From Nanobdellota archaeon (GTDB lineage Archaea; Nanobdellota; Nanobdellia; Parvarchaeales; Parvarchaeaceae): DNA of 64,000 bases. The position numbers were made by a program, and so were the translations under genes. The stretch spans positions 32,655 to 96,654 of the forward strand of contig JAJYWD010000001.1 of NCBI GenBank assembly GCA_021791655.1. The letters are read 5' to 3'. Under the pieces are notes generated by a model. The model saw only the letters and a list, made by a program, of their open reading frames with translations, had not been told where the DNA came from and made no database searches. This document shows positions 1-64,000 of the stretch, piece after piece (position 1 is the stretch's first letter; each line of letters opens with the position of its first letter).

Positions 1-59
1 ATAGCATTTGTACTTCGCTTGATGCTCACTTTTATATCTTATGAAGTGATAAAGCATTT

Positions 60-1157
60 ATGGTCCTTTTGTTAGAATACGAGGGAAAGCGTTTGTTCGA
101 GGCTTATGGCATTCCAGTACCAACGCATCATCTTGTAAAGGGCATTAGGGACATAAGGTCTATCAGAACTGCTTCTGTAATCAAAGCCCAAGTACCCACC
201 GGGGGGAGGGGTAAACTAGGCGGAGTTGTAGCAGTTCGCACGGTAAGGGCTGCAAAGGCCGCACTAGAAAAGATAAAGACTATAGATTTCAACGGGTTTC
301 ACTCAAAATATTTTCTTATAGAAGAAGAAATCAGAAGGCAAGTCGAGCTTTACATAAGCATAACGCTCGACAGGAGCAAAAGGTCTGCTGTGCTGATAGT
401 CTCTAAGAAAGGGGGAATAAATATAGAGGAGGTTCCGGCTACTTTGATAAGCACGTATGAAGTGAATCAGTTAATAGGACTGCCAGAATACATAAAACGT
501 AACGCATTTGATAGGCTGGAACCTCCCGAAAAATTTAGGGACCAATTTTACCATATTTTAGACGCTCTTTGGCACCTGTATGTAAGCGAAGATGCGGAGC
601 TTGTAGAAATAAACCCCCTGGCCGTCACAGCAAATGGGTTGGTCGCTCTGGATTCAAAAGTTGTAGTGGAAGATGATTCACTTTTCAGACATCCTAATGT
701 AAAGGCACAGGTTAGTGGAGATGAGATAGAGCGTAAGGCCTCTGCGATGGGGATATCATTTGTCCGACTCAGTGGGGACATCGGACTCATCGCGAACGGC
801 GCAGGGCTAACAATGGCAACGATAGATCAAATTTCTACGAACGGAGGTAAACCTGGCGACTTTCTGGATTTGGGGGGTACGGACGACCCAGCAAGGGTAT
901 ATGACGCTTTTTCTATAGTTGCACTGTCAAAACCTAGAGTATTACTAGTCAATATATTTGGGGGAGTAACTAAGTGCGATACTGTAGCTATGGGAATAGT
1001 AAGAGCTATTGACAAGTTCAGGCCGGTTTTTCCAGTTGTAGTGAGATTGAGCGGCTTTAATGAGGAGAAAGGCGTAGAACTACTCAAAGCTAGAAATATA
1101 ACTGCCTTTAGGGAAATGAACGTTGCAGTTACAGAGGCGATTAGGCTATCCGTTTGA
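60..1157 (+). CDS. sucC: Succinyl-CoA synthetase (ADP-forming) beta subunit
   Basis: 365 aa with an ATP-grasp N-terminus (MVLLLEYEGKRLFEAYGIPVP...) and a CoA-ligase C-terminal domain. Stop overlaps the sucD start by 4 nt (ATGA). Confidence 0.85.
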   Translation: MVLLLEYEGKRLFEAYGIPVPTHHLVKGIRDIRSIRTASVIKAQVPTGGRGKLGGVVAVRTVRAAKAALEKIKTIDFNGFHSKYFLIEEEIRRQVELYISITLDRSKRSAVLIVSKKGGINIEEVPATLISTYEVNQLIGLPEYIKRNAFDRLEPPEKFRDQFYHILDALWHLYVSEDAELVEINPLAVTANGLVALDSKVVVEDDSLFRHPNVKAQVSGDEIERKASAMGISFVRLSGDIGLIANGAGLTMATIDQISTNGGKPGDFLDLGGTDDPARVYDAFSIVALSKPRVLLVNIFGGVTKCDTVAMGIVRAIDKFRPVFPVVVRLSGFNEEKGVELLKARNITAFREMNVAVTEAIRLSV

Positions 1158-2026
1158 TTATGGCAATTCTATTAACCGGCAACAGCAAAATTATAGTGCA
1201 GGGAATAACTGGCCATCAGGGACAATTCCATACCAAAGCCATGCTAAATTTTGGCACAAACGTGGTAGCAGGTGTAACTCCAGGAAAGGCTGGTGAAAAC
1301 GTGTATGGCGTAAAAGTTTATGATAACGTAAGGTCTGCCGTTGACGAAACTAAAGCAGATACCGCCGTTGTGTTTGTGCCTGCCCCTTTCGTTAAAGATG
1401 CTGTTATAGAAGACATTGATGCCGGGTTGAGTCTCGTGGTTATAGTAACCGAACACGTCCCTTTTCATGATGTTATTGACCTCTTGGAATACGGCCAAAG
1501 CAAAGTTACTAGAATAATAGGACCTAATTGCCCAGGCATAGCTTCTTCCGGGCTTTCCAAAGCAGGAATAATCCCCAATAGCATCTTAAAGCCCGGTAAT
1601 ATAGGTGTTCTTTCTAGGAGTGGCACCCTCACCTATGAAATAGTGAATCAGATAACAAAAGCTGGCCTAGGCGAGAGTACTGTAATAGGTCTCGGCGGGG
1701 ATAAGGTGGTCGGTAGCACATTTACAGATCTGTTATCATTGTTTGAAAATGATGCGCAGACATCTGCGGTTGTTATGGTCGGCGAAATAGGGGGCAGCGC
1801 AGAAGAGGATGCGGCGGACTTCATAAAGAAAAATTTCTCAAAACCTGTAATAGGTTTCATAGCCGGAAAGTATGCACCTCCGGGTAAAAGGATGGGTCAT
1901 GCGGGTGCGATAATATCTGGCAATAAAGGCACTGCCAATAGCAAGATAACTGCCCTGGAAAGTGCAGGCGCACTAATAGCGGCCTCACCCGAAGAGGTTC
2001 CTAGACTCCTTCTCGAATCTATCTGA
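1154..2026 (+). CDS. sucD: Succinyl-CoA synthetase alpha subunit
   Basis: 290 aa with a CoA-binding Rossmann N-terminus and the phosphohistidine loop MGHAGAIISG. Translationally coupled to sucC. Confidence 0.9.
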   Translation: MIMAILLTGNSKIIVQGITGHQGQFHTKAMLNFGTNVVAGVTPGKAGENVYGVKVYDNVRSAVDETKADTAVVFVPAPFVKDAVIEDIDAGLSLVVIVTEHVPFHDVIDLLEYGQSKVTRIIGPNCPGIASSGLSKAGIIPNSILKPGNIGVLSRSGTLTYEIVNQITKAGLGESTVIGLGGDKVVGSTFTDLLSLFENDAQTSAVVMVGEIGGSAEEDAADFIKKNFSKPVIGFIAGKYAPPGKRMGHAGAIISGNKGTANSKITALESAGALIAASPEEVPRLLLESI

Positions 2027-2755
2027 AGTTATAGATACTTCAAGAAGGTCTTTTGCGATTATAAGTTCCCCATCGTAATATTTGGACGCTTCTTCTATGT
2101 ACTCTTTTTCATCGTCTTCCACTGGGGAAAAATGTGTGAGGACAAGTTTCTTTATGTTTATATCACTTGCCATTCTGGCGACCTCTTCTGCCGTGGAATG
2201 ATTCACTTTGTGTGCGTATTCTGCATGTCTATATAGAAAAGTAGCCTCGTGTATCAGCAAATCGCCTCCGGCAGCCAAATCTGCGATTGCCTGAGACGGC
2301 GCAGTATCTCCGGAATAAACTATGGTGACGCCATCAAAACTTATTTTATAAGCAAAACTTTCTGGCTTGTGTATTCCCCTTACGAATTTTACACCTAATT
2401 CATTTGGTGCCTTGAATAGAACCATAAATTTTATTGCCTGTTTTGGGAGTGCCGAAAGCCTAAATGCCGCCTTTAATGCCCTTCGTACGCTTTCTGATGA
2501 GATTACTGTGAGGGGTTTTGTTCTTTCCTCTAAAGCCATAGCCCATAAAAAGCTTACGAAATCCCAGTAATGATCTGCATGAAGATGCGAAATATATATC
2601 TCTTCTATTTGATCAAGTTCTAATCCTAACTTTCTGAAGTTGGATAGGCTGCCAAATCCGCAGTCGATCAGCTTATTTCCGAAAATAAAGCTTGCACACG
2701 CTCGCCTCTCTGACACATACCCTCCGCCACTGCCGAGTATCACTAACTCTACCAT
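1985..2755 (-). CDS. Metallo-beta-lactamase fold hydrolase
   Basis: 256 aa with the motif HLHADHYWDF (HxHxDH) and downstream D and H ligands. Its 3' end overlaps the sucD 3' end by 42 nt (convergent). Confidence 0.7.
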   Translation of the reverse strand: MVELVILGSGGGYVSERRACASFIFGNKLIDCGFGSLSNFRKLGLELDQIEEIYISHLHADHYWDFVSFLWAMALEERTKPLTVISSESVRRALKAAFRLSALPKQAIKFMVLFKAPNELGVKFVRGIHKPESFAYKISFDGVTIVYSGDTAPSQAIADLAAGGDLLIHEATFLYRHAEYAHKVNHSTAEEVARMASDINIKKLVLTHFSPVEDDEKEYIEEASKYYDGELIIAKDLLEVSITSDRFEKESRNLFG

Positions 2756-2978
2756 ATGAACATTAGGCTTTCTTGATTTAATTATTTTGCTCTTGATAAA
2801 GAGACATATATAAGACGAGCCTATAATTTATAATTGTGGGCTTAACTCTTAAAGCATACAGCACTCTCAGTGCCAACAGTCGAAGCACTTTATAAGTCAT
2901 AAGAACCTAATTTTGAACGGTAAGTATAATATGTCTATATAATTATCAAAAAATCTTAGGTCTTTATGTTAATATTAA

Positions 2979-3060
2979 CGCCGGGTGCAGGATTTGAACC
3001 TACGAACCCTTTCGGGAACTCGCTCTCAAGGCGAGCGCGTTGCCACTCCGCCAACCCGGC
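2979..3060 (-). tRNA. tRNA-Ser (anticodon UGA)
   Basis: Reverse complement reads GCCGGGTTGGCGGAGTGGCAACGCGCTCGCCTTGAGAGCGAGTTCCCGAAAGGGTTCGTAGGTTCAAATCCTGCACCCGGCG. It has a 7-bp acceptor stem, anticodon loop CTTGAGA, a long variable arm and a TTCAAAT T-loop. No encoded CCA. Confidence 0.8.
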
Positions 3061-3099
3061 AATACTAATATATAATTTGTTTCGATTTTATAGTTAAAT

Positions 3100-3912
3100 A
3101 TGATACTGAGAGTTACTGATTTCAGTTTGGATAAAACTTTGAATGCCGGGCAAACTTTTGCCTGGGAGAAAAAGGACGGGGTATGGCTGTCCGCCACTAG
3201 TAACCCGATTATAGTCCGTCAGACGAACCCGGAGGAGCTTGAATATTACGGTGTAACAGAAAATGTAATCAAGGAGAAACTGGGCATGAACGATGACATT
3301 GACTCAATAAATGCTGAAATAGACAAGGACGATTTCATAGATAAGGCCATAGAGTACTCTAAGGGGTTAAGAGTCGTACAAGACGGCATTTGGCCCGCCA
3401 CCTTAGGTTTTTTATTGTCTATACAATCGAACATTCCATTGATTCTTAAGAGAATACGCGTTTTATCTGGAAAGTACGGTGAACATAAAGAACTAGAAAG
3501 TATAAAATTTAACGGGTTTCCAGATTACACTAAGATTTTTGACGGCGGCATAGAAGCACTTAAAGAACTTAAATTAGGCTTTAGATACAAGTTTGTATTC
3601 TCGGCTGCGAAATTCTTCGCCGAGACCGAAATATCAAATGACATAGAAGAGATTAAGGTGCAGCTCTTGTCTATAACCGGTGTGGGAGAAAAAGTTTTGG
3701 ATTGTATACTTCTCTACGGTCTGCACGATCTATCGGCGTTTCCGATGGATGTCTGGATAAGCAGGATAATTTACAAACATTATAGTCACATCCTAAAAGA
3801 CGCTAAAAAGTACGCTGATGCTAGGGAGCTTATGGCGGGATATTTCGGTAGGTACGCTGGCTATGCCCAGCTCTTTCTCTATAACTACTCAAGGTTAAAC
3901 AAGCTAAAGTGA
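3100..3912 (+). CDS. ogg: 8-oxoguanine DNA glycosylase/AP lyase (HhH-GPD superfamily, Ogg-like)
   Basis: 270 aa with the HhH-GPD motif ITGVGEKVLDCILLYGL and the catalytic Asp region AFPMDVWISR. N-terminal beta domain contains TFAW. Confidence 0.65.
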   Translation: MILRVTDFSLDKTLNAGQTFAWEKKDGVWLSATSNPIIVRQTNPEELEYYGVTENVIKEKLGMNDDIDSINAEIDKDDFIDKAIEYSKGLRVVQDGIWPATLGFLLSIQSNIPLILKRIRVLSGKYGEHKELESIKFNGFPDYTKIFDGGIEALKELKLGFRYKFVFSAAKFFAETEISNDIEEIKVQLLSITGVGEKVLDCILLYGLHDLSAFPMDVWISRIIYKHYSHILKDAKKYADARELMAGYFGRYAGYAQLFLYNYSRLNKLK

Positions 3913-3919
3913 CCGAATT

Positions 3920-5026
3920 CTACAACTGCCTCACGGACATCTTGGAAATAGACTCTTCTATCAATTTATCCATACCAATCTGTATTTCCAACGCCTTTAG
4001 AATGTCTCTTTTTGCGCTCGTTATCGGGTTGCTTGAAACTATTGAGCAACAATCGCGGTATTTTTCTATGGAATTTTCGTACGTCCCGTAAGTCCTTGCT
4101 AGACTTATTATTTCTTCCTTGTTTTTGGTGATTAATGGCCGAAATACCGGAACGTTTATACCGTAACTTACTGCATTTAGGTTGTCTAATGTCTGCGATG
4201 CAACTTGGGATATGGAGTCGCCGGTTGCTACCCCTTTGTAGTCGTATGTGTCTGCCAGCTTCTCTGCTAGTTTCAATAAGAACCGCTTGAAAAGCACAAG
4301 CTCGTATCTACTGTTTATCTCAGCGGCTCTTATAGCAAAGTCGTGGAATGGAACCAGATAAAGCTTTGCCTCTGAGGTTTCAGAAATTGTCCTGGCTATG
4401 CTGAATATCTTACTGTTTAGGACTCCGTCAACGGTGGGTAGCGCATATACATGCAACAAGTCGACCACACATCCGCGTTTCATAAGCTCGAACGGTATAA
4501 CCGCCGAATCTATACCACCCGAGAATAAACTTAAGACTTTACCTGCGCTCCCAATAGGCATTCCGCCCATGCATCTCTTAATATTATAGTTAATTACGAA
4601 GTTGTCTTTCATTATTTCTACCCTTATTTTGTATCCTAAACTGTCAGACTTTAATTTTAGAGCCTTCATTATTTCCCCCTTTACTAGCAGAGAAGTGCTT
4701 CCAAAGCTCTTGTCTATGCGCCTTACGTCTATGTTAACCGCCTTTGCTCCGTTCAGCGACAAAAGGCTTCGTATGTTTTCTTTCAGCGCCTCAAGGTCCC
4801 TTTCCATTATAATTGCGTCGCCAATCCAAGAGATCCCGGGTGTAAGTGCTAATTTCTTTGTCGTTCTGTCATCCCAACGCTCCAAAAATAGTCTTCCTCG
4901 CGATTTTGTGGGCGTTATTTCCGTAGCACTTTTTATGTTATCGTATAGTAGCTTCTCGAATTTGGGTCTCAGTTTTCCCTTGAGCGTAAGCTCGTCATAG
5001 TGCACGCTTATTACTTCCTTATTCAT
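3920..5026 (-). CDS. thiI: tRNA 4-thiouridine synthase ThiI (THUMP + PP-loop, no rhodanese domain)
   Basis: 368 aa with the PP-loop SGGIDS. An N-terminal THUMP-like region precedes it. Overlaps the archease stop by 4 nt. Confidence 0.8.
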   Translation of the reverse strand: MNKEVISVHYDELTLKGKLRPKFEKLLYDNIKSATEITPTKSRGRLFLERWDDRTTKKLALTPGISWIGDAIIMERDLEALKENIRSLLSLNGAKAVNIDVRRIDKSFGSTSLLVKGEIMKALKLKSDSLGYKIRVEIMKDNFVINYNIKRCMGGMPIGSAGKVLSLFSGGIDSAVIPFELMKRGCVVDLLHVYALPTVDGVLNSKIFSIARTISETSEAKLYLVPFHDFAIRAAEINSRYELVLFKRFLLKLAEKLADTYDYKGVATGDSISQVASQTLDNLNAVSYGINVPVFRPLITKNKEEIISLARTYGTYENSIEKYRDCCSIVSSNPITSAKRDILKALEIQIGMDKLIEESISKMSVRQL

Positions 5027-5454
5027 ATATCAAGAACTGCTCTAGCAAACCATCCTTTATCTGTTTTCTCAATCTCAAACATGTGCATTGTAACTGCCTT
5101 TACGTCCACCAAGAACTCGTGCCTTTTAGGATCAAGTTTGTCCCCGTAAACAGAGAATATACCGTTCCAATTGCCCGAAGATTCGCGTATATCGGATTCG
5201 AACCTGTTAAACACAAGCTGTTCAGTGTCCTTATAAAATACAAGTTTTTCTAGAAAATCGAAAAGGAGTTTTTCTATATCTTCAGTCTCGATTGAGAATA
5301 CACGCTTTATTCTCGGTTTTATGTCGGCTAGATTCTTTATCATGGTATTTATAAGCGCAGCCCCGCACGATGCAAACAGCTCTTGCACCGTAGGCGCCTC
5401 CGCTTCGAAAGCTACGTCCGATACAGTCGTATCCTCCACAAATTTGTAAGCCAT
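5023..5454 (-). CDS. Archease (RtcB cofactor)
   Basis: 143 aa, MAYKFVEDTTVSDVAFEAEA..., of typical archease size and N-terminus. Lies immediately downstream of rtcB. Confidence 0.8.
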   Translation of the reverse strand: MAYKFVEDTTVSDVAFEAEAPTVQELFASCGAALINTMIKNLADIKPRIKRVFSIETEDIEKLLFDFLEKLVFYKDTEQLVFNRFESDIRESSGNWNGIFSVYGDKLDPKRHEFLVDVKAVTMHMFEIEKTDKGWFARAVLDI

Positions 5455-5455
5455 A

Positions 5456-6925
5456 TCAGCCCTTCACGTTGGCGAGCGGTATGAATTTGCATACCTTTTT
5501 AGACAGCCCTGCTTTGTCTACCGAATTTACCACCTCATCTATATCCTTGTAGCTCTCACCGCCCTCCTCCGCTAATCCAGACCAGGATACGCTCTTTACA
5601 TAGATGCCGTTCTTTAGCATCTTTTGGAAGAGCTCTTTGCCGTTAGTTGTTTTTCTAGCCCTTGTGCGACTCATAGTTCTTCCGCTGCCGTGTGCGGTAG
5701 AGTCGAAAGTATCATCCGCATTTGATCCTCCTACAAGTAGGTACGATCCGGTTTCCATGCTACCACCTATTATAACTGGCGACCCGTCTGCCCTGAACTT
5801 CTTTGGTATCTCTCTGCGTCCCGGCGGGTAAGAACCGGTGCTTCCCTTTCTGTGTACAAGCAATTCTTTAGCCTCGCCGTCTACCTCGTGCTCTTCGAGC
5901 GAGGCTCTGTTATGGGCTATGTCAAATAGCTGGCGCAGCCCGAGTTTTTCTGCATCTTTCTTGAACGTTTCTGAGAAAGCCTCCCTTATCCTGTGAAGGA
6001 TTAACTGTCTATTGGCGAAACTTATGTTTATGCCACAGCCCATCGCTTTATAGTAATCCCGACCCTCATTAGAGTTGAACGGTGCGCACGCGAGTTCTTT
6101 ATCGTTGACTTTTATTTTGTATTTCCTTTCCATTACTTTAAGAAATATCTGGATATAATCGCTCGCTATCTGATGGCCAGCACCTCTCGAGCCCGTGTGG
6201 AACATTATAACTACTTGGTTAGGGAAAAGACCCCACTTTTTTGCGATGGCGCTGTCTTTTATGTTTTCAGGTTTTATATATTGTATCTCTAGGTAATGAT
6301 TTCCTGAACCCAAAGTCCCTATCTGTGTTACCCCTCTCTGCACTGCTTTCTCTGATATCTTTGAGTCGTCTGCCCAGTCGGCAATGCCGTTCAGTTCCGT
6401 TGCGTCTAAGTCTTCCTTCCAGCCGTACCCCTTTTTTATAGCCCATTTAGAACCGCTTTCAGCGAGTTCAACGAAGTCCTGTTTTGATAGGGCCAATTTG
6501 CTTTTGCTTCCGACGCCTGCAGGGACCTTCTTGAACAGAGCGTCTGTAAGTTCTTTTATCTTTGGTCTTATATCTTCTAATGTAAGACTGGTTAATACCA
6601 ATCTCATTCCACAATTAATGTCGAATCCCACGATGCCAGGCGATATTACTCCCCCCTTGTGTATGTCAAAAGCAGATACACCGCCGATTGGACTACCGTA
6701 ACCGCTGTGCCCGTCCGCCATGACAAAAGAGTATTTCGTTATGCCGGGTATCATTGCTATGTTAGCGGCCTGGTCGAATACCTGTAAATCCATCTCTTTT
6801 AAAAGCTTCTCTGATGCATACACCCTGACCGGCACGCGCATTCCTTCTTTGAAAGTTTCTGGGATTTCCCAGGTAACATTAGAGACTCTTTTGAACTCCG
6901 GTTTCTTTAAATCGACGTTTTGCAT
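5456..6925 (-). CDS. rtcB: RNA-splicing ligase RtcB
   Basis: 489 aa. RtcB signatures are present throughout (…GHSGYGSPIGG…, …FHTGSRGAGHQIASDY…, …AHGSGRTMSR…). Confidence 0.9.
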   Translation of the reverse strand: MQNVDLKKPEFKRVSNVTWEIPETFKEGMRVPVRVYASEKLLKEMDLQVFDQAANIAMIPGITKYSFVMADGHSGYGSPIGGVSAFDIHKGGVISPGIVGFDINCGMRLVLTSLTLEDIRPKIKELTDALFKKVPAGVGSKSKLALSKQDFVELAESGSKWAIKKGYGWKEDLDATELNGIADWADDSKISEKAVQRGVTQIGTLGSGNHYLEIQYIKPENIKDSAIAKKWGLFPNQVVIMFHTGSRGAGHQIASDYIQIFLKVMERKYKIKVNDKELACAPFNSNEGRDYYKAMGCGINISFANRQLILHRIREAFSETFKKDAEKLGLRQLFDIAHNRASLEEHEVDGEAKELLVHRKGSTGSYPPGRREIPKKFRADGSPVIIGGSMETGSYLLVGGSNADDTFDSTAHGSGRTMSRTRARKTTNGKELFQKMLKNGIYVKSVSWSGLAEEGGESYKDIDEVVNSVDKAGLSKKVCKFIPLANVKG

Positions 6926-7034
6926 ACCCCTAAAAGGTAGTTATGACTTATTATATTTTTATGATCAGGACACGGCGTGCGGATTATCTTGTGCCACATC
7001 ACGCGCAGGATAATCCCTATGTGTCTATTGCGGG

Positions 7035-7811
7035 TTACTCCTTTGAACTTTTCATCCCTTCATACTGCTCTATTACACCGTGGTTCTCTTTTGTCATTTT
7101 AAAGTTCTTTTTAATCTGCTCTACGATGGCTTCTTTTTCTAGTCTTTTTGACGCTATCACGATTATATTTCCTGATAGTAACGGCCTTATCTCATATACT
7201 TTGAATAGCCTTTCAAGTCTGTATAAGTAGCTCTGAAGGTTTATGAAAGCCTTGAAATTCAGCGCATAATTTATTGCCAGTATTCCATCATCGCTTAAGG
7301 CGTTGAAGGCGTCTTTTACGAATTCTTCCCCAAGAAAGACTTCCGGTATGTAATCCGCTTCGTACGCGTCCAGTATCACCACGTCATAACCGCTAGCCCT
7401 TTTTATGTACTTTGCTCCGTCATCCAGTAGTATTTTGAATTTCTTTGCATCATTACCGAGAAATTTCTTGGCCAATTTTATTATTTTCTCATTTATCTCG
7501 ACCGTATCCACTTTTATGCCCTTTTTGTATATTCTAGTCAGCTGCATAGCTACGGTTCCGCCGCCGAGACCTATCATGAGTACCTTCGGCTTTTTGTATA
7601 AGGACGGCAGTGGCGTGAAATAATCCCAATAATAACCCGTGTAAATAGAGTTCTTTATTATCCTAGAATATACTATGTCATTGAATTTGAGTGTCTTGCC
7701 CTCATCCGAGCCTGCAATCCACAGCTTATCTTCGCCGTAGCGCTCTTCGGCCAGCGTCTCATCGCCCTTTATGCGCTTTAGCACTTTTTGAAATACGTTC
7801 ATATAAATCAC
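7035..7811 (-). CDS. Spermidine/spermine synthase-like SAM-dependent aminopropyltransferase
   Basis: 258 aa with a Rossmann Gly-rich loop VLMIGLGGGTVAMQL and an acidic DVVILD motif typical of the polyamine aminopropyltransferase fold. Confidence 0.5.
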   Translation of the reverse strand: MIYMNVFQKVLKRIKGDETLAEERYGEDKLWIAGSDEGKTLKFNDIVYSRIIKNSIYTGYYWDYFTPLPSLYKKPKVLMIGLGGGTVAMQLTRIYKKGIKVDTVEINEKIIKLAKKFLGNDAKKFKILLDDGAKYIKRASGYDVVILDAYEADYIPEVFLGEEFVKDAFNALSDDGILAINYALNFKAFINLQSYLYRLERLFKVYEIRPLLSGNIIVIASKRLEKEAIVEQIKKNFKMTKENHGVIEQYEGMKSSKE

Positions 7812-10069
7812 TTAGCGCTCCAACCGGGCCACCAATTGTATTTGGATAATACGAACATCATGGCTGGTATAACGAATAAGATCGATATAAAAGTATCCAG
7901 AAGTATACCTATAGCTACAACAAAGCCTATCTCCGACAGCATAGGTATACCGCTGACTGAAAGTGAAAGGAACATAGCCGCAAGTATCACACCCACGCTT
8001 GCTATCACTGGCCCATTCTTCACAAGACCCTCCTTTATCGCTTCCTCGTTCCCCCCCTTTAGGTTTTCCTTTATCCTCATGACCAAAAAGATGTCGTAGT
8101 CTACGCCGACGCCCATTATATTCGTTATGAGGAAAAGCTGGGCTATAATTATTATCGGAAGTCCCAATGCATAGCGGAATAGAAGCGTCATCACAGCATT
8201 TGCTATAAAGACGATTGCTGCCAGCATTAATACGAGTCTAATCGGAGTGTAAAGAGAATAAATCTGAACGAATAGAATCAGAAATATGATCACTCCTAGT
8301 ATCAAAAGCAGCAGCGGAATATCCGCATGTATCGGATTAAAACCTTGTGCCATAGAAGCGGCAGTTCCTGATATTGTATAGTTGATTTTCCGATTTGAAA
8401 GCTGGCTATCTATGGAATTATACGCATTTATTGCTACCTTGGAGAATGCGGTATTGTTGATGAATGCCGTTATCTGTAATGTAGATGAGTTAATAGAAGT
8501 CTTAGTAAGTGCAATCCCCGGTGTTCCGTTTACCAGACTTATTATCGAACCAAAGGGCAGTGTGCCGGTTGTCGTCCTATTGACTCTTATCAACAGCGGC
8601 TCCAGCACGTCATAGCCGAATCCCTTAGTTTCTACGTAAAACGCATTTTTTGCCGCAGAGTTTGGTAGCAAACCCAGGAAGTTGAAGCCGGGTGCAACGT
8701 TTAGGAACACATAAATCGATGCGACCGCGACCGTAATAAAAATACCGATTATTAGTTTGCTGTGTTTATTATCAAACTCCACTATGCGTTCCAATATGCG
8801 TCTGGAACTCAGTCTTACGCTCTTATTGGGATACAATAGTTTATCTCCAAACACGTGCAAAAGTGCTGGCATGAGCGTTAGGGCGGAGACTAGGACTATG
8901 CTTACGCCTATCGCGTTTATAAGACCGGATGGGCCCAAGAACGCTAGATTGAACAAGTATAGAACTATATACGCCCCTATTACCGACAGACCACTGGTCA
9001 ACACCGCTCTTCCGGCCTTTGTTAGCGATGTTCTTGCCGATTTGGACTTGCTCGCCCCCGCTCGTCTCTCCTGTCTGTATCTGTACATTAGGTATACTAG
9101 GTAATCCGTCGCTAATCCCAGCATCAAAATCGAAGTCACGGCTGGGTCAAAGAATGACAGCGTACTGTTCAGAATGTACTTGAAAATTATGTAAAACACG
9201 CCGTATGCCATCGCGATATCCAATCCCACTATCGCTAATGGGACGAATGCTCCGACAAACGAGAAGAATAGCAGACCGGTTATTATCACAGCTATTATCA
9301 CACCGAAAAGCAGGGCTGTGGATGTCCCGGTGGACGTTGTGCTTTCGAGCGCGCTTACTAGCGGCCCGGAACCGGTGACATAAGCCCCTACTCCGAAGTC
9401 TTGGGATAGGTGTAGTGCTACAGAGCTAGAGTAACTGTCGTTCTCGTTTATTAAGTATACTATAGTCGTGTTGTCGCCGCGATTTATGAACGAAGCCATG
9501 GTGGTTGCATTTGGCAGAATTGGGTAGGAGCTGAGAGCGTATCTATGGCTTATGTACTGCGGTGTGGAATTGCTGTAATTATTTACTACGTCATTTATAA
9601 AAGAGGACAGCCCTTGGCCTACTGAAAATGCCCCCGCCTCACTATAGTTTACAGTACTGTTATACTCTAGTTCTTCGGTCTCACTGGTTATTAACTGCCT
9701 TAGTGCGGGACTCGCTGTGCTTGGTGACTGGTTGTACTGTGCATAGAGCAGAAGTTCGGTAGAGTCAGAAGAAATCTTTATTTGTCTGTACATAGCCGTT
9801 AAAAGGCTTAGCCCGGCGGAATAAATGGATCCATAACCTTCATTGTAAAAAGACTGGTTTAGCGCGGAGAACAACGGTTTCGACTGGTTTGACAGAAGAT
9901 TCGTTCCGTTTATGACAAGAACAGGGTCGTTTCCGCCGGTTATGTTGTACGACACGACATTAAAGAGTTTTACAGAAAATGGTAGCAGGACAAGAAAAGC
10001 AAGTAGCCATACGATCACTATGTACTTAGCGTTTTTCTCAGTCCAGATATCAAAATCTAAACCCATCAT
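7808..10069 (-). CDS. MMPL/RND-family membrane exporter
   Basis: 753 aa with two repeats of a roughly 6-TM bundle separated by large N-glycosylation-sequon-rich extracytoplasmic loops, the typical MMPL architecture. Overlaps the upstream gene by 4 nt. Confidence 0.75.
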   Translation of the reverse strand: MMGLDFDIWTEKNAKYIVIVWLLAFLVLLPFSVKLFNVVSYNITGGNDPVLVINGTNLLSNQSKPLFSALNQSFYNEGYGSIYSAGLSLLTAMYRQIKISSDSTELLLYAQYNQSPSTASPALRQLITSETEELEYNSTVNYSEAGAFSVGQGLSSFINDVVNNYSNSTPQYISHRYALSSYPILPNATTMASFINRGDNTTIVYLINENDSYSSSVALHLSQDFGVGAYVTGSGPLVSALESTTSTGTSTALLFGVIIAVIITGLLFFSFVGAFVPLAIVGLDIAMAYGVFYIIFKYILNSTLSFFDPAVTSILMLGLATDYLVYLMYRYRQERRAGASKSKSARTSLTKAGRAVLTSGLSVIGAYIVLYLFNLAFLGPSGLINAIGVSIVLVSALTLMPALLHVFGDKLLYPNKSVRLSSRRILERIVEFDNKHSKLIIGIFITVAVASIYVFLNVAPGFNFLGLLPNSAAKNAFYVETKGFGYDVLEPLLIRVNRTTTGTLPFGSIISLVNGTPGIALTKTSINSSTLQITAFINNTAFSKVAINAYNSIDSQLSNRKINYTISGTAASMAQGFNPIHADIPLLLLILGVIIFLILFVQIYSLYTPIRLVLMLAAIVFIANAVMTLLFRYALGLPIIIIAQLFLITNIMGVGVDYDIFLVMRIKENLKGGNEEAIKEGLVKNGPVIASVGVILAAMFLSLSVSGIPMLSEIGFVVAIGILLDTFISILFVIPAMMFVLSKYNWWPGWSAK

Positions 10070-10213
10070 AAATACACTCGCTTTCGCGTTTTATAAAAGG
10101 CGCTGCCCGTTTATGCAGTATTTGAAATTTTCAAATTTAAAGTAGTAAACTTTAAATACTAGTTAAGCTCTACTTAAACTATAAAGAAATATCACTATTA
10201 AAAGGAGTGAATT

Positions 10214-11020
10214 TTGGAGGTTGATATGGCAATGAATTTCAGCGAGGATTACATAGGGAAGATAAGGCGGTTGTTTGGCCTTAACCTGTACGAGGCTAAG
10301 GTATGGCTTGCTCTACTTTCGCAAGGAAAAGCCACTACGGGAAGGCTTAGTGATATAGCTAACATACCAAAATCCCGTTCTTACGATATACTGGTGTCGC
10401 TCGAAAACGGGGGCTTCATAGTGAGAAATCTAAGTAAGCCCATAAGTTACAGTGCTATACCACCCTCAGAGCTATTGGATAGACTGGAAGAAAAGGCAAA
10501 GGAAGCGGTAGAGGTGCGTTTGGACAAACTAAACAAGCTTCGGGAGAGTGTGGTCATAAAGGATTTACAGAGCTTGTACGAAAAGGGCATAAAATTCACA
10601 AGTGAGGAAAAGGTTGCCACTTCGTATCAGGGTTCTGATGCAGCTTACTTCAGGATAAAGAAAAGCATAAAGGGCGCAAAGGAAGAGGTGATTCTGGTAA
10701 GCACGGGCACCGCTTTGGGTAGGAAAATAAAGGCCCTTGGCAGGACCCTAAGGCAGGCAAAAGAGAGCGGCGTAAATGTCAAAGTATTTGCTCCCGCTTC
10801 CCAATTGAGTGAGGACGTTGTTTCGGAACTAAAGGACATAGGCAAGGTTAACAAGCTAAACATGGAGCTAGGTAGGTTTATACTCGTTGACGGAGACGAA
10901 GCTTTTGTATTCACGGAAAATGATGTAGAAACACATCCAAGCAGTGAAGTCGTGTTGCATCTGAAAAGCAAGTACTTGACAGATAAGCTTAAGAAACTGG
11001 CGACTGCGCACTCTGTTTAA
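10214..11020 (+). CDS. TrmB-family transcriptional regulator
   Basis: 268 aa. The N-terminal wHTH YEAKVWLALLSQGKATTGRLSDIANIPKSRSYDILVSLENGGFI matches the TrmB signature. Alternative start at 10226 (MAMNF) sits behind a GGAGG motif. Confidence 0.7.
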   Translation: MEVDMAMNFSEDYIGKIRRLFGLNLYEAKVWLALLSQGKATTGRLSDIANIPKSRSYDILVSLENGGFIVRNLSKPISYSAIPPSELLDRLEEKAKEAVEVRLDKLNKLRESVVIKDLQSLYEKGIKFTSEEKVATSYQGSDAAYFRIKKSIKGAKEEVILVSTGTALGRKIKALGRTLRQAKESGVNVKVFAPASQLSEDVVSELKDIGKVNKLNMELGRFILVDGDEAFVFTENDVETHPSSEVVLHLKSKYLTDKLKKLATAHSV

Positions 11021-11550
11021 GGAGTGTTCGCTGCCCTGTACACCGCTCTGAGTTCGCGTATGCGTGTCTTTGCATATCCTCTTATCGGAAAATGCATAAC
11101 GTACGCCTTGGAACCGCTAATACGTTTTTGCCACCCAAATACTGCGTCTTTGCTTCCGCGGAACTTCAGAAATGTAACCTTACCTACGAAACACACGACT
11201 TTAGGTTTTGAGTGTTTTATGGCTGACGTTATTTGTAGTCTTCCTTCCATTTCTTCGCCTCGTCTCAGTTCGGAAACATCCCTGCTCGGCCGGTTTACCA
11301 CGTTCAGCAGGCCGAATCTATACACTCTGCCAAATTTATTATGATACATCTTCCTGAGCCTTTCGTCGTCCCTAACTTCAGATTCGGTCTCTTTTATAAG
11401 GCCACTTCTGCTGAGGAGATACCAGAACATCTTGTTATTGGAGAACGGTACTCCTCTTTTGAATGAGCCATGATGGGGGTTTATACCTATAAAAAGTATT
11501 TTCGGATTTTTAGGGACAAAATACCTTATCATAAGCCAAATAAATGTCAC
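11017..11550 (-). CDS. Mug/TDG-family (UDG family 2) mismatch uracil/thymine DNA glycosylase
   Basis: 177 aa. ILFIGINPHHGSFKRGVPFSNNKMFW matches Mug motifs GINPG...NRFW. Confidence 0.6.
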   Translation of the reverse strand: MTFIWLMIRYFVPKNPKILFIGINPHHGSFKRGVPFSNNKMFWYLLSRSGLIKETESEVRDDERLRKMYHNKFGRVYRFGLLNVVNRPSRDVSELRRGEEMEGRLQITSAIKHSKPKVVCFVGKVTFLKFRGSKDAVFGWQKRISGSKAYVMHFPIRGYAKTRIRELRAVYRAANTP

Positions 11551-11580
11551 CGTATTAAATAATAAGGTAATCTAGTTAAT

Positions 11581-14500
11581 ATGACGTATATCAAGCAGCT
11601 GGAACTCGAGAATTTCAAGTCGTTTGCAGGAAGGACTAAATTTTCCTTCGTAAAGGGGTTCAATGCCATAGCCGGTGCTAACGGTTCTGGAAAGAGCAAC
11701 GTGATAGATGCCTTTCTGTTCGTTTTCGGGGGCCTGTCAAAGAAAGAAATGAGGAGCGAGGTACTCACAGATTTGATATTCAACGGCGGGAAAGCGCAGA
11801 AGCCGGCTGACAGTGCAAAAGTCAGTGTGGTATTCGATAACTCAGATCACTCGTTCGCCAAAATCGCGGAGACCGAGATGGAAATATCGCGTAGAGTAGA
11901 CCAGAACGGTAAGAGCATGTTCAGGGTAAACGGCAGTGCAACAACCCGCGAAGAGGTCTTGAATCTGCTTTCGGATGTTAAGGTGAGACAGGAAAGCTTC
12001 AATGTTATCCCTCAAGGGAAAATTAATGATATAATCGGATCAACCTCCGAAGAGAGGCTTGGGATAATAAACGATATCTCGGGGATAAGTGTATTCGAAG
12101 AGAAAAAGAAAAAAGCACTATCTGAGCTGGAAAAGGTAGAGGGAAATATCTCAAAGATAGAAACCATACAACGCGAGAAGAAGCGGCACATGAACGAGCT
12201 AGAAGAAGAGAAAAAGAAAGCAGAGGAATTCAAGAAGCTTAAGACCGAGAGATACACCGTATTTATGCACCACTTGGTGGCTAGGAAGAAGATAGCCAGC
12301 GAGGCGTTCAATAAAGTTAATGATCAGGTAAAAGAAGCCGAGGAAAAAAATGGCTCGCTATCTTTAGAGAGAGACACGCTAACTAAGACTGCAGAAAGAA
12401 TGAATTTAGACCTGGAAAACATAAACAACGAAGCTGAGGCTAGAGGCGAACAAGAATTGCGTTCCGCAGAGGAAAAGCTAAATCAGGCGGATTTGGAACT
12501 TACAAAGATGCATTCTGTTTTGGATGCCGACAAAAGGAATATAGTAGAGCTAGAAAATTCTATAGCCTCTGCAGATGCGTCTTACAAAGAACTCGCTTCA
12601 CAAATAGCCGATGAAGACGCTAAATTAAAAAACGTATCAAAAAACTTATCAGAGCTGAATGCTCTAAGGGCTGACCTGATAGAAAAATCATTCAAGAGCG
12701 AACAATTCGTTAATGACAGAGGAGATCTAGAACGCAAAATAGCAGACGTAACAGAAAAATCGTCAGAACTAAGAATTGCTCTACTGGAGTACCCGTCTGT
12801 TTCAGAGTTCCACACTAAGCTGATAGAATTAGGCGAGAAAAAGAGACGGCTTGAGTCAGAAAAAAGGGAGCTAACCGTGAAGTTCTCAGAATTGAAGCTA
12901 CTGGTTGACAAGACAAAAGCAGAGGCCAACAGGGAGGACGCTCTGGTATTTAGTCTTAGAGAGAGCGTGATAGCTCAAAGAGGCGTAATTGAGAGCTTCA
13001 GCAGGGCCTCAGAAGTTGTGAAGCGGTTGAAAAGCAGCGTTGCCGGTGTTTATGACGTGGTTTCGTCGCTGTTCACCGTGAAGGACGATAAATACTACGA
13101 TGCAATCTTAAATTCAATTGGTCGACGTTCGGATTTCATAGTGGTAGATTCGGATTTGACAGCAAGAGAGTGCATATCGAAGCTTAAAACAGAAAAGTTG
13201 GGCACATTCACATTTATACCACTTAACAGAATGTCGGTTGTGAACCCGGTAAACAAGCCTGATACTAAGGGTGTGCTAGACAACGTTATAAACCTTGTAA
13301 ATTTCGATGAGAAGTTTAGCGGTGCGATGTCGTTCGTTTTCGGTGACACAATCCTTGTTGATAATTTCGAGACTGCCAGGGGACTACCAAAGAGCTATAG
13401 AGCTGTCACGATGGACGGCACAGTGTTCGAGAAGAGCGGAGTTATATACGGCGGTAATTTCGACAGAGAAGGGCTGGTGACTGCCAGGAAAAAATATGCG
13501 AAACTTCAGGAAGATCTCAACAAACACAATGAGTCCAAGAAAAACTATGCAGACGGACTTATGGCTATGGAGCCTACACTGAGTCATTACCTTTCTCGTC
13601 TTAAGGACCTAGATGCCGATCTTAAAAATGTGGATTTTGAAATGAACACGATTAACACAAAGCTATCCAGAGTTTCCGGTTCCGAAGCCGAAATTTCAGC
13701 ACGTTTGGCTCATATGGAAAAAGATAAGTTAGGCCTTGTGGATAAACTAGAAAGGCTGAAAGCTGAAAACGTCGGCATAGACCTGGATTACAAGAAGCCC
13801 GTAGAAGAGCTTGATTCTAAGATACGTAAGTTGCAAGTGGATCAGGAAATAGCGGAGAGCAAGATAGAACATTCCTTACGGATCGAAGCTGATCGCCTTG
13901 GCGAGCGAATAACAGGGTTAAGGGACCAGAGAGTGGAGTTCGGTAAACATTTCGACTACCTGTCACAAACAATAGCCAAAGCGGACAGCGACTTACGCTA
14001 TCTTAAAGAAGAAGTAACCTCTAAAGCAAGGAATCTTGAAGATATAAGGAAGCGCCGCGACGCGCTTAACAAGGACATTGCAGCCACGGCAAGCGATATA
14101 ACCGCCGTGACCAGCAAATTGCAAATTAGCTCTAATCACCTAAACGAGCTTAAAGTAAAGCAGGCCGAAGCAAAGGTAAAGTTTCAGACAATAGAAGAGG
14201 AGATATCAAAGTACGTGATAAACATAAACGAAGAGGCCGTTACGGAAACGCCAGAGGTTATAAATAAGAGGCTACAACAACTCGATTCTAAAATTTCTTC
14301 CTTTGGCGGAATCAATGAGCTCGCTGTAAGCAAGTTCGATGAACTAATGGTAGAATACACCGAGTTCGACCAAAAACTGGTAAAGCTGGTAGAAGAGAAA
14401 ACGAAGATAAACGGGGCGATAGCAGACATAGAGAAGAAGAAAGTGGAGTCCTTTATGTCTACTCTCTCGAACATAAATGCCATATTTTCTAAGACCTTCA

Positions 14501-14916
14501 ACTCCTTCAGCGGTGGCAATATAGAGTTGGTGCCAGACAAGCCGGAGAGCATTTTCGACGGCGGCTTAGATTTCAAGGTAGAGCTGCCAAACAAAAAAGT
14601 GCACAACATACGCGGACTCAGCGGCGGTGAGAAATCGATTGTAGCGATATCCCTTATACTTTCTATATCACGTTACGTGGAAGTTTCATTTTATCTTTTG
14701 GATGAGGTTGATGCGGCGCTGGACCCTGTAAACGCGTCGAAATTCGCCTCCCTGATTAAAGCATTCTCTCCAGATTCGCAGTTCATTTTGATTTCCCACA
14801 ATGAGACTACTCTTATAAATGCGGACGTTATGTACGGTGTCACAATGACATCCGGCGGCCTTAGCAAGATAGTTAGCGTAAACCTTCCCAAGGAACAGCA
14901 CGCATCTAAGGCGTAG
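11581..14916 (+). CDS. smc: Chromosome segregation protein SMC
   Basis: 1111 aa. Walker A GANGSGKSN at the N-terminus, long coiled coils, a hinge, and the C-terminal signature LSGGEKS plus Walker B LLDEVDAALD. Confidence 0.9.
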   Translation: MTYIKQLELENFKSFAGRTKFSFVKGFNAIAGANGSGKSNVIDAFLFVFGGLSKKEMRSEVLTDLIFNGGKAQKPADSAKVSVVFDNSDHSFAKIAETEMEISRRVDQNGKSMFRVNGSATTREEVLNLLSDVKVRQESFNVIPQGKINDIIGSTSEERLGIINDISGISVFEEKKKKALSELEKVEGNISKIETIQREKKRHMNELEEEKKKAEEFKKLKTERYTVFMHHLVARKKIASEAFNKVNDQVKEAEEKNGSLSLERDTLTKTAERMNLDLENINNEAEARGEQELRSAEEKLNQADLELTKMHSVLDADKRNIVELENSIASADASYKELASQIADEDAKLKNVSKNLSELNALRADLIEKSFKSEQFVNDRGDLERKIADVTEKSSELRIALLEYPSVSEFHTKLIELGEKKRRLESEKRELTVKFSELKLLVDKTKAEANREDALVFSLRESVIAQRGVIESFSRASEVVKRLKSSVAGVYDVVSSLFTVKDDKYYDAILNSIGRRSDFIVVDSDLTARECISKLKTEKLGTFTFIPLNRMSVVNPVNKPDTKGVLDNVINLVNFDEKFSGAMSFVFGDTILVDNFETARGLPKSYRAVTMDGTVFEKSGVIYGGNFDREGLVTARKKYAKLQEDLNKHNESKKNYADGLMAMEPTLSHYLSRLKDLDADLKNVDFEMNTINTKLSRVSGSEAEISARLAHMEKDKLGLVDKLERLKAENVGIDLDYKKPVEELDSKIRKLQVDQEIAESKIEHSLRIEADRLGERITGLRDQRVEFGKHFDYLSQTIAKADSDLRYLKEEVTSKARNLEDIRKRRDALNKDIAATASDITAVTSKLQISSNHLNELKVKQAEAKVKFQTIEEEISKYVININEEAVTETPEVINKRLQQLDSKISSFGGINELAVSKFDELMVEYTEFDQKLVKLVEEKTKINGAIADIEKKKVESFMSTLSNINAIFSKTFNSFSGGNIELVPDKPESIFDGGLDFKVELPNKKVHNIRGLSGGEKSIVAISLILSISRYVEVSFYLLDEVDAALDPVNASKFASLIKAFSPDSQFILISHNETTLINADVMYGVTMTSGGLSKIVSVNLPKEQHASKA

Positions 14917-14961
14917 GTTTGGACGCCGTGTGCTTTGACGAGGCGAAAAGCTATTCCAGAT

Positions 14962-15762
14962 TTACGGTGCTATTAGCGTATCTATTAGCTTCTGCAACTG
15001 CTCCTTTGATAATTTCTTTACCTGGATGTTCTGCATGTCATTTAATGATTTGGATACATTCCCAAAGCTATTTAGACTCTCGCGTTTGCTGTTTTCGAAC
15101 ATTTCTTCATATGCACGTCTTATTGCGTTCTTTACGGTCATCTCGTCCCTCCTAAGTACCTCTTGTAAAAGATTCGTTTTTATACGCTCGATTTTTACCA
15201 TCTCGCTTGTCACGCGTGGGGACGGATAGAAAGCCTCTTTTTGGACCTCAGTTATTATGCTGAGCCTAAAGAAAGAATTTATAATAAGCGATAAGTTCGT
15301 AGATTTTTCTCCCGTCTTGTCTACCAGCCTTTCGGTTATGGTCTTGGGCATTATAAGTACACCGGATTCGAAATCGTATCTCGTTAGCTTCGCCAATATC
15401 CGGTCAATTATAGGATACGGGGGGTTGGCTATTATTTTGTTGAACGCCGGTATCACTAGTTTCATTATATCCGCGTTTATAAGGTGAACATTAGCGTTAA
15501 GTTCATATTTGTTTATCAGGTATGAGTAGAGCTTTACATCCTTCTCCACCGCGATAACTTTGCACACTTTGCTGACCATCTCTTCTATCGAACCGAACCC
15601 CGCGCCTATGTCGAGCACTGTATCGTTTTGATCGAGTGCAGAATAAGCTATCTCGGTTTCTAGGATCTTCTCATCCACCAGAAAATTTTGCCCCTCGGCC
15701 TCTAGATTAGAAAGATTGTATCCCTTTACCAAAAGAGAGATTTGCGTCTTTAAATCGGGCAT
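14962..15762 (-). CDS. ksgA: 16S rRNA (adenine1518/1519-N6) dimethyltransferase KsgA/Dim1
   Basis: 266 aa with GQNFLVD, the SAM loop VLDIGAGFGSI and a NPPY-type motif IV. Confidence 0.75.
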   Translation of the reverse strand: MPDLKTQISLLVKGYNLSNLEAEGQNFLVDEKILETEIAYSALDQNDTVLDIGAGFGSIEEMVSKVCKVIAVEKDVKLYSYLINKYELNANVHLINADIMKLVIPAFNKIIANPPYPIIDRILAKLTRYDFESGVLIMPKTITERLVDKTGEKSTNLSLIINSFFRLSIITEVQKEAFYPSPRVTSEMVKIERIKTNLLQEVLRRDEMTVKNAIRRAYEEMFENSKRESLNSFGNVSKSLNDMQNIQVKKLSKEQLQKLIDTLIAP

Positions 15763-15766
15763 ATAT

Positions 15767-16048
15767 TTAAGCCCTTTTTCTTGCCTTGAACTTTTCCACT
15801 TTGAACTCGGCGTTGCAACTGTTGCAATTCAAGAATATGTACTCCTTGGTCTTGCCGCCCTCTTTGATTTTTTTTGTGTTTAGTTCACCGGCGAGCTCGT
15901 TGTTTTTCGAGCACATGGGACACACAAATACGAACCTGTAAGATGGAGCCCCCTTTAATCTGTATATCAGTAATTTCTCGCTTCTTCCGTTCGTGTTTAG
16001 TACGCTCTTTTTAAAATAACTGCAGTCATTTAGGTTTGGCAGTTCCAT
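15767..16048 (-). CDS. Small zinc-ribbon protein (two CxxC pairs), function unknown
   Basis: 93 aa, CPMCSKN...CNSCNAEF. Tightly linked to ksgA (4-nt gap). Confidence 0.4.
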   Translation of the reverse strand: MELPNLNDCSYFKKSVLNTNGRSEKLLIYRLKGAPSYRFVFVCPMCSKNNELAGELNTKKIKEGGKTKEYIFLNCNSCNAEFKVEKFKARKRA

Positions 16049-16099
16049 TGTTTATAGTTAAAAATACAGGCTTTTAAATTTTCGCCTGCTCATACATCT

Positions 16100-17209
16100 A
16101 TGGACACAATGGTACATAATCGCGCCGGAAAATTTTTTGCTATAGCCGGTAAGAGTGGTGCGGCAGCTTTAGTACTCGTCAATGGAGAAGCGCCAAATTT
16201 GGACCCTACTTTTTTCTATTTCACTGGACTAAGAAGCGGTCTGTTTGAGGGTTGTTACGCTGTTCTGTTTCCAGACGGAAAAGTAGATCTGGTGGTTTCA
16301 ACATTGGAGGAACAGAGCGCGAGGGAAAGTGGGTTGAATCTCCGCGTGTTTAGGAGTAGCGATGAAAGGGGCAGATTGCTGGATGAAGCGTTGCGCGGTG
16401 TGGGAGTTATAGGCATAAACTCGGCAGGTTTATTGACGAGCGATTACCTCTACCTTCACGAGCGCTTTAAGGACAGGAAGCTTGTTGACCTAAGTAAGTA
16501 CATAGAAACTTGCAGGGGCGTAAAGGACGCGAATGAGATAGAACAATTGAGAAAATCCGCAGACATAGCAAGCAACGCCTTTTACGATATAAGGGGCCTT
16601 ATAAAGGAGGGAAAGAAAGAGACGGAATTGGCCGCCGATATAAATTATCTCCTTCTAAAAGGAGGCGCATCCTCCACGTCTTTCGATACTATCTGTGCGT
16701 TTGGAAAGAACAGTGCAGAGCCGCATTATTCACCTTCCGCCGGAGCTCTAAGGCGCGAGGAGATAGTCCTCTGCGACTACGGCGCCATATACAACAGGTA
16801 CTGCTCCGACATTACGAGGACTTTCGTGTTTAGATCTGACAGCGATAAATACAAAGACATGTACTCTACGGTTTTTGAAGCGCAGAAAGCCGCGTTCGGA
16901 ATGATACGGGTGGGGGCGAAAGGTTCTGACGTGCACAATGCAGCCCTTCGTGTGATAGACGGAAAATACAATGGCAGATTCATCCACGGCTTGGGGCACT
17001 CTATAGGCGTTGCTGTACACGACGGGCTCAGGATGGGCCCCGGTAGCGATTTGGTACTGGAGAAGAACATGGTTCTTACGGTTGAACCCGGCGTTTATAT
17101 CCCCGGATATGGGGGCGTAAGGATAGAAGACGATATCGTGGTCAAAGAGGAAGGATTCGAGTTACTTACAAAGGCACCTAAAGAGTGGGCCGAAATAAAC
17201 ATCCAATAA
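16100..17209 (+). CDS. Xaa-Pro aminopeptidase/dipeptidase (M24B)
   Basis: 369 aa. HGLGHSIGVAVHDG and the downstream E/E metal ligands match the pita-bread fold of M24. Confidence 0.8.
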   Translation: MDTMVHNRAGKFFAIAGKSGAAALVLVNGEAPNLDPTFFYFTGLRSGLFEGCYAVLFPDGKVDLVVSTLEEQSARESGLNLRVFRSSDERGRLLDEALRGVGVIGINSAGLLTSDYLYLHERFKDRKLVDLSKYIETCRGVKDANEIEQLRKSADIASNAFYDIRGLIKEGKKETELAADINYLLLKGGASSTSFDTICAFGKNSAEPHYSPSAGALRREEIVLCDYGAIYNRYCSDITRTFVFRSDSDKYKDMYSTVFEAQKAAFGMIRVGAKGSDVHNAALRVIDGKYNGRFIHGLGHSIGVAVHDGLRMGPGSDLVLEKNMVLTVEPGVYIPGYGGVRIEDDIVVKEEGFELLTKAPKEWAEINIQ

Positions 17210-17217
17210 ACGAACGT

Positions 17218-17448
17218 TCAGTGCTTTTCCTTTTTAGAGGAGAACTTCAGAACTACTTCACCCGATAACTTTATCGGTTCGTGCTTTGCTGACCATCTGA
17301 GCTCTACATTATTCAGGTCCAGCGTCAACTCCTTGTAGCCGCTCAACATTGTCGCTATCAGGTTTTCCGAGAGTTTTCTCATTATTGGTTCCTTTATGTC
17401 CATACCCAATGATGGACGATTCTGATATTTAAGTTTTAAAATACTCAA
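17218..17448 (-). CDS. Hypothetical small protein
   Basis: 76 aa ORF whose start overlaps the stop of the upstream SHOCT gene (ATGA). No recognisable motif. Confidence 0.3.
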   Translation of the reverse strand: MSILKLKYQNRPSLGMDIKEPIMRKLSENLIATMLSGYKELTLDLNNVELRWSAKHEPIKLSGEVVLKFSSKKEKH

Positions 17449-18308
17449 GCCACTAAGTCGAACAATGTTTCAAGCTGCGCCCTCCTCATCTCTAATCTCT
17501 CCTTTAGCTCTTTATACTGGGCTTCGCTTATCTTTCCAGATACAAAGTTTCTCTCCAGATCGGACAATTCTTTTTCAACGTCCTTAAGCTTCTGGGTAAG
17601 GTTCTGGCTCGGCCTGCCGCGCAGTGACAGTGTATCCGACAGCTTCTCGTCCACGGCTCTTTTGTTCAGCTTGTTAGAGTATTTTCTAGAGAGTTCACTG
17701 TACATTTCGGTAAGATCGCTTTCAAGCTTTGCGTATGAATCTTTATCCTTGAATCTACAGTCCCCAGCCATAACCACCCTTACATTCGCTGCGGTCTCTG
17801 TCGGGTCATACACGCCTATAATCTTTATCCACACGTAAAGAGGGACTACTTTCTTTACGATCCAGAACAATAAGGCCAAGAAGAGCAGTACTATAGTACC
17901 ATATAGCAAGTATCCGGATGGTGCGTAATTAACCGTAGTAACGCTTTGGTATATAGTGTCTCTGTAAGACGCAAGTAGGACCGCTAGGAGTATCACACCC
18001 AGTATAAGACATATTTTCCACAACGTGGGGAACTTAGAACCCTTTACGTTGTCCTTAGCGGACTTCACGAACGACCTTATCGGCTTCACGTTTCCGCCCC
18101 TGAAGGTTTCCTCGAGTTCGCTGTCATCAAACTTAGTCAATTCGTTCAGCAGGTTCTTGTAGCCAAGGTCCGCCAGCATCTCGGAAAGCTCGTTTCTGAG
18201 TTCCTGCGGGTCGTCGCTTTTTATGTACAAATCGTAGAAGACGTGGTGGTTTTCAAGCTCCTCCGTCCTGAATTCTTTCTCGTATTTCCTTATTACTGGT
18301 CCGAACAT
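17445..18308 (-). CDS. Membrane protein with C-terminal SHOCT-like domain
   Basis: 287 aa with two central TM helices. A C-terminal coiled coil ends in GKISEAQYKELKERL (SHOCT-like GxIS/T-EEY-K). Confidence 0.5.
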   Translation of the reverse strand: MFGPVIRKYEKEFRTEELENHHVFYDLYIKSDDPQELRNELSEMLADLGYKNLLNELTKFDDSELEETFRGGNVKPIRSFVKSAKDNVKGSKFPTLWKICLILGVILLAVLLASYRDTIYQSVTTVNYAPSGYLLYGTIVLLFLALLFWIVKKVVPLYVWIKIIGVYDPTETAANVRVVMAGDCRFKDKDSYAKLESDLTEMYSELSRKYSNKLNKRAVDEKLSDTLSLRGRPSQNLTQKLKDVEKELSDLERNFVSGKISEAQYKELKERLEMRRAQLETLFDLVA

Positions 18309-18390
18309 AATAATTAATAGAAATGCGTTACAATAAATACGCTTTTTTCCGCATTTTGCGTCGTTTTTGCCGTAAAATTGACAACTAAAA

Positions 18391-18400
18391 TTTTATAATA
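18391..18400 (+). promoter_or_regulatory. Putative TATA box for the nuoJ operon (leaderless)
   Basis: TTTTATAATA centred about 25 nt upstream of the nuoJ ATG at 18420, in an A/T-rich intergenic region. Confidence 0.3.
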
Positions 18401-18419
18401 GCCCGCTGCAATAAAATTT

Positions 18420-18902
18420 ATGGACTTTGCGACCGTCGGTTTTTGGGTGCTTTCTGCTCTGCTGATAGGCATGTCGCTGGTGATGGTGCTTGAGAGCAAG
18501 AGGCTTGTCCATTATGTGCTGTTCCTGTTCGTTTTCTTGCTATTGGTAGCGGCGATGCTTATCCTATTAAACGCAGTGTTCTTAAGCATCGCGGAGCTGA
18601 TCGTATACAACGGCGGGATAGTGCTCCTGCTTGCCATAGGCATATCCTTCATGCCGGAGGGGACTGTGAACAAGAGCGATGCTAAGTATCTGGCAGTAAT
18701 ACCTGCCCTTGTGCTTGTTCTTATAACCGTGATACTGTACGGCGCGAGCAACGGCGGCGTAAATACAAGTCTGGACTATGGCAGTCTAGGCGTTTATCTT
18801 TTTACTAATTACGCAGTTTTGCTCGGGCTGCTTGGAGTAACCTCCGTAGCCACCTTGATATCCGCGCTTTACTTCATAAGCGAGGAGGATGTAACAACAT
18901 GA
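18420..18902 (+). CDS. nuoJ: NADH-quinone oxidoreductase subunit J
   Basis: 160 aa with five TM helices. Position immediately upstream of nuoK/L/M/N supports the call. Confidence 0.7.
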   Translation: MDFATVGFWVLSALLIGMSLVMVLESKRLVHYVLFLFVFLLLVAAMLILLNAVFLSIAELIVYNGGIVLLLAIGISFMPEGTVNKSDAKYLAVIPALVLVLITVILYGASNGGVNTSLDYGSLGVYLFTNYAVLLGLLGVTSVATLISALYFISEEDVTT

Positions 18903-19201
18903 TCTCTTATCAAAATTTAACCATAGTGACGTCCATCCTCTTTGCAGTGGCGGTTTATGGGATTTTGTCAAGAAGGAATGGTGTTACGTTCATAATATCT
19001 GCGGAGATAGCGCTTAACGCAGCCATTTTAAACTTCGTAGGCGGGTCCGATGAATTCAGCAGCTTGGGTGGCGCAAGTTACGCGCTAATGATACTTGTTA
19101 TAGCGGTAATAGAGACCGTTGTAATAATAAGCATGCTTATAACTTATTACAAGAGGACTGGCTCCATATCTTTTTCTAGTCTAAAAGATCTAAAAGGTTG
19201 A
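18899..19201 (+). CDS. nuoK: NADH-quinone oxidoreductase subunit K
   Basis: 100 aa with three TM helices and a conserved Glu-containing helix. Overlaps nuoJ by 4 nt. Confidence 0.8.
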   Translation: MISYQNLTIVTSILFAVAVYGILSRRNGVTFIISAEIALNAAILNFVGGSDEFSSLGGASYALMILVIAVIETVVIISMLITYYKRTGSISFSSLKDLKG

Positions 19202-19208
19202 CCGGTTT

Positions 19209-20969
19209 ATGCTACAGCTTATCCTAATCCTCATTCCAATGTTGGCCTCGCTTGTGCTAGTAGCTTTGATAGACGATAAGACGATAAGGAGCGGTTACAT
19301 AGCCGTGGCGGGGGCTTTAGCGTCGTTAATCTTCTCGCTTTATTACTTTTCCGTTTTAGGGGGCGGTACCGCGGTTGCCGTTTACAGCTGGTTCTATATA
19401 GGAAGTTTCAATTTCCAGGTCTCTACCCTTTCAAGCTACGTAAGTGTGTTTGCAACTATCATAGTGTCATTCATTTCACTGATGGTAATAATTTTCTCTC
19501 TCTTCTACATGAAGAAAGAGCCGCAGAAAAGGTATTACGCAGAAATGTCACTCTTCGTGTTTTCGATGCTGGGGCTGGTTATCTCGGACAGCCTGCTTCT
19601 TCTTTACGTTTTCTGGGAACTGGTGGGTATTTCGTCGTTTTTGCTTATAGGTTTTTATTATGAGAGGGAGAAGGCTGCGGCTGCTGCGAACAAGGCACTT
19701 ATAATGACGAGAATTGGTGACATGGCTCTGTTCGCTGCGATAGTAATCCTGTTCGTTAATTACGGCACGTTGTCCCTTACATTCATACTCTCGAACCTGC
19801 AGCTTCTATCGAGCGGCATGCTTTTGCTCGTGGCGTCACTGGTTACTATAGCGGCTATATCAAAATCTGCACAATTTCCCTTTTACCCCTGGCTACCGGA
19901 TGCGATGGAGGGTCCAACTACCGTTAGTGCGTTGCTTCATTCTGCCACTATGGTGGCCGCCGGTGCCTATATCCTTATTCTACTCTCTCCACTTCTATCG
20001 TCGGCCGGCATGGGGACCGTGATTTCAGTCATCGCGATCATAACCGCGTTCATAGGTGCGTTCCTAGCTTTACACGTTGTGGACATGAAGAGGATACTTG
20101 CATACTCAACAATAGAAAGCTTGTCTTTCATGTTCCTCGCTATAGGCTCTCTTAATGCGGGCGGCGCTCTTTATTATCTTATAACCCACGCGATTTTCAA
20201 GTCGTTGCTTTTCCTAATAACGGGTGCACTCATGGTATTTTTCGGCACTCAAGACATTCGTAAGTTGGGGACAAAAGGGCTGCAGAATAGCTGGCTGTTC
20301 CTACCCTTCCTCGCAGGTATACTGTCACTGGCAGGATTTCCCCCCTTTATGGGATTCTTCGCACACCTGACGCTCTCTCACGCCTTTGGTGTATATGGAC
20401 AAGCGCTGTTTGTCGTCCTGTCCTTCCTTACATCGCTTTTCGCCTTTCGTCTGCTTTTCACCGTTTTCAGAAGTGGCGCGCTACCCTCCAAAAAGATGTA
20501 TTACACGCTGAGTTCAGCCTTGCCGATATTTTTACTCGCTGCTATCACACTATTTGGCGGCATATCTCTGTTTTACATGTACGGTCTTATAAACGCCAGT
20601 TACTCGCTCGATGTCTCCACACTTATAGATTTGATTGCTAGTTTCGTGGGCGTACTGTCGGCATTTTGGCTGTTTGGCAGCGTAAATAGGAATTATTGGG
20701 TATCGCGACTGAGTTCGTTCGCCGATAGCCTAAGTTCGTTCAGTTACAATGTTATTTTGCAGTTGATAGGCGCGTCTGTAGTCTATCTTGGCCGTTCGTT
20801 CGCCGATTTTGACGATGCCCTAACGTCCTTTTACGAGAGCGTGGCAAAGTACTCTCTGATTCTGTCGTTCAAATCTAGGAGGATCGAAGACGGTGATGTC
20901 CAGACGTACATAAGTGTTATGCTCATCGGTCTGATAATAGTGCTGGCCGTTGCCGTGGTGTTCTTATGA
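19209..20969 (+). CDS. nuoL: NADH-quinone oxidoreductase subunit L (antiporter-like)
   Basis: 586 aa. Contains the Mrp-antiporter-like core WLPDAMEGPTTVSALLHSATMV. Confidence 0.85.
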   Translation: MLQLILILIPMLASLVLVALIDDKTIRSGYIAVAGALASLIFSLYYFSVLGGGTAVAVYSWFYIGSFNFQVSTLSSYVSVFATIIVSFISLMVIIFSLFYMKKEPQKRYYAEMSLFVFSMLGLVISDSLLLLYVFWELVGISSFLLIGFYYEREKAAAAANKALIMTRIGDMALFAAIVILFVNYGTLSLTFILSNLQLLSSGMLLLVASLVTIAAISKSAQFPFYPWLPDAMEGPTTVSALLHSATMVAAGAYILILLSPLLSSAGMGTVISVIAIITAFIGAFLALHVVDMKRILAYSTIESLSFMFLAIGSLNAGGALYYLITHAIFKSLLFLITGALMVFFGTQDIRKLGTKGLQNSWLFLPFLAGILSLAGFPPFMGFFAHLTLSHAFGVYGQALFVVLSFLTSLFAFRLLFTVFRSGALPSKKMYYTLSSALPIFLLAAITLFGGISLFYMYGLINASYSLDVSTLIDLIASFVGVLSAFWLFGSVNRNYWVSRLSSFADSLSSFSYNVILQLIGASVVYLGRSFADFDDALTSFYESVAKYSLILSFKSRRIEDGDVQTYISVMLIGLIIVLAVAVVFL

Positions 20970-22372
20970 TATCCCTTTTATACCTCCTGATTGTACCCTT
21001 GCTCGGTCTTATCGCGCTTCTGGTAAACAGAAGGGAAAAGCGCATCTCGGACATGTTTCTCCTTCTTTTGGTATTCATTGTCGATTCCGCGCTATTTTTT
21101 GTGGGCATTATCGTAGGGTTCTCAACATTTAACCTGATGCTAGTCCCAAGCATAGATTTCGCCTTTTCATTGGGAATAACCGGCATAAGCCTGCCATTTT
21201 TGCTGCTCGCAGTTGCGCTCCCCGCTCTTGGTCTTGTCTCGCTTTACGATGAGATAAAAGACGACAGAAACCTGTTTTCTATAGTTTATTTGATTTCCTA
21301 TCTCTCTCTCATAGGCGTATTCGTGTCCACGAATCTGCTGTCTTTCTTTATATTCTGGGAGTTCATACTCGTTGCGTTTTTCTTCGTTATAGCTTTCTGG
21401 GGCGAAGAGGAGAGGAGACGGATAGCAAGTATGAAATTCCTTATTTTCACCCAGTTTGGTAGCCTTACCCTGCTAGCGGCTTTTATATTGTTATTCATAT
21501 ATACCGGCTCTTTCAACCTAATCACGATACAGAGTGCGAGCAGCTCATTGCCGGCGTTCATCGCGCAGGTTTGTTTCTTTCTGGTCTTGGTAACTGCACT
21601 CATAAAAATGCCCATATTCCCATTTCACAGCTGGCTGCCGGATGCGCATGTTACGGCACCCACGGCAGGGAGCATACTGCTTGCGGGCGTGCTTCTTAAG
21701 ATGGGTGGTTATGCCCTCATACAATTTGGTGTGCTGTTGTTTCCTTCGGTGGTTAGGTCGTTCCAAGTCCCATTGCTGATTCTCGGGATATTCACCACTA
21801 TTTATATAACGCTTGTAGCATCAGCACAGAAAGATTTGAAGAAAATAATCGCGTATTCGAGCATATTTTATATGTCCCTGGCGTTTATAGGGGCAGTATC
21901 ACTGTCTAATCTTGGGCTGGACGGCGCAATCTTTCTTATGGTCAGTCACGGTTTTATAGCAGGCATGCTATTTGCCCTCGCGGGGATATTGAAAGAAAAG
22001 ACCGGCACTAGGCTCATAAACGAACTGGGAGGGCTTGCCAAAAACCTACCAATGTTCGCTTTCTTTATAATGTTCTCTGTTATAGCAACGCTCGGTGTGC
22101 CTGGCCTCAGCAATTTCATCGGAGAGTTGGTGGTGTTTTTCGGCTCTTATCAGGTTTACCCCTTCGTGCTTCTTGCTCTGATAGGCGCACTAGTGGCTAC
22201 TTTCTATTACACAAACGCTGCGAAGCTGATGCTATTCTCGGCGCAGAATAAGAAGTTTTCCGGTGTGACAGACATATCTACGTTAGAAATGTTGCAGCTG
22301 GGTCTGTTCTCGGTTTTCATACTCGTGCTTGGCATTTTGCCCGGCATACTGTTCGGGGGAATAACTTTATGA
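20966..22372 (+). CDS. nuoM: NADH-quinone oxidoreductase subunit M
   Basis: 468 aa with WLPDAHVTAPTAGSILLAGVLLK. Overlaps nuoL by 4 nt. Confidence 0.85.
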   Translation: MISLLYLLIVPLLGLIALLVNRREKRISDMFLLLLVFIVDSALFFVGIIVGFSTFNLMLVPSIDFAFSLGITGISLPFLLLAVALPALGLVSLYDEIKDDRNLFSIVYLISYLSLIGVFVSTNLLSFFIFWEFILVAFFFVIAFWGEEERRRIASMKFLIFTQFGSLTLLAAFILLFIYTGSFNLITIQSASSSLPAFIAQVCFFLVLVTALIKMPIFPFHSWLPDAHVTAPTAGSILLAGVLLKMGGYALIQFGVLLFPSVVRSFQVPLLILGIFTTIYITLVASAQKDLKKIIAYSSIFYMSLAFIGAVSLSNLGLDGAIFLMVSHGFIAGMLFALAGILKEKTGTRLINELGGLAKNLPMFAFFIMFSVIATLGVPGLSNFIGELVVFFGSYQVYPFVLLALIGALVATFYYTNAAKLMLFSAQNKKFSGVTDISTLEMLQLGLFSVFILVLGILPGILFGGITL

Positions 22373-23718
22373 TAACGCCTAATCCTCAGTACGCTTTGGT
22401 GTTCGGTGCGCTGCTATTGATAGTCCTAGACGCCATACGGCTAAACAGGAATTCCAGTATCACACGCACCCTGCATTATTTCGTATTAGGAGTGCTCGTG
22501 CTGGCCCTTGTTTTGGAAATCGCATTCGGTAATCTCTATGTCTCTTACTTCCAGTCTACACAGTATTCATACTTCGTGAACGGGTTCATACTATTCATAG
22601 CTACGCTCATATACGCGTTTATGCTTTTTGATAACCGGGAGCACAGTGTTTCAATTGATATTGTGTTCATAATAAGCGTTCTCGGCGCGACACTCACGGT
22701 ACTTGCAAGCAATTTTATGTCTCTCTTGATTTCCGTGGAGATGCTATCGGTTTCGGCTTATGCCATGGTTTTCTTCGAAAAGAATAAGGCTAGACTTGAG
22801 GGGGCAATGAAATATATTGTCACCAGTGTACTCGCATTTATTCTGCTTATTTTCGGTATTTCACTGATATATGTCAGTTCGGGTTCTCTTTCTTTTTCTA
22901 GTACCGCAAGCGCCCCCCTAATCCCTACGCTGGCAGGTATAGCGCTGGTAGTGGCCGGGCTGGCATTCAAAGGTACTTTGGTCCCATTTCATATGTGGGC
23001 ACCCGATGTATATCAAGCCTCATTTACTCCGATTACCGCCTTTCTTACGTCCGTTTCGAAAGCAGCGGTACTAATTGCAATGATACGCGTTTTCTTCGTC
23101 GGCCTGAACTTTGCGGCACCGTTCATGACTGTAATGTTTATGATTCTTGCTGTTGCTACAATCTTTTTGGCTAGTTTTCTTGCTATGGTGCAGGAGAACA
23201 TAAAGAGGCTTTTAGTTTACTCCAGCATAGCGCAGGCTGGATTTGCATTTATAGGAATCGCGTTGCTGAATTCAATAGGAGTAGCAGCCGCCGTTTTCTA
23301 CGTATTCTCTTTTGCCATAGCGGATGCGCTGGTTTTCCTAGCGTACAGCGTGTTTGAAGACAGCGGAATAATGGACAGAAAAGACGCCCACAAGATGTCT
23401 GGCGTGTCAAAGCTGTCAGAAGTGAGTCTTTTTATTGGAGTGTTATCACTGGCGGGCGTGCCCCCCACCATAGGCTTCTTCGGAAAACTGCTTATATTCG
23501 CTTCCCTACTGACTTACGGCTACTTGTATATCGTGTTGTTGATCTTCTTTATAATCCTTTTCTCCACGTTTTTCTATCTCGGTCTTTTGAGGGATATGAA
23601 ACTGTTTTCTCCGTACGATAAGAGAACCGTAGCACCCAGAGTCGGTAGTCTCCGGATAAAGGAAATTATAATAATGATACTACTGATTGCGCTTTTCGCC
23701 GGGGTTATTTTCGCCTGA
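22369..23718 (+). CDS. nuoN: NADH-quinone oxidoreductase subunit N
   Basis: 449 aa with WAPDVYQASFTPITAFL. Overlaps nuoM by 4 nt. Confidence 0.8.
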   Translation: MITPNPQYALVFGALLLIVLDAIRLNRNSSITRTLHYFVLGVLVLALVLEIAFGNLYVSYFQSTQYSYFVNGFILFIATLIYAFMLFDNREHSVSIDIVFIISVLGATLTVLASNFMSLLISVEMLSVSAYAMVFFEKNKARLEGAMKYIVTSVLAFILLIFGISLIYVSSGSLSFSSTASAPLIPTLAGIALVVAGLAFKGTLVPFHMWAPDVYQASFTPITAFLTSVSKAAVLIAMIRVFFVGLNFAAPFMTVMFMILAVATIFLASFLAMVQENIKRLLVYSSIAQAGFAFIGIALLNSIGVAAAVFYVFSFAIADALVFLAYSVFEDSGIMDRKDAHKMSGVSKLSEVSLFIGVLSLAGVPPTIGFFGKLLIFASLLTYGYLYIVLLIFFIILFSTFFYLGLLRDMKLFSPYDKRTVAPRVGSLRIKEIIIMILLIALFAGVIFA

Positions 23719-23910
23719 TTTTGGCTGCTGTTCTACAGTCTGTCTTTTCTCTGGCTGAGCCTGCACCCCGCTCTTGCCTTCTGCTTTCAGTTTGGCTATC
23801 TTTTTCTTAAGGCGCTTGTATTTTCCCGCATCAGCTGGCTGTAACCCCTGTGTTTTCTTTATGTTCATTTTCAGGAGTTCCATTTCCAGGTCCTTCAGAT
23901 TTTCTTCCAT
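23680..23910 (-). CDS. Possible divergent ribosomal protein uL29 (Lys-rich)
   Basis: 76 aa. LKDLEMELLKMNIKKTQGLQPADAGKYKRLKKKIAKLK can be aligned to the L29 pattern EELxxxLxELRxELFxLRxQ..G.LENPxRIRxVRRxIARI. It sits in the expected position after uS3, but overlaps the uS3 3' end by 38-80 nt depending on start. Confidence 0.4.
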   Translation of the reverse strand: MEENLKDLEMELLKMNIKKTQGLQPADAGKYKRLKKKIAKLKAEGKSGVQAQPEKRQTVEQQPKSGENNPGEKRNQ

Positions 23911-24499
23911 CCATTTGCACCTCTCCAGGCATTTGTGCCTTTACGACTATTGTGACCTTTATTCCTATCATTCCCCTCTTTAGTAGTAATTGTTTCTTCG
24001 TCGTCCTGACACCGTACTGTTCGGGTTGGCCAGACTTTGGTAGGACGCTCCCTGGCGGTTTAAATTTGAAGTGTGCCGCCCTTTCTTTTATTACACCACC
24101 TATTTCTATTTCTGCACCGCGCGCTCCCGCTCTCATTATATCTTCCAGGGCGCCGTGCGCTATGGTCTTGTACCGCATCGGTCCGTATTTCGAAATTTTG
24201 AACGCTATAGAATCGGCTATAACCTCTGGGTTCAACATTGGGTCGTCCGTTGCTTCTACGTCTATGTGCGGCGGCTCTTGTTTAAAGTATTCACCGAGTT
24301 CCTTAGAAGCCTCTTTTATGAGTTGAGATGCGCGCGTTACGAGGAAACCTGGTTTTGATGTCCTTAGGATAACCTTCATTCCTAACGGCGTCTTCTCTAT
24401 CTTTACCTCGCTTACGCCGAAGTTGCTGAATTTTTTCAGCAGTTTTTCTTTGGCTATCTGTTCACTTATTCTGGTTGCTATTATTTTCCTTGCTAACAT
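23831..24499 (-). CDS. rps3: 30S ribosomal protein uS3
   Basis: 222 aa with an archaeal S3 KH domain plus C-terminal domain (…GVRTTKKQLLLKRGMIGIKVTIV…). Confidence 0.9.
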   Translation of the reverse strand: MLARKIIATRISEQIAKEKLLKKFSNFGVSEVKIEKTPLGMKVILRTSKPGFLVTRASQLIKEASKELGEYFKQEPPHIDVEATDDPMLNPEVIADSIAFKISKYGPMRYKTIAHGALEDIMRAGARGAEIEIGGVIKERAAHFKFKPPGSVLPKSGQPEQYGVRTTKKQLLLKRGMIGIKVTIVVKAQMPGEVQMDGRKSEGPGNGTPENEHKENTGVTAS

Positions 24500-24992
24500 C
24501 CTTTACCTCTTTTTCTGTTTTCTGAACTTCCGCCTGCGCAGCAGTCGCTTCCACCGGTTTTACCGGAGTTTCCTCTTTTTTCTCCTTTGTTTCCTTCTTC
24601 TTCTCAACCTTCGTATAAATAACTATGTTGGTCTTTTTCCCGCGTTTTGAAATTCTTCCGCTGGCATATCTTGGGTAGCCCCCACGCCCTAGATCGTATC
24701 TGCTTATACTCAGCTTTTCAGAAACTCCGCTGAAATTCTCCGCATTACTCTTAAGCTCGTTTAGCATCTTTATTATGCTGAGTGAGGCCTTTTTTGGGTA
24801 ACCGACCGGAACCCCCGCTTTGTGACCGCCACTGGGATATCTTTTGAAAGGAATAGGTGTCGAGCCGCTGCTGACATCCTTTAGTAAAGACACCGCCTTA
24901 TCTATCTCCATCCCTCTTATCCTGACGAGTATTTCATGCACCTGTTTTGTTGATATCGCGAGCCTGTCTCTTCTAACTGAAATTTCTGCCAT
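24462..24992 (-). CDS. rpl22: 50S ribosomal protein uL22
   Basis: 176 aa, archaeal L22 (L17e-like), with a Lys/Glu-rich C-terminal tail. Confidence 0.85.
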   Translation of the reverse strand: MAEISVRRDRLAISTKQVHEILVRIRGMEIDKAVSLLKDVSSGSTPIPFKRYPSGGHKAGVPVGYPKKASLSIIKMLNELKSNAENFSGVSEKLSISRYDLGRGGYPRYASGRISKRGKKTNIVIYTKVEKKKETKEKKEETPVKPVEATAAQAEVQKTEKEVKDVSKENNSNQNK

Positions 24993-24994
24993 AT

Positions 24995-25372
24995 TTACTT
25001 GATAGGAACGAACTCACTAGAACGTGTTGCTCTCATTCCAGGGGTGCCGTGCCTAACCTGTTTCGTTGTCAGAATGAACTCCCCAAGACGATGGAAAACC
25101 ATCTCTGGCTTTACTTCTAATGATATGAATTCCTTTCCATTGTAAACTTTTACCGTTTTGCCCACAAATTCCGGCATTATAAACATTTCTCTGCTGTGTG
25201 TCTTCGCTTCTTTGGGATTTTTGCGCAGTTTTGCAATTAGTTTCTTTTCCTCTGGCGAGAACCCTCTTCTGAGTACGCGCCTTAGGTCAGCATTTACAAT
25301 CTTCTTCAAGTCCTCATCGTTCAGCTTCTTAAGTTCTTCGACCGTCTTCCCTCTGTAATAGAATTCTGCCAT
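24995..25372 (-). CDS. rps19: 30S ribosomal protein uS19
   Basis: 125 aa. …VKVYNGKEFISLEVKPEMVFHRLGEFILTTKQVRHGTPG… matches archaeal S19. Confidence 0.9.
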   Translation of the reverse strand: MAEFYYRGKTVEELKKLNDEDLKKIVNADLRRVLRRGFSPEEKKLIAKLRKNPKEAKTHSREMFIMPEFVGKTVKVYNGKEFISLEVKPEMVFHRLGEFILTTKQVRHGTPGMRATRSSEFVPIK

Positions 25373-25374
25373 AC

Positions 25375-26076
25375 TTATCGTATTCCAGTCCTCTTAGGGG
25401 CTATTGTTCCCACCTTGGCACCGGGTGATGCGTGTCTTGACACGCTTTTGGACTTGTGCTGTGTACTCCTTCTTTTCCCTCCGAATTTATGTTCGTAAGC
25501 ATTCATCGCGACCGCTGCGTTCATGGGCCAGTACCTCCCACGAGCACGTATCATGTGGTAAACGTTACCGGCCTTGTAGAACGGTTTTTCGACCCTCCCT
25601 CCGTTGGCAACTCGGCCCACTATGGCTCTGCAATTCGGGTCCAATGATATAATGTGAGTACTTGGCAGTGCTACGGTTACTCTGTCAGCGTTAACTTCCA
25701 TGATTTTCGCGCTACCGCCACCGCTCCTCACCATCTTACCTCCGTCATTCGGCCTGAGTTCTATGTTGTATACATTAGTTCCTGGCGGCATATCCTTAAG
25801 CCTTAATATTGACCCGTCTTTGACCGAGTCGCTTTTCATGTAAGTTATTAATTGGCCTTCGTATGCACCAGTGAAGGAGGGGAGGAACGCCTTTTCTCCG
25901 TTTTCGAATTTTAGTTCCATTAACGGCACCGTCCTGTACAAATCGTGTAAAAAGCCCACTATCTTTGCATTCATGGAGTCTTCCGAGTTTATTAATCTCG
26001 CTTTAGCCACGGCTCTGAAACTGTTTACTCTAAAAATCCTGCTTTTGCCGCGTCTTCTCGATCTTGGTACTTTCAT
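25375..26076 (-). CDS. rpl2: 50S ribosomal protein uL2 (divergent)
   Basis: 233 aa with an archaeal L2 fold. The near-universal HPHGGG motif reads EHKFGGK here. Confidence 0.85.
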   Translation of the reverse strand: MKVPRSRRRGKSRIFRVNSFRAVAKARLINSEDSMNAKIVGFLHDLYRTVPLMELKFENGEKAFLPSFTGAYEGQLITYMKSDSVKDGSILRLKDMPPGTNVYNIELRPNDGGKMVRSGGGSAKIMEVNADRVTVALPSTHIISLDPNCRAIVGRVANGGRVEKPFYKAGNVYHMIRARGRYWPMNAAVAMNAYEHKFGGKRRSTQHKSKSVSRHASPGAKVGTIAPKRTGIR

Positions 26077-26100
26077 AACTCTTTTTTATACAATTGCTCA

Positions 26101-26112
26101 TATTTAAATAAA
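26101..26112 (-). promoter_or_regulatory. Putative TATA box for the uL2-uS19-uL22-uS3 operon
   Basis: TTTATTTAAATA on the minus strand, 25-36 nt upstream of the uL2 ATG at 26076. Confidence 0.3.
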
Positions 26113-26170
26113 CTTACAAGTGTGCATCTGCCCAAATTTAAAATATTCGAACGGTGCAAAGCGTTTCATT

Positions 26171-26184
26171 AAAACTATTTATAG
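26171..26184 (+). promoter_or_regulatory. Putative BRE/TATA for the M16 peptidase gene
   Basis: AAAACTATTTATAG, about 30 nt upstream of the ATG at 26211. Confidence 0.3.
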
Positions 26185-26210
26185 CTGTGCACTTCTAAAC
26201 TAAAGTTAGT

Positions 26211-27455
26211 ATGCACTCAAAAATGGTAAAATTAGACAACGGGCTCCCGGTGATGTACAAAAAATATCCCATAGATTCATTCAGCATGGTTTTTGTTGTA
26301 AACTACGGTTCCCTTTACGAGAGTAAAAAGGAGAACGGGATAGCCCACTTTCTAGAGCACCTGTTGACAAAACAAACTAAGAATATACCCAGCGAAAAGC
26401 TAAAGAACCGGCTGTTTGATAATGCTATCTTTTGGAATGCAATGACTGGATATGAGCAGATTCAATTCCTTTTTAAGGCACACAAGTCCAAATTCGATAC
26501 GATAGCGAGCACATTGTCTGATATCCTGATAAACCCGAATATCGATGAAAAGGCGGTACGGCTCGAACGTGGGCCGGTTATCACTGAAATGAGGGGGGGA
26601 GACGACAAGTCTCCAGATGCCGTGGCCAGCAGCAAAATAACAAGGGCTGTTTTGGGCGAGCATCCAGCAACCTTTACTGTAGCTGACAGCATGCGTGCAC
26701 TTAGAAATTACATAAACGTCAGCAAGGTTAAAGATACGTACAGTAAGTATTTTACGCCGGACAATTCCGTTCTTTCTGTTACGGGCGGGATAGAGCTTGA
26801 AAAAATGCTACCGGTTGTTAATGATCTGTTTGGTTCCTGGAGTGGGAAGTTTTCTGGCAAGACACTTTCGCCGGCCGAATATCTCCCCCCGTCTAGACGC
26901 ACTTTCAGACTTCGTGGCGTGGATGAAAGTATGGTCGTCCTTGGGAAAGGACTTCCACCGGCGTCCAAGCAGAATTATGACGACGTAAATTGCCTTACTA
27001 TCGCTAATTCCCTGTTGGTCAAGAGCCTGATGCTAGAGCTCAGAGAAAAGACTGGTATAACTTATACCCCCAGCTCTGACAATTCGCACATGACGTCGTT
27101 CGGCATCAATGAGACCAGTGTTTCCGCTTTCAGCCCCAAGTACCTTAACCTAATAGAAAATACAATTTTAACGGAAATTGACAAACTTTATAAGGGTGAG
27201 ATTTCCCATGAAGCCGTTGAAAAAGTAAAGGAAAACACAGTGCTCTCGGGTTTGGTATCCCTCGGAGAAGAGAGTTTCGAGATCGCTGAAGAACTTGGTA
27301 TGGCATATGCAGTGCTTAAGGATCCCACTTATCCCGAGGCTTTGCCGCATCTATTCGAAAGCATAACCATGGATGATATGAGACGAGTCTGTAGTAACCA
27401 TTTAAACCCGGACGATTTTTCGGTCGTGGTGCTTAAGCCGTACAAAAAATGTTAG
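26211..27455 (+). CDS. M16-family zinc peptidase (inverzincin, HxxEH)
   Basis: 414 aa. HFLEHLLTK is the HxxEH zinc motif. Two-lobed M16 architecture. Confidence 0.75.
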   Translation: MHSKMVKLDNGLPVMYKKYPIDSFSMVFVVNYGSLYESKKENGIAHFLEHLLTKQTKNIPSEKLKNRLFDNAIFWNAMTGYEQIQFLFKAHKSKFDTIASTLSDILINPNIDEKAVRLERGPVITEMRGGDDKSPDAVASSKITRAVLGEHPATFTVADSMRALRNYINVSKVKDTYSKYFTPDNSVLSVTGGIELEKMLPVVNDLFGSWSGKFSGKTLSPAEYLPPSRRTFRLRGVDESMVVLGKGLPPASKQNYDDVNCLTIANSLLVKSLMLELREKTGITYTPSSDNSHMTSFGINETSVSAFSPKYLNLIENTILTEIDKLYKGEISHEAVEKVKENTVLSGLVSLGEESFEIAEELGMAYAVLKDPTYPEALPHLFESITMDDMRRVCSNHLNPDDFSVVVLKPYKKC

Positions 27456-28132
27456 GCAATCATTCTAAGTTGAAGTTAGTATTCGGTGAGCCCGTAGCAT
27501 TTTCCAGCGACTACGCCATAATCGGAGATTTGCATCTGGGATTTGAGGAAGAAATGATAAAAGAGGGATTCAACGTGTACAATCAAAATAATAATATACT
27601 GAAAAAGATACGGCAGATCAAGAAAGAAAAGCTTATCCTCCTAGGAGACCTCCGAGCGGAACACGGCGAAATCGGTGTGAGGGAGGCGGGTTTTCTTCTG
27701 CACGCCGTATCGCAGATTTCTAGCGCGTTTTCTCACGTCGTCATAACAAAGGGCAATCACGATGGAGGTCTTGAAAAGATAACCGGTAGGTTCAAAAACG
27801 TCTCCTTGGTAAAGGAATTCATAGACGGGGGTATCGGATTCCTGCACGGTCACGCTCTCCCGTCTAAGGCACTGGTAGAGACGTGCGATACGATGTGCAT
27901 AAGCCACTTGCATCCAATGGTCAAAGTTTACGATGCAAATAATGTGATGTACAAGAAAGACTGCTGGATGCTATTTGACTTTAAACCGTCAAAGAAATCG
28001 GAATCTATCCGGGGAATCGTTGTTCCTAAGTTCAATCCTTACATAGGAGGCACGGATAATATAAAGAACGCCGGGATAATGTCAAGAGCCAGCAATATAA
28101 TGAGGCTCACAGAAGATTTTGTGATGGTCTAG
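27449..28132 (+). CDS. Calcineurin-like metallophosphoesterase
   Basis: 227 aa with motifs GDLHLG, GDL, GNHD and GH. Confidence 0.7.
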   Translation: MLGNHSKLKLVFGEPVAFSSDYAIIGDLHLGFEEEMIKEGFNVYNQNNNILKKIRQIKKEKLILLGDLRAEHGEIGVREAGFLLHAVSQISSAFSHVVITKGNHDGGLEKITGRFKNVSLVKEFIDGGIGFLHGHALPSKALVETCDTMCISHLHPMVKVYDANNVMYKKDCWMLFDFKPSKKSESIRGIVVPKFNPYIGGTDNIKNAGIMSRASNIMRLTEDFVMV

Positions 28133-29139
28133 CGTTTTTCCTTCGTTAGTGCACCCGCCCGTTTCTTTATAGCATCGAGCAGCTCCCTTTCGGTCCTGAA
28201 CATCTTGTCCACGAAATAGGGTGTGAACGGGCTGTATGTGTCAAATGGGAAGTACAGTAGGACCGGCTTTCCGGTCGTGTGCGCGTGCATCCGCTCGCTG
28301 TCCACGCCGCTCGAGTAGTTAAGTGCCGAAAGGTGTATGACCACCATATCGACCTGGTCGACCATCGCATAGTCCCGTCTTACGGTCTGGTTAAATACCA
28401 ATTCCCTGAGTCTCGGTTCTACCTGGTACCCTGCCTTGTAAAAGTCGATATCCGCACCCTTTGGATCAAATACTGTCACGTATTTTTTCAATTTCCTTAC
28501 AAATCGCTTCAGGTTAGCGTATGAGTTGACCCGGTGTTCTATGCTGTAGCTTATGTACACCTTAGGCTTGTTTGGTTTGTATATCAGGTCGTATAACGTC
28601 TGTGGGTCCTCTTTTGAGCCCATCACATAATTTTTCCTACCGATTGCCTTACTTATGAGGTTAACTGTGTACAATTCGACTTCTGACCATATCGCTATCT
28701 CGTACTCGTCTATCTCCTTGTCGGACCATTCCACCTTTGATTTTAGGTTCCTTAGTAGCTTGTCCGGGGAAGCCAGGATGGTTACGAAAAAGTCCGGCTT
28801 TACCTGCTTGAAATCGTCTATGTTAAGTAGGCTCAGAGGCCCATTTTTCCACCAGAAAGACGTCCTTCCATCTATTATGAAGTCGGTGTCTTTGTTGTAC
28901 TTAGTTTCATCCGCTATACGGTGAAGTGCCGCCGCTTTCACAATCTCTAGGGTCTTTATGTCAAGATTAGGCAGGGTTACTGCACTTATTTCTGTGTTTA
29001 TGTCCTTGCCACTCTCTATCATGAGGTCTACAAGGTTCACTATCTTGAGCTTCTTGTTCCTGCTAGAAGCCATTTTTATGACTTCATTCTCCAACTTTAT
29101 CCTGTTGGTCCCTGCTACTGCAGAACTGAACACTAGCAT
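28129..29139 (-). CDS. Two-domain protein: unknown N-terminal domain plus nucleoside 2-deoxyribosyltransferase-like (NDT/Rcl/TIR-like Rossmann) C-terminal domain
   Basis: 336 aa (alternative start at 29073, MASSRNKK). The C-terminal KVYISYSIEH…DMVVIHLSALNYSSGVDSERMHAHTTGKPVLLYFP matches the NDT-family pattern: an N-terminal flavodoxin-like strand, then Glu followed 8 residues later by GKPV. Confidence 0.4.
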   Translation of the reverse strand: MLVFSSAVAGTNRIKLENEVIKMASSRNKKLKIVNLVDLMIESGKDINTEISAVTLPNLDIKTLEIVKAAALHRIADETKYNKDTDFIIDGRTSFWWKNGPLSLLNIDDFKQVKPDFFVTILASPDKLLRNLKSKVEWSDKEIDEYEIAIWSEVELYTVNLISKAIGRKNYVMGSKEDPQTLYDLIYKPNKPKVYISYSIEHRVNSYANLKRFVRKLKKYVTVFDPKGADIDFYKAGYQVEPRLRELVFNQTVRRDYAMVDQVDMVVIHLSALNYSSGVDSERMHAHTTGKPVLLYFPFDTYSPFTPYFVDKMFRTERELLDAIKKRAGALTKEKR

Positions 29140-29239
29140 ATCAATTCATAACCCCATGTATTATATAGCGATTTCATAATTAATAATTACTATTCGTAGA
29201 TATCACTTATTTATAAACAGTTGGTTTCTAATATAAAAT

Positions 29240-30178
29240 ATGACCCCGAGAGAACTTGGTGCTTATGCCATTGCCGCCCTGCTTATAGTGATCCTTTTCG
29301 CGCTAGGCTCGATATACGCAGTTGCGTACTACTTCTTTATAATAATACTTTTCATAGTTCTATTCTCTGTCTTCTTTGTGACCAGCGTAAAACAGTATTC
29401 GCAGTTTGAAAGGGGCATAATATTCCGTTTGGGCAGGTTTAATAGGATCGCAGGGCCCGGCTGGGCAGTAGTCCTCCCCTTCTTTGAAAAGGAGTATCAG
29501 AGGATAGATGTGCGTGTTAAGATGATGGATCTGGGTCTCAATGATGTTTTTACACAGGATGACATAAGATTGTCGATAGAAGGAACAATATATTACCAAG
29601 TCGTGGACCCCGAGAAGGCTACGTTACAGATAGATAATTACGGCCAAGGGTTGAGTAATCTTGTCCAGTCAGCAGTAAGGAACGAAATGGCCTCTTTATC
29701 GATGAGGCAGGTGTTTGGTAGTCTTGATAAGATGAATGATTTATTGGCAGATGCAATAAGGCACACGACATGGAAATGGGGAATAGACGTGCCAACCGTG
29801 CAGATAAGGACGGTCGCCCCTCCGCAGGAAGTTATTCAGGCCATGCAGCAGCCCGAGATAGCCGCAAATCTGCTTCAGGCACAGAGATTTAAGGCCGATG
29901 CCCAGAGGATTGTGATGGAAGCAATAGGAGAGGGGGGTAAGGCGCTTGATGATAACTCAATAATGTATCTATACCTCCAGGCCCTGAAGCAGATGGGCGA
30001 GTCTAGCTCTTCGAAAATAGTTCTTCCAATGCAGTTTATGCAGGGGCTTGGTGGCATGGCTGGCGGGATAGCCGGTCTGTCAACCGCAGCATTGGCTTCG
30101 CTTGGTGGGCAACAGAACGTACAGAACGTGATTTCCCAGATAAAGACAAAGATAGCAAGCTCTGGGGCTCAGAAGTGA
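29240..30178 (+). CDS. SPFH/band-7 (stomatin/prohibitin-like) membrane protein
   Basis: 312 aa with N-terminal TM helices followed by a GIIFRLGRF…VPTVQIRTV SPFH core and a coiled-coil, Gly-rich C-terminus. Confidence 0.8.
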   Translation: MTPRELGAYAIAALLIVILFALGSIYAVAYYFFIIILFIVLFSVFFVTSVKQYSQFERGIIFRLGRFNRIAGPGWAVVLPFFEKEYQRIDVRVKMMDLGLNDVFTQDDIRLSIEGTIYYQVVDPEKATLQIDNYGQGLSNLVQSAVRNEMASLSMRQVFGSLDKMNDLLADAIRHTTWKWGIDVPTVQIRTVAPPQEVIQAMQQPEIAANLLQAQRFKADAQRIVMEAIGEGGKALDDNSIMYLYLQALKQMGESSSSKIVLPMQFMQGLGGMAGGIAGLSTAALASLGGQQNVQNVISQIKTKIASSGAQK

Positions 30179-30188
30179 GTTAATTAAT

Positions 30189-30956
30189 TCAACGTTTGGA
30201 ATCTCGACGCTTTAGGTGTCTGTGCACGTGATGTTCCTTGCCCGTCGCATTAACTATATCAAGGATTTTCCTGAGATCATTTACAACATAATCTGGTTTA
30301 CTCTTTCCAAGTTGCTTCGGGTAGCTCCTGAAGGCATTGAAAAGCACGGTCGACATCCCCGCTGCCTTTGAATTATCGATGTCGATATCTGGTCTGTCAC
30401 CAACAAATAATATCTCAGAAGGTCGCAGATCGCATATATCCGCTGCTCTGGTAAATGCAGCCCGGTCTGTTTTGGCTTCAGGTATGGTTTCGCCCGCTAT
30501 TATAACGACATCCAGCAGTTTGTATACCGGTAAATTTTTCAGACGCCGTGTTTTCACGCCATCCGGGATTCCAGCCCCGGTTAAAATTCCAACCTTTAGA
30601 CCAGAGCGCCTAAGACTTGTTATGACTTCTTCCATATGGAGTGCGAATTCCATGTCATTTACGAGTCCCTCATCAAACAAGTCTGCGTATCTTTTCACGT
30701 CTTCATTTACGAACTTTATCCCGCTTTTGGCAGCCATCAGCTCGTAATACAGTTCGCGTGTCCTTTGTGCGAAAGGGATTTTATCGTATTGTGAGGAAGT
30801 TGCGCTCAATGCCTTTTCGTATTTTTCTCTGCCGATTCCATAGTCACGCTGCATTTCCGTGAATACCCTTTCTCTGGCAAGTTTTATGTTATGAGAAGTG
30901 TTAGTAAGCGTGTCGTCAAAATCAAATAGAACGCCCCTTATTTTTATATTTTCCAT
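30189..30956 (-). CDS. HAD-superfamily hydrolase
   Basis: Start set to MENIKIRGVLFDFDDTL (DxDxT motif I), followed by a motif II T and motif IV GDRPDIDID. The 75-nt upstream extension in the raw ORF overlaps tRNA-Thr and was discarded. Confidence 0.7.
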   Translation of the reverse strand: MENIKIRGVLFDFDDTLTNTSHNIKLARERVFTEMQRDYGIGREKYEKALSATSSQYDKIPFAQRTRELYYELMAAKSGIKFVNEDVKRYADLFDEGLVNDMEFALHMEEVITSLRRSGLKVGILTGAGIPDGVKTRRLKNLPVYKLLDVVIIAGETIPEAKTDRAAFTRAADICDLRPSEILFVGDRPDIDIDNSKAAGMSTVLFNAFRSYPKQLGKSKPDYVVNDLRKILDIVNATGKEHHVHRHLKRRDSKR

Positions 30957-30974
30957 ACGAGACACATTTGGATA

Positions 30975-31045
30975 AGCCTCTAGTGGGAATTGAACCCACG
31001 TCGCCTCATTACAAGTGAGGTGCTCTGCCACTGAGCTATGGAGGC
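30975..31045 (-). tRNA. tRNA-Thr (anticodon UGU)
   Basis: Reverse complement reads GCCTCCATAGCTCAGTGGCAGAGCACCTCACTTGTAATGAGGCGACGTGGGTTCAATTCCCACTAGAGGCT. Anticodon loop CTTGTAA, T-loop TTCAATT. One C·A mismatch in the acceptor stem. Confidence 0.75.
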
Positions 31046-31086
31046 ATAGTATCTTTTATTCCTAGGAGTCTTTATAATTTTAATCT

Positions 31087-31863
31087 ATGGACATATCAGA
31101 GCCTAAAATACCCCCCGGTACCAAGTTCGTCGACGTGCACGCCCACATAAGCGACAAGGCATTCGACGGCAGTCGCGGTGAGCTTCTTGGTAGATTGAAA
31201 GACACTGCCATCCTAGACTCCGGTGAAGACGCTGAAGAAGATGAAAAAGTGTTGGAGAACGGCAATAAATTTGTTAATCTGCGACCGTGCATAGGTCTGC
31301 ATCCCAATAAATTGGTCGGGCTGGGAAGCGAAGCCGTAGAAAAGGAATTGTCATATCTGGAAGACAACATCAGTAAGGCGTTTGCAGTGTCAGAAATCGG
31401 TCTGGATTTCAGAAACAAGGACGAGACGCAGATAAGTACGCAGATAGCCGTACTCGAGAAAATACTTGAGCTGGCCGAAAAGAACAGGAAAGTGTGCATA
31501 CTCCACAGCAGAAAATCTATAAGCGAGCTTATTCCCATCTTGATGTCGAGTTTCAAGGTTAGAGCTGTGATACATAATTTTGAGGGCGGGGTAATCCAGT
31601 ACAGAAAAGCTGTGGAAGGCGGCGTATATATTAGCATTTCTACCGGGTTCATGCGGTACAAGAAAGACAATCTGATAAAACAATTGGACCCCCACATGAT
31701 GTTCGTGGAGACGGATTCGCCAGTATTAAGTCCGGATGAAAATATGAACACTCCACTTAATATACCAAAGTTATTAAACTATATCTCCTTGCTTATTAAT
31801 ATGAACGAATCGGATCTTAGAGAGACTATGCTTGATAATTTCAAAAGAGTATTTTATGGATGA
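31087..31863 (+). CDS. tatD: TatD-family metal-dependent DNase/hydrolase
   Basis: 258 aa. A TIM-barrel with the N-terminal VDVHAHI (HxH) and downstream E, H, H and D ligands. Confidence 0.75.
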   Translation: MDISEPKIPPGTKFVDVHAHISDKAFDGSRGELLGRLKDTAILDSGEDAEEDEKVLENGNKFVNLRPCIGLHPNKLVGLGSEAVEKELSYLEDNISKAFAVSEIGLDFRNKDETQISTQIAVLEKILELAEKNRKVCILHSRKSISELIPILMSSFKVRAVIHNFEGGVIQYRKAVEGGVYISISTGFMRYKKDNLIKQLDPHMMFVETDSPVLSPDENMNTPLNIPKLLNYISLLINMNESDLRETMLDNFKRVFYG

Positions 31864-32776
31864 AGTACTAGTTTTGGGGACTTCTTCTGCGTTTCCCACA
31901 AAAACAAGAAATCACCCTGCTGTCTACGTCTTGCTGGACGGAAAACACATTCTGCTCGACTGCGGGGAAGGAACGCAGAGACAAATAAGGCTTTCGGGTT
32001 TAAGCCCTTCACTCGATTCGGTATTTTTGACTCACTGGCATGGAGATCATTCCCTCGGTCTGGGCGGTTTAATACAGAGTCTCAATATGATGGGATCTGA
32101 CAGGGAGCTGCACGTATACGGGCCACCCGGAACCGGTAAAAGGATAAATAGGTTGTTGAAAACGTACGAATTTTATTCCAGGATAAATGTAATGGCCGTC
32201 GATATAAACGCTCCGAAGGAGAGACGCATAGCGTCATTCCCAACACACGATATATTTTCAATCAATGTAAAACACGTTGTAAAGTGCCTTGGTTACAAGG
32301 TGAAAGAAAAAGACACGCTAAATATAAGAGAGGATCTGCTAGTCAAGTACAAAATCAAGAGTGGGCCTTTCTTGAAGAAGCTAAAGGCTGGGAAAAATGT
32401 AGTTTATAACGGCAAGACACTCCTATGGAAGAAGTTTACGTATCCCAAAAAAGGGAAGACTTTTGTTTATCTCACGGACTTAATCTACGACGGTAAGCTG
32501 TCAAGATTCGCTGACGGGGCCGATGCCCTTCTGATAGAATCGACATTTACATCTGATTCAGAAGATAAAGCTAGGGAATCTTTCCATCTCACGGTAAAGC
32601 AGGCTCTAGAAATAGCGAAGGCTGCCAGCGTGAAGAGACTGTATCTCACGCACATAAGTCAGAGATACGAGGATACCGATAAAATAATGAAAGATGCAAC
32701 TCATTGGAAGGAAAGGCTGAAATGTAAGTTCGATGTTTCGGTTGCACAGGATTTTACTAAGATACGCCTATCATGA
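31856..32776 (+). CDS. rnz: Ribonuclease Z (tRNA 3' endonuclease, MBL fold)
   Basis: Start moved to MDEVLVLGTSSAFPTK (typical RNase Z N-terminus), overlapping the tatD stop (ATGGATGA). Motif LTHWHGDHSLGL (HxHxDH). Confidence 0.8.
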   Translation: MDEVLVLGTSSAFPTKTRNHPAVYVLLDGKHILLDCGEGTQRQIRLSGLSPSLDSVFLTHWHGDHSLGLGGLIQSLNMMGSDRELHVYGPPGTGKRINRLLKTYEFYSRINVMAVDINAPKERRIASFPTHDIFSINVKHVVKCLGYKVKEKDTLNIREDLLVKYKIKSGPFLKKLKAGKNVVYNGKTLLWKKFTYPKKGKTFVYLTDLIYDGKLSRFADGADALLIESTFTSDSEDKARESFHLTVKQALEIAKAASVKRLYLTHISQRYEDTDKIMKDATHWKERLKCKFDVSVAQDFTKIRLS

Positions 32777-32911
32777 CAGCATAGCGCTGCGCATAAAGTA
32801 CCTAGAATCAAGTATCTCATTTATCAACAACTCGCGACTTAATAAGTCGCTGCACGCATTTAGAAATAAAAGATAAGATTAAATATGCCACAGTATTATA
32901 ATAAAAATAAT

Positions 32912-33502
32912 ATGCAGCTAGAACGCACATTGGTCGTTGTTAAACCTGACGGCGTAAAGAGGAGACTCATCGGTAAGATAATCCAGAGACTAGAAGAGGC
33001 GGGTTTAAAACTGGTTGCTCTAAAGATGTTTACGCCGTCGGTAGACCTTGTAAAAAGTAACTATCCCGAAAGCGATGAATGGTTTAAGAAGGCTGGAGAC
33101 AGAAGTATAAACACTTTCAAGGAGATGGGCGTGAATATAGAGCAGAAATTCGGCACTGATAATCCAATAGAAGTCGGTAAAATAATAAAGAAGTGGATAG
33201 TACGATTTATGACCTCTGGGAATGTAGTGGCTATGGTTTGGGAAGGAAACAGGGCGGCAGATAACGTCAGGCGTTTGATAGGCGAGACAGATCCGTTAAA
33301 GGCGCAGCCTGGAACCATAAGGGGGGATTTTTCGGTGGATAACGTCATACTGGGAAACAGTTCGAATAGACCTATGGCAAATGTCGTTCACGCTTCTGGC
33401 AATAGAGAAGAGGCACTAACCGAGATTCCACTGTGGTTTAAGTCGGAGGAGATTCTCAGATACACGCGGGAAGGGGAGGATGCATTTTACAAGCAATGGT
33501 AA
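32912..33502 (+). CDS. ndk: Nucleoside diphosphate kinase-like protein with internal insertion (paralogue 1)
   Basis: N-terminus MQLERTLVVVKPDGVKRRLIGKIIQRLEEAGLKLVALKM matches the NDK N-terminus and His region NVVHASGN. A roughly 45-aa insertion is present relative to the canonical roughly 150-aa NDK. The raw ORF begins 27 nt upstream (32885). Confidence 0.7.
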   Translation: MQLERTLVVVKPDGVKRRLIGKIIQRLEEAGLKLVALKMFTPSVDLVKSNYPESDEWFKKAGDRSINTFKEMGVNIEQKFGTDNPIEVGKIIKKWIVRFMTSGNVVAMVWEGNRAADNVRRLIGETDPLKAQPGTIRGDFSVDNVILGNSSNRPMANVVHASGNREEALTEIPLWFKSEEILRYTREGEDAFYKQW

Positions 33503-34029
33503 CTTCAGAAAAAACGTTCGTGATGATAAAACCCGATGCAATTTCTCGAGGATTGGTGGGTGAGATAGTGGGGCGTTTCGAGCGTGCAGGCCTAAATATA
33601 ATAAAGATGAACATGGTACGGCTCGAAAGAGTGAAAGCAGAAGCTCTCTATCAATCTGATGAAGCGTGGCTTAACATGCTGACTTCTAAGGCTAAAGAAG
33701 CATTCGAAGCAGTCGGTGATAAGCTTGAGATAGGAGATACACTTACTTACGGTAAGCAGATAAGGGCGTGGCTCATAGATTATGTCACCTCAGGGCCAGT
33801 AATTCTCATGGTAATAGAAGCGACTAAAGCAGTATCTGTTGTCAGAAAGCTCGTAGGTTCAACAGACGCGTCAATTGCTGCGGCTGGAACGGTAAGGGGA
33901 GATTTGTGTAGCGATTCGCTTTATGTAGCAAATGTAGAAAAGCGCGCTATAAAGACGCTACTTCATGCCTCTGGTAACCTAAAGGAAGCGAAAAGGGAAA
34001 TCTCCTTGATGTTCGGAGACCCTGTATAA
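33496..34029 (+). CDS. ndk: Nucleoside diphosphate kinase-like protein with internal insertion (paralogue 2)
   Basis: 177 aa, TFVMIKPDAISRGLVGEIVGRFERAGLNIIKMNMV, with His region TLLHASGN. Overlaps paralogue 1 by 7 nt. Confidence 0.7.
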   Translation: MVTSEKTFVMIKPDAISRGLVGEIVGRFERAGLNIIKMNMVRLERVKAEALYQSDEAWLNMLTSKAKEAFEAVGDKLEIGDTLTYGKQIRAWLIDYVTSGPVILMVIEATKAVSVVRKLVGSTDASIAAAGTVRGDLCSDSLYVANVEKRAIKTLLHASGNLKEAKREISLMFGDPV

Positions 34030-34036
34030 ACAGCTT

Positions 34037-34573
34037 ATGGTTATAGGAACGGAAGAGTTACTGAAACTCGTCAGAGAAAATAAGCTTGTTGAGAATCTTT
34101 CTGAAAGAGAGTTAACTAATCCAGAGGGCGCGGGTCTTGAGGTAAGAGTTGGTGAGATTTATGCCTTAAGCGATAGTACGGCATTTCTTGGCGTTATCGA
34201 GCGACAGACGCCTGAAATAAAACTTATTGCTAAATATGGGGTACAAAAAGATTACGTTCTGGAACCAAATGAGTACGTTCTGATAAAGACAATCGAGAAA
34301 GTAAATCTTCCAAAAGAAATACAGGGCCTTACAATGCCACGCAGCACTCTTCAGCGGTGTGGAATCATACTGATCAGCACGCAGATGGATCCAGGTTACT
34401 CGGGAGAGCTAACGTTCGGAATGAAAAACCTGGGCGGAAATAAATTCCGCTTGGAACTTGGTGCAAGAGTGGCAAAACTGCTTTTTGTCAAAGTAGATGG
34501 TTCTGCAAATCTATACCGCGGGCAATGGAAAGGCGGCAGGGTTTCAACTGACGGTCGCGAAAAACAGGTTTGA
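34037..34573 (+). CDS. dcd: dCTP deaminase / dUTPase-family protein
   Basis: 178 aa jelly-roll with …LTMPRSTLQRCGIILISTQMDPGYSGELTFGMKNLG… (dUTPase motif-3-like). Confidence 0.7.
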   Translation: MVIGTEELLKLVRENKLVENLSERELTNPEGAGLEVRVGEIYALSDSTAFLGVIERQTPEIKLIAKYGVQKDYVLEPNEYVLIKTIEKVNLPKEIQGLTMPRSTLQRCGIILISTQMDPGYSGELTFGMKNLGGNKFRLELGARVAKLLFVKVDGSANLYRGQWKGGRVSTDGREKQV

Positions 34574-34629
34574 CAGTCCATTATCGAAATACGTTTATAA
34601 ATAAATTATGACTTTAATCATTTGTCGTT

Positions 34630-35670
34630 ATGAATGCTATTTCGGTTGCTGTAATAGGCCCGTACAAGTCAGGAAAAACGTCTCTAGTGAATAAGCTCCA
34701 GCAGAGGAAAGAGCAGCGCAGGGAAGTAGAAGGGGACGTTTCGTTCTTTAGCTTTAGGTACGGGGGGAGGGACGTCAATCTTATAGATACGCCAGGAGAC
34801 GTAGATGCGCCTACGCTTATAGCGTCTTCATTATGTATTTCCGATGCGGTCATGCTGTGTATAGCTGCAGATTCCGGCATAAATTTTCAACTAGGGGAGC
34901 TTGTGGTTCTTACGGATTCTCTGCGCATAAAAAATGGTTTGGTGTGCATGACAAAAGTTGATACAGCCACCGCCGCCGACATAGACAAGATCAAATCCAA
35001 CCTATCCCTGCTCTTTAAGGGCACCACGCTCGAAAGTTTCGCAATAATCGAAACTAATATAAACAACGACCAGACCATCGCTGACTTGCGTGCAAAGATA
35101 GCCGGGTTTTCTTATGACCAAAGCAAGATTTCTATGCCATTTAGACTTGCGATAGACGGCGCGTTCGAGTCAAAAGGATCCACGATAGCGGTGGGCACCC
35201 TGCTCAGCGGCAAGATAAGTATTCATACCGATGCAATCATAGCGCCCACTCCATTTACGAAGGAAATCTCTCTTAGTTCTGTTCAAGTAAACCAAGCCGA
35301 TGTTCAATCGGCGGAAGCGGGTGACAGAGCCAGTGTTGCGCTGAAAGGGGTGTGGCCGTGGGATTTGCCGCGCGGTGTGGAGATAAGACAGCCTAAAAGT
35401 TTTAAGGATTTGAAGAGCGGAACCATAAGAGCGAATGTAAACAAGTTGTATAAATTTGATATAAGTGACGGTTCTAGATTTACTTTGGTGTGCAACTGGC
35501 AGAGCACAGAGATTACATTATCAGCTGTAAAACGCGAAGGAAATCAGTTGACTGCAAACTTCGCGTCGGAAAAGAACATATGCTTTGACGTAAATGACAG
35601 AATGATACTAATAAACAAGGACCTACCAATACGTACTCTGCGGGTCATAGGCAGGGCAGAAGCTCTTTAG
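34630..35670 (+). CDS. Divergent, truncated EF-Tu/EF-1A-family GTPase (G domain + beta-barrel domain 2 only)
   Basis: 346 aa. G1 reads GPYKSGKTSL (atypical versus GHVDHGKT), G3 reads DTPGD, G4 reads TKVD. A domain-2-like beta barrel follows, and there is no room for domain 3. Confidence 0.55.
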   Translation: MNAISVAVIGPYKSGKTSLVNKLQQRKEQRREVEGDVSFFSFRYGGRDVNLIDTPGDVDAPTLIASSLCISDAVMLCIAADSGINFQLGELVVLTDSLRIKNGLVCMTKVDTATAADIDKIKSNLSLLFKGTTLESFAIIETNINNDQTIADLRAKIAGFSYDQSKISMPFRLAIDGAFESKGSTIAVGTLLSGKISIHTDAIIAPTPFTKEISLSSVQVNQADVQSAEAGDRASVALKGVWPWDLPRGVEIRQPKSFKDLKSGTIRANVNKLYKFDISDGSRFTLVCNWQSTEITLSAVKREGNQLTANFASEKNICFDVNDRMILINKDLPIRTLRVIGRAEAL

Positions 35671-36068
35671 TCATATGATGAATGGGCTGCTATCTTCCCT
35701 CAAACCAGACGCGGTAGCACGGCGTTACGTGGGCGCTAGAGTCATAAGGACTCTGCTCGATGTGGACATTAAAATAGTCCATTTTGAAGAGATAAATGTG
35801 ATGAGACAATTTGCAGAATAAAAGCATTACGCGCATATAAGAGATAAACCTTATTTCAGGCGGAGCGTTGATTTTCTTGGCCCCTCTTCGATTTCCGAGG
35901 CTGTTATAGAGGACGAGGATCTAATAAATAAAGTGCGAGTTGCCTTGGGAGTGTAATCGTATAGAAGGCCGATAAAGGCACAATACGAGAACGGTACAGT
36001 GCATACGCAAGAGTGAATGTGGCATACGCGTCTGACTCTGCTGCGGGCGCAGAAAGAGAGTTGACACT

Positions 36069-36329
36069 ATGGGGCCCCTAATGCGAACTTCTAATCTTAA
36101 CTACGAAGAAAAGGCCGAAGAATTTGTATCTAAATACATAGACTACCTGATGGTGGATTCACTCAGGTATCGTGAAGTATCAGAAGCCATACGGGCGGGA
36201 GATATCGCTACTGATTTAGAGCATAACCTATTCGTTAGATTCTTAGAGGGGGAGAGCGACCTCCACCCAACGACTTTGGAGAGAGTAGCAGAAGGATTAG
36301 TTGACAATTGCAGATTGCAACATCAGTGA
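36069..36329 (+). CDS. Hypothetical acidic small protein
   Basis: 86 aa ORF inside an otherwise non-coding 730-bp gap. No recognisable motif; may not be real. Confidence 0.2.
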   Translation: MGPLMRTSNLNYEEKAEEFVSKYIDYLMVDSLRYREVSEAIRAGDIATDLEHNLFVRFLEGESDLHPTTLERVAEGLVDNCRLQHQ

Positions 36330-36402
36330 ATAGATACAAAATACTGGTAGCAAAGCACGGATGTTATGCTTTTATTTTATTCCCTTCTATGAAGAGTAAA
36401 GG

Positions 36403-38139
36403 GTGATTATTATGATTGATAAAATTAGGTCCCCCATATGTACTTTCTTGGGACACGTAGACGCGGGAAAGACCAGCGTAATGGACGCTATAAGAAACAC
36501 GTATTTCGCTTACAAGGAAAGCGGAGGATTGACGCAGAACATAGGTTTGACGGAAGTTCCTACGGAGAAGATAAAGGAAATAGCCGGTGAACTGCTTTCT
36601 AAATTCAAAGTCGAGGTAAAAGTGCCCAGCATCATCTTCATAGACTCTCCCGGTCATGAGGCTTTTGTTACCCTGCGTGAGAGGGGCGCATCCATCGCTG
36701 ATTTGGTGATATTAGTAATCGACGTAAGCGAAGGCATACAAAAGCAAACCATAGAATCCATGGAAATATTGAAATCGTACAAGACCCCATTTTTGGTTGC
36801 TCTTACGAAGATAGACACGATCGAAGGATTTACAAAAGTGGAAAACAAGCCGTTTTTAGAATTCTTGAACGGACAGGACAAAAAATTCTCAGAAGCATTG
36901 GATAAAGCCGTTTATGACCTGGTTTCTGACTTCTCAAACTACGCCTTTCAAGCAGAACGCTTTGATCGTGTTTCTGACTTTACCAAACAGGTTGCAATAA
37001 TACCGGTATCAGCCGTGAATAATGTCGGTATAGAGGATTTGCTTGTGATGATAATCGGACTTAGCCAGAAGTACATAAACCCCATAGAGAGTGGTAGAAA
37101 CGAGGCCGCTATACTGGAGGAGAAGCCTCTAAGGGGCGTAGGAAAGGTGTACGATGCTATCGTGTACTCCGGGAAACTTAGTGTTGGTGACAATGTTTTG
37201 GTTCATACGTACGAGGGGGTAGCCGCCACAAGAGTAAAGATGCTTATGGAGCTGGAACCTTTGGTAGAGAGCAGGGAAAATTTCGGTGAATACCGTTCTG
37301 TTAAGTCTGTGCCCGCAGCTAAGCCGATAAGACTGGTGTTACAAGAGCCTGTAGCTTTGATAGGCACGTCCGTATCAGTTTTTTCGAGCGAAAAGGAGCG
37401 GGCGGAAAAAGAGATGGAAATGAAGACCATGATTAGTAGCATGTCCGCTAGCGATTCCTCGGGTGTTGTTGTGTGTGCGGATTCGATAGGCAGTACCGAT
37501 GCTATAACCAAGATAGCTGCTTTGAATGCAATGAAAGTTGGTAAGACAAAACTAGGCGAGCCTACAAAAGGCGAAATATCCGCCGCTAAACTGGATGAGA
37601 AACTGGTCCTATGCTTTAATGTCCCGGTTCAGAAGAGTATAAGCGAACTCGCCATGTCAGAAGGCGTTACGATAATCCAGAGTAAATCCATATACGATCT
37701 TTTCGAAAGATACAAGGAATTTATTTCGGTAAGAAAGCACGATGAACTAGAAGAAAAGACCGCGGGGCTTCTGTTGCCCGCTAAAATAGTATTTCTTAAA
37801 GGCAATATCTTTCGGAAGTCTGACCCGTGTATCTTCGGTATAGAAGTTCTTGGGGGGGAGATACGACCAGGGTATCCTCTTATTAACGCTGATGGTACCA
37901 AACTCGGAAGGATAATAGAAATACAGGGGGAAAAGAAGAAACTTATGAGGTCATTTAAGGGAGACAAAGTAGCTATAAGCGTGGCCTCGGCGGTTTATGG
38001 CAGGAATCTGCGGGAACAGGACGTGCTCTATACCGACATGGGAGTACAAGATATAATTAAGTTCGGAGATATAGAAACTATGCTACATAGTGATTATGCC
38101 GATGTTGAGGCCGAAATACGGCGAATAAAGAAGCTTTAA
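36403..38139 (+). CDS. infB: Translation initiation factor aIF5B (IF2-like GTPase)
   Basis: 578 aa. G domain RSPICTFLGHVDAGKTS…DSPGHEAF…TKID, followed by a beta barrel, a helical linker and C-terminal barrel domain IV. Confidence 0.85.
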   Translation: MIIMIDKIRSPICTFLGHVDAGKTSVMDAIRNTYFAYKESGGLTQNIGLTEVPTEKIKEIAGELLSKFKVEVKVPSIIFIDSPGHEAFVTLRERGASIADLVILVIDVSEGIQKQTIESMEILKSYKTPFLVALTKIDTIEGFTKVENKPFLEFLNGQDKKFSEALDKAVYDLVSDFSNYAFQAERFDRVSDFTKQVAIIPVSAVNNVGIEDLLVMIIGLSQKYINPIESGRNEAAILEEKPLRGVGKVYDAIVYSGKLSVGDNVLVHTYEGVAATRVKMLMELEPLVESRENFGEYRSVKSVPAAKPIRLVLQEPVALIGTSVSVFSSEKERAEKEMEMKTMISSMSASDSSGVVVCADSIGSTDAITKIAALNAMKVGKTKLGEPTKGEISAAKLDEKLVLCFNVPVQKSISELAMSEGVTIIQSKSIYDLFERYKEFISVRKHDELEEKTAGLLLPAKIVFLKGNIFRKSDPCIFGIEVLGGEIRPGYPLINADGTKLGRIIEIQGEKKKLMRSFKGDKVAISVASAVYGRNLREQDVLYTDMGVQDIIKFGDIETMLHSDYADVEAEIRRIKKL

Positions 38140-38843
38140 AGCCAGTTCTTCTGCGCGAATTCGTACAGTTCTAGCGTGTCACACTGCAACAGTCTGCCTT
38201 TGCACACAACCGCGTTTAAACTCCCATCCTTTATGAGAACAGGGAAAATCTCCTTCTCAAGAGAGTGGTGCCCAGCAGGTATATAATCAAATACGCGTGG
38301 ACTAAGCATCATTACCCCCGCGTTTATTAGGTGTGAACCGATGTCTTCTTTCGGCTTCTCAACGAATTTCGTTATCCTCTTTCCGTCCAAGAACGCAACT
38401 CCGTATCTCGAAGTGTCCTCCACGCTTATCAAGCCCATAGTTCCTATCGGCTTATACGTTTTGTGTTCGGTGTATATGCCGGAGATATCAAAATCAAACA
38501 GGGTGTCCCCATTAACGAAAAAGAAGTCTTCGTCAAAATTTTCCCTGGCAAGCTTAAGCGCCCCGGCCGTACCCAGTGCTATTTGTTCCATAGAATACTT
38601 TATGTCGACACCAAGAGAGCTCCCGTCCTTGAAATATTTTTCTATTTTATCGCCGAAGTAACCGATCCCTATTACTATGTCTGTCAATCCTTGGGATTTT
38701 AGCTGCATTATAACGTGCTCCAAAATCGGTTTTCCATTTATTGGCATCATAGGTTTGGGCGTTTCTAGGGTGAATGGTTTGAGTCTAGTGCCTAACCCGC
38801 CCGCAAGCAGAAAGACCTTGGCGTTAAGTTTCTCGCTGTTCAT
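38136..38843 (-). CDS. Sugar-1-phosphate nucleotidyltransferase (G1P thymidylyl/uridylyltransferase family)
   Basis: 235 aa with N-terminal LAGGLGTRLKPFT (the GxGxRL nucleotide-binding signature). Confidence 0.75.
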   Translation of the reverse strand: MNSEKLNAKVFLLAGGLGTRLKPFTLETPKPMMPINGKPILEHVIMQLKSQGLTDIVIGIGYFGDKIEKYFKDGSSLGVDIKYSMEQIALGTAGALKLARENFDEDFFFVNGDTLFDFDISGIYTEHKTYKPIGTMGLISVEDTSRYGVAFLDGKRITKFVEKPKEDIGSHLINAGVMMLSPRVFDYIPAGHHSLEKEIFPVLIKDGSLNAVVCKGRLLQCDTLELYEFAQKNWL

Positions 38844-38876
38844 GCGATAGTTAGCGTAATGCGCGATTAAAAATCC

Positions 38877-40043
38877 TTATGCGCGTCTTTTTCCCCGTCT
38901 TACCGCAGTATCAAGGTTTTTATCAAACAGTGTTATGAACTTTGCGTCGTCATATCTCGGCGATTTCAAAGCCCCTGCCACCAACCGCTTGTAAAGCCTT
39001 TTGTCTAACACTTTCTCCATAGCCGATGCGATGCTATCGGGGTCGTCGTTTACCAGTAGTCCGTTTGTACCGTTTTTTATGAACTCACGTGGTCCGCCCT
39101 CATTTATGCATATGACTGGTTTACCGTATGCGAGGGATTCCAGCGGAACGAATCCAGTGTCTTCATTAAACGCGAGAAACAGCGTAGCGTAGCATTCTCT
39201 ATATAGTCTCGAAACCATTTTATCGTCTATGTTTTTCATCACTATTACGCTGTTATCACCCGCGGACAGCTCTTTTATCCGTTCAAAGTAGCCCTCGTCC
39301 TCTGCAAATCCGCTAAGAACAAGCTTGAATCCCCTGCTTTTGAGACTAGACGCTTTAAACGCAGAGATAGCCAGATCCTGCCTTTTGTAGTCGATATATC
39401 TGCTGTTATAAAGCAAGAACTTCTTGGTCGTTTTCGACCTTGAAACGCGAGTGTAGTTTATGTGCGGTCTATCTTTCAGTATGTGCGATGCGTCGATAAG
39501 CCCGGCAGCGAGAAGGCGTTTCTTGACCTCTTCGCTGTGTACGAATGCAAAATCTACCTTTTTCCAAGCCGCTCGCTCAAGAAGCCTGTATACACTTACG
39601 AATAAAGGCAGCTCAATTTTGTACGCTAAACTTTGCTTCTTGTAATAATCGTACATATTATGGGCTATTCTTAATGGTGTGTGAGTCATGGCTATAGTAA
39701 CGATTTTGCTAACGTCCCTGTTTAATAGTATAAGTTCGGATATGCCGGCCGTCGATATTACTAAGGCATCATACCTAGACAAATCAATGTTAGCAGAGCG
39801 CGAGTCCTTTAGGAACAGCGCCCCCCTCAATATCAATGAGCGTCTTACCTTTTTGCCGTAATCGGTAATCTTGAATCTCTTGTATTCATCGAATGTAAGA
39901 CTCTGGTTAAACGAAAGGGTATAAACGTCTATGTCGTGTCTGCTTCCCTTTAATAGGGCTAAAATCGTACGTTCTATTCCGCCCTTACTTTTTATCCAGG
40001 GCACGAAAAGCGCCACCCGCAACTTCTTTTTAATCATATGCAC
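38877..40043 (-). CDS. GT4-family glycosyltransferase
   Basis: 388 aa GT-B fold. The C-terminal EDTGFVPLESLAYGKPVI matches the GT4 E-x7-E region. Confidence 0.75.
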   Translation of the reverse strand: MHMIKKKLRVALFVPWIKSKGGIERTILALLKGSRHDIDVYTLSFNQSLTFDEYKRFKITDYGKKVRRSLILRGALFLKDSRSANIDLSRYDALVISTAGISELILLNRDVSKIVTIAMTHTPLRIAHNMYDYYKKQSLAYKIELPLFVSVYRLLERAAWKKVDFAFVHSEEVKKRLLAAGLIDASHILKDRPHINYTRVSRSKTTKKFLLYNSRYIDYKRQDLAISAFKASSLKSRGFKLVLSGFAEDEGYFERIKELSAGDNSVIVMKNIDDKMVSRLYRECYATLFLAFNEDTGFVPLESLAYGKPVICINEGGPREFIKNGTNGLLVNDDPDSIASAMEKVLDKRLYKRLVAGALKSPRYDDAKFITLFDKNLDTAVRRGKRRA

Positions 40044-40717
40044 ACCGCACTGAATACATTGTAGTTTCCTGCTACTATGTACACATGGTACTGCGACGCA
40101 GATTGGCTTAGCGACAAGCTACCGGAGTAGGTTCCAGAAGTGGATGCCTCCCGCTGGCTACCGGCAAATGTACCGCCCGCGGTATAAGCTGAGATATTAA
40201 AGGTAACATCCTTCACCAGTATGTCATTCACGCTCAGGAACTGCAGGTCGTAATTTAGCGCGCTTCCGCTAACAGAATATGACGCATTTATGAATGCGAG
40301 TGGGGCGTCTATCCAGTTCTGCACTGTAAGATTATCCTCGTAGAGTGCAGCTTTAGCGTAGAATGTGTACAATCCTGGCAACAGTGGTAGAACGCCACTT
40401 ATGTTTACTGTGGTCGGCCTTATAGAGGAAGTAGTATCACTGCCAATCTTTACAAATTTACCGCAGAATAGAGAGTTAGTATAGTTTATTGTTCCCACCT
40501 TTACCTGAAATGCGATGCTGGAGCCCAATCCCTGCGACGCTACGTAATCGGCTTCCGTCGCTATCTGGCCCACAGCAGTGTCATATGAAGCATATGTTAC
40601 CCCGCTGCTGTATGCGTAATAGTATACGACTGCAAATACCACAAGTGCGAAAACTATAAACATAGCTATGCCTGTTATAACCAAATACTCAGTTGAGAAT
40701 TGTGCCCCTTTATCCAT
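40034..40717 (-). CDS. Pilin-like surface protein with class III (prepilin) signal peptide
   Basis: 227 aa. MDKG|AQFSTEYLVITGIAMFIVFALVVF carries a [K]G cleavage motif, a QxSxEY DUF361-like start and a hydrophobic helix. The mature part is Ser/Thr- and sequon-rich. It overlaps the GT4 start by 10 nt. Confidence 0.55.
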   Translation of the reverse strand: MDKGAQFSTEYLVITGIAMFIVFALVVFAVVYYYAYSSGVTYASYDTAVGQIATEADYVASQGLGSSIAFQVKVGTINYTNSLFCGKFVKIGSDTTSSIRPTTVNISGVLPLLPGLYTFYAKAALYEDNLTVQNWIDAPLAFINASYSVSGSALNYDLQFLSVNDILVKDVTFNISAYTAGGTFAGSQREASTSGTYSGSLSLSQSASQYHVYIVAGNYNVFSAVCI

Positions 40718-40859
40718 AGCTGTAGCAATAACAGAAATAATATGTGTGTAGATTTAAAGCGAAGCACGTCGTTTATTAGCACAAAGTAACAGTGGCCCGC
40801 TCGAAAACACTAAAATAGAAAGCTTTATATATAAGTTGTGCACCTTATATATAAGGTTT

Positions 40860-41783
40860 ATGAGAGTGATAACTAACAAGTCAAATACTATCTGCCCCTC
40901 TTGTAAGAGTGATTCTGTGCTTTATGATAAGACGACTGGAGAACAGATATGCCAGAAGTGCGGTTACGTTATAGAGAGCGACATGATAGACTACGGGAGG
41001 GAATGGCGCTCATTCGAAGATGAAAGGGATGAGGGTAAAGGTAGGATGGGTTCCCCGCTGAGCTATGCCAAGTACGACAAGGGTACGAGCACCGTAATAG
41101 GAAAAGCCAGTGAATCTATCAAACTATCAAATGTAAACAGACGCACGTTCTATAAGTTAAGGAAGTGGCAACCCCGGATATCGACCGCTTTTGAAAGGAA
41201 CCTAAAATTCGCGCTTACCGAGCTTAGACACGCGAGCAACCAGCTTCATGTGTCAAGCGTTATACAAGAAGAAGCGGCCAAGATGTATAGGGAAGCGATA
41301 AATCTGAGGCTCGTGAGGGGGAGATCTATGGAAAGTGTAATCGCTGGAGCCCTCTATGCGGCTGCAAGAAAGTATTCCCGGCCCATAACACTGGACGAGA
41401 TATCCGAGACGTTCGGCGTTGAAAGAAAAGAGGTTGGGAAGGCCTATAGACTTCTTTGCAGGGAACTAGGTATCAAAATACTTCCGACGTCACCGCACGA
41501 TTATGTTTACAAGATAGCTGCAACATTGAGCGTCTCCAATAGTACGGTATCCGACGCAATCAGCCTTCTTAAGGAAGCTGAGGGCAAGGGATTAACCAGC
41601 GGGAAGGGGCCTATAGGTATCGCCGCCGCGGTCATATACATCGGTACACTGATAAATTCGGAAAAGAAAACGCAGCGCGATGTAGCGAAAGCCGCTGGTA
41701 TAACAGAAGTAACCATACGCAACAGGTACAAGGAACTTTACGACGCTTTACATCTGAAGGACCGATACAAAATCGAAGAGTAA
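40860..41783 (+). CDS. tfb: Transcription initiation factor B (TFB)
   Basis: Zn ribbon CPSCKS…CQKCG, a B-finger and two cyclin repeats. Start chosen at MRVITNK; the raw ORF begins 24 nt upstream. Confidence 0.9.
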   Translation: MRVITNKSNTICPSCKSDSVLYDKTTGEQICQKCGYVIESDMIDYGREWRSFEDERDEGKGRMGSPLSYAKYDKGTSTVIGKASESIKLSNVNRRTFYKLRKWQPRISTAFERNLKFALTELRHASNQLHVSSVIQEEAAKMYREAINLRLVRGRSMESVIAGALYAAARKYSRPITLDEISETFGVERKEVGKAYRLLCRELGIKILPTSPHDYVYKIAATLSVSNSTVSDAISLLKEAEGKGLTSGKGPIGIAAAVIYIGTLINSEKKTQRDVAKAAGITEVTIRNRYKELYDALHLKDRYKIEE

Positions 41784-41792
41784 GACTTAAAG

Positions 41793-42866
41793 GTGCATAT
41801 GCGCCGAAATGTGGAATTGTTTCAAGAAGGCGCAGTGAGGTTTTTTGCTCAAAATAAGCAGACGCGCAGCTCTGAGGTGTTTTTTAACCCTACAAGGAAA
41901 TTCGACAGGGATTTGAACGTTTCAATTTTTAATTGCTTAGGTAAGAAGAAATTGGTAGGACTCGATCTGCTCGCGGCCAGCGGGGTAAGAGGTTTGCGGC
42001 TTGCAGTTGAAACAAACGCATTTAGGAAGATTATTATTAATGACATCAAAACAACTGAAATAATAAAAAAGAACATAAAATTAAACAGTCGCTCTCTTAA
42101 TTCTCGTGTATCAGCAACCGATTTAAACGCTCTTTATTTGGGCAGGTTAGAGGAAAAGCTAGATTACATCGATATAGATCCGTTTGGATCTCCCGTAAGG
42201 TACTTACCTTTTATTATAAGCAAAGTGAGGACTGGCGGCATAGTCTCCATAACGTCTACCGATACCGCGGCCCTTTTCGGCAAGGCTAGAAAAGCATGCT
42301 TGCTGCGATACAGTGCAGTTTCTTTTAAGACAGGCTATTACAATGAACTTGGTTTGCGTATACTCATAAAAAGAAGCGAAGAAATCGCTAATGTGTACGA
42401 ACGTTCCGTATCCCCCTTGCTTTTTGACGTTAGACAGCATTATGTGCGTGCCTATCTTAAAGTAACTAGCCCGGTATTGAGCGATTCCAGAATAGGGTTT
42501 CTTTACCAGTGCAGAAGATGCCCGTACAGAACAATAAGCGAGGTCGCTGTTTGCCCGCACTGTGGTGGCAGTACTATAAGACTCGGCCCCATCTGGTTGG
42601 GCAAATTGTTTGACAGGGCTCTAGTAACGGCTATCGCTAGCGGATGCTCTAATGGGACTGTAAGGGAATATCTTTACGCATTGAGTGCCGAGAGTTACAC
42701 TCTATCCTACTACACTACGCCCGAAATTGCCTCGTTTTTCAAGTTACGAGAAGTGGGCCCGCTTAAATTGGGTTTGAGAACGGTATTCAATCCAAAGGGT
42801 TTCAGAACAGACAATAGTCTCGAAGAAATTCAAATAGCCCTTCTTAAAGAAAATGCGAACGGCTAA
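41793..42866 (+). CDS. trm1: tRNA (guanine26-N2)-dimethyltransferase Trm1
   Basis: 357 aa. A Rossmann MTase (LDLLAASGVRGLR, DIDPFGSP) with the C-terminal Cys cluster CRRCPY…CPHCG typical of Trm1. Confidence 0.8.
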   Translation: MHMRRNVELFQEGAVRFFAQNKQTRSSEVFFNPTRKFDRDLNVSIFNCLGKKKLVGLDLLAASGVRGLRLAVETNAFRKIIINDIKTTEIIKKNIKLNSRSLNSRVSATDLNALYLGRLEEKLDYIDIDPFGSPVRYLPFIISKVRTGGIVSITSTDTAALFGKARKACLLRYSAVSFKTGYYNELGLRILIKRSEEIANVYERSVSPLLFDVRQHYVRAYLKVTSPVLSDSRIGFLYQCRRCPYRTISEVAVCPHCGGSTIRLGPIWLGKLFDRALVTAIASGCSNGTVREYLYALSAESYTLSYYTTPEIASFFKLREVGPLKLGLRTVFNPKGFRTDNSLEEIQIALLKENANG

Positions 42867-43144
42867 GTGTTCTTCTTTGTGGCTACTACGGCTAGATTTA
42901 TTTCCTTATTTATGGCCTGGCCTGGCAGACCTCTCCGGAATCTGACAACGACGCGGCCAGAATCCCCGTGTGGATGCATAACCACTCCTATTATGTAGGC
43001 TTTTGAGAACTTTATCTGTACCTTTTTACCGGTGTACTCCTTTGCTTTATCCCTGTCGTTAACACCGTCGATTTTGACTATTACTTGATTTACTCTCTGT
43101 GTCTTCCTCCCGCGCCTAAACGATACTATCTTCATCATAGTCAC
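42863..43144 (-). CDS. rpl35ae: 50S ribosomal protein eL33 (L35Ae)
   Basis: 93 aa. …KIVSFRRGRKTQRVNQVIVKIDGV…KFSKAYIIGVV… matches L35Ae. Confidence 0.8.
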   Translation of the reverse strand: MTMMKIVSFRRGRKTQRVNQVIVKIDGVNDRDKAKEYTGKKVQIKFSKAYIIGVVMHPHGDSGRVVVRFRRGLPGQAINKEINLAVVATKKNT

Positions 43145-44217
43145 TGCTTGGGCTGATAGTTGCCCTTTTGTTCCGTGGCTTTCAGAGACTCCTTGTCTAT
43201 TATCGGGTGAGGCGCACCTTTCTTTTCTCGCTCTTTGTCAAGGACTTTCATTATCTTATCAACCACTTCCTTTGCTTCGGTATACTTCTTGTGGAATTCC
43301 TCACCGTTGACTCTCTTTATTTCTCCGTGCTCGATGCTTTTGTACCACTTTATAACATCGTCCGCTTTGGTTACGTCCTCCTTTGTTAGTAGCTTTTCTT
43401 TTTCAACTGCAGCGGCCAGCAATCCGTTCGTTGTCTCTTTTGGAACCGGTGGCAAGTATCCCAATTCCATAAGGAGGGCCTGCCCAGCAGCAACAACCGA
43501 ATCGAAAAGATCACGGGATAGCTTAGTAGACATTGTGTCTTCAGCCCACACAAGGAACGCCTCTGCGCTGCTCATGTTGCTGTCTATAGTCTCTCTGGTC
43601 GGTATAATACCACCGGCTTTGTAAAGCATTTGTATCGGTACGAAGTATCCCGTATCGTAGACTGCTACCCCGTCACGAAGCAGGGTCAGTATGACGGGAT
43701 TGGGCTTTATTATCGATGCCCAGAACTCTGCTAGAGGGTAAGTCTGAGCGTGTATCTTGTCCGAAAAATCCTTTGCTATCTCCGCCATTTTTACGAACAG
43801 CCTCTCTTTCAGCTGTTCGAGTGTGAATCTCTTTATATCGGTATCATCCACTATAAAAGCCACGTCTATATCGGACGAAGAAGTCATCCCAGTCTTTGTC
43901 TTCGAGCTTCCGAACACAACTATCGATTTTATGTATTTCCTGAAAAGACTGAGTACGCGCAGAAAATACGCCCTTAAGCTGTTGGCATCTTTCGCGCCCA
44001 AAACCTTGTTTAGGATGTCAAATGATACACCTGCAAGTTGTCCCGGTGGCTCGACATGTTCCGTCTGTTCTTCATCCCCGACATCAAGCCCGACAAAAGA
44101 GCCCATATAGTCAACTCTTTCATTGAGTTCATCGATCTTTGCGGACAACAGCTCTATAGTCGAGAACAACTTGTTTAATGCGGCTTCTGCAGGATTAACG
44201 TTTTGCGTCTGATTCAT
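43141..44217 (-). CDS. Pol-beta-superfamily nucleotidyltransferase (MNT/KNTase-like) with N-terminal coiled coil and C-terminal helical domain
   Basis: 358 aa. VVFGSSKTKTGMTSSSDIDVAFIVDD gives the GS…DxD minimal NTase motif. The C-terminal roughly 150 aa is helical and KNTase/HEPN-like, but no Rx4-6H motif was found. Confidence 0.6.
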   Translation of the reverse strand: MNQTQNVNPAEAALNKLFSTIELLSAKIDELNERVDYMGSFVGLDVGDEEQTEHVEPPGQLAGVSFDILNKVLGAKDANSLRAYFLRVLSLFRKYIKSIVVFGSSKTKTGMTSSSDIDVAFIVDDTDIKRFTLEQLKERLFVKMAEIAKDFSDKIHAQTYPLAEFWASIIKPNPVILTLLRDGVAVYDTGYFVPIQMLYKAGGIIPTRETIDSNMSSAEAFLVWAEDTMSTKLSRDLFDSVVAAGQALLMELGYLPPVPKETTNGLLAAAVEKEKLLTKEDVTKADDVIKWYKSIEHGEIKRVNGEEFHKKYTEAKEVVDKIMKVLDKEREKKGAPHPIIDKESLKATEQKGNYQPKQ

Positions 44218-44327
44218 ATTATCATACCCCCGTATCTGATTATTATTGTATTGGCTTATATAAACGTTTTCCAGTTATTTGCTTTCTCGATGTAGCAATA
44301 TAAATAGAGTCCTTCATAATTAGTAGT

Positions 44328-46061
44328 ATGAACAAGAGAGAACTGGAGGAGTACTCGAAACTTATAGGAGACAAGCCGGGTGACTGGCTAAAGGAGCTAA
44401 GAAAGAGAGCCTCCACTCTAGATGCTCATTACAGCGGAAAGTTGAATGAATTCCGGTTTGCGGGGGGGAAAGAAGTTGCACCGACCGGGCTTTTGGGCAA
44501 TCCTAACGGCTTCTTCATGAGTAAGGATGTTCTTAAGCGACATCAGTTCCTTGGGGAATACATGTCATTTATACAGGAACTCAGCGCATTCGGCTATACT
44601 GATCGATTGAAAGAAATGGAAATCATAGATCCCAGTGCGATGTCAAATATGTTTACAATGATATTTGATAAGCGCAAGAACCTGGAAGACAGAACCATGC
44701 AGCTTTTGGGCAGCATAAATCAGGTTTTGAAGAGTGTAATCTCAATAATATACGAATTGAAGGAATTGGACAGGAACGTGTCCTTCTATGAAAAAGCTAA
44801 GGTTAAGGCCGACCCAAAGACCGCTGAGGCGGGCGAGCTTGGATTGAAGAGGATATTCATAGACAATGTTGACTCGAGAAAGCGCGAGGCCAGTCTTTTG
44901 TCCCTTTCGCGAGCGCCTTCCCAAGGGGGTGGCGGAGGCGGCGGATATATCGATATAGTGTCGGTCTTTTATTCTATAAAGAAACTTTCCGACATAGAAA
45001 CGCTCAACAGGAACGAGCAGTACAAGAACGTGTTGAAGAATAGATTCCTGGAATATGAGGACTGGAAGAAGCTGAGCGAAAAAGACCTCAAAACTAGAAG
45101 AGAAATGCTGTTGCAGTATCTTAAAAGTCAAAACGCTTCTTTCGAAATGTATCTGCAGTGGGCTTATCAGTACATGACGATACTTAAACGCATAAATCTA
45201 AAATCCTCAGGTATGAATGCAGGAAGCGCTGCCAGTGCTTATACAAACGCTTCTACCAATCTAGACGTTTCCGAATTCGCAGCCTTCACAGTAAACTTAG
45301 TAGCCGGCAAGCAGATTTTAATGAAGGAATACGACGTCTCATGGGAAAAGGCATTTGGAAACGCAGGTCCATTGATACCTGTGGCTGCTTCGCCAAAGTC
45401 ATCCTCTGTCACACTGGAAACCCGCGGAGGTAAGTTAAGTGAAAGAAGATTCATGTACGACAGAATAAAACAGTATGGTCCAAAAGTCATAGCAGCTATA
45501 GAGGCAGAATTTAAGTTTAAGGAAAAACCTTTCTTTTCTGAGCAGATGCCGCAGACCCCAATGCAGTACGAGGGCGCTCTGGACATAAGGCTTAATCCGT
45601 ATTGTTTTTCCTTGGATGAATGGTACCTGTTTAAAAAAGCGATACAGACGCAGGTGCAGAGTAGCGTCTTCAGCGGACTTGACAGCGTTTTGGTCACTTC
45701 CCTTAAACCTATGAAAGACGATCTGGACAAGTACATAAAAGAGGCAGAGAACCTTAATAAGCCCTCGGAAAAGGCGACACCTTCATTTGCCTTTTTAGAC
45801 ATATTCCAATCCTTCAGAGAGGATCTTCGTGGCATAACCAGCGAATTGTCTTCTGCGAAAGGCAGCAGTTCCGGTAAACGCGCGTCTGATTCACCAGAGA
45901 TGTATGAAATTGCCGTTAATAATCGATTGAATCGCTCCCTTCACAGGGATGCGCTGGCCCTGGGCACTTTCGTCGTCAACGAGGACGTGTCGTTGATATA
46001 CGAAGAAGCAAAGAGAAGATCGAAGTTGCTCAATAGTTTGGACCACACGGACATATTTTGA
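44328..46061 (+). CDS. Uncharacterised 577-aa soluble protein with internal Gly7 linker
   Basis: Long clean ORF with no TM segment, no Walker motifs and no domain I recognise. It heads a run of four tiny membrane-peptide genes. Confidence 0.5.
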   Translation: MNKRELEEYSKLIGDKPGDWLKELRKRASTLDAHYSGKLNEFRFAGGKEVAPTGLLGNPNGFFMSKDVLKRHQFLGEYMSFIQELSAFGYTDRLKEMEIIDPSAMSNMFTMIFDKRKNLEDRTMQLLGSINQVLKSVISIIYELKELDRNVSFYEKAKVKADPKTAEAGELGLKRIFIDNVDSRKREASLLSLSRAPSQGGGGGGGYIDIVSVFYSIKKLSDIETLNRNEQYKNVLKNRFLEYEDWKKLSEKDLKTRREMLLQYLKSQNASFEMYLQWAYQYMTILKRINLKSSGMNAGSAASAYTNASTNLDVSEFAAFTVNLVAGKQILMKEYDVSWEKAFGNAGPLIPVAASPKSSSVTLETRGGKLSERRFMYDRIKQYGPKVIAAIEAEFKFKEKPFFSEQMPQTPMQYEGALDIRLNPYCFSLDEWYLFKKAIQTQVQSSVFSGLDSVLVTSLKPMKDDLDKYIKEAENLNKPSEKATPSFAFLDIFQSFREDLRGITSELSSAKGSSSGKRASDSPEMYEIAVNNRLNRSLHRDALALGTFVVNEDVSLIYEEAKRRSKLLNSLDHTDIF

Positions 46062-46066
46062 GAGAT

Positions 46067-46237
46067 ATGCACAGCAAAGGACAAATGCCGGTAACAGAGG
46101 TTGTATCCATAATACTTGCCATAATAGTGTTTGTGGTCGGCGTAATAATCGCACTGTATCTCTCGCACACGGGAACCAATTTAGGGGCGGAGATAATGAA
46201 AGCACTCTCCTTTAGCTGGCTTTTTGGTGGTTTATGA
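46067..46237 (+). CDS. Small single-TM peptide with prepilin-like N-terminus (1 of 4)
   Basis: 56 aa, MHSKGQMPVTEVVSIILAIIVFVVGVIIALYL…. Its stop overlaps the next start (ATGA). Confidence 0.35.
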   Translation: MHSKGQMPVTEVVSIILAIIVFVVGVIIALYLSHTGTNLGAEIMKALSFSWLFGGL

Positions 46238-46413
46238 ATACCAGGGCTTCGGTCCCCGGGACTGTAATGGTTTATATAATCTTACTTATCGCGGGTATGA
46301 TAATTCTTATAATACTTTTCCAGTTGTTCACACCGTACAAGATAACTTCGCTGCTGGACGGACTTTTTAACTCCAGTGGCAAATTCACCAATAGTTCTGG
46401 GAGGCTGACATAG
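46234..46413 (+). CDS. Small single-TM peptide (2 of 4)
   Basis: 59 aa, MNTRASVPGTVMVYIILLIAGMIILIILF…, with a sequon-containing tail. Confidence 0.35.
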   Translation: MNTRASVPGTVMVYIILLIAGMIILIILFQLFTPYKITSLLDGLFNSSGKFTNSSGRLT

Positions 46414-46418
46414 ATAGC

Positions 46419-46571
46419 ATGTATAAACGGGGCGTCACCGATTTTGTCTGGATGCTTATAATAATCCTGATAATAAGTCTGGTAATAATATTGGTATATC
46501 TGCTTGTTTTCTCACCTTCGTTCTTGCTCGGCATACTGCCGCACGCGCCGTCAACGTCATCTGGCTATTGA
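46419..46571 (+). CDS. Small single-TM peptide with KRG-hydrophobic N-terminus (3 of 4)
   Basis: 50 aa, MYKRGVTDFVWMLIIILIISLVIILVYLL…. Confidence 0.35.
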   Translation: MYKRGVTDFVWMLIIILIISLVIILVYLLVFSPSFLLGILPHAPSTSSGY

Positions 46572-46572
46572 T

Positions 46573-46758
46573 ATGCTAACGCAAAAAAAGGGTGTGTTAG
46601 AGGCTTCTTTGTTCTATATAATCGCGATAATACTTGGTATAGTTCTTATAATAGTTTTCGTTTTGATTGCCGGTCCTAATCGTATCCTAGCCGCGATAAC
46701 GCAAGCCATCTCTGGTTTTGCCGGAACGATTTTTGGCGGACTCAACAGTACAATATGA
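46573..46758 (+). CDS. Small single-TM peptide with KKG-hydrophobic N-terminus (4 of 4)
   Basis: 61 aa, MLTQKKGVLEASLFYIIAIILGIVLIIVFVLIAG…. The raw ORF extends upstream from a TTG, but this ATG is 2 nt after the preceding stop. Confidence 0.35.
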   Translation: MLTQKKGVLEASLFYIIAIILGIVLIIVFVLIAGPNRILAAITQAISGFAGTIFGGLNSTI

Positions 46759-46880
46759 GCCTGTTCTTCATGGATTCCTTGTCTCCATTTAAAAAGAACT
46801 CGCCGGTAAAATTTATTTATAAGAGCGTTTACATCTAAAAATGTGTAGGGGGAAAAGAGAAACAAAATTGATTTTAGTTT

Positions 46881-47459
46881 ATGCTTACCTATAACGATTT
46901 CATAAGGATAAGACGTAGCGAGCAAGAGGACAGTCGCGTCATAACCGACTTAACCGATAAACTAATCGAGGATATGAAGGATTACATCGCTTTAAGTAAA
47001 AGTGTTCTTGAGGAGGCTAAGAAAAACAGGGACGATAAGCGCGTCGAGGAAGTCTCAGCCCAGACAAAGAACGTAGTAAACTCGCTGACACAGATAATAA
47101 ACTTCCGCCTTATAAAGTTCGCGCAGATAGCAATATTCGGTTCTCCAATAGAACAGATGCGCCAGAAGATGTCCTCAAGCGAGCTGATATTTTTTGATAG
47201 TTTGCAGAATCTGATAAACGAGCACAAGAAGAGAGTGATAGGAGAAATAACGGACGTGACGCCCCGCGCGCCCGTTATGCAAGAGCAACCAGATGAAGAG
47301 AGTGCGGATAAGGTTGTCGTAAAGATAATAACTAACGTGCCACGTTTTGTCTGGAAAAATGATAAGTCATACGGCCCATTTTCTTTTCCGAGCGTCGTTG
47401 AGCTGGACAGGGACGTGGCTGATATTCTTATAAGGAGCGGAAAAGCCCAGAGTGCATAA
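46881..47459 (+). CDS. Hypothetical helical protein (possibly GINS-like; weak)
   Basis: 192 aa. Its stop overlaps the hef start by 1 nt. The C-terminal …FPSVVELDRDVADILIRSGKAQ resembles the B-domain ending of GINS subunits, but this is recollection only. Confidence 0.35.
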   Translation: MLTYNDFIRIRRSEQEDSRVITDLTDKLIEDMKDYIALSKSVLEEAKKNRDDKRVEEVSAQTKNVVNSLTQIINFRLIKFAQIAIFGSPIEQMRQKMSSSELIFFDSLQNLINEHKKRVIGEITDVTPRAPVMQEQPDEESADKVVVKIITNVPRFVWKNDKSYGPFSFPSVVELDRDVADILIRSGKAQSA

Positions 47460-48985
47460 TGTTCCTTGACAGATCTAAAATAGAAGAGCGTACGTATCAA
47501 ACCTCTATATTTGAGAATACTAAGGATAAAAACTCTCTAATAGTTCTACCAACGGGACTGGGTAAGACGATAATCTCTGCCATGCTTATAGATTACAGAC
47601 TGTCTGAGTTTCCCGGCTCTAGGGCACTGTTTCTTGCGCCCACTAAACCGCTGCTAAACCAGCACGGAAAGACGCTTTCAAGGCTGATGAACTTGAAGCT
47701 TGCAGTTGTGAGTGGCTCAGTCAGCAAGGCCGAGAGAGGGGGGACGTATAAAGATAACGACCTGATACTTGCGACGCCACAGACGATAGAGAATGACATT
47801 GCTTCCGATTTGATTGATTTGTCTGCATTCAGCATAATAATAGTCGATGAAGCGCATCATTCCATAGGCAACTACGCATACGTCAAGGTAGCGGATGAAT
47901 TCCTTCGCAGGTCCTCGAAACCTAACATAATCGGGTTGACGGCTTCTCCAGCCTCCGACCAAGGTAAGATAATGGAAATCTGCAAGAATCTGCACATATC
48001 AACAGTTGAAATACGCGGAGAGGATGACTCGGATGTGTCCCCATACATAAAGACAAAGATAGTACAGGAAGAACGGATTGAACTGCCGAAGGAAATAAAA
48101 AGTATAATCGCAGAAATAAAAGGGATAATCGCTGACCAAGTGACTGCGCTGAAGGGCGTAGGTATATTGGCGGAGGTCCCAGCCAGCAGGATAAACCGCG
48201 TGACTATCCTGAAAGTTCAGAACGGTCTAATAAAACGTCTTAGATCCGACAGGAAATCGTGGTACGCCATCCGCGGCATAATAATAACGTCTAAGATACT
48301 AAAACTGTACCACGCACTGAATCTTGTATCTACCCAGAGCGTAGAAGCCTTTTATTTATTCTTATCCCGGCTCATGGCTGGGAAAGCAAAATCCGATAAG
48401 GAGCTTGCGAAGTCCGAGGCCGTCGCACACGTAATCGAGTCCGCTAGGGCACTCTTGGACAACGGAGAAGAGACTCCCAAGATAGAAAGGCTTAAGGAGA
48501 TACTGCAAAAGTCCGTAACCAAGGATAAACGTGCGATAGTTTTTACCCAGTACAGGGACAATGTTGATGTATTGTACAAGTATCTATCTAAGATGGATGG
48601 AATACGGCCCGCTAAGTTCATAGGCCAGGGCAGGAAAGGGCTCTCCCAGAAAAATCAATTGGAGATAATAAGGCAGTTTGAGGAAGGGACGATCAACGTT
48701 CTTATCTCCACCAGCGTTAGCGAGGAGGGCATTTCTATCAAAGGTGTTGATACCGCCGTATTCTATGAGACAGTATCCAGTGCTATAAGGATGATACAAA
48801 GAAAAGGGAGGGTTGGCCGATTTGATGTCGGGAAGATATACCTTTTAATAGCGGAAGACACCAATGACGAGGGTTATTTCTGGCTCTCTAAGAGAAGAGA
48901 GAAAGCAATGAGGAAAATAGTGTCAAAGATAAAGGACAATCCTTCTATGATAACCAACGACGGCACGCTCCGACCTTTCACTTAG
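47459..48985 (+). CDS. hef: Hef/ERCC4-family SF2 helicase (helicase domains only, no nuclease domain)
   Basis: 508 aa. Walker A LPTGLGKT, DEAH box IIVDEAHHSIG, then motif VI QRKGRVGR. It ends directly after helicase domain 2. Confidence 0.8.
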   Translation: MFLDRSKIEERTYQTSIFENTKDKNSLIVLPTGLGKTIISAMLIDYRLSEFPGSRALFLAPTKPLLNQHGKTLSRLMNLKLAVVSGSVSKAERGGTYKDNDLILATPQTIENDIASDLIDLSAFSIIIVDEAHHSIGNYAYVKVADEFLRRSSKPNIIGLTASPASDQGKIMEICKNLHISTVEIRGEDDSDVSPYIKTKIVQEERIELPKEIKSIIAEIKGIIADQVTALKGVGILAEVPASRINRVTILKVQNGLIKRLRSDRKSWYAIRGIIITSKILKLYHALNLVSTQSVEAFYLFLSRLMAGKAKSDKELAKSEAVAHVIESARALLDNGEETPKIERLKEILQKSVTKDKRAIVFTQYRDNVDVLYKYLSKMDGIRPAKFIGQGRKGLSQKNQLEIIRQFEEGTINVLISTSVSEEGISIKGVDTAVFYETVSSAIRMIQRKGRVGRFDVGKIYLLIAEDTNDEGYFWLSKRREKAMRKIVSKIKDNPSMITNDGTLRPFT

Positions 48986-49406
48986 TTAGTATTACTTGGA
49001 ACTCACCACCAGGTCCATAGGAGCTTCCGCCGGTTGTATTGCATACGTAGCGCTCAGTTCCTGTAACCAACTCGGTAAAGCTAAGGCCCTTAAGTCCCGC
49101 CTCGTAGCTGCCTATTTTGCCAGAATTATTATAAAGCGAATATGTTAGTCCGGGACTTCCCTCCGAAGCATTTACCTGATAATAGCAGCTCTGTGTGTTG
49201 CAGCTTAGATTTGCCGCTGATATCTGGCAAGGCAACGGGCTGTTTCCTGAGGTCGGCGTGGTCTTTCCCAAGCCCGGTAACGATGCAATGAATGAATGAA
49301 ATATTATTATTATTGCAAATACGGCGAACGCTATGAGTATGATCAAGACGATTATCGTCTCTACAGCCGAAGCGCCGGCCTTATCGCCTAAGAAGTTTCT
49401 GCGCAT
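48978..49406 (-). CDS. Surface protein with prepilin-like N-terminus
   Basis: 142 aa. MRRNFLGDKAG|ASAVETIIVLIILIAFAVFAIIII (Glu at +5 after the Gly) is followed by a sequon/Cys-containing domain. It overlaps the upstream gene by 19 nt. Confidence 0.5.
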   Translation of the reverse strand: MRRNFLGDKAGASAVETIIVLIILIAFAVFAIIIIFHSFIASLPGLGKTTPTSGNSPLPCQISAANLSCNTQSCYYQVNASEGSPGLTYSLYNNSGKIGSYEAGLKGLSFTELVTGTERYVCNTTGGSSYGPGGEFQVILTK

Positions 49407-50869
49407 AAGTATATCTGATTTCTGCCTAGGAATGAAGTGGATCCCGTGTATAGACCCCCCAACGTCGTAATATAATTAAATATCCCCTCTGCGCACTGCT
49501 GCAAGCCGCTCGATGTAAGTAATGCTGTGCTTATTGCGTTTAGTATTGGGGGTATGATATATTGATTACATGGTTGATTAGAGGCGCAAGCTGCCGTAGC
49601 AAAACCACCCGCTACTGATGCGAGTGCGACTTTTCCCATTATAACTCCGCTATCACCAGTACCGCCTACGCCCAAAACTGCACCACTATAAACGATTATT
49701 GCTCTTGTGCACTCATCTCTTATGGAGTTAGTTGGATAGTTATTGAAAAACGTCTGCGGTGTGCACTCTTGCGGTAAAGAGACGGTCGCAGGTGGGAATC
49801 TAGTATTTGTGAACGAATTCATATAGACTAAATAAAGATCTGCGTGACTTATGCTCTGAGAAGAATTAATCCGACTGAAGTTCGATATGCCACTAGTCTT
49901 GTTTTTATAGCTGTATATGAGATCAAGGCCGGGCTTTAGGTAATTGAAATAGCTTTCATTTTCTATTGCGGTCGGATTTACCGATTCTGTGAGGAGACAA
50001 GACGGGGGCGATTGATAAGAGTCTATTGTGGGATTGTAATCCACCGTACAATTGTATACGCCTTCCGGGTTTTTAGTGCAGAAATTTTGATAGCTCTGCG
50101 TGCACGCGTCTATTTTATTATCGGTCGTGTTTACGCAGGATTGCTGTGAATCATTGAAATAGCACCCCTGCGACGGCTCGCACAGCTCTGTGGACATGTT
50201 TAGGCTGGCCGAGGGATTCGCCCCAGTGAGAGGGATGTGCGTAGTAACGTATCCTTGGTACACATTGTTATAATTCGGTTGCGTCTTGCAGATTGAATAA
50301 TTCAACTCAGTTTTTTGGCAAAGCGTAGGCGTATTGGTGTCGCACACGAAACCCTGCTGGTAGTTTGGACAGGCCTGTTGCGGCGTGTACCCTGTGCAAC
50401 TTATGTGCGAACTAAAGGTGCTGTCTTCCAGGTATTTGGTCAAATTATTGAATGTGATGTTCGTATTTGTGTTTATAGACAATACGCTGCAAAGTCGGGG
50501 CTGTGCGCTGACGACTAGGCTTTGGTTCGCCCCAAACTGGTACCAGCACGTCGATAATGCGGTGGTTATGCCCCCCAATGTCTGGGCCGGAGAGCTCTGG
50601 GAATCATAGTTTAGCGTTGATGTGCTACATCCCAACAGAGGAGGGACCAATCCAAGATTAGAAAGGGAAGAAGACAGGCAGAAGAATTGCGGCACTACGC
50701 ACAGATCTTGATAGAAGAAATTACGCACGTTGGAGCTGACGAAACAAGCGGAACCCGAAGCGAATCCGAAGCCGAGTATCAAAAAGTAGCCGAAAACTAC
50801 TATTATAACGAACGCTATGACCGCAAATAGTATGAGTAGTGCAGCCTTCTCCAAGCCGGTTTGAGCCAT
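49388..50869 (-). CDS. Cys-rich, sequon-rich secreted/membrane-anchored protein
   Basis: 493 aa with an N-terminal hydrophobic helix, about 30 Cys and many N-x-S/T sequons. No recognisable domain. Confidence 0.55.
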   Translation of the reverse strand: MAQTGLEKAALLILFAVIAFVIIVVFGYFLILGFGFASGSACFVSSNVRNFFYQDLCVVPQFFCLSSSLSNLGLVPPLLGCSTSTLNYDSQSSPAQTLGGITTALSTCWYQFGANQSLVVSAQPRLCSVLSINTNTNITFNNLTKYLEDSTFSSHISCTGYTPQQACPNYQQGFVCDTNTPTLCQKTELNYSICKTQPNYNNVYQGYVTTHIPLTGANPSASLNMSTELCEPSQGCYFNDSQQSCVNTTDNKIDACTQSYQNFCTKNPEGVYNCTVDYNPTIDSYQSPPSCLLTESVNPTAIENESYFNYLKPGLDLIYSYKNKTSGISNFSRINSSQSISHADLYLVYMNSFTNTRFPPATVSLPQECTPQTFFNNYPTNSIRDECTRAIIVYSGAVLGVGGTGDSGVIMGKVALASVAGGFATAACASNQPCNQYIIPPILNAISTALLTSSGLQQCAEGIFNYITTLGGLYTGSTSFLGRNQIYLCAETS

Positions 50870-50940
50870 ACCTCATATCCACACGGATAATTAAAATACT
50901 TTAGATTGCTAAAAGTGCCAACTGAATGGCAACTAAAACC

Positions 50941-52185
50941 TTAGCACGTGGCTAGATTGTTCCCGCTGCTCTGTACCGTTAAGGAGCCAGCAGGAGAATT
51001 TGTCGTTTCGTTCGGGTATTCTCCACTGACACTCGAACAGAAATAGCCGTTGGAATTCGTCGTGGCAGTTACTACCTGTTTCTGATAGCTTCCGCTATTT
51101 GGAAAGGATATGCTTATTGTTTGGCCGCTTGCCGGCACGCCGTTGTATAAAAGGGTGCCGTTTGCATACGTATAAGGACACAGCGCCCTCGGAGAGCAGT
51201 TGTGGAACCATTCCTTAGCGCTCGATACAACGTATCCAGAAGCGGTCGAGACAGTGGAATTTGTTACGCACACGAACACTCTGTCCTGCCCAACTGTCAT
51301 TGCATTTATAAGATACCCGCAGAACGATACAAAGTAAGCGTTCTGGCACACTTGCTGTGGGTTGGTAGAGCTTCCACCGAGTGCGAATTCGCCGTTTGTA
51401 AGCGAACTCACCGGCTCGTAGGCTTGGCTCACGGTGCTATTGCCAAAAGAACATGAGGAGTCTGGTACGGATGGCTGGCCGTACTGGCTAACGAACTGGC
51501 ACCTCTGGACGAAAGGCACGTAACAGCCGGTAGGTGGCTTGTTGTACGGGTATCCAAAGTAGGCCACCTGATAATTCGAATTGTTATAGACTATCTGGTT
51601 TAAATCAGGGTATGCCGCTGGACGAGGAGTCTGTGCACTCGATCCGTTCGTTATGAATACGATCTGCAGAGGATTTTGTGGTGAGTAATAATTCTGGTCT
51701 ATGTAATTTATGCCGTAAGCGAAAGTGGTTAAGTTGCTGGTCTCATAATTGTAGATCCTTCCCACATAACACGTGAATACGTTATTTAGTTCGTTGCTGC
51801 TTAGTAGGCTTATTCCGGTGCTGTAATCATTTCCTTGGAACAGGTTGAAGCACGACGACGCCTTAGTGTAAAGCTGATTGGCTATATCCGTCGTGCTGTA
51901 CGCGTTGATGTTACTTGTTTGAATGCATGCAGACTGCAGGGATGTCGCTCCGAATCCCGCTGGCGGCACAAGGTTCAGCGTGCTTCCAAAGGAATACAGG
52001 AGGGAAAACGCGGGGTTATTTATTACGCTGTACGCCAGAAAATCGAAATAACATTTTATCCCGAAACTTTGAGCCCCAACCGACGTTCCAAGTACGAAAA
52101 CGAACGTAAACAGGATGACGGCGGCTATGATTATGAGTACCAGCTCCAGAATAACCGATACAGTTGGAAAAGCTATCGCCATCAT
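50941..52185 (-). CDS. Cys-rich, sequon-rich secreted/membrane-anchored protein
   Basis: 414 aa. MMAIAFPTVSVILELVLIIIAAVILF recalls the bacterial pseudopilin FTLIELLVV segment. The rest is Cys- and sequon-rich. Confidence 0.55.
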   Translation of the reverse strand: MMAIAFPTVSVILELVLIIIAAVILFTFVFVLGTSVGAQSFGIKCYFDFLAYSVINNPAFSLLYSFGSTLNLVPPAGFGATSLQSACIQTSNINAYSTTDIANQLYTKASSCFNLFQGNDYSTGISLLSSNELNNVFTCYVGRIYNYETSNLTTFAYGINYIDQNYYSPQNPLQIVFITNGSSAQTPRPAAYPDLNQIVYNNSNYQVAYFGYPYNKPPTGCYVPFVQRCQFVSQYGQPSVPDSSCSFGNSTVSQAYEPVSSLTNGEFALGGSSTNPQQVCQNAYFVSFCGYLINAMTVGQDRVFVCVTNSTVSTASGYVVSSAKEWFHNCSPRALCPYTYANGTLLYNGVPASGQTISISFPNSGSYQKQVVTATTNSNGYFCSSVSGEYPNETTNSPAGSLTVQSSGNNLATC

Positions 52186-52340
52186 CTGCCTCCGAATATG
52201 TTGGATAAAGTCGAAAACGGCGAGGCGCCGTGTATGCTAGCGTAATATACGGCGTAGACTATCAGTATAGCGACAGCCAAGGAAACCAGCACCACTATCA
52301 GCCATATCACTCTCCATTCTAGACTGCCCTTTGGGTTCAT
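52182..52340 (-). CDS. Small single-TM peptide with KG-SLE prepilin-like start
   Basis: 52 aa, MNPKGSLEWRVIWLIVVLVSLAVAILIV…, not in the supplied ORF track (below 60 aa). Its stop overlaps the start of the 414-aa gene, and its start is 2 nt after the upstream stop. Confidence 0.35.
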   Translation of the reverse strand: MNPKGSLEWRVIWLIVVLVSLAVAILIVYAVYYASIHGASPFSTLSNIFGGR

Positions 52341-52341
52341 A

Positions 52342-52857
52342 TCATTGTCCTGCGCAAGGCGGGCAGAACTTGCTGTCGCCCGCTACGCACGTGGGGATGT
52401 TTATCGCACAGTTCTCTATGTTGGTGGAATTGTCCGCGACTATCGTGCTTTTCTGGCAGCTTTCCAGCGCTGCAGTATTTGCCGGAGAAAGGTCTCTACA
52501 GCCCTGTATGACTTGCGGATATGCAGAAGGGAACTGTATGCAAGTCTGTACGTTCGTTACTTCGGAACCTGGTTGTTTTGATAGATAATAGCACCAGTGG
52601 GTTATGCACGTCTGATTGGCTGTCGCTTGGTCGTAACATGCGTCCGTTAGGTAACACCTGAAAAGAGGCGTGCCTTCCATTCTGTTCGCGTAGCCGTATT
52701 CTGCCTGCGTGAACTGGTTTTCGATTATGTTATTATTGTTACATCCGACGGGGAAGACTGGGGAAAAATCAGCCAGGAATACGTAAAATATCACCACTAT
52801 CACTATAACTGCGAACACTACTCCTATCAGTATGAATTCCTCTACATTCTCCTGCAT
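52342..52857 (-). CDS. Cys-rich membrane-anchored protein
   Basis: 171 aa, MQENVEEFILIGVVFAVIVIVVIFYVF, followed by about 14 Cys including a C-terminal CPPCAG. Confidence 0.5.
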   Translation of the reverse strand: MQENVEEFILIGVVFAVIVIVVIFYVFLADFSPVFPVGCNNNNIIENQFTQAEYGYANRMEGTPLFRCYLTDACYDQATANQTCITHWCYYLSKQPGSEVTNVQTCIQFPSAYPQVIQGCRDLSPANTAALESCQKSTIVADNSTNIENCAINIPTCVAGDSKFCPPCAGQ

Positions 52858-52908
52858 AGAGTTAGATTGAAATACTCGATTAAATCCTTTTTATGTCAGG
52901 CGGTTGGC

Positions 52909-53316
52909 TCACTTTGCAAGGCGGTCGTGCATTACGACCTCATACCACTGGTATTTTCCATTGTCTCCTAGGAAATAGGATCCAAGTATGTCCATGTTCG
53001 GATAGCGTTTTGATGCTCTGTTCTCCGCGATTTTCTTTTTGCTTATGCTTAAATTGTAGTATATACCGGTCTTACTGGGCCTCCTCGCGTGCACCGGTCT
53101 TGCCCTTCTGAAGCTTCCTCGATTCACTCTAACCCGAACTACAATATAACCCCTTTTTGCCTTGTAGCCTATAGATCTCGCTTTGGCGAGTTTTGTTGGC
53201 CCGTCGGGCCTCTCGATGGACGAACTTCGCGCCAGTGCGTATACCAGTTCTCTTTGGCGGTCCTTGTCCTTGTAAATGGACTGCTCGTTCTCACGTATGT
53301 ATTTGAAGGCTCCCAT
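52909..53316 (-). CDS. rpl15e: 50S ribosomal protein eL15
   Basis: 135 aa. MGAFKYIRENEQ…YKAKRGYIVVRVRVNRGSFRRARP… matches L15e. Confidence 0.85.
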   Translation of the reverse strand: MGAFKYIRENEQSIYKDKDRQRELVYALARSSSIERPDGPTKLAKARSIGYKAKRGYIVVRVRVNRGSFRRARPVHARRPSKTGIYYNLSISKKKIAENRASKRYPNMDILGSYFLGDNGKYQWYEVVMHDRLAK

Positions 53317-53393
53317 AAAAATCTTATAACGTTAACTTTCGCGATACTTACTTTTTAGTGAATTAACATATTTAAGCCTTAATCACAGCGCTT

Positions 53394-53834
53394 TCAGTTG
53401 GTAACCTGTCCTTTTATCGCTATAGTCTGACTGAATGAGCTGTTTGACGGGGTATAGGTAATTATTATTTGTGCGTTGAAATTGGAGGGCAGCGAAACCG
53501 TTAGGTTGCACGAATCTGAATCCAAGGGCGGCATGTACGCCGGCAGTGTGGTTTCGCACGTGAACGCGTTCGAATTCACGCTTCCAGAGACGAATGAAAT
53601 TCCGTCAACGTTTATATTCTCATTCAGCAGATTTTGGAAATCCAGGGAAAACGTGCCGCCAGAGTATCCCTGCGATACTATCTTTAAACCCTGGAATCCG
53701 CTTACCGTGGGTGTGCTATACGGTGAGAACAAAGCTGGGTCAAGCACGAATATTAATGCGACTGCAAAGCCTACTATGAAAAGGACAATTCCATAAATCG
53801 TAAGATACTCGAGTGCGCTTTGACCAATCCTCAT
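53394..53834 (-). CDS. Archaeal type IV pilin-like protein (DUF361-like N-terminus)
   Basis: 146 aa, MRIG|QSALEYLTIYGIVLFIVGFAVALIF. This is the classic archaeal prepilin Q-x-S-x-E-Y start, followed by a small beta-rich domain. Confidence 0.6.
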   Translation of the reverse strand: MRIGQSALEYLTIYGIVLFIVGFAVALIFVLDPALFSPYSTPTVSGFQGLKIVSQGYSGGTFSLDFQNLLNENINVDGISFVSGSVNSNAFTCETTLPAYMPPLDSDSCNLTVSLPSNFNAQIIITYTPSNSSFSQTIAIKGQVTN

Positions 53835-53880
53835 ATCTTATACAGCACAGCTTCCCAATTAATAAGCCGCGGATAGTTCA

Positions 53881-53963
53881 AGCCTTGGATGGGACTCGAA
53901 CCCACAACCTCCTGCTTTTTCAGATTGTACGAAGCAGACGCTCCGCCATTGAGCTACCAAGGC
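53881..53963 (-). tRNA. Intron-containing tRNA, probably tRNA-Thr (anticodon CGU) with an 11-nt intron in the anticodon loop
   Basis: Reverse complement reads GCCTTGGTAGCTCAATGGCGGAGCGTCTGCTTCGTACAATCTGAAAAAGCAGGAGGTTGTGGGTTCGAGTCCCATCCAAGGCT. Acceptor, D and T arms are perfect, with T-loop TTCGAGT. The anticodon stem TCTGC/GCAGG encloses 18 nt (TTCGTA + 11 nt + A). Confidence 0.6.
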
Positions 53964-54127
53964 TCAGTTGAACCCCACATTTTTATTGGTATCCTTTCTG
54001 TATACACTCTCATTAGTAGCGTGCTCTAAAGCTTTAAATGATTTTCCGCAGAAAAAACATCTTACGCTGGACGTGGAACTTGTGCGGCGGTACTTCCCGC
54101 ATGCGGGACATCTAACAATATACGTCC

Positions 54128-54844
54128 TCATATGCCTCTACGTATAGTGTCCGCTAATTTAAGGAATTCCTTTGATGCCCTGCTCCTAGAATTTAGGTGA
54201 GTGACCGGCATGCCGCTGTTTAGCGCATCCGTCAGTTTATCGTCCTCCGATATCGTACCGATTACATCGCCACCCATAGACAGCACCGCATTTTCCGCAA
54301 GTTTCTGCTTTCGTCTATTAGATCTATTTACGATTATCCCCAGCAATTTTATCGCGTTTTCTCTCAGTTCCTTTGCTAGCTCTTTTGCTTCCAACAAGGA
54401 TGTAAGGTCCGGGTTTACAACTACCACTATCTCTGCATTTGGTATAAGCCTGATAAAGTCGATGTCAGTTGCAGGTCTGGTGTCGATTATCACGAAATCG
54501 TAACTGTTAACGACCCGGCCTATGTGAAAGAACAGGTTTATCAGCTGGTAATTTGCCGCTTTATCGCCCTTTTTCCTGAATACACGCGATGGCAGAATAT
54601 CCAGCCCGTATCGTGTATGGTATATGGCGCGGTCCACCTGTACAATACCATTGAGCACGTCCTGCAGGGCCATTTCGTAGTCATCGAGCCCATAGTGCAC
54701 GGCTATGTGCGAGGTCTCCATATTCGCATCTATAAGAAGCACCCTAGACTTTTTTGTCGCTAGTGCGGATGCTAGATTCGCCGAAACGGTAGTTTTTCCG
54801 ACGCCGCCCTTTCTCGACATTATCACTATTATTCTGGCGACCAT
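54128..54844 (-). CDS. ParA/MinD-family P-loop ATPase
   Basis: 238 aa with the deviant Walker A SRKGGVGKTT and Walker B FVIIDT. Confidence 0.85.
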   Translation of the reverse strand: MVARIIVIMSRKGGVGKTTVSANLASALATKKSRVLLIDANMETSHIAVHYGLDDYEMALQDVLNGIVQVDRAIYHTRYGLDILPSRVFRKKGDKAANYQLINLFFHIGRVVNSYDFVIIDTRPATDIDFIRLIPNAEIVVVVNPDLTSLLEAKELAKELRENAIKLLGIIVNRSNRRKQKLAENAVLSMGGDVIGTISEDDKLTDALNSGMPVTHLNSRSRASKEFLKLADTIRRGI

Positions 54845-54907
54845 GTCTATTTTATAATTGTTATACTTTATATCTTTGAATCTTGTTAGCTATCCTGAGA
54901 TTAATTT

Positions 54908-55423
54908 ATGGCTGAAATATGTTACAGCTGCGGCAGGTCCGCTTATTTCTATTCACCATATCTTAAGTACAATCTGTGCAAAAAGCACTTTCAGAAGATG
55001 GTGATAAGACGCATACGTTCCGGCTTGATAGCCAGCGGTATAAAAGACAAAAAGTTCAGATTTGCAGCCGATGATTCCTTAGGTTTTAAGCTGAACCGCC
55101 TTATTTTTAAAGAGGATAAAAACTCCGGCACCATGCTGATGAATTGCCTGTTGGAAGATTTCGCTATGGAGACAATAACCTACTTTATATCCGGTTCGGT
55201 CCCTGCGATAAAGATAAAGGGCAAGGGATACGTTAGTCCCCTCTTTTTGATATCAGAGGCAGAGGCTATTAGGTTCGTTGAGAGCAAGAGTGGAAATGTG
55301 GGGCTGGTGCAGAGAAGGGCTCAGGATGCCGTTATTTTTAATCTGCTAACAACCGTGGAAAAGAAAAGGCCGGGTGGCCTCATATCTCTCGTGAAAATGG
55401 GCCAACGAATGGAAATAATCTAA
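54908..55423 (+). CDS. Hypothetical protein with N-terminal zinc ribbon
   Basis: 171 aa, CYSCGRS…CKKH, then an alpha/beta domain with no motif I recognise. Divergent from the ParA gene. Confidence 0.4.
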   Translation: MAEICYSCGRSAYFYSPYLKYNLCKKHFQKMVIRRIRSGLIASGIKDKKFRFAADDSLGFKLNRLIFKEDKNSGTMLMNCLLEDFAMETITYFISGSVPAIKIKGKGYVSPLFLISEAEAIRFVESKSGNVGLVQRRAQDAVIFNLLTTVEKKRPGGLISLVKMGQRMEII

Positions 55424-55683
55424 GTGTGCTTTGCTTTATTGTAATATTTTTTGTGTACGGTGTCGCCCCAGCTGAACTTGCCGTGTTCTATTTTTTCTAT
55501 GACTATCAGGTCTCCTCTGGCAAGTGCGGTTTTAAGATAGTGATAAACCAGTCTGCTGGAAAGTCCCTCGTACTTTTCCTTTAGTGCCTTGTAGATCCCA
55601 TACCCGGTGAGCTGTTCACTGCCGACCGTATTTATTATGTCATTCAATAGCTCTTCATTGATTTTTTTAGCCATGTTACCCAC
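55420..55683 (-). CDS. Small winged-helix DNA-binding protein
   Basis: 87 aa. …TGYGIYKALKEKYEGLSSRLVYHYLKTALARGDLIVIEKIEHGKF is wHTH-like. It is the last gene of the secFD-extended operon. Confidence 0.4.
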   Translation of the reverse strand: MGNMAKKINEELLNDIINTVGSEQLTGYGIYKALKEKYEGLSSRLVYHYLKTALARGDLIVIEKIEHGKFSWGDTVHKKYYNKAKHT

Positions 55684-56185
55684 ACTGCGGAGCCGAATTA
55701 TTAATAGATTTGCAGATGTACTCCAGTATTCCGGAGTCTGCAGCGGAAAGGCTAGGGTAGCTGCCTATCTTGGAATAAGCCCCGCCAAAGATAAAGAGCG
55801 GCACGCTGCCACCAGAAGTATTTCGCAGTATACTGAGCGCTTCCGGGGGGATGGAGACGCTGCCGTTCGTGCTGTAGCCGCTCATATTAAACGCATACGC
55901 GCAGAAATAACCGCTGTAAAAGTCCTGTCCGGTCCATATACCGAAAAGAGAGGTGTCGTTTCTGAATGCGGCATATTCGCCAAAGCAGTCTTCACAAGTA
56001 TTGTCATAGTACATCAGCATGGAGGGCTTTCCTAGGCCGCACAGAGACGACGTGTTTATGTTCGCATTGTGCACCGAGTAATAACTGTTTAGATAGCTAA
56101 CGTTCTCGTATAAGACGGCAGAGAACACGGCCAATCCCGCTATCAGGACGATGTAAACGACAATATACGCCTTTGCTCTATACAT
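55676..56185 (-). CDS. Membrane-anchored CxxC protein, putative extracytoplasmic thiol-disulfide oxidoreductase
   Basis: 169 aa with an N-terminal TM, then …YYDNTCEDCFGEY… (CxxC) in a thioredoxin-like context. Sequon-rich. Confidence 0.4.
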   Translation of the reverse strand: MYRAKAYIVVYIVLIAGLAVFSAVLYENVSYLNSYYSVHNANINTSSLCGLGKPSMLMYYDNTCEDCFGEYAAFRNDTSLFGIWTGQDFYSGYFCAYAFNMSGYSTNGSVSIPPEALSILRNTSGGSVPLFIFGGAYSKIGSYPSLSAADSGILEYICKSINNSAPQCG

Positions 56186-57128
56186 AAAACGAAGCGTTTA
56201 CATCCGGCTTCGCGCTGGTACAGTTATTACTAGCAGTATCTATGCAGATGTTTGTTACGTTAGCCCCCAATGTTGAGAACATGTATTTGTATGCGAAGGG
56301 ATCGTACACGTTTTCATTCGGTATGAAATTGAATATGTTAATGGTAGAGTTACACGGCTTTATCTGCGGAAAATAGTAGACTAGGTTCTGGAACGGCCCA
56401 GTTATGTAAATTCCCTTTACGAGAGTACCGTTCGGCATGCTTATTACTTCCTGCTCTAGCTGCGTTATGTTTATAAGTGCGCTTAGCATTGAAGCCGTGC
56501 TATTCGATGTGCTATTGAGTAGGTTTATGTCATCTCGCACGCCGCTTAACAGATTGTATAAATCAGAGCCATTAACCGACTGCACGATGCTACTGTTATA
56601 AAGCGTCTCAAATTCGTATTTTGTGAAATTGTAGAGTTCGGATGTATAAGCATAGTCTGTGTTGTTGATGAAAAGGGAGTATAGCTGCTGCTTAATCGCA
56701 CCGCACGCCGTAGAATTATAAATAGAACATACTGTGTACTCGTTGATCTTTTCATTTATGCTGTTAAGATTGTTGAGTGCGTTCTCTTGCGTCTTGTTGA
56801 GATAATACGAGAGGTTTCCCACCCCCGGCAGTGAGCCGCTCAGGTTAAATACCGGGAGCGGGGTAAATTCTCTATTGCAGTTTACCACCAGATTCTCGGT
56901 ATCCAGATTACCGCTAGAATTGTAGAGGACGAACAGATTTGAGTCGTTGGACAGGTTGTAGTAATCCAGAAAGTCGTTTACCTTTATCGAATTAGCTGAT
57001 AACTGTTTTGTCGTGTTATAAGACGTATTCGTGAAAGATGAAATGTCGCTGGAGTAGACCAAGACGGTTAACACCAAGGCAATCACCAAAAAAATCGCAA
57101 GCGTCAGCGTTTTTCTATCGGTTTTCAT
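56178..57128 (-). CDS. Heavily N-glycosylation-sequon-rich secreted protein (signal anchor)
   Basis: 316 aa, MKTDRKTLTLAIFLVIALVLTVLVYS, then more than 30 N-x-S/T sequons. No recognised domain. Confidence 0.5.
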   Translation of the reverse strand: MKTDRKTLTLAIFLVIALVLTVLVYSSDISSFTNTSYNTTKQLSANSIKVNDFLDYYNLSNDSNLFVLYNSSGNLDTENLVVNCNREFTPLPVFNLSGSLPGVGNLSYYLNKTQENALNNLNSINEKINEYTVCSIYNSTACGAIKQQLYSLFINNTDYAYTSELYNFTKYEFETLYNSSIVQSVNGSDLYNLLSGVRDDINLLNSTSNSTASMLSALINITQLEQEVISMPNGTLVKGIYITGPFQNLVYYFPQIKPCNSTINIFNFIPNENVYDPFAYKYMFSTLGANVTNICIDTASNNCTSAKPDVNASFYV

Positions 57129-57913
57129 ACGCTTAATCTTTCTCTTAGGGCCTTTGCGAGCAACTCCGGTTCTGTGTTTATAGTTCTTATGCCGAGTATT
57201 TCCATATTTGAAACATCTCTTCCATATAGTTTTACCGTGAAGTGTCCATACTCCCTTTCTACGAGTGCAATCGTTTCGAATTTACCGGCATTCAGCAATC
57301 TTTTTATTAGTCCCGCAAGATCAAATGATAGCACAGAATCCATGTCTCCGATCTTCAGGTGCTTGATTGGGGCTATCTCCACCTCTATTTCTTGATGCGG
57401 AGAGTAAGGGACAAAAGCCACGAAATTTTCCGTCTTTTTTATCTCCCTGTTCGCTGTGTTTTTCGTGTTCTGACACACCCGGCAGGTGCCGCCGTTTAAG
57501 TGTGGAATTTCGGTGATCGTAATATCGAAGTACCCGTGTCCGCCGACTCTTCTGGATATCACCAAGTTTTTGCCAAATTCATACGCAGACAATGAATTTG
57601 TCCTGTCCTTTATCAGCATTAGCAGGTCGGATAGGTCCTCAGCAGAATAAACCGACAGTCTGTCGCGGTGATCGTCATTTTCTACAAGTATCTCTTCGTA
57701 TCCATCTGCGTTAGAGTGCTTGAAAGTGTCGCCTTCGAGAGCGTACTTTGACGGCTGTATACTGTCCTTTATGTCATAAACTTTCAGCTTTGCTCTTGCA
57801 GCTTCCAGTACAATCGGAGCTTCCTTAGGGTGGTCGCACGCCTTGCAGTTTTTCTCTTTACCTGCCACAAGTGCAAACGAAAGATCCGAATTATCCAGTC
57901 TAAATTCGTTCAT
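57125..57913 (-). CDS. HIT-superfamily GalT-like nucleotidyltransferase/phosphorylase
   Basis: 262 aa. NCKACDH provides a CxxC/His zinc site like GalT, and a …VPYSPHQEIEV… second half-domain follows. Assignment tentative. Confidence 0.4.
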   Translation of the reverse strand: MNEFRLDNSDLSFALVAGKEKNCKACDHPKEAPIVLEAARAKLKVYDIKDSIQPSKYALEGDTFKHSNADGYEEILVENDDHRDRLSVYSAEDLSDLLMLIKDRTNSLSAYEFGKNLVISRRVGGHGYFDITITEIPHLNGGTCRVCQNTKNTANREIKKTENFVAFVPYSPHQEIEVEIAPIKHLKIGDMDSVLSFDLAGLIKRLLNAGKFETIALVEREYGHFTVKLYGRDVSNMEILGIRTINTEPELLAKALRERLSV

Positions 57914-57914
57914 A

Positions 57915-59486
57915 TCAGCTTAGCGCCACCCCCACCATCTTTGCATAGGCCGGTCTGGTTATCAACAAACCAACAAGCGACGCCAGTATTGTCGTCAGTG
58001 CAAAGCCGGTGAACAGGCTGGCCGTTGAGAAGAACAATGGAAACATGATCGCCGCAAAGGATAGGAATGATACCGTGATTATGAAAAAGGCCCTCTGTAT
58101 TCTTTTCTTTACACTCGCGCCCTCCGCTATGGTTGAGCCCCTGCGTATCTCATCGGTTATTATTATCTGGTCATCCACTGATATACCTACGCTTGCTATT
58201 ATACCGGCTATGCTAGGTATATCAAGTGTCCAGTGTATGAGAGCAGCTAAGCCTATGACCACGAATATCTCCGCTGCACTCGTCATGAGTATCATCGCTG
58301 ATATCTTGTAATTTCTGTACCTAAGGAATATCACTATGCTGGTTACAACGAAGGCGGACAAAAGCAGTATGTAAATCTGGCCTATGAACTGTGTACCTTC
58401 GACCGGCGAAACCGAATTTATTGAGACTATCTTTACGGCTATAGGCAGGCTGCCGCTCTCCAGTATGGCCTGCAGTGTCTTCATATTATTATACGCCTGC
58501 TGGTAAGTTGCGCCGTAACCCTGTATCTGTATCACTTGCTGTACTTGTCCCTTAAGGTTTGAATTGACCTGCAGGGACGACACCTGTTTGTTGTTTAGGA
58601 AAAGCAATATCGGATGCTTAAGGTAGCCGTTGACAATCGGAATCGTCTTTGTTGCGTTCGCAAACGTTTCTGCTGCAAGTTTGCTTATCTGTATGCCAAA
58701 ATCGAATTGGTACCCGCCGTTCGATTGCGTGGGCGGCTGAAGCCCTCCGTACGGACAACTGGAGGTAAGACACACGTTAAGTATGCCCTCGTTAGGGTTA
58801 CTATTGTTTATTACTGTAACGTTGTTTATCTGTGCGTAGAAAGAGCCCTGGTTGTTTACCAGTGAGAAAGCCTCGGCTTCGCTCACGCTGGGCATGCTGA
58901 CCTGCACGAACGAACTGCCGGACACTGTTTGTATGGAGTTTACAGAGATGCCGCTTATGCCGTATGTGTTAAGCCTTGCGTTTAGTATGGTCTGTATCTG
59001 CGATATATCGGTACTGTTGTAGTGTGTGGAATTGGGTGCCAGCAGTATCTGCGTACCGCCTATTATGTCGAGTCCGTAATTTAGGTTTGAGCTTGGGACG
59101 TCCTGCACCTGTATGTAAGTGGAGTTTATCGGCGCCGCGCCGGATACCGGCACTTTTACCTGCTGAGGTACGAATATGTACGGAAATATCTGGTTGCTGT
59201 AGCTTATGGTTATTGTCGAGTTCGGGAGTGCGGTCCGGTTTAGCACGGAATAGAACTGCTGCGCATTTTGTGTGCTCAGCCCATTTATCGATGTTATTAC
59301 TGAACCAACTCCCAGCGTTGTAGCACCGTTTGCGCTGAGGTTTCCGAGCAGAGAATAAGGAGATAGGTATATGATTTCTGCACCCCCTATGCCGAAGTTG
59401 GGTTCTATCGCCAGGAACGCTATTATGAGTGTGGCTATGAGCACCAAGATCCTCCAATCTTTAAGCACGCTTTTCGGGTTTTCCAT
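57915..59486 (-). CDS. secD: Protein-export membrane protein SecD
   Basis: Start set to MENPKSVLKDWRILVLIATLI. One TM helix, a large sequon-rich periplasmic domain, then six C-terminal TM helices with …GISVDDQIIITDEI…. The raw ORF extends 63 nt upstream. Confidence 0.8.
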   Translation of the reverse strand: MENPKSVLKDWRILVLIATLIIAFLAIEPNFGIGGAEIIYLSPYSLLGNLSANGATTLGVGSVITSINGLSTQNAQQFYSVLNRTALPNSTITISYSNQIFPYIFVPQQVKVPVSGAAPINSTYIQVQDVPSSNLNYGLDIIGGTQILLAPNSTHYNSTDISQIQTILNARLNTYGISGISVNSIQTVSGSSFVQVSMPSVSEAEAFSLVNNQGSFYAQINNVTVINNSNPNEGILNVCLTSSCPYGGLQPPTQSNGGYQFDFGIQISKLAAETFANATKTIPIVNGYLKHPILLFLNNKQVSSLQVNSNLKGQVQQVIQIQGYGATYQQAYNNMKTLQAILESGSLPIAVKIVSINSVSPVEGTQFIGQIYILLLSAFVVTSIVIFLRYRNYKISAMILMTSAAEIFVVIGLAALIHWTLDIPSIAGIIASVGISVDDQIIITDEIRRGSTIAEGASVKKRIQRAFFIITVSFLSFAAIMFPLFFSTASLFTGFALTTILASLVGLLITRPAYAKMVGVALS

Positions 59487-59487
59487 A

Positions 59488-60414
59488 TCACCGCGTAGCC
59501 TGATGCGGCTCTTCAGAATAGTGCATGGCTGCCAATTGTATGGATCCATTCAGTATCCATACGGTGAAATCGTCGAATATCACGCCGATTATGAGTATGA
59601 TTGCTATACTCTGTATAGTCGTATTGGTGGTGCCCAAGAACAGGACTATGAACGTAAGCAGCGCTGCAGCGTCCATCGTCAGCGATGTCTTTATGGTATG
59701 GGACAGACGGTATTTTACGCTCGCTTCTTTTCTTTTCAGGATGTTGGTGGCAAGTATTATGTTCCTATCCGCGGAATATCCCATTAGCATAAGTATCCCC
59801 GCTATGGAAGCGGTAGAGAACGAAATGGCGAGAAGATCCATGACCCCTATGACGTTTATTACGTCGCTTATTATGCTTATGACATTGGAAAAAGACTGTG
59901 CAGGGTTTCTGAAGTAGAACAGTGATACGAACGCCACCAGTATGAATGCGGCGCCGAGGAGTATGAATGAGTCATATATAGAGTTCTGAGCTATTGCCGG
60001 GCTGACAAAGTTTATGTTGGAATTCGTACTGGTCACTGGTGCTAGGAACGATGACACCGTGCTGTTTAGCGCCCGGGTTGTGGAGTTCTTTGCGGTTATT
60101 GTATAGCCTATTATGTTATTCGAGAACTGGGAGTGGAGGACCGCCACGCTGACCTCCGTCTTAAGGCTTGACGCCAGTTCGTTTGTCAGCGTCTGCACAT
60201 TGACGCTCTTGTTTGTGTTTATTGTGAGGGAAATCCCTCCGGACAGTGAGATGTCCTCGTTAACAGGAGTGCCGTGCTGTAAGTAATAAGTCGCGATTAT
60301 GCCCCCGAATACGACCACCAGTGCTATGGGTAAGAACACCATCTTCTTGTAGTGCCTTACGTAGAAAGCTACAAACTCCTCTATGCGTGAATTAACAGCG
60401 CTCTTTACGCCCAT
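59488..60414 (-). CDS. secF: Protein-export membrane protein SecF
   Basis: 308 aa. One TM helix, a periplasmic domain, then six TM helices with …GYSADRNIILATNILKRK…. In the archaeal secF-secD order. Confidence 0.8.
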   Translation of the reverse strand: MGVKSAVNSRIEEFVAFYVRHYKKMVFLPIALVVVFGGIIATYYLQHGTPVNEDISLSGGISLTINTNKSVNVQTLTNELASSLKTEVSVAVLHSQFSNNIIGYTITAKNSTTRALNSTVSSFLAPVTSTNSNINFVSPAIAQNSIYDSFILLGAAFILVAFVSLFYFRNPAQSFSNVISIISDVINVIGVMDLLAISFSTASIAGILMLMGYSADRNIILATNILKRKEASVKYRLSHTIKTSLTMDAAALLTFIVLFLGTTNTTIQSIAIILIIGVIFDDFTVWILNGSIQLAAMHYSEEPHQATR

Positions 60415-60451
60415 AACATTTAAGTATCAAATATACACATAAGGGCGCTAT

Positions 60452-61159
60452 TTAAGAATTTAAGCCTTCTACGATAATCTTCGGACCTTCTCTGGTCGCA
60501 TACTCCTCGCATGCTTCTTCCGGCCATGAAGATGGCATTCCGTCGAAGGCACCTTCAAGCTCTCGGCGTTTCCCGTGGTAATTGTTCCCGCTGTAGCGCC
60601 TTCCAGGGCAGTACTTGAACAGGTCGTCCTTTACCAGCAGAACGGAGCTTGTCTTCATGCCGTACTGTGTTTTAAGTTTGCCTAGTCTTCTTGCAAGTTT
60701 GTATGCACCCGCCTCCGCTTTCGCCTTGTCCATTCTGGTTGTGGATATCGCGATAGAAAACCTTACCTCATCCGCACCGTACAGGATATGATTCAGGTTT
60801 CTGTACGGCAACGCCTCCTCTGCCATGCTAAGTTTCTTCTTTATCTTGTTCGTTCCCAAGCGGAACGTATTTGTCGTCATCGTCCTGACTTCTATAATCT
60901 CGACTATCCTCTTGTTCCCTTCGTTATACCTTATCACGACGTCGGCAGGCCACATCTTCTTTGACTGCATTCTGCCCTTTCCTTTCCCGTTTCTGTAGAA
61001 GTAGAACATGTACTCCATTCTGGCGGCTTCCAGGTCTCTGCGTGATGACTCGTACTTATAAACCGCCATCTGTGTTAGTTTGTGGTATAAGGATGCGCCA
61101 GAAGTAGCTACGTCGTCTATTAGAACTTCCTCTAATCTGCTACGGGCTTTTTGTATCAT
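60452..61159 (-). CDS. Hypothetical basic protein (possible PD-(D/E)xK-like nuclease fold; weak)
   Basis: Start chosen at MIQKARSRLEEV. …WPADVVIRYNEGNKRIVEIIEVRT… resembles a D…E-x-K core. Lys/Arg-rich. Confidence 0.35.
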   Translation of the reverse strand: MIQKARSRLEEVLIDDVATSGASLYHKLTQMAVYKYESSRRDLEAARMEYMFYFYRNGKGKGRMQSKKMWPADVVIRYNEGNKRIVEIIEVRTMTTNTFRLGTNKIKKKLSMAEEALPYRNLNHILYGADEVRFSIAISTTRMDKAKAEAGAYKLARRLGKLKTQYGMKTSSVLLVKDDLFKYCPGRRYSGNNYHGKRRELEGAFDGMPSSWPEEACEEYATREGPKIIVEGLNS

Positions 61160-61218
61160 TGGATACAATATGTGATAGAGAGGATATACTATTAATATAT
61201 TATACAGCATCTCTTTCT

Positions 61219-61860
61219 ATGCGCGCGCAGTTCTCATCAGAATTCGTGATAGACGCTTCTATAGTGGTGATAGTGGTCAGTTTTCTACTGCTTTTCTTTA
61301 GTCCGTTGCTAAGCCAGAACACCGGCTCCATTTATCTTTCTTCTGCCTGCACTGAAGTAGCGGATTCTGTCAATACCGTCGCCGACTCAAACGGCGCATC
61401 TGCGATAATATACACCCCGCTGCTTAACGAGACGCCGTTCGGTTATTACAATGTTACCCTATCAAACGGCATAATCACGGTATATTCGAATCTTTCCAGG
61501 TACACCACGCAGCTGGTCTCCTGCGGCGCCGACACTTATAGAACGGGCAGTGAGAGCTTCCTGCTGTCCAATCTCGCTGTTTATTCGTCTGGCAGTACGG
61601 TTGGTGCCGCTTACCTTTACGGCAGCAGCGCAAGTTCCAGTGCGCCGCCCTCGGTGATTTACGGGGGGGGTTTCCAGTCCTCGGTCACCTTGTACTTGAT
61701 CAGCGCTGCCTCTTACATCAAAAACTATTCGGAGTCGCAATCGTTCTCTCAGAGTGTTAGTTCGGAGATCTCGACATTAGCTGATGGCAGTTATGCTTTC
61801 TTAGCAGTGCAGAATAACAATACGCGCATAAGGGTCTTGTTCCCGTTCTCAAAGGGTTAA
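61219..61860 (+). CDS. Pilin-like surface protein (class III signal, QFSSEF start)
   Basis: Start chosen at MRAQFSSEFVIDASIVVIVVSFLLLFF. The mature part is Ser-rich with sequons. The raw ORF starts 60 nt upstream. Confidence 0.5.
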   Translation: MRAQFSSEFVIDASIVVIVVSFLLLFFSPLLSQNTGSIYLSSACTEVADSVNTVADSNGASAIIYTPLLNETPFGYYNVTLSNGIITVYSNLSRYTTQLVSCGADTYRTGSESFLLSNLAVYSSGSTVGAAYLYGSSASSSAPPSVIYGGGFQSSVTLYLISAASYIKNYSESQSFSQSVSSEISTLADGSYAFLAVQNNNTRIRVLFPFSKG

Positions 61861-61963
61861 ACCGGTTTCTTGAGTTATAGTGCATACAATATAAATGATT
61901 GCAATGACTTTTACATCGACAGCAAAAGGATAGGTTTAAATATGGTAGATCAGTAATTATGAT

Positions 61964-62434
61964 ATGCCAAAAAATGCCCAATCAGCATTAGAGTACATGA
62001 TGACCTATGGCTGGGCGATACTTATCATCGTCATAGTGGCCGCGGTCCTGTACAGTCTAGGCATTTTCAATCCAAGCAGCAGCGCTGGCAATACGGCTAG
62101 CGGCTTTGGCGGCTTTACGGTGCAGCAGGGTGGATTCACGTGCAATTCTACTGGCGTGTTCCTAGCATTAGGAAACTCGCAAGGTACGCAAGTTACAGTG
62201 CTAAACGCAAGTATAACGTCTTCAACTGGTTTGAGTACCCCTACGGGTAGCAATGGTTCTATCAATAAACTTGTAAATCCGCAGAGTACGATTACAATAA
62301 AATTCACATCAAACACCTGTTCCATCACTGGTGCAAGATACAGCGCTAACATACAGATCTATTACAGTACGACTGGAGCTCTAGGCACACAAACACAGCC
62401 GACTACCGGTACAATCTCAGGATCTTCCAGTTGA
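61964..62434 (+). CDS. Archaeal type IV pilin-like protein (DUF361-like N-terminus)
   Basis: 156 aa, MPKNA|QSALEYMMTYGWAILIIVIVAAVL, with a Thr/Ser-rich mature domain containing sequons. Confidence 0.55.
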   Translation: MPKNAQSALEYMMTYGWAILIIVIVAAVLYSLGIFNPSSSAGNTASGFGGFTVQQGGFTCNSTGVFLALGNSQGTQVTVLNASITSSTGLSTPTGSNGSINKLVNPQSTITIKFTSNTCSITGARYSANIQIYYSTTGALGTQTQPTTGTISGSSS

Positions 62435-62464
62435 GCAGGTTTTGGCCTTTTTAAGAACGCATTT

Positions 62465-63391
62465 TTACTTAATTATTCCTTTCTCTTCTAGTAATTTTCT
62501 TGTCGATATAGCGGACATGCAGCCCCAGCCAGCAGCGACTACGGCCTGTTTGTACATATGATCCTGCACGTCCCCAGCAGCAAAGACACCCTCCTTGCTA
62601 GTTTTTACATTATCATGTGTTATAATGTAGCCATTTTTGTCGAGATCTAACTGGCCCTTGAACAGTTCTGTGCTCGGGTCGTGTCCTATAGCTACGAACA
62701 GTCCACCGCATCCCTCTGTCTTCTCGTTGCCGGTATCAATGTTACGTAACCTCACGCCAATTACGTTGTTATCACCCATTACATCTGTTACTTCCGAGTT
62801 CCAGATGACCTTTATTTTTTCGTTTTTGAGCACCCTCTCCTGCATTATTTTGCTTGCCTTGAACTCGTTTCTCCTGTGTACTATCTTTACACTCTTTGCA
62901 AATTTGGTGAGGTACAGAGAATCTTCCATTGCGCTGTCACCGCCGCCAACAACAATAACGTCCTTGCCCCTGAACAAGGGTCCATCGCATACAGCACAAC
63001 CGGATACGCCCTTTCCTACAAGCCTTAGTTCGTTCTTCAGCCCCAACCATCTTGCACGTGCGCCCGTCGCGATTATGAGCGTATAAGTCTTGTACTCCGT
63101 GTCTCCTACGAAAATGGAATATGGATATGCCGACAGGTCGACTCTGGTAACGTCATCGTTTAGCATTCTTGTCCCGAGTTGCGAAACTTGGTCATCCATG
63201 GCCTGCATCAGGTCCGGCCCGAGTATCGATTTGAAAGCAGGGAAATTCTCCACCGCAGAGGTCAGCATTAGTTGCCCGCCGTACTCCTTTCCTCTTATTA
63301 ATAACGGGTCTAGGTTATCTCTTGAAGCGTATATCGCAGCAGTGTAGCCCGCGGGCCCGGAGCCTACTATTATAACTTTTTCAACCATCAA
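62465..63391 (-). CDS. trxB: Thioredoxin reductase
   Basis: 308 aa with FAD motif IIVGSGPAGYTAAIY, redox centre CAVCDG and NAD(P) motif VVGGGDSA. Confidence 0.85.
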   Translation of the reverse strand: MMVEKVIIVGSGPAGYTAAIYASRDNLDPLLIRGKEYGGQLMLTSAVENFPAFKSILGPDLMQAMDDQVSQLGTRMLNDDVTRVDLSAYPYSIFVGDTEYKTYTLIIATGARARWLGLKNELRLVGKGVSGCAVCDGPLFRGKDVIVVGGGDSAMEDSLYLTKFAKSVKIVHRRNEFKASKIMQERVLKNEKIKVIWNSEVTDVMGDNNVIGVRLRNIDTGNEKTEGCGGLFVAIGHDPSTELFKGQLDLDKNGYIITHDNVKTSKEGVFAAGDVQDHMYKQAVVAAGWGCMSAISTRKLLEEKGIIK

Positions 63392-63522
63392 ATTAAAAGC
63401 AGACGCTGACTTAAATAAAATTTGTTTTTAGCATAGCGTGCTGTATTAACTTATTTTTGTAAGTTATCACAGCGCTTTAAAAAGTAAGTATATAATAAAC
63501 AAAATCGCTTTTATCTGATTGT

Positions 63523-63595
63523 GCCCCGATAGTCTAGAGGCCAAGGACATCGCCCTTTCGAGGCGATGACCCGGGTTCGAATCCCGGTCGGGGCA
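63523..63595 (+). tRNA. tRNA-Glu (anticodon UUC)
   Basis: GCCCCGATAGTCTAGAGGCCAAGGACATCGCCCTTTCGAGGCGATGACCCGGGTTCGAATCCCGGTCGGGGCA. All four arms pair, with anticodon loop CTTTCGA and T-loop TTCGAAT. Confidence 0.85.
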
Positions 63596-64000
63596 GGCCT
63601 TGATTAGTTAATGTTTCTTGTCGTCTTTAAATTAAGTAAAATTTGAGGTGTGAATATGAAAGACGATGCGAGAAAAAGAATCTTTGATAATGAAATCAAA
63701 GACATTACAAACGGCTCTGATATCTTAAATATAAACAAGAAGATTCTTTTATAGTTCTTAAACTTCAAGCAAAGCCAAGGCCTCACGTTCAATCGGGTGA
63801 ATCGAATATCCGTGGCCCTTAAACATATCTTTAGAAGCGTCAAGTATAATGTGCGGGCCATAGATTAGAAGAAGGCCCAAGGAATAGTCATAGCCATCAA
63901 TAGCAATTCCAAATGGAAAGACTGGACAAAGAACTCTAATGTAAAAGTCTTCAAGAACTTCCTTCGATGGCTCAACAAAACATATAAGACAACGATAGAT

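Follow-up and report, generated by a model that had tools for sequence, protein, structure and literature searches.

The window, by which we mean the whole 64-kb stretch of DNA that was analysed, comes from a tiny, symbiotic, acidophilic DPANN archaeon of the order Parvarchaeales. Its minus strand carries p146 (53834-53394), encoding a canonical archaeal type IV pilin-like protein of 146 aa, followed by the eL15 gene (53316-52909; a short form, 135 aa), p171 (52857-52342; 171 aa, with an N-terminal anchor and 12 conserved Cys), p52 (52340-52182; a tiny pilin-like protein of 52 aa), p414 (52185-50941; 414 aa, N-terminally anchored and Cys-rich, with 14 Cys), p493 (50869-49388; 493 aa, N-terminally anchored, with 24 invariant Cys) and p142 (49406-48978; a short pilin-like protein of 142 aa with four conserved Cys). 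The open reading frame check bore out these seven co-oriented genes and their junctions as given in the original prediction, the N-termini of which were also quoted correctly. A 1-nt gap separates p171 from p52, p52 and p414 share an ATGA overlap, and p493 and p142 overlap by 19 nt, while spacers of 77, 51, and 71 nt lie upstream of eL15, p171, and p493, respectively.

Four further tiny pilin-like genes (products of ~50-60 aa), beyond the stretch first considered, lie on the plus strand and probably belong to the p146-p142 system (a slash marks the putative cleavage point in all motifs quoted): t1 (46058-46237; KG/QMPVTE), t2 (46234-46413; RA/SVPG), t3 (46419-46571; KRG/VTDF), and t4 (46573-46758; KKG/VLEA). 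The block comprising t1-t4, GINS, and a helicase gene is inverted in the window; in four related loci (L015, L017, L018, and L030), t1-t4 directly follow p142 on the same strand.

Promoter-like elements and the eL15 gene

Across the whole window, A+T content peaks at -29 to -23 relative to start codons, and TATA-like boxes occur at ~-27 ahead of p146, eL15, p171, and p493, a position kept in orthologous loci. The box GGCTTATTAATTGGGAA (53852-53868, minus strand) spans -34 to -18 of the p146 ATG, again at a conserved position, and we infer that it is p146's own promoter, giving a leaderless mRNA. Among eL15 orthologues, a ATATTTATA box is conserved at ~-27. Within the eL15-p171 spacer lies AAAAGGATTTAATCGAG (52875-52891, minus strand), with ACTTAAAT conserved at -30 to -23 of the p171 orthologues, and the p414-p493 spacer holds TAAAGTATTTTAATTAT (50887-50903, minus strand), of which a TTATTTATA-type box is kept in p493 orthologues; these two would be the promoters of a p171-p52-p414 unit and a p493-p142 unit, respectively.

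The eL15 product matches Pfam L15e (E 3e-34) over profile positions 1-137 of 191 and is 134-137 aa long in five genomes. Acidifodinimicrobium and a sister lineage lack this gene, p146, and p171 at the locus (for eL15, loci L017/L018, L030, and L031). Given these absences and the separate conserved TATA-like boxes, the cluster does not appear to be a single operon headed by rpl15e, as had been proposed; judged from gene content and promoter-like sequence, eL15 is a mere neighbour inside the cluster and stands outside the pilus system.

Small pilin-like proteins

The class-III-type motif was scored as [KR][GA] directly before the hydrophobic helix, followed by D/E at +2 to +6, in 9-17 distinct orthologues per family. 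By this measure, p146, p52, p142, and t1-t4 all display a conserved [KR][GA]/ site, then an acidic residue, then a hydrophobic helix of ~20 residues. The N-terminus of p146 reads MRIG/QSALEYL (orthologue pattern M-x-[KR]-G/Q-x-x-L-E), with [KR][GA]/Q..LE in 9/9 orthologues; the protein has two conserved Cys, and its N-terminal 56 aa share 36% identity (E 7e-7) with a second pilin at 61964-62434. No match to p146 was found in Pfam or NCBIfam, and its relatives form 5 clusters only, all labelled hypothetical. p52 (MNPKG/SLEWRVIWLIVV...SPF..FGG) consists of the helix and a ~15-aa tail, with [KR][GA]/ in 14/14 orthologues and D/E in 13/14; its counterparts in distant loci are weak and positional (a 45-aa ORF; ~9 bits). 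In p142 (..DKAG/ASAVETIIVLI; orthologues KKG/STSVE, with E at +5), the motif occurs in 13/14 orthologues, and for t1-t4 the [KR][GA]/ site is present in 9-12 of 11-12 per family.

These proteins recall the Flp/Tad-type and methanococcal EppA-type short pilins (DUF361 / Class_IIIsignal, QxSxEF motif), which are ~50-75 aa long with little beyond the N-terminal helix. G/QSALEY is common to p146 and its paralogue, p52 and t1-t4 are 47-60 aa long with KG/..E, and p142 gives a weak match to Pfam Flp1_like (E 0.042, below threshold). They differ in that all family models fall below threshold, five different tiny families occur at one locus, and cleavage here is predicted.

Cysteine-rich anchored proteins

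The original prediction had extended prepilin-like N-termini to every non-ribosomal product, which holds for p146, p52, and p142 and fails for p171, p414, and p493, where the [KR][GA] motif is found in 0/11, 0/16, and 0/17 orthologues, respectively. These three have acidic N-termini instead (xNTEEF in p171, as xNTEEFIW; MEQG; MAETAGE in p493 orthologues, MAQTGLE in the window copy), and in p414 and p493 a Gly conserved in orthologues is lost in the window species. Lacking the site, and in two cases the Gly, they are probably not peptidase substrates. Each has one strong N-terminal transmembrane (TM) helix, as in a single-pass, N-terminally anchored protein.

Their conserved Cys number 12, 10-14, and 24 for p171, p414, and p493, and the Cys counts are all even (p493 24, p414 14, p171 12, p142 4, p146 2). 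This far exceeds the non-membrane proteins in the window (typically 0-1.4% Cys, at most 2.3%), so the Cys richness first noted stands, with counts of 24 and 14 in place of the ~30 and ~25 then estimated for p493 and p414. In p493, each Cys is invariant (24/24) across 13 sequences at 42-49% identity, and twelve conserved Cys columns are seen in p171. The orthologues of p414 are 298-328 aa long with 10 Cys, and the window copy carries a ~105-aa C-terminal extension unique to it. Composition is of the exported type, with K+R at 2.4-3.5%, compared to 8-24% in the window's non-membrane proteins.

The supposed density of N-x-S/T sequons is, in contrast, explained by N/S/T-rich composition: against 2000 composition-preserving shuffles, counts were not raised (P = 0.09-0.68; p142 alone P = 0.04), and exported proteins elsewhere in the window reach higher densities (for example, 6.6 sequons per 100 aa at 56178-57128). 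Within the p493 family, two sequons are invariant (N137-x-T139 and N142-x-T144), as is the Asn alone in two more (N247 and N323).

As first suspected, the proteins fit no recognised family: searches of Pfam, NCBIfam, PDB sequences, and folds gave no match and no named homologues for the Cys-rich families, and similarity to S-layer or solute-binding proteins, which would have spoken for another role, was found neither by sequence nor by fold search. The p493 model showed no pilin-like packing and matched no known fold, and the AF2 model of p414 was unusable (pLDDT 35.5). The families are rare, with 31 representatives among 1.84 billion proteins.

Related loci and pilus motor genes

The module is kept in 14 Parvarchaeales species and one sister lineage. 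In Parvarchaeales it lies among housekeeping genes whose order is likewise conserved; synteny is therefore weak functional evidence in these compact genomes. The families are not specific to this lineage, as had been supposed, since three more distant Nanoarchaeota-type lineages (loci L024; L027/L028; L032/L033) encode, in order, a 12-Cys protein, a tiny TM protein, a ~300-aa protein, a 24-28-Cys protein, and short pilins, directly downstream of and overlapping genes for a T2SSE ATPase and a TadC/FlaJ-like platform protein. Walker A motifs are present in the ATPase and 8-9 TM segments in the platform protein (in L024, T2SSE E 3e-17 and T2SSF E 5.7e-4, the latter below threshold), and the 12-Cys gene overlaps the platform gene's stop codon. 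On the sequences searched, the Cys-rich families are restricted to Nanoarchaeota-type DPANN lineages.

Homologues of p171 are the 12-Cys proteins of 136-157 aa whose genes stand right behind that of the platform in L024, L027, L028, and L032 (hhalign probability 98.7%, E 1.6e-16; tblastn E 3e-6). Gene position ties p414 to the distant proteins of 274-323 aa, as does a CGYL..M....VFVC motif at the C-terminus (hhalign probability 92%, E 7e-7, 27 columns), and in L024 a p142 counterpart (LKKG/GVEIETLV) comes after P0037. The distant p493 homologues have basic, Lys-rich N-termini, which fixes the topology of the family as N-in, C-out, and about half bear [KR][GA] before the helix (KKKG/MLET, KKG/EIAVV, MKG/LSNM, KRKA/LVM).

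No ATPase, platform, or peptidase gene was found within the 64-kb window or 10 kb upstream by profile searches and tblastn, the Pfam scan covering all but four ORFs at 32885-35670. The PibD/FlaK peptidase, ATPase, and platform for which the original prediction advised looking elsewhere in the genome are listed for acid-mine Parvarchaeales, 20/20 genomes of which carry a single FlaK and a single arCOG01818 ATPase (VirB11-type), with TadC in most (PMC10134863 Table S6). In the same table, only one of the 20 genomes scores for known pilin arCOGs, the others standing at 0, and published tables list archaellum genes for none of the acid-mine Parvarchaeales.

Proposed function and comparison with known systems

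We propose, at a probability of roughly 60%, that the region encodes half of a type IV filament system resembling the archaeal type IV pilus, namely its pilins and accessory proteins, with an unrelated eL15 gene wedged in under its own promoter. The surface assembly of pilus or pseudopilus type first envisaged is thus the best reading, from the p146, p52, and p142 motifs and the three distant T2SSE/TadC-linked loci; because related archaea encode them directly behind type IV pilus motor genes, p171, p414, p493, and the small pilins most likely belong to a surface filament. The module would be a previously undescribed, DPANN-restricted one. A FlaK/PibD-type peptidase may trim the short basic leaders off the small pilins, which the single VirB11-type ATPase, together with the TadC platform (both from genes at other sites in the genome), would polymerise into a thin surface filament. 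The Cys-rich trio, as putative disulfide-stabilised glycoproteins, could form a membrane-anchored complex priming or capping the filament, and p171-p52-p414 and p493-p142 would be two transcription units, translationally coupled within.

Type IVb initiator minor pilins such as CofB and TcpB (~400-520 aa) combine an N-terminal pilin-type hydrophobic helix with large beta-rich ectodomains, are encoded alongside pilins, and probably initiate assembly and occupy the filament tip. This description suits p493 and those of its distant homologues that bear [KR][GA], and the trio may act in the same fashion as a large minor-pilin/adhesin complex mediating host-cell contact. However, no sequence or fold similarity to CofB or TcpB was found, p493 has 24 Cys and no cleavage site in Parvarchaeales, and the tip location is purely conjectural, the choice between tip and base for the whole trio being a guess.

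In Thermoproteales type IV pilus loci (subclades 4B/4D/4E; Makarova, Koonin and Albers 2016, PMC4858521), several small class-III pilins and larger proteins with signals come after a secretion ATPase and TadC, exactly the layout of the distant loci here, and almost all components of subclade 4E systems have multiple conserved cysteines (PMC4858521). Unlike those of the archaeal loci described, the Cys-rich families here have no Pfam/NCBIfam model or named homologue and occur in Nanoarchaeota-type DPANN only; the Parvarchaeales module is also detached from the ATPase and platform genes, and the basic leader is gone from its large proteins.

It is possible, though we lean against it, that the trio instead forms a membrane-anchored basal, stator, or alignment complex that never enters the filament, only the small [KR][GA] proteins being polymerised. 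The archaellum proteins FlaF/FlaG, which are N-anchored, extracytoplasmic, encoded with a FlaI/FlaJ-type motor, and not polymerised, offer a possible analogy (as may bacterial PilN/PilO), and the lack of a cleavage motif in any Parvarchaeales orthologue, the single strong TM helix of each protein, and the overlap of the distant 12-Cys gene with the platform stop codon, which suggests joint action with the platform, are all consistent with it. Yet p171, p414, and p493 are far larger than FlaF/FlaG and Cys-rich, neither FlaF/FlaG nor PilN/PilO was matched by fold search (nor FlaF/FlaG by sequence), the very large ectodomains with their many predicted disulfides look more adhesin-like than scaffold-like, and the [KR][GA] site in about half of the distant p493 homologues is as expected of a pilin-like ancestor.

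We consider it unlikely that these are generic N-anchored envelope or S-layer-like glycoproteins of acidophilic DPANN archaea, tied to no type IV pilus and held together by frozen gene order. The conserved housekeeping flanks in Parvarchaeales (eL15, GINS, helicase, MinD, SecDF), the further N-anchored Cys- and sequon-bearing proteins nearby (55676-57128), and the failure to find pilus machinery in the window would suit such proteins, but three distant lineages show the same module order, with translational coupling to the T2SSE ATPase and TadC-like gene, short class-III-type pilin genes are interleaved with and follow the module in every lineage, and sequence and fold searches gave no similarity to S-layer or solute-binding proteins.

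An N-out, C-in orientation, making the Cys-rich domains cytoplasmic Zn or Fe-S modules, is very improbable: the acidic N-terminal flanks of the trio, with K/R absent on both sides of the helix, and the Cys-rich cytoplasmic proteins described near some archaeal type IV pilus loci (Makarova et al., PMC4858521) allow for it, but low K+R and high N+S+T match the window's exported rather than its non-membrane proteins, several p493-family sequons are invariant, Cys counts are even with no metal-site-like CxxC clustering, and the Lys-rich N-termini of the distant homologues fix the opposite topology.

Organization and predicted transcription of the module

The module comprises seven co-oriented genes on the minus strand, and our ORF list confirmed the layout of the original prediction. 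Six of these encode non-ribosomal products, named here by their length in amino acids (p146, 53834-53394; p171, 52857-52342; p52, 52340-52182; p414, 52185-50941; p493, 50869-49388; and p142, 49406-48978), while the seventh, located between p146 and p171, encodes the ribosomal protein eL15 (rpl15e, 53316-52909; Pfam Ribosomal_L15e, E 3e-34). The junctions were likewise as described: p171 and p52 are 1 nt apart, p52 and p414 overlap by ATGA, and p493 and p142 share 19 nt. The spacers 5′ of eL15, p171, and p493 are 77, 51, and 71 nt, respectively.

A scan for sigma-70 promoters and intrinsic terminators, which is inapplicable to archaea, gave no enrichment, and a position-specific A+T profile was used instead, computed over the 37 window genes whose upstream spacer measures 45 nt or more. 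The profile peaks (78-89% A+T) at positions -29 to -23 from the start codon. Such a peak is characteristic of leaderless mRNAs transcribed from TATA boxes and indicates that most transcripts in the organism are leaderless. TATA-like boxes at these positions precede p146, p171, and p493 in the window and are kept in the orthologous loci (ACTTAAAT before p171 and TTATTTATA-type boxes before p493), while none were found before p52, p414, or p142. The eL15 orthologues carry a strongly conserved ATATTTATA upstream, of which the window copy is degenerate. We infer from the sequence four putative transcription units, namely p146, eL15, p171-p52-p414, and p493-p142.

The proposal of a single operon headed by rpl15e could not be upheld, given the TATA-like box in the eL15-p171 spacer, which is conserved in orthologues, and the absence of p146, eL15, and p171 upstream of p52 in two Acidifodinimicrobium loci (L017/L018) and two loci of a sister lineage (L030 and L031). 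With its own promoter box and variable synteny, eL15 is instead a passenger of the conserved gene order. We did note that the eL15 protein is 134-137 a.a. in the five genomes compared, spans positions 1-137 of 191 in the Pfam profile, and scores 133.8 bits, below the NCBIfam equivalog cut-off of 178 bits; it is a lineage-wide, C-terminally shortened ribosomal protein.

Most Parvarchaeales share the order MinD, p146, eL15, p171, p52, p414, p493, p142. In L017/L018 and L030/L031, the locus begins at p52 and continues past p142 into four tiny pilin-like genes (t1-t4), GINS, and a helicase on one strand; a further orthologous locus, L015, keeps every gene of the set, and t1-t4 come directly after it. 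In the window, as in most Parvarchaeales, the t1-t4-GINS-Hef-like helicase block (46058-48985) is inverted, so that t1-t4 (46058-46758, plus) lie on the strand opposite to the module, whereas it directly follows p142 on the same strand in L015, Acidifodinimicrobium, and the sister lineage. In all arrangements, the tiny pilin genes are upstream of GINS and the helicase and co-oriented with both.

N-terminal pilin-like signals

Prepilin-like N-termini had been assigned to every non-ribosomal product, which stood for p146, p52, and p142 and failed for p171, p414, and p493. We compared the N-termini of 9-17 distinct orthologues per family, taking as a class III (FlaFind-type) site a hydrophobic helix of ~20 residues immediately preceded by a short basic leader with [KR][GA] at its end (boundary marked below by a slash). 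Such sites were present in all p146 (9/9; M-x-K-G/Q-x-x-L-E) and p52 orthologues (14/14; KKG/SVEWR), in 13 of the 14 p142 orthologues (KKG/STSVE), and in 9-12 of 11-12 orthologues for each of the t1-t4 families. Most orthologues of these families also have D/E at +2 to +6 after the motif. The window copies of p146 (R-I-G/Q) and p142 (K-A-G/A) stray slightly from the strict pattern.

Before the helices of p171 (0/11; xNTEEFIW), p414 (0/16; MEQG-ILL), and p493 (0/17; MAETAGE), [KR][GA] was not found, and the N-termini are acidic. A Gly at the helix boundary is kept in p414 and p493 orthologues and lost in the window species, which argues against peptidase processing of both proteins. More distant p493 homologues have basic N-termini, about half of them with [KR][GA] (KKKG/MLET, KKG/EIAVV, MKG/LSNM, KRKA/LVM), pointing to an N-in, C-out orientation of the p493 family, which probably descends from a pilin-like protein.

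Further pilin genes of the classical, class III type are located in the window at 61964-62434 (plus; KNAQSALEYMMTYGW), encoding a p146 paralogue with 36% identity over 56 a.a., at 40034-40717 (minus; DKG/AQFSTEYL), and at 61159-61860 (plus; internal MRAQFSSEF start).

Cysteines, sequons, and structure

The Cys content of the module proteins had been overestimated in the original prediction (about 30 in p493 and about 25 in p414). We counted 24 in p493, 14 in p414, 12 in p171, 4 in p142, and 2 in p146, all even numbers, and the content of all five proteins is well above that of the window's non-membrane proteins (typically 0-1.4%, maximum 2.3%). In p493, 24/24 Cys are invariant among sequences at 42-49% identity. 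The same is true of two complete sequons (N137-x-T139 and N142-x-T144) and, in two others, of the Asn (N247 and N323). In p171, conservation extends to twelve Cys columns. The proteins are not, as had been suggested, sequon-rich: the counts did not exceed composition-preserving shuffles (P = 0.09-0.68), with the exception of p142 (P = 0.04), and sequon density is higher in other exported proteins of the window, so that the apparent richness is an effect of an N/S/T-rich exported-protein composition.

None of the six non-ribosomal proteins matched Pfam or NCBIfam at threshold, with p414 giving only sub-threshold matches (DUF6795, DUF4198, and CadC_C1). Among the curated pilin models (Pfam Class_IIIsignal and Flp1_like, and NCBIfam), the best match was p142 to Flp1_like (E 0.042; 13.8 bits vs. 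a cut-off of 33.5). The C-terminal part of p414 (50941-51260, minus) is an extension of ~105 a.a. with 4 extra Cys, absent from all orthologues (298-328 a.a.); it weakly matches DUF6795 and DUF4198 (E 0.004-0.02) and is possibly an Ig-like domain on this sequence resemblance.

With the p493 and p414 profiles, p146, and a 577-a.a. neighbor as queries, sequence searches of the PDB returned no matches. AF2 produced a moderate model of p493 from a 13-sequence alignment (mean pLDDT 62.7; residues 84-350 at 70-87), with an N-terminal helix (residues 5-32), a low-confidence linker, and an alpha/beta ectodomain, for which Foldseek found nothing at E ≤ 0.001 and no PDB match. The p414 model, built with 8 homologues, was unusable (pLDDT 35.5). 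Beyond the N-terminal helix, p493 shows only moderate hydrophobicity, with no clear second TM segment or C-terminal anchor. Similarity to S-layer or solute-binding proteins, which would speak against a pilus-type assembly as originally predicted, was looked for in sequence and fold searches and not found; such a fold is unsupported for the module proteins, without a positive fold assignment either.

Distribution and distant loci

The p493 family forms 13 clusters among 5.8 billion proteins, and a search of 1.84 billion proteins with its profile gave no more than 31 representatives (E ≤ 1e-3). A separate metagenome scan used a six-sequence subset, the nine-sequence alignment being too divergent. 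There are 8 clusters of p414 and 5 of p146, and all named members of the three families' clusters are annotated as ‘hypothetical protein’. The orthologous loci come from MAGs of Nanoarchaeota archaeon, Candidatus Parvarchaeota archaeon, and Candidatus Acidifodinimicrobium sp., which are acid-mine-drainage Parvarchaeales of the DPANN group, and members of the distant clusters are labeled Ca. Haiyanarchaeum thermophilum, Nanoarchaeia, Nanoarchaeota, or Aenigmarchaeota.

The p493 homologue of three more distant lineages (loci L024, L027/L028, and L032/L033) resides in a tightly packed locus where gene starts overlap the stops of the preceding genes. The order is a T2SSE ATPase (749-764 a.a.), an 8-9-TM protein (686-690 a.a.), a 12-Cys protein (136-157 a.a.), a tiny TM ORF, a Cys protein (274-323 a.a.), a 24-28-Cys protein (460-517 a.a.), and short [KR][GA] pilins. 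Walker A motifs and the 8-9 TM segments were identified in these loci; in L024, the ATPase matches T2SSE (E 3e-17) and the platform candidate falls below threshold for T2SSF (E 5.7e-4; 20.3 vs. 25.2 bits). For p171, the homologues are the 12-Cys proteins (hhalign probability 98.7%, E 1.6e-16; tblastn E 3e-6), the p414 counterpart is backed by its place in the gene order and by a C-terminal motif of 27 residues (probability 92%), and the p52 counterpart is weakly supported. Together with the cluster labels, this recurrence indicates that the module is part of a type IV filament locus and is spread over several DPANN lineages of the Nanoarchaeota type.

The distant loci also share an upstream gene set (L024, 537-4004; L027, 753-3339; L032, 1168-3935) that encodes three membrane paralogues (~170-200 a.a.; motif F..LPF.LIF..VYG.LE) and, in divergent orientation, two cytoplasmic coiled-coil proteins (about 130 and 207-243 a.a.). 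This set had no Pfam match, and a counterpart sought in the window was not found. The 577-a.a. neighbor and the other window genes were likewise considered as relatives of the distant-locus ATPase, platform, or upstream proteins and showed no similarity.

In the window itself, no T2SSE/VirB11-family ATPase adjoins the module or occurs elsewhere (Pfam, ~60 ORFs, with four ORFs at 32885-35670 outside the scan), and the L032 ATPase used as a tblastn query found nothing. Neither a TadC/FlaJ/PilC-type polytopic platform gene nor a peptidase gene was found (the same four ORFs being outside the Pfam scan), and the 10 kb upstream of the window contain no pilus genes. The window also encodes TFB, GINS, aIF5B, Trm1, ribosomal proteins, nuoJKLMN, and succinyl-CoA synthetase. 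According to published tables, every acid-mine Parvarchaeales MAG, including ARMAN-4 and ARMAN-5, carries a single FlaK (K07991) and a single ATPase of the VirB11 type (arCOG01818), a TadC (arCOG01812 or arCOG01814) is listed once in most of them, and known pilin arCOGs number 0 in all but one (PMC10134863, Table S6). Given that, on this published annotation, the machinery is present and known pilins are nearly absent, the module genes are good candidates for the missing Parvarchaeales pilins.

Proposed function and significance

The best-supported reading is that the module encodes the pilins and accessory proteins of a type IV filament. FlaK would process the small [KR][GA] proteins, and the one ATPase-TadC pair, whose genes lie elsewhere, would polymerize them, while the disulfide-rich trio (p171, p414, and p493) would form a membrane-anchored complex. 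Our preferred guess is that this complex primes and caps the filament, like large minor-pilin or adhesin complexes; the main rival is that it serves as a basal scaffold. Generic envelope glycoproteins are less likely given the recurrent coupling to ATPase and platform genes, and cytoplasmic metal-binding domains are also less likely given the composition, the conserved sequons, and the basic N-termini of the distant homologues. The type IV filament reading retains the pilus-type assembly of the original prediction and drops its rpl15e-headed operon and the [KR][GA] leaders of the Cys-rich trio.

A bolder version, which we regard as improbable, is that the four-gene core (12-Cys, tiny TM, ~300-a.a. 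Cys, and 24-28-Cys proteins) is the signature of a previously unrecognized type IV filament variant across Nanoarchaeota-type DPANN that builds the host-contact structure of these ectosymbionts, with the large subunits in acidophilic Parvarchaeales being leaderless, peptidase-independent, ‘pre-matured’ pilin-like proteins. Following Met removal, their conserved acidic N-termini (AETAGE, xNTEEF) would then act as the mature pilin N-terminus and Glu5. The ARMAN-host connections and the attachment organelle of Nanobdellota (PMC11420986) are examples of host-contact structures.

Archaeal type IV pilus loci with components rich in conserved cysteines have already been described (Makarova et al. 2016, PMC4858521), and this kind of system is therefore known. 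What is new are the protein families, their restriction to DPANN, the leader loss in acidophiles, and the detachment of the module from motor genes.

DPANN archaea rely on physical contact with a host cell. The locus offers seven pilin candidates and a trio of conserved ectodomain proteins rich in disulfides, all now ‘hypothetical’, which gene order in related lineages ties to type IV machinery, and thereby concrete targets for cryo-ET labeling, structure determination, and co-culture work on symbiont attachment. The system remains a variant within a familiar class. Its value would lie mainly in giving access to the apparatus by which DPANN archaea attach to their hosts; the attachment organelle of Nanobdellota is described as molecularly uncharacterized, with no pilus-type components named (PMC11420986).

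Neighboring genes

Next to p146, on its upstream side, is a tRNA-Arg gene (53880-53964, minus), and just upstream of both, at 53964-54844 (minus), are a MinD/FlhG-type ParA ATPase (238 a.a.) and a 55-a.a. Cys-containing, zinc-ribbon-like ORF. The MinD gene still adjoins the module in Acidifodinimicrobium, there in divergent orientation to p52. In bacteria, ATPases of the TadZ/FlhG type determine where pili and flagella are placed, and by analogy a functional link to the module is possible.

Before t1-t4, in the 44328-46758 region (plus), lies the gene for the 577-a.a. protein, which is soluble, Lys/Arg-rich, and contains a run of seven Gly; in the window, its stop overlaps the start of the t1-t4 set. 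Pfam and NCBIfam searches, like that of the PDB, gave no match. The protein is kept in Parvarchaeales, with its position relative to t1-t4 shifting with the inversion.

Finally, in the 55676-60414 region (minus), SecF and SecD precede three conserved, co-oriented genes encoding a cytoplasmic-looking protein (262 a.a.), an N-anchored protein (316 a.a.) with 21 sequons (6.6 per 100 a.a.), and a second N-anchored protein (169 a.a.) with 6 Cys. This order is constant in all Parvarchaeales loci examined.

Follow-up and report, generated by a model that had tools for sequence, protein, structure and literature searches.

The window analyzed here is a 64,000-nucleotide stretch of DNA from a Parvarchaeota (ARMAN-like DPANN) MAG. 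Parvarchaeota are tiny, acid-loving archaea. The following features lie on the minus strand:

60415..60451, minus strand: upstream spacer of secF, 37 nt, rich in A and T; a TATA-like TATATTT lies about 24 nt ahead of the ATG
59488..60414, minus strand: secF, 308 aa (Pfam SecD_SecF_C, 67.2 bits against a cut-off of 20.5)
57915..59486, minus strand: secD, 523 aa from ATG 59486 (Pfam SecD_SecF_C, 51.3 bits; NCBIfam archaeal SecD, E 3e-82)
57125..57913, minus strand: predicted cytosolic GalT-fold (double HIT-lobe) protein, 262 aa (profile against PDB, AF2, Foldseek)
56178..57128, minus strand: p316, predicted ectoprotein with an N-terminal anchor, 316 aa, from an orphan family (21 sequons, 6 invariant Cys)
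55676..56185, minus strand: p169, predicted N-in/C-out anchor and extracytoplasmic thioredoxin-fold domain, 169 aa (AF2, Foldseek, Pfam)
55420..55674, minus strand: PadR-like winged-helix (wHTH) protein, 84 aa, or 87 aa if GTG 55683 is the start (Pfam PadR, 14.2 bits against a cut-off of 27)
55366..55381, minus strand: candidate terminator-like hairpin with a T-rich tail, from a consensus scan only

As the initial annotation had described, six co-directional minus-strand ORFs run from 60414 to 55420, and the short overlaps and spacers between them were confirmed by reading the junctions from the sequence (+1, +1, -4, -8 and +1 nt). The secF/secD and secD/GalT-like junctions both read TGA-t-ATG, the GalT-like/p316 junction ATGA and the p316/p169 junction ATGTATAG, while the p169/wHTH junction is TAA-c-ATG when the 84-aa protein starts at ATG 55674 and would become -8 nt with the GTG start. 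Profile matches in Pfam and NCBIfam bear out the identities of secF and secD, with secF matching the archaeal SecF NCBIfam models at E 1e-38, below their equivalog cut-offs. The secD start of the gene callers (ATG 59549, 544 aa) overlaps secF by 62 nt; we favor the shorter form because secD orthologs are 525-536 aa long, with secF/secD junctions of -4 to +2 nt. Among the features first recorded, the ORFs, the junctions and a CEDC motif were accurate, the count of sequons being the exception.

The 37-nt spacer is a likely candidate for the operon promoter, possibly giving rise to a leaderless mRNA, and in 13 orthologous loci the spacer upstream of secF is 47-80 nt long and AT-rich, with TATA-like boxes. 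Two genomes carry AT-rich spacers of 57-67 nt between secD and the GalT-like gene, which could provide a second promoter site. Runs of five or more T number only 3 in 5 kb on the coding strand of the operon (that strand has about 1.4 per kb window-wide), and the terminator-like hairpin falls about 40 nt past the last stop codon, within the 3' end of a convergent gene. The six genes are probably co-transcribed.

Conservation of the gene order

No other tight run in the window is as long as that of these six genes. Taken alone, a series of five tight junctions is only mildly unusual, because 23 of the 41 same-strand neighbor pairs in the window (56%) lie 5 nt or less apart, giving a chance expectation of about 0.56^5 = 0.055. 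The arrangement was not initially known as a conserved one; synteny comparison of related genomes found its order conserved across Parvarchaeota. Every species-level relative whose contig is long enough shows this gene order and tight junctions (GalT-like/p316, -4 to -17 nt; secF/secD as above), the p316/p169 overlap of -8 to -23 nt being present in all genomes compared. Conservation, of order and of junctions, carries the weight of the observation. The most divergent lineage found (L031) keeps just secF-secD, a TM-anchored protein with 15 sequons and p169, and we therefore regard these as the core of the operon and the two ectoproteins as constant partners of secDF. Both the GalT-fold and the wHTH gene are absent from this divergent version, which is one of two related operons that lack the wHTH gene.

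It is possible, if rather doubtful, that the six genes are packed together, and perhaps co-transcribed, only because the DPANN genome is compact and syntenic, with no specific link to SecDF. In this case p169 would belong to the TlpA/ResA/MdbA type of membrane-anchored extracytoplasmic thiol-disulfide oxidoreductases and have a general role, p316 would be an unrelated surface glycoprotein and the GalT-fold protein a sugar-nucleotide enzyme. The proportion of tight junctions in the window is consistent with such packing, as are the absences of the wHTH gene and a contig (L023) on which the GalT-like gene stands alone, adjoining enolase and S2. Moreover, synteny in most relatives also takes in the wider neighborhood (MinD, L15e, helicase), with unrelated genes over more than 13 kb, so that adjacency by itself is weak evidence of shared function. 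Against this, the six-gene order survives where its flanks have been rearranged (L033), the core remains together in the most divergent lineage, and the window's other long runs of tightly spaced genes, those of ribosomal proteins and nuoLMN, are true operons.

Two predicted ectodomain proteins

The CEDC motif noted in the 169-aa protein lies at residues 64-67 (C64-E-D-C67). The AF2 model of p169 (pLDDT 91.3, pTM 0.81) has a strand at 55-60 and then the CxxC at the helix 1 N-cap (helix 67-79); P129 occupies the cis-Pro position, and after it come two strands (130-133, 137-140) and a helix (146-160). Its best Foldseek matches are Trx, Grx, TrxP, StoA, DsbA and TlpA, at modest E-values (2.7e-3). 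The p169 of the window matches no Pfam thioredoxin family; across the 34 family members, matches to AhpC-TSA (10/34), Redoxin (2/34) and Thioredoxin_7 (2/34) are all below threshold, and no member reaches a curated Pfam cut-off. Structure prediction, Foldseek and topology indicators nevertheless agree on the TM-anchored, outward-facing thioredoxin fold with a CxxC that had been proposed.

With its single N-terminal TM anchor, external Trx fold, CxxC at the start of helix 1 and proline at the cis-Pro position, p169 resembles TlpA/ResA/StoA/CcmG, actinobacterial MdbA/Mt-DsbA and Bacillus BdbD. Its sub-threshold matches point the same way, AhpC-TSA and Redoxin being the Pfam homes of TlpA-like proteins. 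It differs from this group in falling short of every curated cut-off, in having four further conserved Cys as well as three conserved sequons for N-glycosylation, in the wide variation of its CxxC dipeptide (ED, PS, AS, SS, KT, RT, QS, TT and others) and in the position of its gene in a secDF operon. In addition, the insert that separates helix 1 from the cis-Pro position is mainly beta, whereas that of DsbA is helical. No VKOR, DsbB or CcdA/DsbD redox partner was seen among the gene calls for most of the window (about 5-47 kb, except a gap near 26-27 kb, and 47-64 kb).

Within the p169 family C49, C95, C158 and P129 are invariant and C168 nearly so, as are the K-I-G core and the remainder, respectively, of a YYKIGGF motif. 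Three of the 34 members, on at least two separate branches, have TTST, TTSV or GQSS in place of the CxxC, and two of these members reside in intact operons. Such loss, together with the variable dipeptide, appears unusual for a tuned redox catalyst and, like the invariant residues elsewhere and the precedent of Mycoplasma MPN523 (see below), would suit a redox-inactive chaperone or structural subunit whose Trx fold binds or scaffolds, with the CxxC an optional extra. We consider this reading unlikely. Both cysteines are kept at the exact helix 1 N-cap in 31 of 34 members, and the proline at the cis-Pro position is also kept, which points to redox chemistry being under purifying selection in the majority of lineages. 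The disulfide catalyst of the initial annotation is upheld in its outward-facing Trx fold and weakened in its strictly catalytic sense.

More than 30 sequons had been claimed for p316; we counted 21 (N-x-S/T, x not P), compared with a mean of 8.4 in composition shuffles (sd 2.4, maximum 17 of 2000). At 6.6 sequons per 100 aa, p316 is the densest protein in the window and p169 the second (z 5.1 and 3.7), while proteins without a predicted TM segment have roughly 0-1.5 per 100 aa. The predicted placement of both proteins outside the membrane is supported by their basic N-termini preceding a single TM segment, these sequon densities, the conserved positions of the sequons and the conserved Cys. 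No match to p316 was found in Pfam, NCBIfam or PDB, and a search of 1.84 billion representatives returned only 16 hits. Six cysteines (C84, C134, C142, C259, C295 and C303) and a C-terminal N-x-S-F-Y are invariant, and its sequons are conserved. Direct reading of the N-terminus gives a 19-residue hydrophobic segment with no evident A-x-A cleavage site, which suggests a membrane anchor and not a released protein.

The initial annotation saw p316 as a highly glycosylated secreted cargo, exported and oxidized by way of the co-encoded SecDF and CxxC protein. Its sequon enrichment, its six Cys and the constant overlap of its gene with that of p169 are compatible with this idea. However, the N-terminus lacks an evident cleavage site, the protein has the character of a low-copy-type conserved orphan with invariant motifs, and we know of no precedent for a dedicated SecDF serving a single cargo; we find the proposal improbable. 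p316 looks instead like a conserved membrane-anchored component. The earlier interpretation is partly supported: the gene identities hold (that of the wHTH protein at a sub-threshold level only), whereas the sequon number and the cargo role do not.

The GalT-fold and winged-helix proteins

The GalT-like identity of the 262-aa protein is sound at the level of fold. Foldseek matched its AF2 model (pLDDT 66.5, pTM 0.70, residues 1-80 poor) to E. coli GalT 1hxp at E 1e-10, and profile searches against PDB retrieved the ADP-Glc phosphorylase At5g18200 (7e-7) and GalT 6k9z (2e-6). It shares with GalT/ADP-glucose phosphorylase (the GalT branch of the HIT superfamily; PDB 1hxp, 6k5z, 1z84) a two-lobe HIT fold, an N-terminal E-x-R-x-D-P-like motif, a C-terminal lobe that aligns at E ~1e-6 and two invariant sets of CxxC plus 2 His that match the metal sites. 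A canonical GalT was rejected: the protein is short (262 against ~310-350 aa), scores 14 bits against the TIGR00209 cut-off of 102, and in the hhalign motif alignment has GGHGYFD where HPHGQ is expected, the family motif GGHG[YFL]FD offering one His for HxHxQ and no Gln. The family is also unlike GalT in being confined to Parvarchaeota (10 clusters at 90% identity) and in the translational coupling of its gene to secD. The window protein scan found no TM segment and 0 sequons.

The initial 87-aa winged-helix assignment is retained as PadR-like at a sub-threshold level only, and as 84 aa. Half of its orthologs (7/14) match PadR (PF03551; best E 1.9e-4), hhalign aligns it with LmrR at E 0.004, and matches in PDB to Fur/PerR DNA-binding domains are weak. 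Although it shows the wHTH pattern TGY-I...S-RLVYHYL...G...KKYY of PadR regulators, it falls under their gathering score (14 vs 27 bits), belongs to a family of 82-84 aa without the C-terminal dimerization helix and, as noted above, can be missing from the operon.

The presence of a GalT-fold protein also allows a glycosylation-coupled module to be envisaged, in which this enzyme would supply or recycle nucleotide sugar for N-glycans and p169 would act like Ost3/Ost6 (TUSC3/MagT1), the thioredoxin subunits of eukaryotic OST, holding nascent-chain Cys to allow glycosylation of nearby sequons ahead of folding. The sequon density of p316 and p169 accords with this, and conserved p169 sequons flank conserved Cys (N44-x-S46 before C49, N76-x-T78 after the CxxC). 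Nonetheless, we judge it highly improbable: AglB/STT3 was not found among the window gene calls, p169 has one N-terminal TM segment and not the C-terminal four-TM bundle of Ost3/6, and the GalT-like protein has no intact HxHxQ and is absent from the divergent operon.

A proposed Sec-linked maturation module

The secDF operon context suggests, without amounting to proof, an export-coupled protein-folding module. We propose a Parvarchaeota-specific secFD operon with two N-glycosylated ectodomain proteins that acts as a Sec-linked extracytoplasmic maturation module, a reading to which we give an even chance. In this model, the genes of the SecF-SecD accessory Sec pump would share an operon with those of the two ectodomain proteins, both lineage-restricted, single-pass and N-glycosylated, and we infer that p316 and p169 may be functionally or physically coupled to SecDF and that p169 has redox or holdase activity. 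With its outward CxxC, p169 would most likely be a thiol-disulfide oxidoreductase and/or holdase, and p316, an orphan ectoprotein with three putative disulfides, would probably be a partner or scaffold, not cargo. The GalT-fold protein, with its metal-site residues kept and its catalytic motif incomplete, may be a cytosolic accessory addition; the PadR-like wHTH protein may be another, probably an autoregulator.

The best reading would make this module functionally analogous to membrane-anchored oxidoreductases of the TlpA/MdbA type and to the Sec-translocon "dome" of Mycoplasma. The SecYEG-SecDF translocon of M. pneumoniae carries an extracellular foldase dome that includes PrsA-like Mdps and the thioredoxin-fold MPN523, whose CxxC has been lost from part of the lineage and for which a redox-inactive chaperone or structural role has been proposed (bioRxiv 10.1101/2025.04.25.650208). 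Both systems combine a genome-reduced host, SecDF and an extracellular Trx-fold protein with partial CxxC loss, and the dome could serve as a template for the mechanism of a folding module coupled to export. Cryo-ET and cross-linking showed the Mycoplasma complex, whereas the Parvarchaeota link is one of gene order only. The Mycoplasma proteins are bacterial lipoproteins, p169 and p316 are archaeal TM-anchored glycoproteins of no sequence relationship to them, and p316 has no detectable similarity to PrsA.

In bacteria, SecDF/SecYEG has small single-pass membrane proteins and periplasmic chaperones that are encoded alongside it or dock onto it, as in the yajC-secD-secF operon and the holotranslocon (YajC, PpiD/YfgM). 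The Parvarchaeota operon likewise encodes small single-pass membrane proteins with SecDF; its extra genes, however, are archaeal, lineage-specific, without homology to these accessories and downstream of secFD, and include one for a cytosolic GalT-fold protein.

The clients of p169 would be Cys-rich proteins as these exit the Sec channel. Cys-rich proteins had been reported nearby, and a few kb away there are indeed secreted proteins with 4, 24, 14 and 12 Cys; these even counts fit with extracellular disulfide formation.

Layout and conservation of the operon

The ORF listing and a direct reading of the sequence place six co-directional genes on the minus strand from 60414 to 55420, flanked by a gene 5' of secF (up252) and by a convergent gene 3' of p84.

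The operon and its flanking genes
60452-61210, minus strand: up252, 252 aa, directly 5' of secF
59488-60414, minus strand: secF, 308 aa
57915-59486, minus strand: secD, 523 aa, starting at the ATG one base past the secF stop (gene callers: ATG 59549, 544 aa)
57125-57913, minus strand: GalT-like protein, 262 aa
56178-57128, minus strand: p316, a sequon-rich anchored orphan, 316 aa
55676-56185, minus strand: p169, a TM-anchored CxxC protein, 169 aa
55420-55674, minus strand: p84, a PadR-like wHTH protein, 84 aa (87 aa if the start is GTG 55683)
54908-55423, plus strand: convergent gene, 171 aa, overlapping the last operon stop by 4 nt

From secF to p84 the junctions are TGA-t-ATG, TGA-t-ATG, ATGA, ATGTATAG and TAA-c-ATG, so that both the gene order and the tight junctions described in the initial annotation are borne out. 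The spacer 5' of secF is AT-rich and TATA-like, here as in the orthologous loci, and only three runs of five or more T occur on the operon coding strand in 5 kb. No Rfam element, RNA leader or tRNA was found within the operon, and a scan for sigma-70 promoters and terminators was uninformative, the host being an archaeon. We infer that the six genes are co-transcribed. One of these three is a T7 run (57088-57094, minus strand) that lies 35 nt inside p316; the minus strand of the window has only three runs of seven or more T, and this one could serve as a pause site or terminator of the archaeal oligo-T kind.

With HMMs derived from four syntenic loci, the order up252, secF, secD, GalT-like gene, p316, p169, p84 and convergent gene was recovered in every species-level genome with a long enough contig, an arrangement that the initial annotation had not known to be conserved. 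These relatives go under the label Candidatus Parvarchaeota or "Nanoarchaeota archaeon"; ARMAN-5 contributes the p169 orthologue BJBARM5_0321.

Spacing between adjacent genes in orthologous loci (nt)
secF to secD: -4 to +2
secD to GalT-like gene: -4 to +4, with two exceptions that have AT-rich spacers of 57-67 nt
GalT-like gene to p316: -4 to -17
p316 to p169: -8 to -23
p169 to p84: -4 to +6, with one outlier whose start call is doubtful

The main rival explanation for this arrangement is that the genes simply lie together in a genome that is compact and syntenic. In the window, 23 of 41 same-strand gene pairs lie no more than 5 nt apart, and most relatives are also syntenic over a larger neighbourhood (a MinD-like ATPase, a pilin-like gene, L15e, Cys-rich genes and a helicase); by itself, adjacency is thus weak evidence. 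Four loci with variant arrangements bear on the same question. In L033 the six genes stay together despite rearranged flanks and the absence of up252. L032 lacks p84, and its p169 is followed by ribosomal genes. The locus with the most divergent p169, L031, has neither the GalT-like gene nor p84, its operon consisting of secF, secD, a 280-aa protein that has a TM anchor and 15 sequons (N-x-S/T, x not P), and p169; the 280-aa protein gave no HMM match to p316 and an hhalign E of 0.069, and is treated here as a positional analogue only. Finally, L023, a short contig labelled "Woesearchaeota", carries the GalT-like gene by itself (291-1151), with a C-terminal extension, no secD upstream, and enolase and ribosomal protein S2 following. 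From these four loci, the constant core thus comprises secF and secD together with one anchored, sequon-rich protein and the Trx-like one. In L032 (3712-5325; GCA_023269955.1) secD is broken into several frames, representing either a pseudogene or assembly frameshifts, and the GalT-like gene, p316 and p169 are intact.

SecDF, the GalT-fold protein and the small regulator

The family-level assignment of the two translocon genes is beyond doubt. Both pass the gathering cut-off of 20.5 bits for the C-terminal 6-TM domain (Pfam PF02355, SecD_SecF_C), with 67.2 bits for secF and 51.3 for secD, and the archaeal NCBIfam models match at E 1e-38 and 3e-82, respectively. The NCBIfam equivalog cut-offs (PRK08343/PRK08578) were missed, the best scores being 276.5 against 383 bits for secD and 133.1 against 330 for secF, as expected because these are divergent DPANN versions of the proteins.

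The 262-aa protein belongs to a very small family, comprising only ten 90%-identity clusters among 5.8 billion proteins. It scores 14 bits against the TIGR00209 cut-off of 102.1, and no family member reaches any Pfam GalT model. The C-terminal lobe of the family profile matched Arabidopsis ADP-glucose phosphorylase (1z84, E 7e-7) and GalT (6k9z, 2e-6) in the PDB. The AlphaFold (AF2) model is of moderate quality (pLDDT 66.5, pTM 0.70, with residues 1-80 poor), and Foldseek returned E. coli, archaeal, plant and human GalT-type structures at about 1e-10 (1hxp, E 9.7e-11; 6k5z, 1.5e-10; 1zwj, 4.6e-10). On these models the two-lobe HIT (GalT) fold holds. The invariant residues C23, C26, H82, H126, C144, C147, H185 and H224 make up two Cys2His2 sets, which we take to be the counterparts of the two metal sites in the structures of GalT and At5g18200.

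The active-site motif has diverged, the H-P-H-G-Q of canonical enzymes being replaced by G-G-H126-G-[Y/F/L]-F-D130. An hhalign alignment with the E. coli sequence places H126 on the nucleophile H166, Tyr on Q168 and Gly on H164. In an alternative register, argued from the symmetry of the metal sites, H126 is a Zn ligand and no nucleophile is left. In either register the H-x-H-x-Q motif is incomplete, with one essential His and the Gln missing. A canonical GalT is ruled out by the missed curated cut-off, the incomplete HxHxQ and the 262-aa length; the GalT-like assignment of the initial annotation stands at the level of the fold. The protein is predicted to be a non-canonical GalT-fold member, and it is assigned to the cytosol because it has no TM segment and no sequon.

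The last gene, p84, is plausibly a small wHTH regulator, judging from distant matches. The window protein reaches 14.2 bits against Pfam PadR (PF03551; gathering cut-off 27) and 7 of 14 orthologues match PadR (best E 1.9e-4), with the profile also weakly matching Fur/PerR DNA-binding domains. Its hhalign alignment to LmrR is sensible (E 0.004), at a probability of only 8%. In two related operons the gene is dispensable, being absent from them.

The anchored proteins and their possible role in export

The initial annotation had described p316 as a secreted cargo with more than 30 sequons. We counted 21, the only factual correction to the observation, against a mean of 8.4 in composition-preserving shuffles (sd 2.4, maximum 17). 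At 6.6 per 100 aa this is the highest sequon density in the window, followed by that of p169 at 4.1. No match to p316 was found in Pfam, NCBIfam or the PDB, and an exhaustive phmmer search of 1.84 billion representatives yielded only 16 relatives, nearly all of about 290-325 aa, with two shorter fragments. All orthologues share a basic N-terminus followed by a hydrophobic anchor of about 19 residues, and have six invariant Cys (C84, C134, C142, C259, C295 and C303), several position-conserved sequons and an invariant N-x-S-F-Y at the C-terminal end. Such a set of features suits a conserved glycoprotein component that is anchored in the membrane better than it suits a secreted cargo. Paralogy of p316 and p169 was rejected, as the hhalign match is confined to the TM segment.

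A single-sequence search with p169 found only itself; with a profile of orthologues taken from the syntenic loci, the family came to 35 members, all of Parvarchaeota type. The AF2 model built from 34 sequences (pLDDT 91.3, pTM 0.81) has a TM helix (2-35), a strand (55-60) and C64-E-D-C67 at the start of helix 67-79, then an insert (80-128) that is mostly beta, with three strands and two short helices. The invariant P129 follows, then strands 130-133 and 137-140 and a helix at 146-160. In the predicted structure, a thioredoxin motif, both the cis-Pro position and the CxxC (which marks the N-terminus of helix 1) are canonically placed, in agreement with the thioredoxin-like character first proposed for this protein. 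Almost all of the top 50 Foldseek matches in the PDB are Trx, Grx, TrxP, StoA, DsbA, TlpA or CcmG (probabilities up to 1.0; best E 2.7e-3). The window protein itself matches no Pfam or NCBIfam model, those of the curated thioredoxin clan included, and weak Pfam matches occur among 34 relatives to AhpC-TSA (10/34, best E 3e-4), Redoxin (2/34) and Thioredoxin_7 (2/34). Sub-threshold matches of the profile to the PDB (E 0.14-1) are to a Trx-like protein and the DsbA cis-Pro region.

Seven sequons are present in p169 (z 3.7), those at N44-x-S46, N76-x-T78 and N100-x-S/T being position-conserved, and beyond the CxxC motif C49, C95 and C158 are invariant and C168 nearly so. Together with the basic N-terminus before the single TM, these sequons and extra conserved Cys are consistent with a CxxC that faces outside. 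Both p316 and p169 have six Cys; even Cys counts are a hallmark of disulfides formed outside the cytoplasm. In three of 34 family members (P0020, P0025 and P0043) other residues stand in place of the CxxC, with the operon intact in the two checked, and the XX dipeptide is unusually variable, which counts against a purely catalytic role.

Several known systems were compared with p169. It is not DsbA proper, because its insert lacks the helical character of that of DsbA and neither DsbB nor VKOR lies nearby; AglB, VKOR, DsbB and CcdA/DsbD were all absent from gene calls covering most of the window. Ost3/Ost6 (TUSC3/MagT1) combine a luminal Trx domain with a C-terminal four-TM bundle and associate with STT3/AglB, whereas p169 has a single N-terminal TM and the window has no detected AglB partner. 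The closest functional templates are two: the membrane-anchored TlpA/ResA/MdbA-type enzymes for p169, and, for the operon, the Mycoplasma pneumoniae SecYEG-SecDF complex, which carries an extracellular foldase dome with a thioredoxin-fold protein whose CxxC is lost in part of the lineage (bioRxiv 10.1101/2025.04.25.650208). In our operon, SecDF and the thioredoxin-fold protein are linked by gene order.

The initial annotation had read the operon as coupling SecDF to a glycosylated cargo and an extracytoplasmic disulfide catalyst; the observation is real and conserved, and this interpretation is partly supported. The best-supported reading is of a lineage-specific operon that would join SecDF to two outward-facing single-pass glycoproteins, with p169, a predicted thioredoxin-fold oxidoreductase or holdase, probably handling the Cys of exported proteins. 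We infer this activity, as we would any contact with SecDF. A more ambitious proposal, which we consider rather unlikely, is that in Parvarchaeota SecDF, p316 and p169 constitute an extracellular chamber for folding and maturation, docked on the translocon. It would be the first of its kind in archaea, would have converged with the Mycoplasma Sec "dome" and would recall the eukaryotic Sec61-OST-Ost3/6 arrangement; its Trx-fold subunit would capture the Cys of heavily N-glycosylated surface proteins as they emerge.

The protein families represented here are new and unannotated, with folds that are known, and their arrangement is new. Three lineage-restricted families so far without annotation, the GalT-fold protein, p316 and p169, are now defined. 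To our knowledge, extracellular disulfide formation in most archaeal lineages other than those with VKOR or DsbA is poorly understood, as are the accessory factors of the archaeal Sec translocon. Many Cys-rich glycosylated surface proteins are exported by these ultrasmall acidophiles, and a conserved secDF operon with a predicted outward-facing Trx-fold protein provides a concrete candidate, amenable to cloning, for an oxidoreductase or holdase coupled to export in archaea. It also offers an archaeal parallel to the translocation-folding complex described recently in Mycoplasma.

Surrounding genes

Other features of the window
7808-10069, minus strand: MMPL/RND-type transporter, 753 aa
32885-34029, plus strand: two NDK genes overlapping in tandem, then a dCTP deaminase/dUTPase gene
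48978-52857, minus strand: four N-terminally anchored secreted proteins of 142, 493, 414 and 171 aa
53394-53834, minus strand; 61159-61860, plus strand; 61964-62434, plus strand: small proteins with class-III (type IV pilin-like) signals
62465-63391, minus strand: thioredoxin-reductase-like flavoprotein (Pyr_redox_2, CAVC motif)
63522-63596, plus strand: tRNA-Glu

The four anchored secreted proteins contain 4, 24, 14 and 12 Cys, all even numbers; the 142-aa protein looks pilin-like, and the synteny of the group is kept in relatives. The small proteins with class-III signals share a QSALEY...YG motif and lie on both sides of the operon. The flavoprotein gene lies 2 kb upstream of secF, and L031 has a similar Pyr_redox_2 gene a few kb beyond the downstream end of its divergent operon.

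Of the immediate neighbours, up252 has no match in Pfam or NCBIfam, is separated from secF by 37-80 nt and is syntenic in most relatives. The convergent gene keeps its position in all relatives except L032, at -8 to +7 nt from the operon, and encodes an N-terminal CxxC...CxxH zinc-finger with weak NcsA and TtuA_LIM_N matches and no PP-loop domain.

Synteny with relatives breaks at the tRNA-Glu, where a phage-integrase-family gene and a 924-aa ORF lie about 450 nt outside the window (L001 3075-3875); this region may be an integrated element. The MMPL/RND-type transporter, with 19 sequons (z 4.4), is also significantly enriched in sequons, the third such protein in the window.
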